Shown: positions 1-64,000 of the stretch, piece by piece
Layout of the letters: every line of letters begins with the position of its first letter
Position numbering within the stretch: the first letter of the stretch is position 1
Source: Lytechinus pictus
Taxonomy: Eukaryota
Reading direction: 5' to 3'
Assembly (NCBI RefSeq): GCF_037042905.1
Contig: NC_087245.1
Location: 15,006,001 to 15,070,000, forward strand
DNA: 64,000 nucleotides
Notes under the pieces: generated by a model
Databases searched by the model: none
What the model was told of the DNA's origin: nothing
Seen by the model: only the letters and a program-made list of their open reading frames with translations
Position numbers and translations under genes: made by a program

Positions 1-293
1 CGTGCCCCAATGATTCAGTGATTCACAATAAACTGAACAATGATAAACAAAGTTTCACATTATTCTGAGGGGCTGTGGAACTTTTCCCTCAGATTGTGTA
101 CAAAACCGTAAAAATGAACTTCTGATTTTGAATTTTTTTGCATGATCAGCCTCCCGGCCCCTCCCCCACTTTCAAAACCAGTGCGGCGCTTGTATTCAGG
201 GTGGAAAAATACATTTCTTTTCAAATATATATAGGCCAGACAAATAAAAAAAAATAGCGAGTCCTTCATTTACTTTGTGCCAAAATATGCACC

Positions 294-567
294 CATGCCC
301 ATACGCAAAATTTTTTCGCCAGGCTGGGGGGGGGGGGGGGGGGGGGGGAGGGGCAGCATGGCTTAAACTAAAGTTTTAAAAGAAATTCGAAAGCGAGGGA
401 GCGAAGCAACCGAGCTTGTCATTGGGACACCTTTACACTATAAAGTGAAATTGAAGGATTTCGTGTGTGGTGAATTTTGTGAACATTTTCAGTAAAAAAA
501 AAAAGTAATTTTTCATTTCTGGGGGCAACTGCCCGGGCCTCTGCCACCCCCACTGCGTACGGTCATG
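294..567. mobile_element. hAT-like MITE
   Basis: Imperfect TIRs CATGCCCATACGCA...TGCGTACGGTCATG; near-perfect 8-bp flanking duplication TATGCACC/TATGCATC; internal poly-G. Confidence 0.65.
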
Positions 568-1139
568 TATGCATCAACTGCTTTGGGAGGCGAAATCTGA
601 CGTCGTAAATTTCTTAGTAGTGTCTACATCCAATTATATTTTTTAGTGTTATCCATCAACTTTTTGTTGGGGTGCATAGACTTAAACTTTCAAGTTTAAA
701 TTGTCCCTGCATGGATAGTTTCAACGCATTTTTTTCCATAATAATGAGCTGAAAATTTTATTCTGAAAGATATGGGCTATGAATTTCCAAGGTCGATTTG
801 AAAGCACACGAGGGTCGAGGTAAAACAACAAGTATAGCACCATATGATTCAATTTACTCATATAATATATCTATATGAATTATTTACTATACCATAAGGT
901 AACACCCTTACGTTGTATCTTTATCATCTGCTAATTTCAATTATTGGTAGATTTTTCTTTCTCCAAGTATTTGAAAAAAACATATCTAAGTAGCAATGAT
1001 GATTTTTTAAATTTCTGATTTTAGTAAAAAGTAAGATAAAAAAATATATATGAAGATATTCATGTATATATGACCTGATTTTTATCAGTCATTTTAGTGG
1101 AGATTATTATTATTTTTTATATTTATTTTATTTTGCTTG

Positions 1140-1720
1140 TGGTAGACTATTTTCGCACGCGCGCTATATGCATGCTTTGAGCGCAGAATTTGTCTGATAA
1201 TTTCAGCTGGTCTTGACACACAGGGATTAATGGCGTTCAGCTCAAAATTTTGTCGTTTTTAAGCCTTCAATCTTGGCGTATTTCAAACTCAAGTGGTGGA
1301 TTTAAAGGTTATTACAGGTGGAGGTGACATTATCGGATCGAGAAGGTGGTTTTGTAGCTCTTAAATGGACAACTCTGTTGTATTTTAGGAGGATAATTCC
1401 TCCCGTTCCGGCTTTTTCTTTTGTCGCCGACATTCTCCGACTGTGACCGGTAACAAAGCCCGTGCAGGGCCCACGGTGCAGAGATCGTTCATTCATTTAG
1501 TCCAGCTGCAAGTGCAACTCTGATTTTTCTGAGTACGATAGTCGATACCGTAACTTCCGTAGCTTCGGCCTTACCTTCGTCGGGGTATTAAGCCGACAAA
1601 TTATAGCGTTTCGCCTGCACTAGGAGATAGTCTTGATCTTGGTCGACGTCCACACCACACAAATTTTTCTCAACTCCACTAGTCTCCAGTCAAGGAAAGG
1701 CAAGTCAGCCGGGGAAGAGA
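1140..1720 (+). promoter_or_regulatory. Putative distal TOP2 promoter / 5'UTR (CpG-enriched)
   Basis: Local rise in CpG/GC directly upstream of the ATG at 1721; E2F-like TTTCGCACGCGCG near 1151; TTTCAAA (reverse CHR-like) near 1281. The TSS cannot be determined. Confidence 0.45.
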
Positions 1721-4700
1721 ATGGCAGATAAAGGTGGATCAATTGACCTGAAATGGGTGGTAAGTTTACCATGTTTACGGAGATATAATCTATCAAGGCC
1801 TAGGCCATTCACACTATTGCGAGGTTAGTATATTCTATACGAACCTCGCACAACCATCGTGTTTTTGTAGTGGATTTTAGAGTTGTCGTTAACATCGCTT
1901 CATAACGTTAATGCACTCATCCTACGAACGAGGTTATAATATAACCTCGTTCTCGTGTGTATACACTAGCATGGCCAAAAAAAGCATCGACTATTTTCCT
2001 CCTCTTCCCTCACCCAAACATCATGACCTTATCGAACTTGATCAAGTGTGATACTTGACATAAATTTATATAACAAATATGATCTAATTGCTGAAAATAA
2101 TATGAAAAATGACTAAAAACTCACAGATTTTTCCACCTCCGGTGACCGTCACTACTCTTGGTTCGTTCAATGGTGTTTGATCGTGACAAATTGAAAAAGA
2201 AAAAAAATATCACGAAGCCATAGAGGTTCATCCACCCGGATGGATGAAACACTACTCGTGATGCATTTTGGTAAACATGTCTCGATAGCCTCGACAGATT
2301 GGCAATTTTGTTTCGTCTAGATAAACATGTTTAAAGAATAAAAAAGTCCAAAAACTCCAAATGGCTATTTTGGGGGGCTTATCTATAATATTTCTAGTAC
2401 TGTATCCAGAGCATCATTTGTCTGTTTTCCTCTTCCCTTACCCTTTCTTTCTTTTTTCTTTTGAGCGTAAATTAATTCTTTTGATTTTTTATTTCTTACT
2501 TTTTTCTCAGTCTTTGTTCTTTGTTTTTTTTTTCTTTATTTCTTAAGGGGAACTCTCCCCTCCTCCTGAAATTTAAGGGGTATTGAATGTGTATTCGATA
2601 CACCGCCGCCTGTGACAACAATAATTCTTGTGTAAAAAAAAAATAGTGAACAAAATATTGAGTGTCAGGCAGTGGCGTACCCAGGATTTTTTAAGGGGGG
2701 GGGGGCAAATTCGTCCGCCAAAAAATTTGAAGAAAAAAAAAAAAAAAAAAAGGTCTTCAAGTTCAAAAGAGGGGGCCACTTGTGGCTCGTCACAGGGATC
2801 AGTTGTGACTTGTCAGGAGGGCAGGGGTACGTCCCTTGCATGAGTTGTGACTCGTCAGGGGGTGCAGTGTGCCCTCCCTGCCCCTTAGGTACGTTAGTGG
2901 TGTCAGGTGAGAAAAAGACTACAGTCCCCGGATCGCGGAGCTCCCTATTATTATGCTTCACCGGAAACAGGTAGGAGCTTATTGTAACCAGCTCTGTGGT
3001 TGCCACTGTTCAGTGGCTAGCTTTCTTTTATTCAGCACAAGAGGGCGTGCTGAAATACTTACGTAGGAGACTATGGACCAGACGAGAATAAGGAAAAATT
3101 TCCTTATGATTTTACCCGATTTAGAAAGAAATCTTCAATTGAAGAACGATATTTGACACATTGGGCATTGGAATCCTGTTTAAGTAGAACCAAAATCTGC
3201 ATTTGGGTCAACACAAGAATTGGTAAGTCAGACTCTTTTACTTCGCGCGTTCCTACATAGAAATGACAGTGTTAGCGGCACTGGTCTCAGATCAGTCCCA
3301 CCCCGTACATTTTTCTGTATGGCGAATGGTCGGGGTGAACCAGTGACGTTAATGATGTTGTTAGCCGAAACCCATTCCGCTACTCACCAGGGCTTTTTAT
3401 GGTATAAAGCGTTCCATTTTCAATTTTTAATGTATATTTTTTAATTTAAAAGGACACAAAAAAGAGCAAAATCGCTTACCTCCGCCTGGAAAGTGGCTTC
3501 GCACGTCTCTTCCACGGAAATAAAAAGAAGGTCGTTGGTGGCGCTAATTAGTAATACGGTTCGCAACCTTAATTCAGCTTGGTGGTATTTTCAAAACTAG
3601 ATTCATGATTCATTGTATGCGCAATTCCAATAATTGTTTGATAAAATAGAGACCCCAATAAATGCAATAACTTAAAACACATACTTTTTTATTATTTTTG
3701 CTGACGATAATACTTTTTGGAAAATATTCAAAACGATGACAAATTAAACAAAGAAAATGGAAAATTCTATGTACCTTGAACAAAGCCCCGCAAGTGCTAC
3801 CGTTCGTTTGTCAATTAACGTTCCACCAAAGTCTTTACAGTAAAAAGATTGAACACTTTGCCGACTTCTCGTAACGCTTTGCATCGATTCACGTGTAAGA
3901 TAATTTCTGTGTCTAGTCTTTCAATTGTAGTGTCTTTGATATGAAGATAAATCGCGCGCCCTCTTTCGCTCATTAGACGAAAAATTTGAGAGCTAGAAAG
4001 GTAGCTCTCGTATTTTGTCAACGAGAAGAAAAATCAACGCTTAAATGACGCATTTTGAGGGATATTCATCAAATTATGAGGAATTGACTTCACATCGTTT
4101 CGTAAGTTTCGTAGGAGGACTTCATTCTGTAAGTCCTCGTATGAATTTTTCGTAAATTAACGTTATTTGTTGAATGCGGCGTGCCTTCAATTATTTTGTA
4201 GTCGGCGGCTGAGATGTAGCCGTGGGTGGGCCTAGGCTAGACTAGCCAGGACTCGGACTGAGGAGGCTCCTAGAGAGTAAAAATCATACTAACGAACATA
4301 TGCTTACTCTCCATGGAGCCAGGGATCTCCATCCCATTCATCTGTGTATACCGCCAAAAAACCTGAAACTTTCGCCTCCGAGATTTCTACTTCTAAAAGA
4401 TCTAGCCCTAAATCACGTAAATGGGATACAACTTCATTTACCACATTTCTACGCTATCGATTTAATTTTCAAACTAGAATTCAGATGCAACGTTGGTTGG
4501 CGAAGAACAATGAGAAACAAGATGGCAGCGTAAACATCGAGCAAGTCTCCCCCATCTTTTCATAATATTTTTCTCGTTTTTTTTTAATGAATTCTTGTTT
4601 AAAAATGAAATCGATTGCGTAGAAATGTCAGAAATGAAGTTGTATCCCATTTACATGATTTAGGGCTAGATCTTTTAGAAGGAAAGTAGAAATCTCAGGG

Positions 4701-7700
4701 GCGAAAGTTTCAGATTTTTTGGCGGTATAGCAGATGAATGGGATGGAATCCCTGGCTCCGTGGAGAGTAAGCATACATTAATAAATGATATTTGCTCTCT
4801 AGGAGCCTCCTGGCTAGGCTAGACTCGTCATGTGTCCGGACAGGTACAGTCAAAGTGTAGCATGTTTCTATGAAACTTTAATAAGTTGGTCTTTCATGTA
4901 TTTACATATTTGTCACTGAAAAGTAAATTAAAATTCCTATTTACCAAATACTCTCTCTCTTAACTGATCCCTCCACTTCTTTGGAGATTCCTGGAGTCCA
5001 GATAGAATGTAAATGTATGTAATCACAGATCCGTTTTAGGTTATTTCAAGAGACGTAGAACGGGAGGTATGGATTTTGTGAAGAAAAAAGAGGGATAGTA
5101 GGAGTAAGCTATTGTGAACTTCAGATGACAAGCAAGGATGGTAAGATAATAAGGTGGCACAAGTAAATTGGTGGGGGTCATCACTGTCATAAAGGTTGTG
5201 ACAATATGTGTGGTCTACTAGGCACTCCTTAGCTTTATTGACAAAATCCACACGTAGATGGTTGAGATTTGGACAGGCTGCAACAAAATGCTCCACTGTT
5301 TCATCCGCAGAGTTGTATAAGGGGCAGATACGAGTAGAGGATTTCTTCAAAGTGTATAGACGACTTTGAGTTAGGTACGTACAGGACAGTAGTTGGGCTC
5401 TAACTATAATTTCGTGACGAATTGTAGGTGATATAGAGTACTTAGGATATAGGAGGTTAGCAGAAGGTGGGACCTTGTCTATCCAGAGCCTGAGTGAAGA
5501 TTTACAACATATTCCTTGTAGAGTGAGTTGTCTTACAGCATGAAGCACTTTGTATAGATCTACATACATGTAGATATAGAGAATCTATATGATGAATTTG
5601 AACAATGTAAACAGGCTGTTAAAATCACTTGTGAATTTAATTAGCACAACACAGGAAACCCTGGAAATCAGAGTTGACCGATTATGGTGAGGTATTTTTT
5701 TGTTTTTGTTTTATGATTGAAATTAATAAAGATAAATCACTTAAATAGTGAGTGATTGTTACCGACCGGCCTTTTATTACCGAACACGCGCATCATACTC
5801 ATCACAAAATAATTTCATATGCTCAAAACTTTGTAACATCCTTCTAAAGGGAACTTGAAAAGAAAGGTGATGAAGAATTGTCAAAACCACTTTATATTCT
5901 CAAAATAATAAAATGTGGTCAAAATTAAATAGCTCATCAGTGATTTTGTTGTTTTCTCAACTTTTTCCATAGAAAATGCATGTTCGCTTATACAATACTT
6001 TTCAAGTGACCAAAATATTTCACATGCGAATAGGGGTCCGATTGGAAGCTGATGTCGTAAAAAAGAACTTTTACATATTTATATTCAAAAGGTGTTTGTG
6101 TAGTTAAGGTGAAAGATTGGTGAATTTTATGAGAATAATGTGTTTGATATGATTGAATTCATGAAAAGTGTTTGGTAATACGATTCACTACCATACTATA
6201 AGTTATAGAATAATTAATACTGCATAGATGAATTTAGCCTGGAAGTTGGCAGACATTACTTCGCAAATATTTTCTTGCAACACCCCCTTAGGGGGTGTTG
6301 CAAGAAAATATTTGCGATCAATTGCAAATATTCTTTGCAAAATTACAACTGATAGATCAAAGTTAGCTGTAGCAAATCAGATTAAACTTCTTGTTTCAAG
6401 GAGCAAATTAGCAATCAATCACTAATTTGCAATTAACTGCAAGACATATGATTGATTTAGGGACCAAAAATTGACTTGCAATTGATCGCAAGTTTCTTGC
6501 AACACCCCATAAGTGATGTTTTTCAACTATTTGAAAATTCCATGCTGCATGACGTTGAGTATACATGTGAGGTTCGTATGTTCTATAGGCCTATTACCTC
6601 ACATTGGTGTGAGTGGAGATGGATAGGGCTTAACTACATGTAAGCTACACTACCAGTCAACTCCATCCATTAAAGTGGCATGTCAGAATCTGATGTTGCC
6701 CATCAAAATTCTCCTCTTTTCTTGGCAATGGCGTATGATTTCAATGGGCTGTTAGTGTATGCCAGTAGCATCACAAAGCCAAGAGAGAAATATCAAGCGC
6801 TGGCGTCCCCATGATAAAGGCCAATGTCTCGAAAGCATTCTTACTTGGAGTGTGGACCAAGAAGTGTATTTGTCAAGTTGCTGTAGGATAGTTGCTCTTT
6901 CCCTTGCTGTGTTACTTCTTGTTGAAATGAAACTCTTCATTCTTTGACAACTTCCAGTCAACTATTACACTATAAAAGCAGAGAGCAATAGATTTGGTCC
7001 ACTAAATCTATTGTTCTTTGCTTACATGTATCGTATAATAACATGTAGTGAGTTAAAGAAAGCTGTACTGAAGATTCATTACTGGAAATCATTTTTTTTC
7101 TAGTAGATCTAGTCTAGATCTAGACTTTACATTGAATTTCCAAGATGTCTAATTGTTGCTGTTTCCCTTGCTGTGTCAGACATAAATTACCAACCATTCC
7201 CTTCTTAGAGTATTTGTTCCTCTTATTTTTTATGAATACGCCAATACTTTTTTTTGGTATGATTTGTTACTTTTTTAAAATTTCCGATCATGGAGTATGT
7301 ATTATACACAGTGCGCGACACTAGCTCTGGTCCGACGGTCCCAGACCGGTAAAAATCACTGTCAGGCCAGTAACTTGTTGCATGAAAAGAACAAGTAAAT
7401 TCTTGCCTACGAGCACATGCTTAAAATGGTGAACTAGCAAGTTTTCAAGTAGAGTCATTTCACATGTTTTTTCACCGATCTCACTACAACAGGCTGGCAA
7501 TTGTTCCGTTGAGACAAATCTTTTAAAAAATACTCTCTTTTTTTGTCAAAAAATACCTTTTTTCCTTCTAAGAATACTTGTTTTTGTTGTAGAAGGTTGG
7601 CAGGTCTGCTGTGTTACCTCTGATTAAAAAAACCCTGCAGATTCAAGGCAATAAATTGCAAATTTAGAGGGTGTAGTCGTTAAACAGAGTACTGTTCGTG

Positions 7701-10700
7701 TACACTGTATGGTCTTATCAATACATTAAAAATGATGCCCTAGTGACGACATTTTTGGAAATGTTCTTGAGGAGTTTCCATCACAGGTACAACACAGACC
7801 AAAGTGCACAGACACCTCAGAAATCCATATTTTACAACAACATAATAATTTATGAATTTTACAGTGAAAGGAAACCAAAATACAAGGAGTGAATCCATCT
7901 TATCATAAAGAATAAAACAAAAGGAGCAATCTAAAACTTGTTTAATCAAATCTGTTATACAATAAGCGAGTCGTAGAAGTTTGGAAAGACTTACCGGTAC
8001 ATGTATTGTACTTTCTATGGGGATCCTCAAATTGGCAAACATGATTCAAAATGGCTGATTTTGTGGATGTCCAACTCTCCTTTTGTTTTGTACACACATT
8101 TTCAGGTTTTCCCCTGGGTATTTTACATATATATATATATCACATTATCTCCTCCTGACCTTGATATATGTGGTGTGAATGATATTTTACCATGACATAT
8201 GTTATGCTCAGAAGGAGGTAAGATGCAATTTGAAAGCTAATGGGGAAAATCTGAAAAATTGTCTACAAAACAAATGGGAGAATTATCCACAAAATCTGTG
8301 ATTCTGAAGCATGGTGGCCAATTTAAGGATCCCATAAAAAATACAAGACTTCTTAAATGGCCATAACGTGCTTGTTTCAAAACCGATTTTGATAAACTTG
8401 TTTTAAATTGTTCCTCTCATTTTACTCTTTCCAATAAGATTGCTTCTGTTCTTGGGTTTTGGTTTCCTTTAATTCTCATCATGGTACTTGGTAGATTACA
8501 TACTGTAGATCCTATTCTTGATAGATCCCGATGTGTTAGACTTTCATGTTTTTCTTTCATGTTTCTAATTCTAGACATTATTTGATAAGGAGAAGGAGAA
8601 GGCCAAGACTGCTAAGAAAGAGCAGATGAAGGATGACATCCCTAATCTTCCAGAGATGGGCGGTGGAGACGGGAAACCAGCTGGGAAGAAGAAACTGTCG
8701 GTGGAACGCATCTACCAGAAGAAGACTCAGTTAGAGCATATCCTGATCCGTCCAGACACATATATTGGGTCTACAGAGCCAGTTACAGAGGTATGCCAGT
8801 GCTCAACATTAGCAGTGGCCCAGGGCCACCAAAAATGAGAGTAGGGCCACCAAAATTCTGCAAAAGCCCACACTTGGTGGTCTGGTTGGGCTACCAAATT
8901 TTTGATAAATTGTAATGTTTTCTATTGTTTTAGGGCCACCAAGAATATGAAATTGATGATTTTAGTGGACCAATCGGGCCACCAAGAAAAAAAAGTTAGT
9001 GTGGAGCCTTGGGTAAGCAAATAAAGCAATGCCCTTTTCAGTTACAGAAACTTTTAAGTATAATATTTTACAGTTACAAAAGACAGTAATGTATTTTTCA
9101 GATATAGAAAGTCTTTCAACCACTTCTTTTTGCTTGTTGTGACATATTCTACTGGTTTTTATCATGTTCCTCCAATATCCTGTAATTCTATGGTATAACA
9201 ATTACAAAAATATTCACTTTTCTGCAGCAAAATTTTGCTCATATTTCATGTTTCATATTGGAAATTTGTCATATATTGATCTAGTGACAGTATGTTCAAA
9301 GACATTTGGATAGTTAGTCTTACATATTTTACCAAACAGATAGTGATAAATCATTACATTGTTTGTATGATTGATTCTTGCCTAAGATACGCTGCTAATT
9401 ATAATTTGTATTTTATCTTTGACCAATATAGACGATGTGGGTAATTGACAATGGTGTTATGGTGAACAGAGATGTGACCTATGTACCAGGCCTCTACAAG
9501 ATCTTTGATGAAATCCTTGGTATGTTGCTAATAATATTATTATGCTCTTTGTACAATGATAAACAAACATGACATAAGAATCAGATTCATAAGGTAATGC
9601 TAGTTAAATGAGCTGTGACATGGAAAATGAAAGCCAAATGACCAATGTCAATGGGTTGTTCTCACTAGATCCAACCTGGGCATGAAATATAAAAGTTACA
9701 ATAAATGATTTCATCAGTGCAATAATACAACACTTATAATAATATGATGATGTTTCATCATTGAAATTTTAATGTAAGTTTTATTAATATTAAGACAACA
9801 GACCCAGATAGATATTACAACCTGTAAAAATCCAATCTCGATGGCACATTTCTTATTATCAAAATTGTCTGTTTAGTTTCTTTTTAATTTTCCCATTAGT
9901 GAATTAATACTAAACATTCTTCATCTTGACAGTAAATGCTGCTGACAATAAGCAAAGGGATCCAAAAATGGACTGCATCAAGATCACTTTGGATAAGTAA
10001 GTGAAATGATTCCTTTAGTTCTTAGAGATTTAGAGATGAATTTTATTCCGTTTTCCTATGGAGAGAATCATAATTTCCTAACCCCAAAATTTGAAAAGAA
10101 TGGAGGGTAATATTATACCCCTTTCATAAACCCAATAAAACACAATTATGCGGCTAATAGCAGCATAATTTGGTCGTAAAATCAGAGGAGGACAAGAGTT
10201 ATCCGCATTATTCTGATGCTGCTATTATCCGCATAATAGCGGCATCGGGACAAGATTTTGAGTTTATGAACGTATTTCCAAATAATGCGGATAATTGCCA
10301 TGGTGCGGTCACAAGGTCACCCTTTTCCAACACAACCGCATTGGAGGGGGCGTGTCCAGTTGTCATGACGATTATCCGCCTTTTTCAGGACGGGCGCTCG
10401 TAAAAATAATTTATGGAGTTTGTGAACGCAATTTTTATTGAATTATCCGCATTACTCTTAGGGGGCTAATTGGAGGATATGTTTTATTGGGTTTATGAAA
10501 GGGGTTTTAGAAAGGTACATTTACATCATTGGAGCCAGCCACTTGCTGCCAGACCATGTGAAATTTTTTTTTTAGGCACTTTGGGCCATGGAGAGTCTTT
10601 TAGAGTTAGAGTGAGATAATGTCTTTTTAACTTTAGGAATTTCCTAGAATAGTATATTATATGACATTAGTTCATGAATCACAAGACCATTTCCACTGTG

Positions 10701-13700
10701 AATTACAGTTATTTTTTAAGTCCGCTATCATCAAAAATTCAGTTAAACTTTTGTTTACATGTATCTAGCTTAAAGTTCTTCAAATGAAATGTTTTGTTTC
10801 CCTTGATTCGTTAATGCAGAAGATAAATGTAGAATTCTGAATATTAGTAAGGCATTGTCTCTAGTTTGTGGTTTCTTGGATCATCATGAAACTGAAGACA
10901 ACCTTCACTTACTAAGATGTTAAAATGAATAATATGCTTGTCACTTTTAATTGATTATACTTTGCATAGAGACATGGAACTTATGTGGGGAGTTTCTCAT
11001 ATGCTATTAATGATTTAACTTGTAGACCAGGATTTAGACACCTCGTAACAAAATGTCTGCACTGGCTGATTGTCAGCTCCAACAATTTCATTGAATCTTT
11101 GTGTTGATTTCTTGAAAAACACTGATCACTGACTTTGAATGTGGTAACTGCCATAGCTAACAATGTAGTTAGTTCTGACAATTTTAATGAAACAATATCC
11201 CCCAAAACAATGAAATGATATTGTGGTGCCCCTATTCTTTCCTAAAATCCTGTGTTGTTCTTTAACCCTCTATAGGGAGCAGAATCTCATTAGAATTTGG
11301 AACAATGGGAAAGGTATTCCTGTGGTAGAACACAAAGGAGAGAAGATGTTTGTACCAGAAATGATCTTTGGGCATCTCCTAACCTCAAGTAACTATGACG
11401 ACGAAGAGAAAAAAGTTACAGGTAAATTTCTATGGTTGAGTCCCATTTCTTAACCCAATGTACATCTAGCACGAGGGGGGGGGGGCAACATTCTTTTTTT
11501 TTAATTGGTTAATTCATGATATTTAGTTGTAATCCTAGCTCCCCAAGGTGTCATAAATGCATCAGCTCTCAATTAAGCTATCGTTAATGGGATGCACATT
11601 TTTTAAAGCTTAAAACCATATTATAGGTTTTTGAAATAGAAGAAGATAACAAAAAATGACGAATTTGAGATGGAATATGAAATATGTGTAATGTAAATTT
11701 TGTTTGTTTTATGTTGACTTACTCATGAGCTGTTGTTTTTTCTCTCTTCAATAGGTGGTCGAAATGGGTATGGAGCTAAACTGTGCAATATCTTCAGCAC
11801 AAAGTTCACAGTGATCACAGCTTGTAAAGAATACAAGAAGAAGTTCAAGCAGGTAAATTTAGACAATTGAATTGTTTTTTGTTTTAAGGAGACTGAAAAT
11901 CAATTAATTTTATTTTGTAGCTGTCTCAGGATTGCAAAATGCAGATATGTGTCAAAACTTTTAGTAGTATTTTTTTTTAAAATCAATTGTGTCCCTGTCT
12001 GTACAGACTAGTTTAGTAAATATTAATTTTGTGTCATGTCTTGTCTCTGTATACCATTTTGTTATTTAATATCTGCTCTTTTTAGGTCTCATGCTTTCAT
12101 TATAATTTAGTGCAAAAATGAGCAATCACTGCAGAATTTTGCATATTTGTGTATGTGCTTATCAACAGCCATAGAATTTACAATAAGTCATATTTTGTCC
12201 TACTTGAAATTTCACATGATTTCAAACATTGTTAACTAAACAACATTTCTTAGCCAAGACTGTCTTAAGAAAAAAAATTGAGTTGGGGATTGAAGGGATA
12301 ATCTATCGGTTTAATAACTTTACCTCCGTGTTGTATAAAATTTCGATGCAGGATTCTTGTCTGAAACACAAATAGTTTTCCAAAATACATATACCATTAC
12401 CCAACCATTTGTTTATTGAAATTGAACACAGTCAAAATATTGTTCATTTTATTGCAATATTTTGCAGCTCTATATGGATGTAATTGTCAATTACATCCAA
12501 CTTTTTATAGAATTTTTTTTTCTTGTAAAAATGAAGAAAATACTGTGCATTTGTGATATTAGAATCAATATGAATTTAGAACTAAGGGATAAACAGTTGA
12601 GAAAGATCTCAAAGAATAAATTTCATTATTCTCAAATAAAGCAAGATAAATGCTTTATTCTATTTTTTTTGTCTTCAATTTTGTTGACGATATGCTTTAA
12701 TTTTTCAAATCTTCAGTCGTGGCATAGCAACATGTCCAAGACAACCCCACCAAAGATCTCTCCATTTGATGGGAGTGATTTTACTGAGGTGACCTTTAAT
12801 CCTGACTTGTCGAAGTTTAAGATGACAGAGCTTGATGATGATACCATGGCTCTTCTGACCCGGAGAGCGTATGATATTGCAGGAGCCAACAAAGGCCTCA
12901 AGGTCTTCTTGAATGAAAAGCGTCTTCTAGTGAGTAGATCATTTCTTCTTACAATAGTGATGAATATCTGGGGTTTTGGCAGTAAAGTACCCAAGACATC
13001 ATAATGGATAGCATTCTTGTGGCTGACCTTAGTTTAAGTCTAGAGTAAAAAAAAAAATTAGTTGAAACTTCTTTTGCAAAGCTAGGTTTCACTTTCCTCA
13101 TTTGTGCATGCTATCACTTCTCATTTTCATTCCAAAAGCAGCAAAGGTAATTATTTTGACCTTTTTCACAGTAGGGTTAAAGCCAGTGTCAAGTGATGAC
13201 AGTAGACAAATTGTTGTTTCAAAATTAAAGTAGCATCAAATTATCTGCCGAGAAGATAGAAATATGTGTTTGAGATCATATAAAATTTTGCTCATGATTT
13301 ACAATAAATTTCAGTGTTTTTCTGAGATGCAATTTTTTTCTAACCTCCACTTTTGACCTCTGCCAGTGATAGTGACCCCTTAACTGCTGGAATGTGAAAT
13401 GAAAATGATTCGGTAGTTGCTTGTTTATCTTGATAATGAAAATTTGGCAACGCACCAATCATGAGGAGATGGTTGATTTTACAGAAGGAGACAGCAATGA
13501 CAGAGTAATTTAGCAATGTCTTGATTGATATCTTGTAGGTAAATGGCTTCAAATCCTACGTGGATCTCTACGTCAAGGATAAGGAAGACGAGACTGGAAA
13601 TCGTCTCAAGGTCATTCACGAGCAGGTGAACCCACGCTGGGAGGTGTGTGTTTGTCTGAGTGAGAAAGGCTTTCAACAGGTCAGCTTTGTCAACAGTATT

Positions 13701-16700
13701 GCAACAACCAAGGTATGTCAAGTATCAGCTTTTAAAGGCAGTTAGTAATTTTGTCTAGGATTCAAAATAAAATCCCTGATTCAGGTGCGATTTCTATCAT
13801 AAGTGTAATACTTTAGGTCAGGCAGGAACAGTCTGAGCTTTAGAACCCAAGTGGTCAATTTTTTCATCAAGATATCTATGATATTACGATTTAAAGGTAC
13901 CACCCTACCTTAAGAATTCTTCCAACAGGTATTGTCATTGCTGTTTGTTGCATGCTGCTATACTGGGCAACCCACCTGGTCCACCCGGTGGGTACTCTCA
14001 GGCACAGGATATTACTAACATGTATTATTTTTTGCATTTTTAATGGCTGATTTTAATGACTGTCGTTTCATCTAGAAAGTTCAGGCATTGTTGATTATTC
14101 AATTGAAAGAGATCATTTTTTGTCAACTTGCTCCAAAAGTGATTCATTCCATTAATGACAAGTGACTACTGATAAAATTGCTGGAGTAAATGTAAAGTGT
14201 TTTCATGAATCATGTAAGATGCAAATTGAGAGAACAATCTTGTAGCCAAGTTGGTCAAAAGTAACTATGTATGTAAATATTTCTTTAATAAGCATCAATC
14301 TGCTCGTATTGCCAATATATGAAATAAGTTGTACTTTTTGTATGTATTAGAACCCAAAAGAAATAGTGCCACCCAGTGTGTAAAAATATATGAATTTTGG
14401 TGATTTTCTTTTATGATGTAGGGTGGTCGTCATGTAGACTACGTTGCAGATCAAATAGTAACCCAGATTATACAGACAGTGAAGAAGAAGAACAAAGCAG
14501 GAATCAACATCAAACCTTTCCAGGTATATTCATTTCCATCCCTCTCACACTTCCCCATCCTCTTTATTTCATTTCTTATTGTTCCACTCACTAGTATTTT
14601 TACCATTTTAACCTTTCCTCAATAAAAAAAACTTTCCCTGCAAATTTTTCAGTTATCTTTCCTAAACATATCCTTCTGTTTGTTTATTAGTATATTCAAA
14701 TTTGTATGCATGGATCTTTAAACAAAAGATATGAAAGCCTTGCCAGATAGAGCAACAACTACCAGTAATTCATGCAGACTGGATACCAAGTATTACTCTA
14801 GTTCATTCATTAACAGCCGTTAAATGATTTACCCACTACTTTTACATTTATGAATATCAATAAATTAGTAATGCCTTCCATTATTTTTTCTTATGAATTA
14901 AAAATGTGTGTCTCAACTCCACTGTCAGCTGAGAGCTGTATCCTATTTTCAATTCAATTCAATTCATTTTATTCAATCATTAAAAACATTAATATACAAA
15001 CCAAAATATATACAAAATCATACATGAATGTAACAGTATAGTTTAAATGATTAGGGTGCCCCTAAAAGCAAAAGCTTGATGAGTGGGACACCCAATTACT
15101 TATGTATATATATAAGTGTACATCAACCAAAAAATTACACGGGGGCGGCGGGCGAATTCGCCCCGGAAAGTCCAAAAAGAGCCCCGGAAAAGGGCTAAAA
15201 ACATTCACACGAGGGCGACTGCAAAACTCATAATCGCCCCCGTCAACTAGGCTTGGGAGCCAGCGCCGGGTAATCGAGTCTACCCGATTCTCAATGCCAG
15301 AGTCGGGGAGTCGACCCTGATCTCTGGAGACTCGAGTACCAAGCGGCGGCGGTTCTGAGATAAAGGGACTCGAGTCTTTGCCATGCTCTCTCATTCATGG
15401 ACGAAAATCGGCCCCAGCGCCGACTCCAAGCACTGAGATAAAATAAATGTAGAATTTGGAGCCGAGGAGTCATATACTTTGAGCAGAACGTTTCTCTGCT
15501 TGTGTGCTTTAGGCTCAGTGTGACTGCATGTGGTATGGGGATGCATCGTGTGCATTGTGTGTAGTGTGTATTTCTGTGTGTGTGACTGTAAAATGCCAGT
15601 AGAGACCACGTGCGCATGTGTTGAGCGACACTTGTGATTGTATCATGAACTGGGATTTGTGTGTGGATTGTGTGAGAAGTTTGGTGAAGGTGTAAGATTT
15701 TGGGCGACTTGATAGATGATTGCTCCCCCCCTCCCATTTATCGAGCTGCAGCCACCCATCTTGATCCTTCCCCCCAAAGCTTGTCTCTCCTCATTCCTTC
15801 TTTTCTTCCAAACTTTATTTCCCTATTATTCTTGTTAATTTCTCCTTTTACAAGTTGTAATTCACTACGAACTTCATTATAATTTTAATGAAGTGTTTAT
15901 CACCTCTTGTTTGTTTTTAAATATTTTTATATCTCTGTTCAAAACAAGAGTTAGTCTATCCCTTTAAAAAAAATCACGCTTTGATTTTTTTTCTTTCATT
16001 CTAGTCTTAAATGGGAGTCTTGCCTTATTGGAATATTGGCAAGAAGTTAATAAAAAAAATGATGTTATTGTTCTGTCAGTAATAAAAGTAGAGATTCAAC
16101 TGGATATTTTTCAGTCATATTTCATTTAATCTTCGTTATTTCAATCCAAACATTCATTTTTTTTTCAATGATGTATTTCACCTTTGGCCAGTTCGCCATT
16201 TTCTTAAGTGACTGAAAACGTAGACTAGCCCCTTAATTCAGGGACATCAACCCTCGGCAATTTGTTTACATAACTTTCTTTGTCTCCGTCATGTATTGCA
16301 CAATCTTGAGAAGCACATGTTTGGAAATCTGATATTCTTGTGGTGGTGGTGGGGGGGGGGGGTACGAGATTGCCGCCCTTTTCATTCTGTTTTGGTTTGG
16401 CTGCCACATGGCCTCTCTCACTGTGTGGAGAAATTAGGTCAGGTAAAATTTGCAAAGACGTGGATAAGTTCATTTCAATTAGAGGCTGTGCAAGGCTATC
16501 ATGATGGATGATGGAAATTGCCAGTTTTGGTTCTGGTAGGCCTTTTTGTCATGAATCTGTGTAACTGTTACGAACGCTTAACAATTCAATGACCTTTATG
16601 ACTTATATCATTATTTTGTATGAATAATTTTAAGTCTTTTTTAAAAAGTGTCATTTAAATAACTTTCAGTCAAATATGTACGAAGGATATTTGTTCAACT

Positions 16701-19700
16701 TCATAACATTTGCAGGTACCTATATTGTATGATAAAATAAATTACCTCAGAATTGTACAAATTCAGAACTTTCTTTTTCTTTTACATTGTCTTTAGACAC
16801 GAATACAGATCTTTCTAGATTAATTTGACAAATGCGCTATAACACTCAATAGTAAACACGCAAAGCTCACGTCAACCAAGTATCAAACATTCAAACTTGG
16901 ATTAATTCATGGAGGTTCTACCTCCATGATTTAATCTGAATAGGTCTGTATTAGGTCCATGAATCAACTCAGATATCGTTCAAGCATCAAAATCCATCTA
17001 TCATCACAACACTAAAATCATAAACAATCACTTCGAAGAAACAATGCTATATGCGAAGGTCAAACCAGGGAAGTGTTATACTTCCCTGGTATATGCTAGC
17101 TACCGTGTATATATATACACACACACACACACACAAACGCAAAAAAGCCGCGAAATAGCTCCAGAAATTGTAGCCCTGGAAAGTAGAAATTGTAGCCCTG
17201 GAAAGTGGAAAAAGAGCCCTGGAAAATGAAAAAGTAGCCCTGGAAAATTTTTAAGTTTCTCCAAAAAGAGCCCTGGAAAGAAAAAAAGTAATTTTTTGGT
17301 TGGTGTACATAAAAGTGAAAAGGTAACAATAATAAACACAAACAATACATAAGAAAATAAAACGGTAAACCTACAGGGGAGAGGAAGGGGGGGGGTCAGG
17401 AAAAGGGTGTGCAAATGAATTATGTGATTAATTGGCATACATAATTACAAGTGAACTTTTGAGTTTTGTTTTAAATGCAGTAACATTTGTGCTAAAAATT
17501 ACATTGAAAGGGAGGGAATTCCATATTCGAGGACCAGTGGATTTAAATGAATAAAGGGTTGATTGATTGAATGCTACAGGATAATGGAATTTAGAGTGGG
17601 AACGGGTATTGTATTGATGGTAGTCTTTATTATATTTAAATAGATTGATCATATTAAGGGGTGCTAAGTTGTGATTTACGTAGTACATTAGAATTGCAAT
17701 TTGAATTTTATGAATATCAAAAACTGTCAAGGTGTTTAATCTAAAAAATAAAGGGCGTGACGGAGCTAGGTAGTGGGAGTTAGAACAAATACGTAAAGCC
17801 TTTTTTTGGAGTATGTGTATGGGGTTTAGTTTTGTAGTGCCACAACTTGCCCAAGTGATATTACCATAATAGATATAAGGAAGCAATAAAGAATTGTAGA
17901 GCATAAACAAATGTTTTTCTGTAAGATTATTACGTAATTTAGCTAATATACCTATATTTTTTGACATCCTATTACTAACAAAAAAGCGGTGTTCATTGTA
18001 AGACAATTTGTCATCAAGTACAAATCCTAAGAATTTTACGGAATTTACTAATTTTAAAGTTACATTTCTAATTTTAACATTGAAGTCGAAAGATACATTG
18101 TGGGATAATTGAGGTTTTCGAAAATACATAACACTTGTTTTGTCATAATTGACAACGAGTTTGTTTGCATCGAACCAATCACAAATCTTACATAATTCAT
18201 CATTTGTTTTTTCCAGTAAATATATAAAATTGCTATGGGTAGAAATAATAGTAGTGTCATCAGCAAATAAAACATAATTAAAGAATGAAGATGCTGAACA
18301 TAAGTCATTTATATAAATAAGGAAGAGAAGCGGGCCCAGTATGGAGCCTTGGGGGACTCCATACTGGGCGATAGAATATTGAGAATCATAATTGTTAAAT
18401 GAAGTGTAGTTTTGTCGATCAATTAAGTAGCTCTGGAACCATTCCCACACTGCTCCCCTAATACCGTAATGAGATAATTTATATAAGAGAATGTTATGGT
18501 CTATGAGGTCGAAGGCTTTTGATAGGTCTAGGAATATTCCAAATGAGTGGTAATTATTATTCATATTAGTTAAGAGGGTATTATTTAAGTCAATTAATGC
18601 ATGCTCACATGAATGTCCTACCCTAAATCTGTATTGACAGTTGTTTAATATTCTGTTATTATCTAAGTGGGAAATTAATATTTTGTAAACAATTTTTTCC
18701 AGGATCTTAGAAAAGCATGATAATAATGTAATAGTTCGGTAATTAGAAAATGAATGTTTATCGCCTTTTTTGAAAACTGGGATGATTTTTCAGATTTTTA
18801 AGCTATTAGGTACTTTGCCAGAACATAAAGATAAATTAAATATATGTACTTATGGTTTAAGTATAGAAAAATATTGAAAATATTAGAGTTGAGTTGTGAT
18901 CTTATTCTAAGTTTGGTGGTGTTTGGCTGGTTGAGTGGACGTCTTTAATTTGGTCCCAAGAGAAGACATTGTAGACCTTCAGGAATGCTCCTCAAGCGGA
19001 GTATGCAAGTATGTTGCCAGCTCCATTTTGGATACTTGATGTTGCCAATGCATCTCTTCAGCATTTCAGGAAAACATCATCGCCTGAATTTATCATTTTA
19101 TCAAGGACAGTGTTAGGCAGTTGCTAGTCCAACTTTTTAAATCTGGTTTTGTCCTCCATCTTGAATCTAACCTACCTTCCCCCCCCCCCCATTCTTGCTT
19201 TTTCCATGTCTTTGGCCATCTAAATAAAAAAAAAAAAATGAATGGGGAAGATATCCATCTTCTTATGCACATTTCTCTTTCTTTAGGTCCGTAGCCATAT
19301 TTGGGTGTTTGTGAACTGCCTAATAGAGAACCCCACCTTTGACTCACAGACCAAGGAGACCATGACACTTCAGGTCAAGAAGTTTGGCTCCCACTGTAAA
19401 CTCAGCGAGAAGTTTATCAAAGCGGTAAGATTATAAATCGTCACTTCTCTGTTCACTCTTTTCTTGTTTATTTTGTGTGGTTTTTTTTATGGGGGGAACC
19501 AGTAAGGAAATATCTGTTTCCCCTTATTAAATATGTTTGGGAATATTTGATTTTCTGATAAACTCACTTCTGGCCTGTTTCATAAAGAGTTGCAATTGTT
19601 TTAACTTGATTGTGATTGGCTGCTGAGCCTTGTTGCCATGGTAGTTGCCATAATGGTTAAGTTACAACAGTTGTAACTCTTTATGAAACAGGCCCCTGTA

Positions 19701-22700
19701 CAAAGTTATAATCTTGAAGCATTGTATCTTTCATGACCGTTGTGAAATATACTCTTGACATAATGAATATATTGACATTGCAATCTCACATATTTCATTA
19801 TTATAAAGATCTGTCTGTTCCTAATTCCAGGCTTCCAACTGCGGGATAGTAGAGAATATTCTATCCTGGATGAAATTCAAGGCTCAGGTAGGAAAATGTC
19901 TTTTGCTTTTAAGTTGCTTGTAATCAGTTTAAATATGAATGGGTGTAATTTTGTTCTAAGTTGTGGGTGTGATATTAAAATGTGTTTTTTATCATGGTTC
20001 TAAGAGTAACAATATACCTGGGAATTATTAGATTATAAAGTTTCATTGAAATGGGAAATATAATATGGGATGGAGAATCTAGGTAACTACATGTATTATG
20101 TATTTTTGACATTTTACTAGTGTCTTATGAAAAGGAAGTAAGTTTTTTGTTATTATTTTAATCCTGTGAAAAGATAGGTGTCCAAAACACCACTCATGAG
20201 TTTTTTTCATGAGAATTTTGTTTCGATGTATACATGCTTAAAATTTTTCAATCAATAACCGATGTAAAAGGGTCCTCTTGGAGATATTTTCCAAAGATGA
20301 GGTGAAAATGCCCAGAATCCATGTTTATGAATTCATCCCAAACTTATTTTTGAAATGGAAATTATGATATGTAATTTCTTTGTACTGCCCACAGAGTCAG
20401 CTGGACAAGAAATGCCACACCTCCAAGCATTCCAAGATCAAGGGTGTCCCTAAGCTTGATGATGCCAACAGTGCAGGGGGCAGGAACTCATCTCTCTGTA
20501 CACTCATCCTGACTGAGGGAGACTCTGCCAAGTCACTGGCTGTCAGCGGGTTGGGCGTGGTCGGTAGGGACCACTTTGGGGTATTCCCCCTCAGGGGAAA
20601 GCTGTTGAATGTCAGGGAAGCCTCTCACAAGCAGGTAAGCAATACAAGCTGGAATATTGATGTTTCAGTTATTTTTTTTTCTGTCATATATATATATATA
20701 TATATATATATGGGTAATGTTGAAAGTGTTTGAGTATGATTAAGAAGTCATGGTCTGCAGTGTTGGTAAAATGTGGCACACGGAATATTCACCCAATCTC
20801 TATCTACCCACTAGCCCTACAGATAGATATTAAGGTGTGACTTTTGCCCTCGATTGAATCCTGTACAGCCAGCCTTTTTAAATATTTTTTTGTATGTTTG
20901 AGCCTCATTATTGGAATAAAAGACAGACCCCTGTAACTATTTTTCTTGGAACAGTTGGTCCCATGGATTTTCTTGACATTACGCCACAGATGAAAACTTA
21001 TCTTAAACCTAATGCCAACCCTGGTCATTATCCCCTCATAATTCAAGACCAAAAGTTGTGAGGTACAGAGGTTCTTAGAAATTAGACAATTGTCACAGGA
21101 GTGACATCACCTGGAAGTTTTGCCTCTTTCTTATATTAGTATTTTAGCACTAGTCATGCAAAACTTTATAATCGGTATTTCACAAGCTGGTTATCTGTCT
21201 CTTTGCTAGATCATGGAGAATGCTGAAATCAACAATATCATCAAGATCCTGGGTCTTCAATACAAGAACAAATATGATTCTGAAGAGTCCCTCAAGACTC
21301 TCCGCTACGGGAAATTGATGATCATGACTGATCAGGATCAGGATGGTTCTCATATCAAGGGTCTCCTAATCAACTTCATCCACAGCAACTGGCCTCAACT
21401 TCTACAGAGGGACTTCTTAGAAGAATTCATCACACCCATCGTCAAGGTTTGTTGGTAGTAAGGGAAGGGGGGTTGGGCTGGGGGGTGTTGTGACGACTGA
21501 TCAGGATTTTGGTGGTTCTCATATCAAGGGTCTCCTAATCAACTTCATCCACAACAACTGGCCTCATCTCTTACATGGAGACTTCCTAGAGGAATTCATC
21601 ACACCCATTGTCAAGGTATTTTGGTAGCCTGGAGGGATAGGGTTAAAGATAACTGATCAAGACAATTTGATTCAGTCTGACAACATTTTATGGTTCGATC
21701 AATGAACTTTTGATGCAAAGTCTACCAAATCACGCCACTTGATTAGAAAAAACAAACAGTAAAAGAACTAACACACACCATGCTCTTGTTATTGCCTGGG
21801 TAGCTTTTGTCTTATTTAGAAAAAAAAAATTATTGAAAAGAGTTTTCAGATGTGCATCATGATTAGAACTCTCAGATCGATGCCTTTCCAAGGAAATCGG
21901 CAACTTTGTGATTTTGAAACGTCAGTTATCAATGTTGATCCATTTCAGGTCAGGTAAATGAGTTTAGAAAAAAAATGCATCAATAAAAGAAAAATACTGC
22001 TTTGCCAACTTAAAAAACAGAAACCGTTCAAATAATTCTTTAAGCAATTTATGATAGTTAATGGGTTAGTGGATGGAGGCAATAGGGATTATGCCCAACT
22101 ATTTTCCATCTGTCTTTTTATCATGTTTAGGTGAGCAAGGCCAATGAGACGACGCTATCCTTCTATTCCCTCCCTGAATTTGAGAGATGGAAGAATGAAA
22201 AAGACAACTGGAAAACATGGAAGATCAAATACTACAAAGGTTGGTTTGAATATTTTCACATGGTCTTATGTTGGGTATTGATATGGGATGAATTTTCATA
22301 TGGTCTAGTCCCCGACTCATCTAGAATTTGAAGTTTATTTGCTATATGAAACAAATCCCAAGCATGAAATGAGATGAAGACTTCAGGATACAGTCTTTCT
22401 GATATACAATAATTTTATTTAAGAGATAAATGTTTGAAAAGCTTCTGTCTAGAAAAATAAATGACATTATAATATATTGATAAGTTATATCAGAATTTCA
22501 TAGAGGATCATCAATGGGAAAAATCTGAAATTTGTACTACAATTTTTAAAGATTCAAGTGTTAGAATTCATATTATTGAACATTTACCAATGCTTTAGAA
22601 CATGCTTTAATGATTTATTATAATTCATGTAGTTTACTTGGAATTTACTTCTGTGCTATTAACTGGCCACTGTAGACTTCATTAGATTGGATGATTCCTG

Positions 22701-25700
22701 CAGACTGTTAGATGATATTAAGATAATTTGCATCTCAATATTGTTTCTAGGTTTGGGTACGAGTACCATGAAGGAAGCAAAGGAATACTTCTGTGACATG
22801 GATCGTCATCGGATCCCGTTTGAATACACTGGACCGGATGATGATGCTGCTATTGTTCTTGTAAGTCTTCTCTCATTGATAATTTATGGTTGCAGCTTAT
22901 CATTTATGAGTAGTCCTTTACATGCATTTCTATGTGCATGACATGTGACTTTCATTAGTAAAATGCTTATTGCTGATTATTCTTACAATTCAAAATTCTG
23001 ATAGCATTCACTAACACTTCAATACATTCTATTCAATATTAATTCAAATGGTTTCTTTTTCAATTTGATCTAACTACCAGATTTGATTTTGTATGCTAAT
23101 GCAAGGTGTGTGTAAATTGAATTAAATTTGTTTCAAATTTATTGTATGTTTCATCATTATGTTTTGTAGGCATTCAGTAAGAAGAAAGTGGAGGATCGGA
23201 AGGTATGGCTGAGTGAATGGCTAGAGGAAAGGAGAAGCAGGAAAGAAACAGGACTTGGAGAGGTAGGATAACCTTTATTGAATTGCAAATAAAGATTTTT
23301 TGCAAGTGTTTTCAATATAATTTGATAGAATTTCTGTAAAGAATGATAAAATGTACAGGATTTCACAGTGAAATGAAGTTACTAGTAGCTGTAGGATGGT
23401 GATGATGATGATGGTGATGATGATGATGATGATGGTGATTATTATGATGGTGATAATTATGATGGTGGTAATGATGGTGGTGGTGCTGATGGTAGTAGTT
23501 GTAATGATGATGATAATTGTGATTTTGATGATGGTGGTGATGATGATGATGGTGATGATAATGGTGATTGTGAAAATGTTGATGATAATGGTGATTATGA
23601 TGATGGTGATAATGATGATGATAATGATTATCATTATGGTTTGTAGTAGAACAATCAAAGACTGACAATCGGAATGATCAGGCGTACGATTGTTAAGATG
23701 ATAATGGTGATGGACAATGACTTGATGATGATGATTATCAAATTAATATGATAATGATGAAAATAATGCCAACAAGCATGATAAATATGCTGGAATATAG
23801 AAGACTATATTGATAAACAAAATTATTTTTTTCATCTTGCTAAAGCGCTACCTTTACCAGACAGATACTAAGAAAGTCAGTTACAATGAATTCATCAATA
23901 AGGAGCTGGTTCTTTTCTCTAATGCTGACAATGAGAGATCAATCCCATCCATGATCGATGGTAAGTCAAGTTATCACACAAAACTTGTAATAGATTGGAA
24001 GTCAATTTTAGGTCTCAAAATCAATCATTTGTCTATGCAAAACCTTGAACAATTATTGTAAATTATTGTAAGTTATGTTATGAGTATTTCATTAAACATG
24101 TAATTAATTATTAATGTTATTATGAAATTATTATAAATGAATTGGTTTCATGGTATTTAAATCAAATTAAATTCTAAATCATTTTTCCCACTACTGAATA
24201 TATGACAATTGTAGATTGTAGATTTTAACAAACGTTTAAATGCAAAGTGAAACGTCTGTAAATATTTGATTAGGATTTAGGAATTCAGTACCAATTTATT
24301 AAAACACACCAGGAAATTTTTTTGGGAAAATCATTTAGCACAAGAAATGTTGTTTATAGAATTATGCATGACAATATGAACATCTTTATGAAGTTGCTCC
24401 CATCATAAAAAAAAATCTATCTGATGCACTGGTGCTATTCAACATCTATTTAACTTTATTTTTCACAATAAAAGGTTTTAATTCTTCCCATGTGCTTCCA
24501 TGTGATTTTCAGGTTTGAAGCCGGGGCAGCGTAAGGTACTGTATACATGCTTCAAGAAGTATGAGAAGAAAGAGATCAAGGTGGCCCAGATGGCTGGTGC
24601 TGTGGCTGAGCTTTCAGCTTATCATCATGGTGAGGTAAGATAGCACATTCTTAGCCCATATTCACATATATGTTCTGATTTAAATTGTTGCTTGAAACGG
24701 TGATTTACTTTTTTGTGTCATCTGCTACTAATCTGTCTTCATGATATGTTGGATCTGGCAAACTGTCCTTGTTTGGATCTGATATGTCCAACTTTACTGC
24801 TTCAGCTGGTCTCGGGTTGGGAGAATTAATAGGTACGTGGTGAGTTCTCTGATCAGTAGCCTTCCTATGAGCAGCAAGATATCACACAAACCTGACAGTG
24901 TCTCAAAGTTGACACTCCTGACTCCTGTAACATTTATCATAGGTCTTTTTCTGTCCTTTGAGGACATCAATGAATTAAATAGTTGGTAGCTAGACTTTGT
25001 GATACTCAAACTTGAAACAGGCACAAGTTTGGGAGTGTTACATTAGTTGAAAATTACCTGAATAATGGCTGGGCTATGGGAAGCTAAAGTGGATTTCCTA
25101 ATCATTTTATTTGTGTAACCTTAATATACAGAAGTTGATAAACATTCTTACCGTGAACATACATTTTAGTTCAAGTTGTTATTTGTGGATTTCCCACAGT
25201 TTGAATGAAGTCATTGCCAATATAGTAAAACTTTGTTAACACATACTTTGGCTTCACACTTGGCATTCTGTATACCAGTCATTGTCTAAGTTGTTCAGAA
25301 CAAATGATGAGCTTTGTTTGACAGCCTCATGTTCTTTTAGCCAATAGATCAATGAACAATGAAATAGAAAATTGCATTATTTCAGGGAAAGGATTATAAC
25401 AATTATTTCCTTGATAACTTTTGCTCTAGACATCTCTGATGAGTACAATTATCAACCTGGCCCAGAACTTTGTTGGTAGCAACAACCTGAATCTCCTGCA
25501 GCCCATTGGTCAGTTTGGTACCCGCCTTCATGGAGGAAAGGACGCTGCTAGCCCTCGTTATATATTTACTCAACTCAGGTATGTACAATGAGTGAATAAA
25601 GATTGAAGGTAAAGTTCATCCTGAAAATGAATGGCATGCATAAACAATTATTTTTAAGGGGAGAGTGAAATCATCTTCGATAGGTTGTTTTTGACGAATC

Positions 25701-28700
25701 AGAGGTTACTTCGTATGGTTGTCAATTTATGTTTACTTGATCACAAATTAAAAAGAATTCAAGTAAGATATAAAGAATAGACATCTTCATTTCCTTTGGG
25801 CATATTTTCTGTAGCAAAGAAAGGAAAGGTTTGGTTGGACTTATGTTTTGAAGTCTTACTTGTTTTTGATCTGTTTAGTATATGATATCACTACTTGTTT
25901 GTCTGTCCTTTCTTTGAGAAAAAAAGAAAGCAATTCCTTTATAAGTGGTATTGTATCATGAAGTATCGCATACAATTAGGAAATTGAAGCTTGAACACTG
26001 CTTTGCCACTACAACTGCATTGACTTTCCCTTTGCTATGCCTCTCTTCTTGTTCAGTCCCTTAGCAAGGCTTGTCTTCCCTGCTCACGACGACTCCCTCC
26101 TCACCTACATGTTTGATGACAACCAGCGTATCGAACCAGAGTTCTATGTTCCCATCATCCCAATGGTTCTTATCAATGGCAGTGAGGGTATCGGTACGGG
26201 ATGGAGCACCAGGATAAGCAACTATGATATCAGAGAGGTCATGGCCAACGTCAAAAGACTCCTTGCAGGAGAGGATCCTATTCCAATGGTAGGTTAACCC
26301 ATAGGGTAAGGGTGAGATAAGGGTTGGCTTGACAAAGGGTTGAGTTTGAACCTTTATTTGTTTGTAAGAGGCAATTAGTATGGTGTTAAAGGCAAACTAT
26401 GTCACAGCCATCTTGAATAGCATCAGCTCAGGACCTAAACTAAATAAATAGTCACTGTTTCTGTACCCAGAATGCAACATTCTGATCATGAAGTCTTGAA
26501 ATATACGCCAATTTTTAAAAATCTTAATACCACATTACGTTGCCAAGAAGAAAACTGAAGAGAGCACAATTCCAAACATTTTTGTTTTCCATTGAAGATT
26601 AGATGGCCATCTCAATTTGTAATGAAATTCACAAAATATTTTAGCAGTTGTTTTATGAGAAGACATGGATGAAGGCTAGAAGTTGGTACATGGGCCTGTA
26701 TGGGAGTGTGGTTGACCTCTCGGAAGGACACTTCCCATTTTAAGATGTAATCTCAATGAACTACTACCATGTCCCGTCTCTTTTCACTGAATAACCTTTA
26801 TCACTTTTGTGTAAGAGCATTGAGAAACAGAGAGTGGTCCTGCAAACCTGGAGTCAGTTTTACATTTGAGGATGATTACCTAGAGCTCCTGTGGTTCATT
26901 AACCTATTGCACAAGTAACCCTAATAAAAATGTATTGAATAATTTAAAATAAGATGAAATGGTATGAGCAAGATAATAATCCTTACTAATTCATCTGTTA
27001 TTTGTGATATATCTCTTCAATATCTTTAAAACAATCATTTAATCATCCACCATCCTTCTCAGCTTCCATCCTACAAGAACTTCCGTGGAACCATCGAGGA
27101 GTTTGAGCCCAATCGTTTCGCTGTTAACGGAGAGATCGCAGTGACAGACAACAACTCGGTAGAGATCACAGAGCTGCCTGTCAGGGTCTGGACCCAGAAC
27201 TACAAGGAATCCGTCCTGGAGACCATGGTCTATGGGACAGAGAAGGTCAAGCCATCTATCACGTAGGTTGTCCTAAAACTGGTACCGATCAATTCTAGGA
27301 ATGGAAAGAAATGTACGGTTCTCGGTTCATGGGGAAAAAACAAATAAATCTTGCTCACAAAATCATACCGGTACATTTTGGTGCTTCTACTGAGGTATGA
27401 GTACACACTTCATAAGAATTATTTATACTGCACTTTTTATTTAACCAGGGGGTGTTTTCCAAAGATATAAGTGTGACTTAAGAGTTGCACTTAAATCAAG
27501 CAGGGGTGTTTTGCAAAGATTTAAGTTTTAAATAAGAGTTGCGCTTAAAATTAACCAGGGGGTGTTTTGCAAAGATTTAAGTGTGACTTAGGAGTTGCAC
27601 TTAAATTTCAGTTGGGTACGGTATATAATGCATCACCTTATTGGTCAGATTATAATCATGGGATGTGCACTACCGTCTATCAATCAGATTTTGCACTAAG
27701 TAACATGTATGCATTCACTCTTTGTGAAACACCCCCCTAATGCAGGCAATTGCCTAGTGTGCCCACCTTAACTGCCCTGCTGCCCGTTTAAACCAATAGG
27801 GGTTAGTGCAAGTGAGACATTGCCCATTTACTTGGAATCCTGTCCACGACACCTTAATTTCCATGCTGTCATTGCCTGTCTCCCTATTTTCTTCAGTCAA
27901 TCAATGTTTGTTTCATTACCACATTCTTCAGGGACTACAAGGAGTACCATACAGACACCACGGTCAAGTTTGTAGTGAAGATGAATGAGGAAAGGTTGAT
28001 GCGAGCAGAAGACGAAGGCCTTCATAAGATGTTCAAACTACAGACGACATTCTCACATGCTAACATGGTAAGTCAGTAAAGGGTAACTCATGTTGTGTCA
28101 AAGGAGGTAGAAAAAGAGTAAATTTGTTGTTCTTCTGGATACAAAATGGAGATAAAAAGAGAAAAATTGTTTTCGTGGTAATGACATTATATATTTGAGA
28201 AATATAAATTCCCAAAAATGCAATTTTTTCATAATTTTGAATGTGCTTTTATTTCTGCAGTGAATATATCATTAGTCACATAATCTCATACCCCTTCTAT
28301 AGGAGAGTTATTTGTATTAATCATATTCCATAAAAAAATTAGTATCTATATTACATTAATTAAAAGCTTAAAAATTCAAATCACTTATTCCTTATTGGAT
28401 TTCATGAAACTTTCACCATTATTTTTTATATTTTTTTCTTGTAGGTGAATTTCCCCTTTAATGGCAAATTCACAATTTTTATAAATTCCTGAAAATGAAA
28501 TATGTACACAAATTTTATATTTTTATATTTTTTGGTTATTCTTGGTCCCATTTCATTTTTTTTCAGGTGTTGTACGACAGCCATGGTTGTATTAGAAGGT
28601 ATGAGAATGTTGAGGAGATCCTGAGAGAATTCTTTACCTTGCGAATGGAGCTGTATCACAAGCGAAAGGCCTACCTTGAAGGCATCTTGGAGGCTGAATC

Positions 28701-31700
28701 AAGCAAGCTCAACAATCAGGCTCGATTTATCATGGAGAAGATAGACGGCAAGGTGGTGATAGGTGAGGCAATGACTGACAAGGCTGGTTTTATGAAATTT
28801 TGTGTTTGATTCAAATCAATCTCAACGATGGAAAGTCAATAAAACCATAATTCTTCATAGAAAAGCACATGCACTTATCCATTTGTAAACAACAAGGATG
28901 TAACTGATTGACCAAAACAATAATAATAATAACAATGCATGAGTATTGTTTCTTGTTTGCGAGACATGATATAAAAGGGCATTTTAAGTCAAGATGATGG
29001 TGTCATTGACCTTCCGTTGATTTGGTCAACAACACTCTTTTTGTAAGATGTGGCCTTGGGCTTGTTTGATAAAAACTTGATATTTATTCAAATCAACTTG
29101 AAATTGATTTTTGATCTCTTAAATACAAAAGGAAGATCAATTCTCGATTTGGGTATACTTTGAATCAGTTGCAACTCTGCAAAATGTCATTTGTCTCAAT
29201 ATAATGTCTTGTGTGCCTGTAATAAGCCAATTCGTAGTTCCTTTCTGCGCATGATCAAAAGATTCTACGCATGATCAGAGGAAGGTCATTTGTACTGAAG
29301 TGACATGGTGGTTTAAAATCTAATGAGATAAGCACCAACTTTGATGTCTTGATTATTCATATATTCTTTTGAATTGTGCTTTTCATTTACATCCACAAAA
29401 AACAACAATTCGTCCACGAACGACTGGTATTTCACAGTTTGCCAAGTACATTGTGCAACATGCTATGATATGCATTCAAAGTAGGAATGCAACAAATACC
29501 TTCATAAAGTGTTCATTTGTGTGCTATTCTAGCCACCTGGTCTATATATATTCAATTTCTTCATCCTGCTATGTAAGGCAAGCTTACGTAATATTTTGCT
29601 TTGAAATCTGCCTATCATAATGAAAGAAATGAAAGGTCATTTGACCATAATTGTCCAGAAGTAACTATGAACTGGTCTATTGAGCTCCATCTTAAAGCTA
29701 CAAAGTGATTCAAGTATTGTGATCAAATCATGAGTTCAATATTGTTGATATCAATATTAATGGTCAGCCCCAGGCTTAAACAAGCATATCTCATTGATGC
29801 ATATCTCTAAAAACGCCAATACACTTACAAGTAGTATAACAGGAGTATAAAGAAGGGAAAAAATAAAAACAGAGAAATAGCAATACAAAGGTGAGGCCAA
29901 AGTTTGATAAAAATATGTGATTGATGACAGGAGACAAATCCATTAGCCATCTTATCCACCAGGGGCCCGTTTCTCAACACATGGACAAGTTGGTCATATT
30001 TTTATCCACCAACCAAGGAGTTAGTTCCAATCTTGCTAAACCTGTTTCTCGAAAGGCTTCCTAACTATAGAATACATGTACCTTGATATCGATACTATCG
30101 GTAAAAAGAGCAGACGAGAAGTAGCCTTAGTCACAAAATAGCATAATTTTCAAAAAGAAAAATTATGACAAAATTGCAAATATTATGATGAATTGGGAAA
30201 TAAATCTTTTCAAAATAATAGCACAGGTGAATTATGCATCATACATACTTAGACCATGAAGACTGGAGCATTCAATTGGAGAGAAAATTAAATTATGAAT
30301 AATTCATTTCATGACTAAAAAATCACTTGTGGACGTTGAGATGGGTACCCCCGGGAGACCCAATTTTAATAGTTTACGAAAGTAAACCATAACGGTTTTC
30401 TTTGTAAAATGATGATAATTATACGGACTTTTACGATTCCAAACGTCATCAAAATATAGGTTAACGAAACATTTTTAATCATTGATACCGAAAGATACGA
30501 TATTGGACAAATTATATGCATAAATTAGAGATAGAATTCATCCAACTGTTAATAGGGGTCTGAAAACAACAAATGCGAGTTCAGTTATGGATGGTCTGAC
30601 GTGGTAGAATCTTTATCGATTAAATCATTTTACTATTTCAAAATGAATGGTTTTGTGGCGTTTACCAACACTTTTTATAGTTTCTTTGTATTACAATTAT
30701 CATTGAATGCATTAACCCACTTGTTTTGTGATGTAATTTCAACCACTATGATTGATTACGTAAGATTATAATTTTAAAATTTCTAGGCACTTTCGCATGT
30801 CATAGTCTACCCAAGTAATGCCACTACGTCATTAAGAAAGAAGTTAAGACAGGTTCGGAGGTGTCATAAATATTTAGTGAGGTTGTTGTACCCGATCTTG
30901 GTAAAGAGGGCTTCGTGAAACGGTTAGCGGTTAGGTAGCTCACTATCTCCGATTTAGTCAAGAAGTTAGACTTATGACGGTGTTGAGAAACGGGCCCCAG
31001 ATCCTGACATCCTTAGTGTTCTTCTTTCTCCGCTATCTTTACAGAGAACAAGTCCAAGACATCCATGATCAGTCAGCTGGCCTCTAGGGGGTATGACTCG
31101 GACCCTGTCAAGGCCTGGAAGGAAGCCCAGCAGAAGACTGTGGAGGATGAGGATAGCTTTGACGATGCCGCAAGTGATTCGTCAGAGGCTGGCTCTGGAC
31201 CCGATTACAACTACCTTCTTGGAATGTCCTTGTGGAGTCTGACAAAAGAGAAGAAGAATGAACTGCTGAAGCAGAGAGATGATAAGGTATGTATTCTGAG
31301 AAGATTTACAAGTTTTTGTTGGATTTTTCTTTTATACATCCGATTCTGAGTTTAGAGATCCTGATTGATGAGATATCTGTGATAATTTTTTTATTAATGC
31401 AATGGCCCCCCAAATATATTTTGTGTCTTAGTCTTGCATTACTGCATATTGATATTGCTTCATATTTCTATTTCAGGTAGCGTATAGATGATGTTAGTCT
31501 ACTCTGATAAGTGCAAGTATTATTAGGGTTTCGAAAAATTTGTCCTTAAATACTGAATATATCTCAATAAATACAGTCAAACCTGTGTATAGTGGTCACC
31601 AAAGGAAAACAGCAAAAGTTGCTAAGTACTATAGACAGGATAGCAGCCATCATGCCATGTACTGTAGATATTGCAATGTACTGGACCTACAGTTTCGATA

Positions 31701-34700
31701 TGTGTTTTTAAATTCAATGAGTTAAATTTTATATGTAATATTGCATACCGTACATATATCTATCTCAATCCAACATATTGATTTTACATATGTAATCATT
31801 ATTTTAATAGTAAGAATCATTATCTTAATAGTAAGATTTGTGTTTAGATGCAGCTTCATGTGCAAAGACAAGCTATACTGTCAGAGTCAAAAGTTTTGGT
31901 GAAGCTGATTTATAGTGGCCACTGTAGAGGGTGGGTTATTGACCGAGGAACGTAAAATGAGCTGCTACTGGCCACATTAAACAGGTGGCTGCTATAGACA
32001 GGGTCTGCAATACATGAATTTCCTGTGGGGAAATTTCAAGTAGCCACTAATGTATAAAGCAGGTGGCCGCTATAGACAGGTGGCCACTAAGACTGGTTCA
32101 TTGTATATGCTAAATTTGTGCAAACCTTTGCATTCTTTTGATGAATGCATGGTTTTTGAGGTCCGACTAGTTGTAATTTCTCACTTCCCAGCCACCAATA
32201 GGAAATAATGAATGAAATATCAAGTATGATTTGTGGAGGATTCTATAACACTGCCCTCTGTAAATTGTTGCAGGAGGAATCAGGTTATTAAAGTTTTTAT
32301 TAAATTGTAGAAGTTAGAGTGTGCTATTCAATTTAGATCTGACAACTTTTACTGTGTGCAGTCGGGAATCCATCTAGTTTGCTTTTACTTTGACCAGCTT
32401 GATACAGGTTCTGCTTTTTCCCTTTTCCATAATGAATTACGACATTGAATAGGGTTATGTGATATATATATTTCACTTATACACATAAAACCTGGCTATA
32501 AAGACCAGCTGAAAAGAATTCAAAAATAGTGACCTTTATATATCAGTGTTCTCAGTGACAGGTTCTCCCAAGATGACAAGGATGTGGCTTAGCAGTATTA
32601 TTCATTGATTGTATCTTCCTTATTTCTAGGCTGCCGAGCTGAGTGCTTTGAGGAGAAAGACTGCCAGTATGTTATGGACCGATGATCTAAATGCTTTCGC
32701 AGCAGAGCTTGATGTAAGTTACAAATGAAGCCATAGTATGAAAGAGTTAACTGTACCCCATTATATCATAACAAAACTTTCTTGTACATACTCCTTTGGT
32801 CTCTAATGGTATTTGTTGATCCCATGCACATGTGTGAGGATGTTGATTGTAATCAAATTGATGAATTCAGATATGAAGTAAAAATATAACCCCTCTTCCG
32901 ACATAAAAAAAATTGCTGCCGGACATTTATTTTTTACACTTTTTGTTTAGTCCCATATTCTTGTCTTTAAGGAGAGTACACAAGATGGTTACATTCAACT
33001 AATGTTACTTACCGATTTTCTGAAACCCAGATCCCTTTTACATGAAAATCACAGGTCAGCTATCCGCTTTATCTGAAATGGGGAATTACACAAGGATAAA
33101 TCTTCCATAAAATGATAATCCTTTCTGTGCATCCAATTCCTATTTTCCTCCATGTTTTCTTAACTTCATGAACTACTCAAGCCATTATAATACAAGTGCA
33201 TTACACTTTTCATATGAAGCACAAAGCAGAAACAAATAATAAATTTCAGGAAAGTCCTGAATATATGGGGTCATATTTGAATACTTTATTTGCCCACAAA
33301 CTGTAATCAAGGAATTATTTTACTTGAACATTTCCAGAGGGTAGAAGCCCAAGAGAGGGAAGATGCATCCTCAGGCGTGGCAGCGTTATCATCCAAGATG
33401 GCGAAGGGTAAAGGTAGCAAGATCAACAAACCACGCAAACAAAAGCTGCTCACAAGAGAAGAAACCAAGCCCTCACCGTACGGACGACGTGTAGTCCCAC
33501 GTACAGATAATCTCATCAAGAAGCCAGCTGGTGATGGAAGGAGAGGCAGGGTAGGTCTTTGAGTACATTGCCTCTTCCCAAGTGCAACAGTTTATTCTTT
33601 GTAGTTCAAGCTTCTCTTTTGTGTATTTGAATCCTCTTTGCTCCTCAGAAATATTTTTGCTAAGGTGGTCACATTTTCTTGTTTCCATCGAGTCTCAGGA
33701 ATTTTGCAAAGTATATTAAACTGCATTTTAGAATCCATGATAAGTGATTGATATTTTCAATTGCATATTATCATGTTCCGCTCGTATAGAACAGTGAAGT
33801 GTTCGTGTATTGTTCTATAATGCAATCTCTCTATTCATAATTTTATGTAACAGTTGCATACTTTTGTTTTAATGACTGGCAGAATGGCACTTTCACTGAT
33901 TACCTTTTCTGTCTATGACTCGTTATACTTTGTTTAAATTTTTATTTTGTCATAGCTAGTATCATCTTGTGGAATTCATGTCTATTTATGATTCAATCTG
34001 TATTATTTTTTCTCTATCTTTGATTCTAGAAACCCAAAGAAGTGGACATAAAGATGGAGGAAGGTTCTGAACTTTCTGGACTCCTGGATGATGACAAGGA
34101 TTCAGTTGCACTATCGGACAAACCGGCTGGAGCCAAGCCTAAAGCAAAGACGGGTATGCTTTCTCACAGCCTGGCTGGCTTTGTGCCACATAGAGCCATG
34201 CACCTTTGTAGTAGAGAAACATTGTCACTTTCATCTAGCCCTAATTGTTTAGACTATGTCCCCAGCCAACTCGATATAATCTCAAATTTCAGGTTTCATG
34301 GAGCCAGATCAGACCTTTTCATATGCAGATTTCAGATACACCACACCGCAAAATGGTTGTATCCTTTCCATAACCAAGAAAACATGGAATTTCAGACAAT
34401 GTTTGATTATTCTACTCTCATTGAGAAAAAACACTTGTGTGGTTACCACAATAATGGACTTTCATTCAAATCTTCCACCCCCATTCATCACTTTAACTCA
34501 AATGTTGGAGCTCTGAGTAGTAGTAGGTTACTCAGAAATTGCCAGTTAATATGGAATATGTCTTTGCCTTCATCTAGACATTTGTTTCCAGCACATTCCC
34601 TTAAACCTATCTCCTACAATGATGTTAGCCTCTGGAAACAATGCAAATTGATAAGAAGATTTCAACATTTGATTAGTTCTTTGCCAAAGTGACCTCATTT

Positions 34701-37700
34701 TCCTCCAAAGAATTGATACAGCAATAGCTGCAAGCATAATAGCTGTTTTGTAATGCATTTTAAGGTCGTTCATCATTTTGAGTTTGTTTATGCAAAAATT
34801 TGTTGGTGTTATTTATTCAATTTCAAAAAACCATTTGTGCAATACATGTTGAGTTTTAGAAAGTGATTTTTGTTTTGCTTCCAAACAGAACAGTGCAATG
34901 GTACCCACCCCCAATGTGACCCAAGACCCTAAACCTTTAACCCACAGTCATATTCTAGATATAACAAAGATTATTACCGGTAATGTGATAGTCAGTTTCA
35001 TGGTATAGTAGTATAAATATTTGTGACAGGTGCACATGAATCTTGTCCAGGGCCCATTACATAAAAGTTACTATTATGGTAACTTTGCCATCCAATGGTA
35101 ACTACCATAGTAACGCTGAGCAACAACCAATCAAAATCAAGGATTCCAGACAAGTTACCATTGGATGGCAAAGTTAGCATAATGGTAATTTTTATGCACC
35201 CACCACATAGGAGGTCCATACCATTTGTTTTTTCTAAGTGGGACCTTCTGCCTACTTGCCAAGCACATGGTATATTAGAATGAACAAGGTAAATAATCTC
35301 ATGTTATGCTGGGCCCTACTTGTAAAATGGTTACTGTGGGTAAATAATAATGGTTAGTTAAAAGATCTTTGATAGAGGTTGCAGCACTAGATATATTTTG
35401 GATCCCCATCTGGTATTCTTTATTAATATATTTTATTGGTAGAAATTTGATATTACTCCTAGGCAAAATAATTAGGTTATCATGAATTGAAAGGTGTGGA
35501 GTATGTTAGCTGATCTTTTGTTTCATTTGTCAAAATCACAAATCAGCATTTCATAGAATCTGAAGAAGTAAGAATCAAGTATTTCAGTTTAGACACCATA
35601 TTTGACGTTTATGTGATTTTAGGGATATATTCATTGTGCTATTGCATAAAACTGATTCACGTTTTTGTAACATCTTCAATAGATTAATATGAAGGGCCTA
35701 TATGAATTTCTCTTGTTAGTTATCAGTATTGGTAGCAAATTAACACTTAAAAACAACAACATAAACTGCATTTCAGGGTTTTAGCATGACATATCTTTGT
35801 ATAGGATCACTCCCATGTTGGAGCCTTTACTGTATTCAAGACCAAATATGTAATACAATGTTCAGTACTCTGTCTTCCGATTATGTTGCCCAAATTACCA
35901 CTTTTGAAAACAAATCTTCATTTATATCATAGATTTGTTTGATATGACTTGTAGGCCATTATGCAGCTGATAAATGAAACTATATTTCAGAGAGGATTTG
36001 CCTTGTTGAATTAATAGATTAAATTAGATTAAACTACCTCTGAAATTATTAAAGCCAAATTTGTAGTTCAGTGTTTTCTATTAGTGTCTGTTTGTTTATT
36101 TGATATTTAGGATGTATCAAAGATACATAGAGCTGTGACATTCCTGTCTTTAAAAGCAAGTTCACACAGATTTCATGCAATCAAATTCCGGAAATATTTT
36201 CATTTTGGCACACTTTATGGTAAAGGAAGACAACTAGATTTGTTTTATTTCAAGGGGTACTGGTAGTATCATTCAAGGATATTGTTGTTGGGAATAAGAA
36301 AAGAATCCCTTGTCAGATAAATGACAAGGTAGTTTTCCAAAGTTGTCACCATTTGGGCAAGGTTTATTTATAACAAGGCAATCGAGGTTTTAGGGGCCGG
36401 TTCACATGACACAAGACTATCAATTGTCAAAGACTAGTTATGTAAAAATATGTGATAATGTTGTGATGATAATACGAGATAGTGAGCCGTGACCTTTTGT
36501 GCTTTTTGAAATGGGGTCACTGATGAATCACAATTTCCCATCACCAACCATATATTACTCCAAATATTCACAATATCATAGAGGGCTTGAGATTCTCATC
36601 TTCCTTTTAGTGAAGAACATATCATTTTCCTTTGAATAAATTCCAATAACTACATTACTGTTTTTGACACCATCCCATTCTTTTTTTAGACTTGGGGTTT
36701 TGCAAATATAGGTCCAGTCAGATATGCTATACACTGGGTGATATCAAGTTTGGTGTTGACAGTGGGTGTTGATTCAGTTTTACACCCGCGATAGCACTGA
36801 AATTTATAATGAAGCTGGTGCTAGGACTTAACTTCTGATGGTGTGAGTTGTTTGACTTGTGTCATGCCATAAACAGTGTTAGTGCTATGCTTCGCAGTAT
36901 GAATCACGCTCTTAACACCGATTTCCACTCCCCAAACTTCAAATTACACAATGTGTATTTGAATTTGCATCTTCTGTTGTAACTGTTAAAGTCCCATCAT
37001 GGACATGAACCAAAAATCATTATGCATAGGATCACTTAAGGTGCGATAACATTTTAATTACAGCCTGTTACCTTTTCTACCCCCCCCCCCCACAACAACA
37101 GCCAAACCCAGAGTGCCCAAGGAACCCAAAGAACCAAAAGCACCTAAAGTACCCCGAAAACCCAGACAGCCAAAGGCCCCTGGGAGCGTAAAGGGTAAGA
37201 AGGGGGCCAAGAAATCCAAGTGTAACCCTTGGTCAGATGAATCGGAAGAAGAGGCGATGGATGATATCACCAGCGGTGATGCCGCCCTCGCTGCTAAACT
37301 GGCGGCACAGGGGGACAGGGGACCTAGAAGGGCTGCTGGTAGGTATCTTGTTGATTATTACAGATTTACAGTGTACTGAACATATGGTATGATCATGGGT
37401 TACAGCGTGGCGATGGCTCCGAACAAGAAAGGGGCGCAGATTGCACCCCCCCCCCTCCCCTGTATGATAAACTATAAAATTGATATATCAATTAGTTAAT
37501 GCTAAAGTACGCATACATTCATGAATCTCGGCTCAAACACAATCGGCAGTGTAATTTCACATGAAATAATATTTTGAATGGGGTTTTGTCCAACATGCAA
37601 TGATGAGCTTCGAGCTAGGTTTGTGATTAAGATGCTCTGTTTGACATAGACAACTGTTTGTATGGTAGAATTTAATGGAATCCACTACCCAGGCATGCAT

Positions 37701-40700
37701 ATATTTCATTTAAACTCCTTGATATATACAATGTACTGTACCAGTTCCGTTTTAGCCAAGAATTGTGCCACTTTATGTTTGATGATCTGGTACTAACATG
37801 ACTCCTTGTCCTTACTTCATCCTAGCATCGGCCAAGAAGAAATACACTTACAGTGACGAAGAAGAGAGCGACCAGAGCGGGGACTCCTACATCACCGCTG
37901 CTGCACGGCGAGAGGAAGTCACTTACCATGATGAGAATGATCTGGTTGATGACGTCACCATGTCCCAACCCCCGGAGATGTCTAATGACTTCTCTGATAA
38001 TGACATGGAGAACAACAGCGATGCATCCTTTGATGTGGCCCCAAAGAAACCCAAGAAGAAACCCGCTCCAAAGAAACCTGCAACTAAGAAACCTGCCAAT
38101 GCCAAGAAAACCTCCAAACCTGTGAAGTCGTCAAAATATATAGAAGTCGATAGTGATGATAGCGATGGCATGTTGAAAGGTATGTTGAATAATAAGGCTG
38201 GATAATGTGACAATAATATTAAAACAGATATATTTGCCTAAGCCAAATCTCTTAAGACCACAGAATAATGTTTGACTGAACTGAAATTTGACTTAGAAGG
38301 GACAAATAACATATTTAGCATTTAATTTGGCCTGATAAATAGGTAAAACTTGGTCAACTTTTGTATTTTGGTAGGTTGACTTATGCATACTTGTATTGTA
38401 TTATGACTTTAACTGTAAAAGTTCAATGAGTAAAACATGATGGGCCCTCAATATGCAACCTCTCATGATGTTATGAAACAGGAGATTTTATGTTTTAGAA
38501 AACAATATCTCCCCGAAACTGCTCTAGCCAGTGACAAAACAGATTTTGCTGATCCACCTCTCCAAGATGAAGGTAATGAGCCACATAGGTGTCAACCCTC
38601 GGTTCGAAATCAACTATCTGTTTATTTCACATGAAAGCCTTATACCGAAGAAGATAATCGCATGTGAACATTGCTTAAGAGGTATTCACGGGAGAGGTTA
38701 TATTGCCCTATTGTGATATATCAGTTGGTCATTATTCAAATTTCCTTATCATAATCTGGGGTTTCTGTGTTTTCTTTTATCAGATGAATCAAGTGACCGG
38801 CTATCTATTAACAGTGATTCAGATGCATCACCTGTACCAAAGCCCAAGGCAAAGGCAAAGCCTGCAGCCAAGCCCAAAAAAGGTATTGCCCACATATTTT
38901 TGACAATTTTCTTTCAGTGGTGTGGTAATGTTATTAGATATTGGGTCCATAACCCTGCAGGGCTACCAATGAATGCTTTATTGTGTAAAGACAAGACCTC
39001 ATAGGGTTTGTTTCATATGACCCATAACTCATTCAAACACTAACACATCCTCCTTGCATGAATAATGATGACAGTATCAGAAGTATATTTATAAAACTCA
39101 TAAACTATGAATTTCACTCTTCAGTGGTAGATCATATCTGGATATCAATCTTTTCTTTCAAAACCCTCATGTTTTTGGTTTTATATCAATTCATCTTTAT
39201 ATCTTTATTATATGCTAGAAACATTGATCTAAAAAATAATTAATTCAAGCATGCACAAAGTCATCCTTTTTAGTGAAAGCTTAATTCATGTAATACAGCC
39301 ATCAGGCCAGATAAACCAGCATTCGTCATGTTCTGGCCACCCCCTTTTCTGCAATAACCCTTTCACAGTAAACTGCGAGCACTAGAGTTCCTTGTTAGTT
39401 GTTAACCTACATGAATACTTCAGAATGGGCATTTGTGCAAATATCACACACTGTCTTACGGTCTCAAGAAAAGCAAAGTGACGTTTCATCTGTAAAGAAA
39501 TTATGATGCTGAAAAGACAACTACATGTAGCTCCTGCTAGATGAACCCCCTGTATCATTGTATCAATGCAGTTACATTGCATGTACTATGGGCTATGAGC
39601 ATACCACCCATGTTTTGACATTTGCCATATAAAATTTGGCAACAGTATTGATAGTTTTGATCGATACTGATCAATCATCAATATTTTGTATCAATTGTCC
39701 ATTTTTGTCTCGCCTGCATAGCAGAGCAAGACTATAGGCGCCGCTTTTCCGACGGCGGTGGCGGCGTCGTCAACATTGAAATCTTAACCAAGGTTAAGTT
39801 TTTGAAATGTCATCATAACTTCGAAAGTATTTGGCCCTAGTTCATGAAACTTGGACATAAGGGTGATAGTGTATCATTGAACCTAAGTTACCTAAGTTTC
39901 AGGTCACATGACCAAGGTCAAAGGTCACTTAGGGTCAATGAACTTTGACCATGTTGGGGGTATTTGTGGAATCGTCATCATAACTTTAAAATTTTATGGA
40001 TCTAGTTGATAAAACTTAGACATAAGAGCAATTATGTATCCCTGAACATCCTGTGCGATTTTCAGGTCACATGACCAAGGTCAAAGGTCATTTAGGGTCA
40101 ACAAACTTTGGTAATGTTGGGGGTATTTGTGGAATTGTCATCATAACTTTAAAAATTTATAGATCTAGTTCATAGAAACTTGGGACATAAGAGTAACCAT
40201 GTATCCCTGAATATTTTGTGTGTGTTTCAGGTCACATGACCAAAATCAAATGTCATTTATGGTCAACGAACTTTGATAATGTTGGGGGTATTTGTGGAAT
40301 TGTCATCATAACTTTAAAAGTTTATAAATCTAGTTTATGGAAACTTGGGACATAAGAGTAACCATGTATCCCTGAATATCTTGTGCTTTTTTCAGGTCAC
40401 ATGACCAAAATCAAAGGTCATTTAGGGTCAATGACCGTGTTGGGGGCCCGGTATTTGTTGAACTGGCATCATAACTTAGAAAGTTTATGGATCTACACAT
40501 GTAGTTCATGAAACATAGACATAAGGGTAATCGAGTTGTTTTGCACATGTCTGAGGTCACATGATCATGTTCAAAGGTCATGTTGGGTAAATGGACATAG
40601 TATTTTATTATCATATGAGTTTTCTTTTATGAGTAATTATTTAATAGCTGTTTTCAAAGTCAGCACTGCTGGTATATCAAATCGCGTAATGTAGGTGAGA

Positions 40701-42676
40701 CTGCCAGAGGCGTTCCACTTGTTTTTTTTATGAGACATTAGTAAGCAATTTTGGTCATTTGCTCACCTACGCTCTTATTTGCCTTGGAATGACATGTTCA
40801 TAATCGCCCATCTTCTTACACCACAGAAACAAAGACAACAATGAGCAACGCCCTGAAGAGAATGAACGCACCGAAGAGGAAAAAGGCATCAGATTCAGAC
40901 TCGGATTCAGGTAGGAAACATTATTCTCTAACCGATTATGCTTGCTTATGAAGGGCATAACACTATTGCTAATACGTATTCCATTTCCTCGAGATGTATG
41001 TATGATTTTCAAACTATGTAATCTGGAGGGTATTTCACTAAGATTTAAGTGTGACTTAGAGTTGCGCTTAAATTTCCTTAGCATGTGGTATAACGCATCA
41101 CCGCATTGGTCAGATCATGCGCACACTACCGCGTATCCAGCAATCAGACTATGTGTTAGATATCATGTGTGTGTTGGTTTTATAGCATGACTCTAAGTCA
41201 AACCTTTTCAATCTTTGTGAAACACCCCCAGGCATGTAACCAACTTGCCTGGCTTGTTGCTTCTTACAGCCATTTTCTCAGTACATGTTGTTGGCACAGG
41301 TACCATCAATACATAATCGAAAGTTCACTCTTTATACTGGCTTGGGAAGCATTTTATGAAATGGACTTATCTGACATTTTATCCGACGAGTCCTGTTTTA
41401 AGCGACAGTCAAAATCAAGGGAATTGTCAGATCTGACAACTTGTAAGACAACAAATCTTGATGAAATACTCCTAAGGAATCAGTAATGATTTTCAGGACT
41501 GTACCTGTATCCAATCAGAGATCCAGATTCTTATTGCAAGGGTGTTAATTCAATATTTCATCACAAAAACTGTATCAGGGGCAATGTTTTGATCTGTAGA
41601 TCAGGTAGACCAGCTTAGCAGGGGTAATATAGGAGCTCCTTGAGCACCTAACAAGGTGGATATGTGTGCTATACAACTACCCTATATTGTTATTATTATT
41701 ATCATGATAATCATTAAAGACAAATGAATAACATGTTTCTGTCTTTACAACAACTTTACTATATCAAATATAGTTTATACAATAATATTCAAGGATAGGG
41801 CTGCCACCTCATGAAATAGCCTTGAATACGAAATATTGAAAATGATTCTCTTTGTTTTTCTTTCAGCTCCTCCCAAACCAAAGAGCAAGTACGTGGACTC
41901 AGATTCCGATGATGATTTTGGAATTTCTAAAGCTCCTCCAAAGAAACTTCCCAAAGCAGAGGTTAGCTATCTCTCTCTTATTAACAAGCCAGTAAACTCA
42001 GTCATTTCAAAGTAATGGTCTGTTTCCTGTACATGCAGAACAGGGGAACATTTAGCACTGCGTAACACTTAATGAAAATTTTTGTTTTGTCTAATCTAAA
42101 TATGTGTTAAAGTTTACTTTAGCTGGATGTAAAAAAATTAATGTGAAAAGTCAGTATGTTGTGATTTATGTCAAAATTTGTAGAGCAATGAAATTACTAA
42201 TTTTTTTCGGGGGGGGGGGGCAGGGGTTAGATACTGTGCACAGAATGCATGACTGCGCATACTACATTTTTACACTGCACACAAGCCAGGCTTAAGTCTG
42301 GTAGGCGGCTGACTTTAATAGATTTAAGCAAACTGCTTAGCCAAAAAATGCAATTGAATACCAAAGAGGGTTAAGTATTTTATTTAAGCAAAATACTGAG
42401 TAAAATACTTAAAATATCAAATTAAATACCAGCTTATGTCAACCAAATCATTGAACCTTTTTTTTTCTCTCATTTTTTTTTCAATTGCAGCCTAAAAATC
42501 AAGCATTGAAGAAGACTCATTCGTGGCTGTATGGCTCTGATGATGATGACAAGGACGATGACATCAGAGTCGAGACGAAGAAGACAGGAAACGGCACCAT
42601 GTCTTCTGCCAGAGGTAGTATAGGAGGATCCAAGACGTCAGTGAAGTATACCTACTCAGATTCAGAAGATGATTAG
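1721..42676 (+). CDS. TOP2: DNA topoisomerase 2 (type IIA), 33 coding exons, ~1663 aa
   Basis: Exons: 1721-1759, 8575-8790, 9432-9519, 9933-9996, 11276-11421, 11755-11852, 12717-12929, 13539-13712, 14422-14523, 19287-19424, 19831-19887, 20395-20634, 21210-21446, 22131-22239, 22751-22860, 23170-23262, 23846-23960, 24513-24634, 25430-25578, 26057-26288, 27063-27262, 27932-28067, 28567-28762, 31045-31286, 32630-32713, 33338-33550, 34030-34153, 37102-37338, 37826-38179, 38784-38882, 40827-40910, 41867-41961, 42491-42676. All introns are GT-AG with matching phases (sum 4992 nt). Hallmark motifs: [24 protein letters not shown] ATPase EILVNAADN and [38 protein letters not shown] and [31 protein letters not shown], and catalytic Tyr in AASPRYIF (codon 25559-25561). 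The low-complexity C-terminal exons are less certain than the core. Confidence 0.96.
2670..2899. mobile_element. hAT-like MITE
   Basis: Termini CAGTGGCGTACC...GGTACGTTAGTG; exact 8-bp TSD GTGTCAGG (2662-2669 and 2900-2907). Confidence 0.75.
3470..4044 (+). promoter_or_regulatory. Putative second (proximal) TOP2 promoter
   Basis: CpG-enriched stretch inside intron 1; two CCAAT boxes (3627, 3655), TTTCAAA near 3588 and an E2F-like ATCGCGCGCCC near 3951; followed by an ATG-initiated exon candidate. Confidence 0.4.
4045..4128 (+). CDS. TOP2: Candidate alternative first coding exon of TOP2 ([19 protein letters not shown][VSFVGGLHS])
   Basis: ATG at 4045 is followed by two consensus GTAAGT donors (after 4101 and after 4128). 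Both are phase 0, so both are in frame with exon 2 (8575, ACA TTA TTT GAT). Confidence 0.45.
4243..4817. mobile_element. MITE with long (~220 bp) terminal inverted repeats
   Basis: 4261-4483 is the reverse complement of about 4588-4811 (e.g. GGAGGCTCCTAGAGAG / CTCTCTAGGAGCCTCC; TCTAGCCCTAAATCA / TGATTTAGGGCTAGA). Confidence 0.75.
5036..5569 (-). mobile_element. 3' fragment of a non-LTR retrotransposon ORF2 (C-terminal zinc-knuckle region)
   Basis: Minus-strand ORF contains [19 protein letters not shown], the degenerate CxxC...ETxxH...C motif found downstream of RT in LINEs; no RT core is present. Confidence 0.65.
6290..6509. mobile_element. Harbinger-like MITE
   Basis: TIRs GGGGTGTTGCAAGAAA...TTTCTTGCAACACCCC; the left TIR is mirrored by an adjacent inverted copy (see findings). 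Confidence 0.6.
10117..10504. mobile_element. MITE
   Basis: 23-bp TIRs CCCCTTTCATAAACCCAATAAAA...TTTTATTGGGTTTATGAAAGGGG; internal ATTATCCGC repeats. Confidence 0.7.
15124..17302. mobile_element. Non-autonomous DNA transposon (8-bp TSD; hAT- or P-like)
   Basis: Perfect 15-bp TIRs CAACCAAAAAATTAC / GTAATTTTTTGGTTG; exact TSD GTGTACAT (15116-15123, 17303-17310); subterminal GCCCYGGAAA repeats; no transposase ORF. Confidence 0.85.
17428..18790 (-). pseudogene. Reverse transcriptase (LINE ORF2 remnant)
   Basis: RT domain and thumb region are open, but the endonuclease is missing and there is a stop just upstream. Confidence 0.85.
19573..19695. mobile_element. Short Harbinger-like MITE
   Basis: TIRs GGCCTGTTTCATAAAGAGTT...AACTCTTTATGAAACAGGCC flanked by CTG; a related internal sequence occurs at about 35050-35200. 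Confidence 0.6.
21493..21615 (+). repeat. Intronic tandem duplicate of the 3' half of TOP2 exon 13
   Basis: Reads [43 protein letters not shown] versus the exon's [43 protein letters not shown]. Confidence 0.9.
23395..23640. repeat. Degenerate (GAT/GGT/AAT)n trinucleotide microsatellite
   Basis: Directly visible in intron 16; it explains the poly-His, poly-Met and poly-Ile ORFs. Confidence 0.95.
27447..27737. mobile_element. Harbinger-like MITE with triplicated 5' end; related copy at ~41027-41229
   Basis: Three ~56-bp copies of GGGGTGTTTT(C/G)CAAAGAT...GAGTTGC(A/G)CTTAAA, ending in TTTGTGAAACACCCCC. The AAGATTTAAGTGTGACTTA...CTTTGTGAAACACCCC motifs recur at 41.0-41.2 kb. Confidence 0.6.
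29963..30997. mobile_element. PIF/Harbinger-like non-autonomous element
   Basis: 18-bp TIRs GGGCCCGTTTCTCAACAC / GTGTTGAGAAACGGGCCC with 3-bp TSD CAG. Confidence 0.75.
31574..32103. mobile_element. Tc1/pogo (Tigger-like) MITE, degraded
   Basis: TA-flanked termini CAGTCAAACCTGTG...CTGGTTCATTG; internal CAGGTGGCYRCTA repeats. Confidence 0.5.
39705..40722 (+). mobile_element. Helentron-associated (HINE-like) element with internal ~164-bp tandem repeats
   Basis: 5' subterminal GTCTCGCCTGCAT and 3' ATGTAGGTGAGAC inverted pair; T-rich insertion site at both ends; about 5 units marked by AGGTCACATGA at 39901, 40064, 40229, 40394 and 40554. Confidence 0.65.
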
Positions 42677-45604
42677 TTGCCCAATCACCTTGACTTTCAT
42701 AATCCTTAGTTTTGTGATAGCTAGTTCAAAAAATAGTCTTGTCATCCTGTGATCAGGGTGTCGTAATACAAACCTCAGTGATTGATCGCAGTGCTTATTT
42801 TAACAATGAATAAGTTTGATTACTATGTGTAATCAGTCGTAAATAAACTGTATGATCAATTGCAAAGCTTTGTGTTAAAGTTACAAGGGTCTACAGTATC
42901 TCCCTGCTGAAAGTACATTTTGAGTTATGAGATATTTCAGATCCCCCGAGGCTGCCTCATCTGTTGTGAAGGTAGTGCCTCATGAAATCTGTGGATGAGA
43001 TTTTGTCTTCACTTGCTTGATTCAAACACACTAGCACTAGCTGTTCCTGAGGCATTCATACTGCTCATCCAACTGATTCCTGTGTTCAGAACTGTGGGCA
43101 GCTCACACTCTATATGGCCTTGTCTGTAGCTTTTGCGAGAATGCACTACCTTCAAGTTTCTATGTCCCAAGTATTGTCCATACTCGGTATACTGAAATGC
43201 TCAGCTCAGTGCAATGCTCATTTAAACAGAAAGTCTGATAATTAGTCACATCCAGGGCTAATGACTTAGCCTATATATGTGTCTGTTCTATTTTTATATG
43301 GAGAAAAATAATGCATACCTAATAATAGGTACTTTTTTATAACATCCATTCATCATTATTTATTTACGCTCATTAATATGCTGAAAACTTTCCTTTAATT
43401 GTTGTGTGTGGGTGATTAAACCTACCTTTGAACCAGTTTGTCAATCAATTTTAGTGATAGACAATTTTTATTTGCTTTTTTATCAGATTGTTTGATAAAC
43501 TAGATTTTAATATGAAACTTTTATTCTTACTTCATATGGAAGTATCTTCAATAAGGTTTGATCAGCCATGATGTGAAATTATATTCCTCAATGGATTGAC
43601 GAGATTCCAAGTCACCTCCAGTGAAATTTGTAGTGATCATTGGACAGAAAAATTTAGAATTTAATTTAAAAATTCCCTTTGTTCATTTATCCAAATGATA
43701 CAATCCTTTGTGATGATATATCTTTAAGGTTATGAAATTTGCAACAGTAGTGCAGGACATTGCCAAAATGATTGATTGATTATGGAAAATTAAGAAAGAA
43801 TTCATATCTTTCTCCGTCAAGTCCATTTTAATCTATGTCCCTGTCTCTCCCCATCTTTATTTGTCTCTTAAATGTGTCTTGTCTCTTTTATATTCCTATC
43901 CCAAGTCAAATTTTTACTGTTTTATTTCTCTAACCACTGTTACCATTTTACCACTGTAAATATTATAAAAATGTGTAAATATGAATGTTGTAGGTAAAAA
44001 GGTATTTGGTTGTGACAATGAGCTGTATATATGCATTTTTTTTTTTACAAAGCAAAGTGGGGCTTTTGTGTGCATTCCACTATTTCTTGCCCGTTTCGCT
44101 GTTCATAATAGTATTTTGATGGAATTTCCTTTTTAACCACATTTTGATAATCATTAAAAATGCATTTTATTGAAATATTAAGATTTTAAACATTTTTAAA
44201 AGGATATCATTAGATGTTCTTTCAATTTTGAGAATCACCTATTGCATAAACAATATCAACTTGTTTTACTGTGTAATTGTCTTACAATATTTATGTACTG
44301 CTCTAAATTATTTGCGCATTGTTATTTAAGATATGACAGGATAGTGCAATTGCATTCCTTTGTAGTATTTCATATTACCGGTATATATTGCTGATCTCAC
44401 TTTCAATTTCAGTAACAATCATTTTAATCAGTTTTTATGCACATCCCTATAGATATGTAGTCTTTTTATATAACCAAATTAGTGAGCTTTACTCAACCTT
44501 TGTGTATAGAACTCTGCCAGTTTTATTTTTTTTATTATTTCATTTTGAATTGCTTCCTATGAGCACTACTACTGGTTAGTAGCTGATAATGGAAATTCTA
44601 TTGCAGGAAATTATTTTAATTTCAAAAATTGTTATTAGCAGTTTGGGTTGTTCGAGAAGTGATTGTAACCAATTCTGTTAGGTCCTCTGTAAAAACCTGC
44701 TATGCAATACATTTAGAGTAGCAGTCATATAAAAAACATAGAGAGCAAAGATGTGATGCACACAAAAAATGATTCCCTGCTAATTCATGCATGATAAATG
44801 AAGGGGGGATGTATAGCAGTGTTTTCCATTGAGCTATTTATGCTCTTAACAGATTTATTTCACATCCTACATCAGCAAACTGACATCTTGAATTTCAGTA
44901 GATAAAATCAAGATGTGATTTGCAATGCTCATTAATAGTGATAGCTCATTTTCTTGAATTGTTTAACAAATGTGGTATTATCTGTACCTTTGAATTTAGG
45001 ATTGTAAATGAGAAGAAAATATGGCAAGGAATATTTTTGTATTTGCAGTTTATATCAATGTCTTCTTAAAGTATAAATTTTAAAATTTCTCATGTATTCA
45101 GTTGCAGATTGATTCTGAAATCAACATTTGATTATTTCATAACATATTTAGATTGGCCTGTGAATTCATGCACAGGTTAAAGTGTTTGATAGAGGCAGGA
45201 ATTTTGTGAATGTAATATTTGATACATGAGGCTGCTGTTTGTGGACCAGTCTGCCTAAATACCGACTAAATATTAAATTAAATATGTGGGTTGCAAGGGC
45301 CAACATTTATTTATTACCGGTGGTCAGAACAGAGACCTTTTGTGTTGCATGCAAACTTTAACACGTCTGAATGTTAAAAACTCTGTATGTTGTTCATACT
45401 TTGGAAGAAATCTGTGCCCCATTCTTGTATTTATACACATCTCAAAACAAAGATTTTGCATTTGTAATGCCCACTGTGTGATCATGGCTTGTTTATATGA
45501 ATGTCAAGATATGAAGCGGGAGTCAGAATCCTTGAAACTGAAAAGATGCATTCGTAAGATAAGCATATCAACAAGTGAAACATGAAAAGAACTACTCGTA
45601 TATC

Positions 45605-45815
45605 AATAGAGGAAGAGGAAGGGTAGAGAGTAGAGGAGAAAGGGAGTTGGGAGGAGGAGGAAGAGAAGGGGAGAGAAGCAGGAAGGAGAGGAGGAATTGA
45701 GGGAGGGAAGCCACAGAGAGAGAGAGAGTGGGGACTTAACAAAACGGGTGAGGGGAGGGGACACTTCAACAGGGAGGGAGGATGTAGGAAGTCCGCGAGA
45801 AAAGGCAAAGAGGTG
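45605..45815. repeat. Polypurine (GA-rich) low-complexity tract
   Basis: Directly visible; lies between the convergent TOP2 and TRIM 3' ends. Confidence 0.85.
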
Positions 45816-48247
45816 AATGAAGTTTGATATTGACTGTACTACAACTACCAACTAAATACTGTATATGGTTTTATTATCAAGACTTTCAACACGAATACAA
45901 AAATTACAAATCAAACACAAATGGTGAAACCTACACTACATAATTCTTCTAAATATAAAGGACAAGACTACAAAGAAAACAGTTCATAAATATCTATTGA
46001 TCAGCCTTAAGTCGAATAAAAGTTAAAGAGGGATAAGTGAAACAACTTGCACAGTTCTACAGTATAATATACCCATACTGCATTTCATCCATAATGCATA
46101 ACTTTTGAAGTGAGTAGTTTACAATATATATGTAATGCATATAAAAGACATCAGCCCAAATGAGAAATACATACACGTTCATTGTGAACTCCAGTTACTA
46201 TTGGTACAACATTTACTGGTTTAATTTATGTTGTGGTTCCTCATATTTCACGTTTCAGAGAAAAAATTATTTCAAAATGTTTCATTTTTTGAGAGTTTAA
46301 GATTGGCACCCATCTGAAAATGAGAAAGAATGTAGCTTCACTTATCTCACGAATGAAAGATGTTTCAAATTTCAACAATCCCCCTATCAAATAAATAAAA
46401 ATACAAATTAAGTTTGACGTAAAAGCACCTAAACTTATTCATAGGACACATGTTATGTTAGATAACTTTAAAAGGTATTCTAATCAATGCAGAAAAACAC
46501 GAGATGTTTGCAGAAATAAAAGTTCATTAATCAAGGAGTCTAAAACAGGTTTCCATTAATAAGCAAACTGAGCTTTCTTCACTGTTCTTATCAGTACATC
46601 AACTAACCAACACAGGATTATTAGTATAAAGACTACAAACAATAACTCAATATAATAATATTTGAATACAGCACTATGATTTGAAGAGGAATGTAACAAT
46701 AACTCAAAGTATGAAATGACATTTTGAAACTACAATACAAACAAAGGTTTAAGAAAATCAAGAACAAATTGAACATGACAATTTTAGCACAACCTATTTA
46801 CTTCACAAGGTAGCTAGAATTCACTCAATAAATCGACAAAGTAACACAGACCTGGATTCACAGAAAAACATACATAACAATAATAAGGCACTTTCATATA
46901 AAGTACAACTGAACTGACGTTACAATAAATAAATACTTATGTCCAACAATATTCATCTGCACGATATGACGGATATCATTGTGTCATACATCATGGTACT
47001 CTTACATTTCATGCTAAATAATATGTTTCTTTAACCCATATAAAGGGAAAATAAATTATTTTCTGTCAATATCAAAGTAAGAGGCAAAGCACCATTAAGT
47101 CATTCACGTTCTTAAATAAGCCACATTGCCAAGATTTTTTTCTGGTCTGAAAACTTGTGAACTTGAATTGAATACAGCATTTTATAGAATTACCATCACA
47201 ATAAGGAGGAAAAGAGAAACTATTTTGAAATGTGAATATCACTCAAACTTTTACTGACTATCCATTGAAATGTGATGAAAATTCACTATATTTGGAGAAA
47301 ACACACATTGATAGCATTTTTATCTGAAAATATAAAAATGCTATAAAGGCTATTAATATCACTTACATGTATCTTGATTTCATTTCATCTTTACTTCAGA
47401 TGCTACCTAGATAAAATTCCACATGAAAGAAATAATACTTTATAGAATGCATCGAAAAATGAAATAACTGAAGAAGACGTCTTGATGACGAGAATCGACT
47501 GGCCCGAGTCAAAATGTTTCACGACCAATAACTTAACCGTTTATACTACAACTGTTTTGCAATTTTGGAAATTATTAGACTGTAAAGCAAGGAAAAAATG
47601 AAGGGGGAAAGGCTTACTCATATTTTACTGTAAATTCCCATCTTTATGTCCAAGGAACACCCCTGTTATGCCCACATTGTGTTTGAAATTATTTTAATTT
47701 TGCTGTTACACTAGTAACACTACCAGTGTATTATAAGACTGTAGTAGCTTCTTTGTTGACTCTGAAAACTGATTTTAAATAATCAGAATATAAGAAAACT
47801 ATCTAGAATCATTGATATTAAAGAGCCAATAAAGAAAGGTTTTTTTATTTCATTTTACTGGTAGTTTACAACCAAATGAAAATAATTTTGATAAAAAATA
47901 TTTACAGTAGAGGACAATTCTATGGATGTAAAGATGAAAATGTGAATATTCAACAGGCTGTGTGCAAAACCTACATGGAATGTTTTTAAAAAATATGACC
48001 GGCCCAAGTAAAACAAATCCCATTTTTAATTGCTGATTTTTTTTAAAGTCTCATTGATATTGTTAACACAATTCTGGTTCAATTCACTGTGACACATTCC
48101 AACATGATCTGAGCAATGTCTTATAAACAGTTGTGATTCAAAATTAAACTCAATACTATTCTTTTCTTCTATTTGAGGTCAGCCTGTTTGATTTGAATCT
48201 ATTGCAACTTCTTGTAAGATGAGACCTATATGAAATATATGGTCCTC

Positions 48248-51200
48248 TTACTCAAGCTGTAGAACTGCACGTGTATTTTCACCTGATCCTGCTAATAGTA
48301 GAGCAACAGAACTCCCGACCACAACAGCAACAGCTTTGTCTTTCAAATTAGCCATGACCATACGGAATGAGTTATGGACTACGAACTCGGTCACCAGAGT
48401 TTCAAGAAGACTTCCGTCCTCAAGGGAATGCTTGTTGACGGTGACTACATTTGGACGAGAAGCCTTTTGGGAAGCGACATACAGAAAATCACTCTTGTGA
48501 CATGCCAAAGCCAGATACAGGGTGTTCTCTTCAGCGATGACAAAGTTCTGCATACCATCATCGCGTAGCCTCTGAGAGTGAACTCCCTGTCGATCATGGT
48601 CTATGAAGATGGCATTCTGGAACTTATCGAATCGCAGGAAGCGAACACCACCGACATAGGATGCGGTCAGCGAACTAACCAGATTTCCTTCAATGTCCAT
48701 GAACATGATACATTGATCATGGAAATTCTGATCTGCTACTACGATTAGGTCTTGCCCATCACTTGGGCAAGAAGTTACAGAGACCCACTTACCATTAAAT
48801 CCATGCAACAGGACACTAGATTCACCTACAATTTTGAAGATTTCCTTCTTATTATTTTGGTACACTATGGTGCTGCCAGCAACCACAGTCAAGTCCCGAA
48901 CCACATCACCATGAACAAGGTTGGGACCATCTTGAAGGAGTTCATCTTCAAGAGGAGGTATATCTTTAATCCCATTCCAAGTATCAGCAATCAACATTTT
49001 GCCATCATCTAGGAACATCAGCTGTGAAATGGATTCATATGTTTCATCATAGCGATGTGAAACCCAGTGTGGTACGACTTCAAATCGTCCCAGGGTACTG
49101 CTATTGCACAATGCATCAAGGTATAGCTTACTTGGGATGAATTGTAAGCCATAATCATTCAAGGCATCACTGAGAGCCGAACTGGGAGTCAATGGCTGGG
49201 AGTCAATGGCTTTTAGTAGATCCTTCATCTTGTTTGCTATGCTACCTTGTTTCTTTACCACCAGTGCATCACTCAATGATTCCTGCAGAGTTTGCCATTC
49301 TGTCACGACAGCTTGCAGACTTTCCTCAAGATTTGAACACTTGTTCTGCTTTTCTTCCATCTCTTCCTCCATCCTCCCCATTACTGCACCAAGGTAAGCC
49401 AGTAGCTCCTCTTTCTTGTCCTCAACCTTGGAGATTACCGTCTCAGCTTTCTGACGAACCTCTGCCATAAGTTTCTGGAGGGCTTCGGTAGCATTCTCTC
49501 GGATCATGTTGACCTCATGGTGAGTTGTTTGAATGGCAATGCTCTCATTGCTGCATTGGTCGATCAGTTCCTGCATCAGAACCTGGACACTGGATGCCTT
49601 CCTGTGCAGGGGGATGGTGGTCTTTCTGTCATGGCTGCACAGACGGCAGCAGAGCTTATCACACTGAATACAATAGAATTTTGCTGGGACCCAACAATGT
49701 ACTTCACAATTTTGATCGGCATCAGGTCCAGACACAGTTCTGTGATGAGAATGGTGCTTAGGACTCTGAACACACTCCAGGCATAGATGCTCCTTGCAGT
49801 GGTGGCAAAAATATGTGGCATCCAGCTTGAGCTTCTTACAATTTTGGCATCGGTTGGCTTCTTGTCCCTTAGAATCTCCACTGGCATCTGAAAAAAATAA
49901 TTTCAATAAAATCTGTTCATTAAGGATACAATTTATGTCCCTTCTCTGTGTGTCAATTTGCAGGAATTATGTTATGTACGGTTTTGTTATTTTCGATGGA
50001 AGCATTAATAAGGAGACTCTTAAGAATGTTATATAACAATTTAAATTAGGAAACATTTAGTCAACATACTGTAGATATTCAGCAATATTTTCAATGATGA
50101 TGTGGAAGAGGTTCATCATGGTGAAGGATTGAGTAGAAGAAATAACAAGTTGTCTCACGATGTATCAAACGTAGCAGGAAAGCGACGTTTGCTCATTGCC
50201 TGACGAAGTCTAGCAGCTTGCAGACGAAACGTTGTTTTCCTACTACATTTGATACATCGTGAGACAACTGGTTATTTCTTCTACTCAATCCTTCACCATG
50301 ATGAAGGTTAATATTTTCAATATTTGATTGAGTAGAACAGTAAATATGAATGAATTTACAAATAATACAGCAGGCAATAGATATAATATTATGATTTTGT
50401 CTCTGAGACTGTCATCAAGACAAGGGTATCAAAGTACAAGTCCATACAAACAAAAAAAATGATTGGAATAGAGAGAGAAAAATCATACAAGCATAATGCT
50501 GAAAACTTAATCAAAATTGGATGTCAATTTTAGGACATTTCTAAATTATTTTTCACAAAACAACCTTATGCACAATACATGCTGAAAGTTGATGATGTCA
50601 CACACTATATTATACAGTATTTATACTATATTTTAATTTTTGCCACTTTGATAATAAGAAAACTCAGCAGCTAAGTGTGTATATTTCTGATCTGGCAATG
50701 GCAGAGGCATACGTTTTTAATTGTGTACAGTCAAGAGCTGATCCATTGTCCTAATCTACATGTATTTCCCTTTTTTTAAGTATAGATACTATAGGTGTCA
50801 GTCTGAAAATGAGAATCATCCTTGTACTAGGATCTTCCCTATTTAGAATATCTCCACAGAAAGAATCTAGGATAGTTCATTCATCAATCAACTGCAGACA
50901 CTAAAACATTCAATGTAAACGTTTCAGGTTTCATAACAACCTTGGGAGGATGTCAAGTCAATTTCAAAAAGATAAGTTGAGCTGGTGCTTAATTGGTCCA
51001 AAGAAATGACAGAATATATTCTTAGCATTCTCAATTCTGTAATTGCCATCCAAGCCTGGAAGGGTGAAGTGAAAGCAATTTGTTCTCATAAACGATGACA
51101 ATTCTGGTTTACCAGGATATGATTCTGAAGTCTTGGTTTATTAATTGTAGATATCCATGTTTTCTAATAAAATCCTATCATCATGCAGCATCTCTGTTTT

Positions 51201-52141
51201 TTTCATGATGTATGATAAGTTTATGAATGTCTTTTAGTCATTAATGTATTTTAGGTCTGTTGGTTTTGTATATATATTCACAAAATCCAGCATGGAGTCG
51301 CGATACTTTGAAATTTAATCCTTCAAAATCATCAAAACCAAGCTTTTTACCTTCTTCTAATAGTCTTATGATATAACTAGTTAATATTGAAATTCGGCCA
51401 CACATATATTTGCATATTTTCCCAAACAAAACCCATATGTGGAGGCGCGATAGCTCAGTCGGTAGAGCGGGGGTTTCGGATTCCGGTGACCCGGGTTCGA
51501 TTCCCAAGAGGTGCGCTAGTGCCCTTTGGTAAGGCATTTATCCTCATTACCAGGTCCCTCGGAGAGGACCTTAAGCCGTTGGTCCCCTGGTTGCTTGCTC
51601 ACAGGCATTCGTGCTTTCTTAGCAGTCAGGTAAAACAACCTCGGTATAACAAAATCATGACTCGTGTTCATCTTTTCCTTTAGTCTACCCCTCATTCTTT
51701 TTTTCTTTTCCCTTTTCCTCGCTTTTCTTTCTTTTCTCTTTCCCCCCTTTCCCTCCCTTTCTTTTTTCTTTTTTCATTTCACGATTATTAGAGGTAACAC
51801 ATTTCACAAAAAGACCACCTTCAACTTTGTTTTTATATACCTGGACCATGATTTTTGGTTTTGTCCCACACGTCCAGTTTTTCCAGCAAGCTGTTGATGA
51901 GCGCATTGCCCTTCAAACCGGCCACTCCTTCCCGCGGTAGACGGGTCACGTCTCGGCAAACTGGGCACGAAATCACATTGGCTGCTTCACGGCCTGACAT
52001 CACGCAACTTTCAAGACAGTCGAAGCAAAATGTGTGCTGGCAAAAGAGACATCTTGCATTGCGAAGCGTGTCCATGCACACAGAACATTCGAACTCTTTT
52101 CTCAGTGAGCCAATCACATCTAAAGGAGCTGCCATTGCCAT
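48248..52141 (-). CDS. Tripartite-motif (RING, B-box x2, coiled coil, probable beta-propeller) E3 ubiquitin ligase, TRIM56/TRIM45/TRIM71-like, ~646 aa
   Basis: Exon 1 (52141-51841) encodes a C3HC4 RING, CSVC..CQHTFCFDC..CPVC, and ends CCA G|GTATAT. Exon 2 (49887-48248) starts TTTCAG|AT GCC; phases match (301+1640 nt). Exon 2 has B-box motifs CQNC..FCHHCKEHLCLEC and CEVH..FYCIQCDKLCCRLC, an E/K/L-rich helical segment and a beta-strand-rich C-terminus (DGKMLIAD, LIVVAD). Confidence 0.9.
50096..50309 (+). mobile_element. Penelope-like (retrozyme-like) short insertion with inverted arms
   Basis: 50112-50190 and 50227-50305 are near-perfect inverted repeats; 12-bp flanking direct repeat AATATTTTCAAT (50084-50095, 50310-50321); hammerhead core in the centre. 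Confidence 0.7.
50196..50236 (+). ncRNA. Minimal hammerhead ribozyme motif (PLE type, probably decayed)
   Basis: CUGACGA (50200-50206), stem II GUCU(a)GCA/UGCAGAC, then GAAAC (50226-50230) and GUU. The inverted arm preserves the variant AAACGUCGC. Confidence 0.6.
51441..51637 (+). mobile_element. tRNA-derived SINE
   Basis: Pol III A box TAGCTCAGTCGG (51451-51462) and B box GGTTCGATTCC (51494-51504), followed by a core-like GTGCCCTTTGGTAAGGCATTTATCCTCA body and an A-rich end; no proper anticodon or acceptor stem. Confidence 0.8.
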
Positions 52142-52744
52142 GATGGTGAATTTCCAGCTTCTTTATCTTCCGTCCAAAGATTATTCGGACGCCGAATTTT
52201 ACCATTACAAGCATGTGTTCGTATGTTGTTTCCGGTTTTCACAGACTCTTTACAGTCATATTCATTATTTTTATTTTATATCGTCTCTCAAAAGTTTGAT
52301 ATTTATTCGGAAATTTATCTGATAATGATAAAAAAGACTAATCTTTCAAAAAATATTTTACTTAGAGTCGACAGGAGTATGTCATTTAAGTATTTTGCTT
52401 TAGAACTTCAAATTGTTTTTTTTAACGACTTGAAAATCCCTATTCTTTAAATGGACAAAATATTCATAAACAAATCTGTCAACAGACAAGCCTTCGGTGT
52501 CATTGGTAGAGGCGTAGTCTATGCATATCATACCGTTAAATAGGCTATTTGGCGTTACCAGACAGACTCGGACGTGGCGCATTCTCCAATAAGGGGAGAT
52601 GGGGGGGGGGGGGGGGGTGTCCACCGCCCATATGTTCCCATAACGCAAGGACGAAGCTGAAATTAAATTATACGTTATATTCAGGCCTGAAAATTGAAAA
52701 GCTAGGATGCATATAATGAGAGCGTGAAGCGCGCCTGATATTAA

Positions 52745-53314
52745 AGGACAAGTCCACCCCAACAAAAAGTTGATTTGAATAAAAAGAGAAAAATCCATCA
52801 AGCATAACACTGAAAATTTCATCAAATTGGATGTAAAATAAGAATGTTATGACATTAATGAAACAGTTATATTCACATATCCTAGCTGGTCGATCAGTAC
52901 GCAAATGAGGAGATTAATGATGCCACTCCATTCACTATTTCTTTTGTAGTTTATTATATAAAATATTCTAATTTTCTCCTCATTGTCAAGTGAAACAACA
53001 ATTAATTCCTCCCTGAATATGTGGAATTAGTATATGTTTCAGTCAAGTTGGTCCTTATTATTGTCAGATCTGTAAAATATAAAGTATAATTCAAACACTA
53101 AAAAACAAAAGAAACGGTGAGTGAAGGACGTGCAGCTGTCTCATTTGCATGTCATTGAATATTGCGCATATCACAGTGTGAAAAATAAGCAAAACTTTAA
53201 AATTTCATATCTTTCTTATTTTACATCCGATATTTTGATGAAATTTTCAGCGCTACTCTTGTTTGATTTTTCTCTCATATTCAAATCAACATTTTTCAGG
53301 GGTGGACTTGACCT
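52745..53314. mobile_element. Kolobok-like MITE
   Basis: TTAA|AGGACAAGTCCACCCC ... GGGGTGGACTTGACCT|TTAA. Confidence 0.75.
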
Positions 53315-53559
53315 TTAACATATAAGAAAATTGAAAAGGAATATGCCTACATTCTATCACTTGGGAAAAACAATGCCAGTGCGAAGCTCACCCTATTCAG
53401 GCGTATGTAAGCCTGTAGGAAAGTGGAAAGAAAAACAAGAGGGGTCGAGTTGAGATTAACAACAAAGCTAGGAGTAGGATGTAAGGACAAACAAATGGAG
53501 CCCGGAAAATAATAAATGGAAACAAAAAGAGACAAATAAAAATTCTGCTTTCATGCACG

Positions 53560-54085
53560 CTGGAGAATAATCTGTTTAATACTAACTAGTATTTTCTAGC
53601 AAAACTGTATTTTTCACAGGACCAAAACTCTGGAATTCTCTGGACAGAGTAATAAAAGAGGCAGCTAATCTAAACCGATTTAAATTACTCATCAAAAAAT
53701 TTATTCTGAATTCTTATTGATTCAATCAAATATTTTGTGAACCTCATACTTACCCACGGTAGTATTGATTATTTTAAAGTCAATATTTAATTTTGTATAT
53801 AGTGTAAATCCATTTGTGTTACAGTGTTTATATATAATTTAATAGAATTTTGCTGATTATTTTACTCTACTTATATCATATTACCCTTGTATAAAATTTT
53901 GATAGGGGGTCTACATTTTACAAGCTTTGCTTTTTAGTAGACCCCTCCACTTTTTTCATTTCATTGCTACGTTTCAATCCTGTGTGTTATGCATTTTTTT
54001 TTCAGTGTTAAAATGATTTATTATAAATGTACTTTGATGATTGTGGAATATGAATATATCAATAAATAAAAAAAATTAATAAATA
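53560..54085 (+). mobile_element. 3' end of an L2/CR1-group LINE
   Basis: Translates ...FSSKTVFFTGPKLWNSLDRVIKEAANLNRFKLLIKKFILNSY*; 3' stem-loop at 53904-53946; AATAAA-rich tail. Confidence 0.75.
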
Positions 54086-54659
54086 ACCTGCATTCATGAG
54101 GATTACATTGCACTGCTTTATCCCGCATGTTTTCAAATCAATGCACAATAAAACCACTGTTCGCACTAATTAGCTGTTAATGATGAGTGCTTCAAAACGG
54201 TCTTTACATGTAAATTGATAAAACAAAAAAGTGGCGCAGCTCGTACTGTATCAATACACATATCCTGTTTATGATTCTTAAAGTTATAGACTTCCGTTTT
54301 CAAATTAGCCATGAAATTCATTTTTGAAAATCATGACAGCCGTTTGTTTTTCAATCGCATAATTCAGGCCTTGCAGTGTGATTTATATTACGCTTATCAC
54401 AAATATCCCAAAGCGCTCAAAATTTAAATTCACTTACAAACATGCATGCACAATGTAAAACATATAAGCAGGCCCAGCGGAACCTGAGGGGGGGGGGGCT
54501 TCAGCCAGGGCCGTAGCTAGAGGGTGGGGGGGGGGTATGGGGGGGGGGGTGTGACACCCCCCCCCCCAACATTCGTGGCAGTCGGCAAAATCATGTACCA
54601 GTTGGCAAAATGGAGGATAGGGGAGAAAAAGAAAGAAAGAGAGAGAGAGGGGGGAAAGA

Positions 54660-54905
<246 letters not shown>

Positions 54906-55516
54906 AATAGGGGTACTAACTTCGAAGAAGTTTACGACTTTTAGAGTAAAGACAACCAATTGGCAAATCCAAGTCCATGTAGCCAGGCTTAGAGCCCTAC
55001 TAGTCAGCAAAATACAAAGGACAAAACAGATGGAGCTATAATAACACACAAAGTAAGCCCCCGGTCCTCCCCCAATATGAACAAGCTTGTTAGTTTGCAA
55101 ATTATACCACAATTATTGACGATTTAACAAACATTAGTTTTGTAAAATTAGAGGCAAGAATAGGTACATAAATATTGGATGGGATGAATTTCCAAGGTTT
55201 AAGTTGAATAATCAAAGCCAAAGTATAGTTGGCAAATTATAAAGTGGGCCTATTAAAGTGGCAGAACACTATACGCTCAACCAGTCAGCAAAGTGATGTA
55301 CAAGTACTGCCCCGTTTCAGATCTGAAAAGAACAGAACACAAGACTTTAAAAAAATGGTAACTCTGCAGTTGGCAAATTCATGAAGACAAGTCTACAACT
55401 TGTAAACTTGTCTACAAGTTTGCAGTTGACAAAAAAACACAAAAATGTTCTGAGTTATTTTTACTAAACTTTTTTTTAATTTATGGTGTCAGAATGTGCT
55501 TAGGGTGGGGATGGGG

Positions 55517-56087
55517 CCCGGGGGGGGGGGGCCACTTCCATTGACGAATGGATACCATGCGCGACCATGGGGTCTCGAAAAGCACCCTAAACACGTAATT
55601 TCCATATTTTGAAAATGCAACCCTTAACAAGTATTGGCGTGTGAAACCCTACCCTTAACAAGTATCGGAAACAAAACGATACTCTTGGCGAATATTCCCT
55701 GAAATGAACCCCTAAACAAGTACAGGAATATTTTATTGTTATGCACGGGTCCTTCGGTCGTTGGTTTATACACATCATTTGGTTTAGTACGACCCCATGC
55801 ACCTTCCACACCTCGCGCAAATCGGACTCTAAACACGTATAGTGTTGGGGCAAAAAGGACATCCATTATAACATTTCAATTTTGTTTTATCATCCCCGCA
55901 AATTTGACCCTAAACACGTAATTTTCCTAGCGAAATAGATACCCTTTTTCCATTATTTTTGTGTTTTTGACACCCTTATCACGTTACGTACGTAACGTGC
56001 CCTATCTTGAAAAAGACATCCTTTTTACGTGTTTTTTTGGTCGCGCATGGTATCCACTCGTCAATGTAAGTGCCCCCCCCCCCCGGG
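55517..56087. mobile_element. MITE with CCCGGG termini (EnSpm/CMC-like)
   Basis: Long imperfect TIRs CCCGGG(G)nCCACTTCCATTGACGAATGGATACCATGCGCGACCA / TGGTCGCGCATGGTATCCACTCGTCAATGTAAGTG(C)nGGG; internal ACCCTAAACA repeats. Confidence 0.7.
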
Positions 56088-58499
56088 GGGGGATGGGGGC
56101 AGGTAGGGGTTGCATCATTCCTGGTGCTCGCATTGTCTGACTAATGAGATATATAGTCCTGTTGTATTTTAAGTCCATAAAGATTATGCACCAAATTATC
56201 TCCTCGCACTTATTATCATTGTTTTATGTAGTGACATATGCTTTTTTCATGACTATATACTTAAAGTGATTGCCCCCTTTTAAGGCCTTAATAAAACATT
56301 GCCAGTCTGTGCTTACGTTCGCATTTGTGTGGACCGATATAGATACCGGGCTGGTGTTAAATCAACACCGGCGTTTTTGCAGTGCACGAATTCCTAAAGA
56401 CAGTCCTTAAAATGTCCCTTTTTCTGATCTAATTATAACAAATTTTCAGCTCGCGCTTCGCGTTCGCATCACTTAATTAGTGAAATAGTAAATTCCTGCA
56501 AACAAGCCATAGAATGCCCCTCTTCAGGTCTGAATTTCAAAAATTGTTAGCTCGCGCTTCTCGCCCGCAATATTTCATTAGTGAAATACGTATCATGTTC
56601 ATGATTACAATGACCACAAAAAGTGCTTCATGTGCCAGTGTAATTCTAACAAAATCAGCAAGCGCTTGGCGCTCGCATTAGATGACTATGAAGAGATACG
56701 TACGCACTTCATGATTGCAAAACTTTGCTTATAATGTCCCTTTTTAGGACTGAATATCAAACATTTTCAGCTCGCGCTTCGCGCTCGCATTATTTGATCA
56801 CTAAGATACATATCCGTTTAATGGCACAGTCCTTAAAATGTCTCTATCAGGTCAGCATACCTGGCAATTGAGCGCGCTTCGCGCGCCCACTAAATGACTC
56901 AAAATTTTTGCTGGTGCCCCCCCCCCCCATGCCGTGACACATGATACGCCACTGTTAGCAGTAGCACTCTTGAAATTTTAGTTGAGACATATCTTGCACA
57001 GAATGTCAATTAAAAATGAACAAATCTTTGATTTTGATATTATTAATGCATAGGGTATATCATTATACTGCAAGTTAGCAACTACGGCACACTAGCCTTT
57101 CTATTTTGATCCAAAATGTTTATTTTTAAAGTGCAAATATCTTTGTAACTTTATATCTTTTTATAATTTACCTTAAAGTATTAAAGTATTCCGAAATGCC
57201 ACTAATTCAATTCTAAAAATTCAACATCTTTTAGCATGTGATTATTGTAGGGGGGGGGGGCACATCCCCCATCAGACTCCCCCTGTGCTCACTTTGGCGC
57301 TGTCACGCCAAATTTAGTTGGCAAATTTAGCTGGTACACCCCCCCCCCCCCAACAAAATGCTTCTGGCTACGGCCCTGGCTTCAGCCTCCCCTCTTTTTT
57401 TTTCAAACTTGTGTACAAAAACGTAAAAATTACCATCTGATTAACTGATTTGTTTGCATGGTCAGCCCCCGGGGCCTCCACTTTAGGCTCAGCCCCCCCC
57501 CCCACTTTCAAAACCGTTCCAAAAAAATTAGGGCCTTATGCCTGATTCAATTGTTGGGGGTTACGTCTTAAAGGAATGCTCCGGGCTGAATATATTAATT
57601 CATATCTAAATAAGAAATAATGAAGTTATTGAATTTCAAAGATTTGCATTATTCCGGTGAAACAGTTCCAGGCACGTCTTCATGAAAATTCAGGTGGGTT
57701 GACGACGTCACATCCCCACTTTCCCTTTTGTTGTGTTATTACATGATATCATAATTGTTTCGATTTTTTCGTACTATGTGGAAATGATGTGTCTCCATTA
57801 TGATGAAATAAGTTGCAGCAAGAAATATCTAATGTTGTTTATATCTTGGTAGAAAAATTTTGAATTTTGAATAAAACTAATTGAGAGGGAGGTTGTTTCA
57901 TAGTTGTAAAAAAATGAATTTTTTTTTTCTAGAAAATTCCGCTCATGTAAAATAGAGACCTAAAACATTTATAGGGGCAGACATGGCGTACCTGAGGGCA
58001 ATTAAGATTTTCAAAAGCTGCAGCAAGCGAGCAAACATTTTGACCGTTGAATACAAAATCTAATATTGTGATAGATTTTTGGCATGGTATTTTAAAATAC
58101 ATAATCATCGTATTTCACCCCCCCCCGTTTTTTTCCTCTTCTCAATTCCTTCTTGGCCGTGAAACATAAAGCACAAGCCCCCACATATCTGTACGCATGT
58201 GGGGCCCAGGGGGGGGGGGGGGTGAACGTATAGTTTAAGGTATATGTCAGCTTTACTTCTACAACAAGACTATATACTTCGTATAGAGTTTGATACGAGC
58301 TTTAATTTATCCACCTACTTCGTATAACTTAGGACTTAATCAACCGTGCGAGCGCGAAGCGCGCTTTTGTTTTGTTTATTCAGAAAAAAATGGTATGAAC
58401 CATAACACCCGTAACTGCTCCGACGGGCCTGCTTAAATGTACATGTTGTCATTAATTTCTTGTTGATTTTCACGCTGTCTGATATGTTGCTATATAGTT

Positions 58500-59900
58500 A
58501 TTGATTAAATTGCCGAAAAGTACAAATTCCAAAAGTCTTGAACCAAACTATACTTAGCGCGCGTGCGCGTACTTTTTTCAGTAAATTTGCATAATATCGT
58601 AAACCGGCGGTGAGGAAAGGTTGGATGAGCTGCTGGCTGGTGAATTAATTGGATCTAAGACCATTTTGGCATTTGGTAATTATTTTTTCTGCAAAAGTAC
58701 CTATGTAAGTAGTAAGCCAGACTTTTTGTAGAAAATAACTCACTGTTAGACGACTTACTTTGACGATTTATTTTGTTATTTCTTGGTGATTGAACGCATC
58801 GCGACGCCGACGCTGATATACGGTACATCACGTACGCTACGGTACATGCCGGTACTACTACTATACAGGGTATAGTCCGGTCCAATACTAGCGTCAAAAA
58901 CACCCTACTTGTGGACACGGTGGACAAAAGCATGATTTTTTCTCCAGACCTTTGTTTATGTATGAGAATTAAAAATGGGGTATGCTCCAAAAAATCTGGC
59001 TGCAGGAACAGTGAAAAAAATGGGTGAAAATGTCAGAATTTATGAGTTTAGATTGGTCTGATATATAGACTAGCGCTAGTGCAAAACTCAATAGCAGTGC
59101 ATTATTTAGACAGGAATAACCGTCGTTTCTGGGGATTTATTCAACAATTTCTGACATTTTACTGTAATCCCCATTTACCGACGGTAGGGTGTACGTGTGG
59201 GCTCGCATGTGTTCTCATTCCCTCCCTTTTGTCAATTCACAGTCCAAAGTTTGATGTAATTTTACACATCGAATTTACAATCTAAGGATGTATAAACAAC
59301 AAACTTTTAAAACTTGATATTTAAATATTAAATACTTTAAACGATATAGATGAAAAAGGCATGAAAAATATACTTTACCGATGTTTAATTGGGTTGAACA
59401 CGATAAAAATGGTCAAAATGGCAGCCAAACTATAAAATATTTACAAACGAACGTCAACAATCACGAATGTGATATCGATATTGCTTTCGATATTATACGA
59501 TCTGCTCCATATGCGAACGAAACCGAAGATAAACGATACTAGTTATACTAGTACTAGTACTAGTTATAATCGCGATATATCGATTCGAGACATTAAGTTA
59601 ATAACGATAATGACGTCATTCAAGATGGCAACTTGCAAGAAAAACCGTCAAGTCAGGTGAAAATGTCTTAGATGACAGATTTCTCAATCATCCAGAGGAT
59701 TTTTTTCAATAACTCCGGCCCAAGGTATGCAATTAATAAGTTATTTATATTTCCCTGATAATGGAAACCATGAAACTTTCAATTTTGCTTAAAAAACAGT
59801 TTTAAATCGCGATCTATAAAACGCTAGTTCACTATACGTTGGCTGTAGGTACGGGGCCCCATCCCCTTCAGTCTATGTATGGTGAGTGGAGCCAACGTAG
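58500..59900. promoter_or_regulatory. CpG-enriched promoter-like region of an unidentified gene
   Basis: TATCGATA (59473-59480), TGACGTCA (59611-59618), YY1-type CAAGATGGC (59621-59629), then a donor AAG|GTATGC after 59724. Confidence 0.45.
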
Positions 59901-59999
59901 TTCAGCGGAACAACCAAAATACAGAGACTGAAGCTTTTGGTCTATGCATTATTTTGCATTGGTTTAGTTCTTGAATTCAGACCCTTTTTGAACAAATAT

Positions 60000-62900
60000 T
60001 CTGTTTGTCCTCGCATCTCAATGCACTAAATATCTGAATGCAGATGCTAAACAAGCCGAAGGGTGGTGATGGAGGGGGTTGAATGTTGGTGTGTATGTAC
60101 ATATTTTGGTCTTGGGGTAAAGATGTGCAATACACATTTTTTGCATGTGTTGGAAATTGTGTTGCCATGGTAACAGTGTATTATGGCAAAAATAAGGTAC
60201 AAATCTTGCAGTTAGAACTACTTCCTCTGTTTTCATCAGATTCTCATGAAATTTGGCACACACATTGGTCTTGAGGTGAAGATGTCTAAGACACATTTTT
60301 GTGTGTCTTTCGGAAATTTTGTTGCCATGGTAACAACAAAACATTTGGTGAAAATTGGGAAAAAACCTTACATTTCAAACTGCTTCATCAGTTTTCAATC
60401 AATTCACATGAAATTTGGCACACACATTGGTATTAAAGTAAAGATGTACAAGGCATTTTTTGTGTGTGTTTCAGAAATTGTGTTGCCATGGTAACAACAT
60501 ATTATATGACAAAATTTTGGTAAAAACCTTGCAATTTGAACTACTTCATCAGTTTCAAACCAATTCTCATGCATGAAATATGGCTCACACATTGGCCTTG
60601 AGATAAAGATGTGCAAGAACCTTTTTTTTTTTTGCATTTGTCAGAGAGTGCATTGCCTTCATAACCACATATAGCCAGAAATGCAGGGAAAACTCACCAA
60701 TTGTGGATCAATCTACTTCTCTGTTTTCAGCCTGTGCTCAGAAAAGTTTACACAAATATTAATTTTGGGTAAAGATTCATATTCAGTGTTAAAGGGGAAT
60801 CCAGCCTTGGTCATAAAATGTTGTGTGGAAAAGGAGAAAAATAAGAATGTTGAAAGTTTGAAAGCAATCGGATAAGCAAAATAAAGTTATGGCTGCTTTA
60901 AAATTAAGATCCCTAAGGCTACTAGTATGTAGATTTCAAATTGACAATGAGTAAGTAAATTATGACAAGGGGCGAGGCTGCAAGGACAACTTTCCCATTG
61001 GCCTTGTACTTTGATTTTTGGTTTTCTCCTTAATTCCATTGGGGCCGTAATATAAACCTGTTAGTATAATGTTTTACGTCCTCATGAAAGAAAGATACAA
61101 TTTGAAGTAAAACTTTTGAAAAAGACATTTTAGTCCATTAATTATTCCTGTACATTGAAGAGTGGTCCTTCCCTTTACATCATTATGACATCACATATGC
61201 GGCCAATTTGAAGTCTTCATGGGTATATAGTGATTACCAATGTTTACAACTTTTATATATTCACAACTTTCTTATGGTTTGTCCGATATTGTTCAAACTT
61301 TGACATATTGTCTGATTTTTCCTTTTCCTCTAAAAACAAATGTTTATTTGGGTTGGATTCCCCTTTAACATCATAAAATAGCGCAGGGTATTCATGGTAT
61401 TAATCACCTTCAATAATATTTATAGGTTTTTTTTTGGGGGGGGGGCGGAGGAGGTCCTTAAAAACTGACAACATAAAAATATAGAAGGTTAAATTAGGCC
61501 ATGGCCATTAGGAACTTAAACACTCTTAAAGAAAGCACCCCTTCCATTTTTTTTTTTTTTTTGGGGGGGGGGGGGCTTTAGAAAATTGCCACATAAAGAG
61601 TAAAAGGAAATAATTACAACTAGGAACTGACCCCCCCCCCATAAAAAAAAGGGGGGGGGGAGAAAACTCCTTTACACTTCAGCGTATTAATTTAAAGCCT
61701 AAAACATTCTGGTTTTGATAAAAGATCATTTCCGGTGCCCAATTAATCAACGTTTTATTTATCTCCTACTCAGTATTTGTTCATTTCAGTTCTTACTCTG
61801 ACTTTCTTACATCACTTTTTGCACTTCTTGCACTTTAGAGCTTTACCATACCTTCTTGTTTTGTTTCCTCTCCCCCCCCCTCTTTTCTCCCTCTCTAAGT
61901 ACATTTTTCTTTGCTATTTTAATTCATTATTATCTAGCAACAATTATTCCATTTTGAATGCTTACACCTACACTGAAATATAATACCATGACATTTATTC
62001 TTTTCTTCATAATCTTTTAAACTCTATTTTGGCTACACTCTGTCCTAAATAATACTATTAGCTATATTTAATGTCTAGTTTAAAGAATTGAAGAAATGGC
62101 TGTCATGATATTATATTTTGGTAAAGGTGCATCAAATTCATAGTTGCAGCATTCAGAATGGAATAACTGTTGCTTAAAAAAAAATGGATTTAGTTGTTTT
62201 CCGAAAATCCTCTGTGAAAATTTTAGTTATATCACTGAGTTTTCCCATTCCTGCAGTTACCACCATCTGAAAGGGATATGACTAGAATATATGTAGAGAA
62301 ATAAAAGTAATCATTTGCTCAATGAACAGTGAATACGTTCGTCCTTACTCCAATGGAAAATTATTTGCATTTTTTGTGACAGTCAGATCTTGCATCCAAC
62401 AATTTTGCTACTGAAACATAATATTAATTTTTTGACAATTGGAGATGTAGGATGTATAAAGCAGGGGCTGTCACAGAAATATACTGAAAAATTAAATGAA
62501 AGAAAATAGAAGGCAAAAATTTATTGTGCACCTATGCATATTTTTGATATGGTATGTTATTGAGTCATGGATTTGCAAGTGAATTTCTAAAACAAGTGCA
62601 GAGATTTTTGTATATATATATTTCTATAATTAGTTGCATGATTAAAGGTACACTTTATAAAATGTAAGAGAAAATATACTTGGAGAGATAGAGGGTAAAA
62701 AAAGGAGAGAGGAAACATTAGATGGTATGGTGAAGCTCAAAATCAAGAGTGATGTGATATAGTTAAAAAGAGTAGGAATGGAATATGAATAAAAGACTGA
62801 GTAGGAGAATATGAATAAACAATGATTAATTGGCTACTGTAAACAATTTTTTACCAAAGCAGAATGCATTAAACATCAAATGAATGGTCTGAACTCTGAA

Positions 62901-64000
62901 GTGCAAATGACTCTTCTTACCTTTTAATGGGGGGGGGGGGGGGCATTTTTCAACCCCCTATTTTTTCAGGGGGGGGGGGGTTAAGTTCCTAGTCATAATC
63001 CTTTAACTTTAACTTTTATGAGGTCATTTTCTAAAGACCCCCCCCCCCTCCCCCCCCCCAAAAAAAAGGGAGTAATGTCTCGCTTTAAAATACAAAGACC
63101 CCTGAGGGGCAAAGGCGTAGACTGGTTGAGCATGGGGAGATAGAAGTGGTATGGGGAGGGGTGCACATCTTGGGGAGGTGGAACTAAGGTTTGGAAAATT
63201 AGCCGTTGAAAGTAGAAGGGGTACACATTTTGTTTTGCTTGCCAGTGTTGGAACTCCTTTGCCACAGCGGAAGGTTTCACATTCACCCAGTGTACCCCCA
63301 GCCTATGCCCTTGAGAGGATGCTTATTTCAAGAGTGTTAATGGACACCGCCTTTAACCTTTATTTTGATGTCAGATTTTAAGGACCAATCCCGCTCCTCC
63401 CCCAAAACCTAGAAATATTACTGAAGGTGACTCATATATTTTAATGCAGTTTAGAATTTAATATGAATCTTTACCCAAAGATGAATATTTCTTCAAACTT
63501 TTATGAGCACTGACTAAAAAAAGGGGAAGTCATTTGATCCACAATGAGTTTTCCTGCATTTCTGGCTATCATATGTGGTTACCATGGCAATATACTCTCT
63601 GACAAATGCACACAAAAAATGGTTCCTGCACATCTTTACCTCAAGGCAAATGTATGAGCCAAAAATGATTTCATGAGAAATGGTTCAAAACTGATGAAGT
63701 TGTTCAAATTGCAAGGTTTTTACCTAAATTTTGCCATATAATATGTTGTTACCATGGCAACACAATTTCTGAAACACATACAAAAAGTGCCTTGTACATC
63801 TTTACTCTAATACCAATGTGTGTGTCAAATTTCATGAGAATTGATTTAAAACTGATGAAGCAGTTTGAATTGTAATTTTTTCCCCAATTTTCACCAAATA
63901 ATATGTTGTTACCATGGCAACAAGATTTTTTAAAGACACACAAAATGTGTCTTAGACATCTTCACCTCAAGACCAATGTGTGTGCCAAATATCATGAGAA
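60000..64000. mobile_element. Large foldback (inverted-repeat) element with ~160-bp tandem subrepeats; right end outside the window
   Basis: 60241-61870 aligns in reverse complement to 64000-62700, apart from the Kolobok-like insert; GTTGCCATGGTAAC units at 60161, 60321 and 60482 are mirrored on the right. Confidence 0.75.
60793..61364. mobile_element. Kolobok-like MITE inserted in the left arm of the foldback element
   Basis: TTAA|AGGGGAATCCA ... TGGATTCCCCT|TTAA; absent from the mirrored right arm. Confidence 0.75.

What the first reader, a model, noticed from the sequence alone, without database searches (positions are those of the whole stretch)
50084..50321. Tiny TSD-flanked foldback insertion with a hammerhead-ribozyme core inside the TRIM intron
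Seen: a 214-bp insert between exact 12-bp direct repeats (AATATTTTCAAT). Its ~80-bp arms are near-perfect inverted repeats. The only unique central part is GC-CUGACGA-a-[GUCU(a)GCA gcu UGCAGAC]-GAAACGUU, which is both conserved hammerhead boxes with a proper stem II. The opposite arm retains AAACGUCGC, giving a GUC cleavage triplet, a palindromic ACGU mini stem III and a GC/GC stem I start. Known: Penelope-like elements and retrozymes carry such minimal type I hammerheads, which work as dimers, and often insert as inverted structures. Inference: this is a non-autonomous ribozyme-bearing retroelement, possibly an undescribed family. Transcribed within the TRIM pre-mRNA it would form a long dsRNA hairpin, while the ribozyme sense is antisense to TRIM.
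Basis: partly seen in the sequence, partly recalled or inferred. Interest (0 to 1): 0.7.

Follow-up and report, generated by a model that had tools for sequence, protein, structure and literature searches.

The report
Head-to-head Penelope retrotransposon stub
This 214-base hairpin in a gene's intron is two short, head-to-head copies of the ribozyme-bearing end of a full-length Penelope-like jumping gene found elsewhere in the same genome, likely laid down in one insertion event, in a layout already described for these elements, so it is real but mostly ordinary.

Summary
In detail: a 12-bp direct repeat, 79-bp arms with 5 mismatches, and both hammerhead boxes. It is not a separate non-autonomous family. 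Both arms are the 3' end (pLTR plus tail) of an autonomous Penelope-like element in this genome. One copy has an unbroken 868-aa RT + GIY-YIG frame whose stop codon lies in hammerhead stem II. The 33-nt core occurs 81 times; 39 arms end about 12 nt before the ATG and 37 end 19-20 nt after it, like the two RT start sites published for Anolis Poseidon. Of 27 two-arm copies, 21 pair one short with one long end and none pairs two long ends. Junctions all differ, so each is likely made afresh at insertion. This copy's ribozyme is likely dead: GUU instead of GUC (1 of 81), buried in the hairpin, antisense to the gene. Rfam gave no hammerhead hit. Inverted pLTR with a one-sided tail and TSD is published, and this scan noted such stubs before on other DNA.

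The parts
50084..50095 (.). Left target-site duplication (12 bp)
   Evidence: Exact repeat of 50310-50321; 15 of 18 two-arm family copies have 12-16-bp repeats, 0 of 500 random pairs reach 9
50096..50190 (-). Long-end arm: element 3' end from the GAAAC box to 21 nt into the ORF, tail included; lacks CUGANGA and stem II
   Evidence: 90 of 93 aligned bases identical to copy L007; end matches the +19/+20 class
50096..50128 (-). Tail (~32 nt) between the two preferred ends; holds the ORF start codon at 50116-50114
   Evidence: Tandem copies L045 and L050 run on from this ATG into the ORF
50188..50305 (+). Second arm: from 12 nt before the hammerhead core to 5 nt into the ORF; joined to the first arm over a 3-nt overlap (TTT, 50188-50190)
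   Evidence: 112 of 118 bases identical to L007; overlap read from the sequence; the +5 end is atypical
50200..50233 (+). Minimal type I hammerhead core: CUGACGA, extra A, stem II, GAAAC-GU with no loop 3, cleavage triplet GUU (family GUC); the parent ORF's stop codon is at 50211-50213
   Evidence: 80 of 81 exact-core copies have C at the cleavage position, only this one T; stem II covaries across other core families; no Rfam hit
50306..50309 (.). Four extra bases between arm end and TSD, origin not resolved
   Evidence: Sequence; not part of the element alignment
50310..50321 (.). Right target-site duplication (12 bp)
50326..50337 (-). 12-nt exact echo of the element's short-end region, 4 nt beyond the TSD; possibly an aborted third priming or an older remnant
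   Evidence: Longest such match among 22 two-arm copies (others 8 nt or less); 0 of about 1980 random window positions reach 12
49888..51840 (-). Host intron of a TRIM-like gene (RING exon 52162-51841, B-box exon 49887-48248); the insert lies about 200 nt from the 3' splice site
   Evidence: Splice joint in 17, 20 and 32 reads of three RNA runs; RING and B-box profiles

Best explanation
The insert is two head-to-head, 5'-truncated copies of the 3' end of an autonomous Penelope-like retrotransposon of this genome, likely made in a single event in which both cut target strands primed reverse transcription and the two short cDNAs were joined. Shown: sequence identity to the parent's end, the parent's RT + GIY-YIG frame, the TSD, two preferred 3' ends about 32 nt apart, and short-plus-long pairing in two-arm copies. 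Inferred, by analogy to Anolis Poseidon in vitro (PMC11167929): the endonuclease makes a staggered cut about 12 bp apart in AT-rich DNA; one strand primes at the site about 20 nt into the ORF, the other near the site about 12 nt before the ATG (here at +5); both cDNAs stop after 95 and 118 nt and are joined over a 3-nt overlap; gap fill gives the TSD. The hammerhead is a passenger from the pLTR. In this copy it is predicted to be inactive and the insert is likely neutral intronic debris.
For: Parent: L031 has the same layout at 3.65 kb (TSD, tail-less inverted 1021-bp arm, 2.6-kb sense arm with tail, TSD). L050 has an unbroken 868-aa frame with RVT_1 E 9e-7 (29.3 bits, just under the 29.6 cut-off) and a weak GIY-YIG match (E 0.05 whole protein; 0.002 for the isolated L031 domain). 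Ends: 39 short, 37 long, 5 other of 81 cores chosen without regard to ends. Pairing: 21 short+long, 4 long+other, 1 short+other, 1 short+short, 0 long+long of 27 (hand tally). TSDs in 15 of 18 and 7 of 7 two-arm copies. Ten small foldbacks have ten different junctions. Junction overlaps of 0-3 nt in 7 of 12 resolved junctions, inserts of 1-17 nt in 5; 5 more were not resolved. Literature: inverted pLTR, 31-bp tail on one arm, 9-10-bp TSD (PMC3846280, passages); both strands cut and extended, two RT start sites equal the tail (PMC11167929, parts 1-2 of 4).
Against: This copy's second arm ends at +5, in neither main class, with 4 unexplained bases and a 12-nt echo in the flank. No empty site was seen: the flanks are single-copy and I laid no DNA run on this site. 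Both arms cover the same 79 nt, which one RNA can template only with strand displacement or a second RNA; neither is shown. PMC3846280 reads head-to-head junctions as self-priming on an antisense template instead. In vitro, PMC11167929 saw no strand difference in start site, so the strict pairing is not explained by that paper.
Confidence: 0.85

Rival explanations
1. Same parent and same insertion, but the inversion arose by self-priming or template switching (snap-back) on one cDNA or on an antisense RNA, not by priming on both target strands.
For: Proposed for head-to-head Penelope junctions in PMC3846280 (passage). Two small foldbacks (L004, L005) turn inside the near-palindromic stem II loop. 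Both arms here share one private C-to-T change that lies in the atypical extension to +5, as copying of one arm from the other would give. Family RNA reads come from both strands.
Against: In this copy each arm has sequence the other lacks (tail on one, core on the other), so neither strand can be made by simple snap-back (sequence). Snap-back does not predict that the second arm ends at the same short site where single-arm copies end. The shared change is at a CpG, and 4 of 12 CpGs in the arms have decayed (my count), so a parallel hit is possible.
Confidence: 0.08
2. A non-autonomous, self-propagating ribozyme retroelement (retrozyme-like or MITE-like) that is transcribed and reinserted as a foldback unit by the Penelope enzymes.
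For: At least ten TSD-flanked or near-TSD foldbacks of 179-278 bp exist in this family, and 5 of 16 loci of other core families hold their core inside a 200-330-bp foldback.
Against: No two share a junction or arm lengths; sizes grade up to 3.65 kb; no head-to-tail tandem arrays of a 150-450-bp unit were seen in the loci read, which metazoan retrozymes have (PMC7229834, passages); no promoter part (TATA, CCAAT-like repeats) is in the insert; a hammerhead-competent fold costs 16.6 kcal/mol here against 6.4 in the parent pLTR.
Confidence: 0.04
3. The insert began as Penelope debris but has been kept because its hairpin acts on the TRIM pre-mRNA (splicing, editing, small RNA or dsRNA sensing).
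For: Very stable predicted hairpin on the pre-mRNA strand, about 200 nt from the 3' splice site of an expressed gene.
Against: The arms differ at 5 of 79 positions with no compensatory pair. Reads on the insert carry other copies' letters (C at 50233 in 43 of 43, 52 of 52 and 71 of 75 reads) and the unique flanks have depth 0 to 0.1, so nothing ties an RNA to this copy; about 6% of each run was read.
Confidence: 0.03

Closest known systems
Inverted-pLTR insertions of endonuclease-bearing Penelope-like elements (Adineta Pen2a_Av, PMC3846280; general layout in PMC8557442 fig. 2 legend)
   Same: Head-to-head arms, 5' truncation, a 30-40-bp tail on one arm only that reaches into the ORF start, TSD around the whole unit.
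   Different: Here the main copy is cut down to about 100 nt as well, so the unit is only the two ends; TSD 12 bp (family about 9-16, overlaps included) against 8-10 bp in Adineta.
Poseidon element of Anolis carolinensis, PAc (PMC11167929)
   Same: One ORF with RT and C-terminal GIY-YIG, hammerhead in the pLTR, two 3' ends a tail apart, AT-rich targets.
   Different: In PAc the ORF starts at stem II and RT starts 111-118 nt into the ORF; here the ORF's stop codon lies in stem II, the ATG is about 68 nt past the cleavage site and the ends flank the ATG. No biochemical test here.
Minimal type I hammerheads of metazoan PLEs (PMC4209133)
   Same: CUGANGA and GAAA boxes, extra base before stem II, G-C first pair, 7-bp stem II, palindromic 15.2-16.2 with no loop 3, so only a dimer can form helix III.
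   Different: Stem I has 2 standard pairs then two U-U mismatches (published: 4-5 bp; 2 bp in the D. virilis variant); a sister family in this genome keeps 5 bp. This copy has GUU at the cleavage site.
Metazoan non-LTR retrozymes (PMC7229834)
   Same: Small, non-coding, low G+C, type I hammerhead, long TSD.
   Different: Retrozymes are head-to-tail repeats with canonical hammerheads that release circular RNAs; this is one head-to-head unit with a minimal core, derived directly from an autonomous element's end.
L1 twin priming (recalled, no call)
   Same: 5' inversion made by priming from both target strands, microhomology at the junction, TSD kept.
   Different: In L1 the two cDNAs cover adjacent parts of the RNA; here they overlap over most of their length and start at two fixed sites with no poly(A).

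Membership tests
Endonuclease-bearing Penelope-like element (parent) | Single ORF with RT followed by a C-terminal GIY-YIG endonuclease | tested here: met
   868-aa frame in L050; RVT_1 at 323-511 and weak GIY-YIG at 681-718; YVDD and the YKIPC..YIGET motif read in the translation
Endonuclease-bearing Penelope-like element (parent) | Partial-tandem pLTR arrangement and 5' truncation | tested here: met
   L045 (692-bp upstream copy) and L050 (120-bp) run from pLTR into the ATG; 81 cores against 11 matches to the 5' ORF part
Endonuclease-bearing Penelope-like element (parent) | Inverted pLTR with an optional 30-40-bp tail, and TSD | tested here: met
   Two end classes about 32 nt apart; 27 two-arm copies; TSDs
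Penelope/Poseidon clade | No Zn-finger in the RT-EN linker, DKG motif unmodified, CCHH in the endonuclease (diagnostics from PMC8557442 introduction passages and section 11) | tested here: met
   By eye: linker without Cys, ADKG present, CxxC..H..H present; this excludes Neptune, Nematis, Hydra and the N-terminal-EN clades by motif
Penelope/Poseidon clade | Phylogenetic placement of the RT with named reference elements | not testable with these tools
   No named PLE reference among the 120 homologs listed of 1567; no solved relative; Repbase and Dfam not available
Minimal type I PLE hammerhead | Conserved catalytic boxes, covarying stem II, palindromic stem III | tested here: met
   Boxes near-invariant in 57 family copies; stem II pairs 2-4 show 6, 5 and 6 double-sided changes among 12 hand-picked core types, score 0.515 against 0.234; first pair was fixed by my search pattern
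Minimal type I PLE hammerhead | Stem I of 4-5 bp and an NUH triplet in cis | tested here: inconclusive
   Family: 2 bp then two U-U mismatches, GUC. This copy: G-C, G-U, triplet GUU, which is still NUH but by established knowledge much weaker than GUC (recalled)
Minimal type I PLE hammerhead | Self-cleavage as a dimer or with protein help | not testable with these tools
   No pile-up of read starts or ends on the parent in three RNA runs, at low depth and in fragmented libraries
Rfam hammerhead families | Covariance-model hit | tested here: not met
   No hammerhead family among 7 matches with E up to 10 in 49500-51000
Metazoan retrozyme | Head-to-tail 150-450-bp repeats with a canonical hammerhead | tested here: not met
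   Single head-to-head unit with minimal core; no shared unit among ten small foldbacks
Metazoan retrozyme | Abundant monomeric linear or circular RNA | tested here: inconclusive
   No read attributable to this copy; these libraries may lose small circles

The most novel reading that the evidence does not exclude
The two RT start sites of Penelope-like elements are not free alternatives but are assigned one to each target strand within a single integration complex: 21 of 27 two-arm insertions pair one short with one long end and none pairs two long ends, although single arms use both ends equally. These stubs would then be a genomic record of an ordered, asymmetric double-priming mechanism that the in vitro work did not resolve.
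Probability: 0.35. Interest if true: 0.45.

Novelty: new member of a known kind. Interest (0 to 1): 0.2.

Why it matters
The insert itself is likely neutral. It matters as a caution: small TSD-flanked hairpins with a hammerhead at the apex look like a new ribozyme element or a miRNA precursor but are by-products of Penelope insertion. The family is a compact test system: recent copies are 99-100% alike, one has an unbroken ORF, the two 3' ends are sharp, and two-arm copies pair one end of each kind. That gives a concrete prediction for how second-strand priming is ordered in this little-understood class.

Tried and rejected
Rfam scan of 49500-51000: no hammerhead; best hit MIR1507 (35 bits, gathering 73), rejected as a generic long hairpin. 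Loose hammerhead pattern in the window: not above chance. Run search: no RNA holder listed; three raw RNA runs were added by species label. A-to-I editing: not assessable, since reads on the insert come from other copies. Ribozyme cleavage in RNA-seq: no start or end pile-up on L050, uninformative at that depth. PDB sequence search with the parent protein: nothing better than E 0.25. tblastn of the parent protein on 16 loci of other core families found no ORF within 1.5 kb, so their Penelope link is not shown. First alignment had one sequence on the wrong strand and was redone. DNA transposon or MITE: rejected, since the arms are not terminal repeats of a fixed unit and derive from a retroelement end. 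Left out of the two-arm tally: L052, L055, L109, L123 (inverted part internal or cut by the locus edge) and L059/L133 (unresolved). Paper searches: 'Penelope + inverted + target site duplication + twin priming' gave 2 papers, off topic by title and abstract start; 'Penelope-like + sea urchin + Poseidon' gave 1, off topic; a 2024-onward mechanism search gave PMC11167929 as the only PLE mechanism paper by title. These do not show that the family or the pairing rule is unpublished.

Full report
Observation. The window holds an exact 12-bp direct repeat at 50084-50095 and 50310-50321 around 214 bp whose arms (50112-50190, 50227-50305) are 94% complementary over 79 nt. Either strand folds into one long hairpin, z -17 and -19 against 200 shuffles. 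Rfam found no hammerhead model at E up to 10, and a loose box pattern is not enriched in the window, so the ribozyme claim needed family evidence. The host gene is TRIM-like (RING E 1e-6; B-box E 7e-5, just under its cut-off), on the minus strand, and three RNA runs splice out 49888-51840 (17, 20 and 32 reads).

What it is. The insert matched 92 places among 40 scored candidates of 327 in the 812-Mb genome. Most matches are one arm only and continue upstream into a TATA-like box and a long reading frame. L031 has an 852-residue stop-free frame, a tail-bearing 2.6-kb sense arm, an inverted tail-less 1021-bp arm and a TSD: the same plan as the window insert at 17 times the size. L050 carries an unbroken 868-aa ORF preceded by a partial pLTR. 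It has YVDD, ADKG, a Cys-free linker and a GIY-YIG domain with CCHH; Pfam support is RVT_1 E 9e-7 and a weak GIY-YIG match. By the motif diagnostics of PMC8557442 this fits Penelope/Poseidon; no tree with named references was possible. The ORF's last codons overlap the hammerhead core and it stops in stem II; the next ATG lies about 68 nt past the cleavage site, inside the tail. The nearest named homolog is a Lytechinus variegatus protein at 96% identity over 74% of the query, so the host is likely a sea urchin. Contigs of a run labelled as a second organism cover the ORF with depth rising from about 200 at the 5' end to 10,000-29,000 at the pLTR, and 32 of the 36 listed ORF differences fall on third codon positions (my count; 71 rows not shown).

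Family anatomy. The exact 33-nt core occurs 81 times, control 0. I read all 81: 39 end 7-14 nt before the ATG, 37 end 19-20 nt after it, 5 elsewhere (the reference stopped at +20, and flanks show that most copies diverge there, a few running 1-10 nt further). Of 27 two-arm copies (hand tally; five loci left out, see Tried and rejected), 21 pair a short with a long end, 4 pair a long end with an odd end (this insert among them), 1 short with odd, 1 short with short (mirrored flanks, no TSD), and none long with long. Independent use of the two ends would give one long+long per two mixed pairs; the chance of none is about 3e-4 (computed for 20). Part of the sample was found with a tail-bearing query, which cannot disfavour long+long. 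In the 12 pairs where both arms hold the exact core the split is 8 mixed, 1 short+short, 3 odd. The short-end arm reaches further 5' in about 16 of 22 unequal pairs (hand tally, p 0.03), a weak trend. TSDs of 12-16 bp were found in 15 of 18 and of 9-14 bp in 7 of 7 two-arm copies, with end overlaps counted in; 0 of 500 random pairs reach 9. Ten foldbacks of 179-278 bp have ten different junctions. That is the main evidence against a self-copying small family.

The ribozyme. Core boxes are near-invariant in 57 family copies, though part of the core is also coding. A looser pattern gave 129 matches against 2 for the control. Among 12 core types that I picked by hand from the 100 listed, stem II pairs 2-4 show 6, 5 and 6 double-sided changes, covariation 0.515 against 0.234 +/- 0.044; the picking and the pattern-fixed first pair inflate this, and no ORF was found beside the other families. 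The design matches the minimal PLE hammerhead of PMC4209133, which needs a dimer and cleaves weakly. This family's stem I has only two standard pairs, a sister family five. Forcing a hammerhead-like fold costs 16.6 kcal/mol in the foldback against 6.4 in the parent pLTR (a rough monomer model). The host pre-mRNA carries the antisense. The copy is therefore predicted to be inactive. RNA reads on the insert carry other copies' letters and the unique flanks have almost no depth, so expression or editing of this copy is neither shown nor excluded.

How it likely formed. PMC11167929 reports that a Poseidon protein cuts and extends both target strands in AT-rich DNA, is predicted to be a dimer, and starts RT at two internal sites whose spacing is the tail. 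Applied here: a staggered cut, priming at the +20 site on one strand and near the short site on the other, early termination after 95 and 118 nt, joining over TTT, and gap fill to a 12-bp TSD. The arms now differ at 5 of 79 sites and lie 3-5% from the nearest older copy, so the insert is older than the 99-100% identical young copies. Loose ends: the +5 end, four extra bases, one C-to-T change shared by both arms only and a 12-nt echo of the short-end region just beyond the TSD, longer than in 21 other copies or about 1980 random positions. Self-priming on an antisense template (PMC3846280) remains a minority rival.

Comparison and verdict. Inverted 5'-truncated pLTRs with a one-sided 30-40-bp tail and a TSD are described as typical (PMC3846280, PMC8557442). 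Metazoan retrozymes differ in being head-to-tail repeats with canonical cores (PMC7229834). What I saw of each paper: PMC11167929 parts 1-2 of 4; PMC4209133 parts 1-2 of 4; PMC8557442 passages and section 11; PMC3846280, PMC7229834, PMC6765202 and PMC8969392 passages; no supplements were read, and those may list this family or end-pairing counts. L1 twin priming and the ranking of GUC over GUU are recalled. The scan's own notes, read after my reading was formed, hold 28 findings with these words in at least 13 genomes, none by sequence; they are not independent support. Verdict: a real, ordinary by-product of a Penelope/Poseidon-like element; new member of a known kind; interest 0.2. The short-plus-long pairing is the one lead worth a mechanistic test.

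Noticed in passing
L050 (G000:C21:3769500-3777500), 4523-1917 minus strand: Full-length family copy with an unbroken 868-aa RT + GIY-YIG frame; its C-terminus reads through the pLTR and stops in hammerhead stem II, while the upstream partial pLTR has a damaged first box.
   Followed up: partly
L031 6842-6891 versus L097 1485-1533: Two sister families share the core but differ in stem I: 2 pairs plus two U-U mismatches against 5 pairs. A natural pair for testing whether cleavage is still selected.
   Followed up: partly
L084, L090, L093, L096, L099: Cores of other sequence types also sit inside 200-330-bp foldbacks, so the stub layout recurs across families in this genome.
   Followed up: partly
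L074/L075 = L046 3961-6298: The only short+short two-arm copy has identical mirrored flanks and no TSD, suggesting a later inverted duplication or an assembly feature.
   Followed up: no
one search hit list: After sea-urchin hits, many close relatives of the parent protein (52-63% identity) come from the coral Oculina patagonica, closer than fish elements (38-39%); transfer between phyla is possible but untested.
   Followed up: no
window 51440-51652, + strand: A tRNA-like-headed repeat (A-box and B-box-like motifs by eye; ARAGORN calls no tRNA) in the same intron, with thousands-fold RNA depth from other copies: likely a SINE.
   Followed up: no
window 49882/51841: A second splice joint with 9 different letters in 5 reads each of two RNA runs, probably an allelic exon edge; the TRIM exons carry many allelic differences.
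   Followed up: no
L105 and L106; L125, L130, L131; L014 and L015: Copies with identical flanks at different places, i.e. duplicated segments or haplotype duplicates, so the 81 cores are somewhat fewer independent insertions.
   Followed up: no
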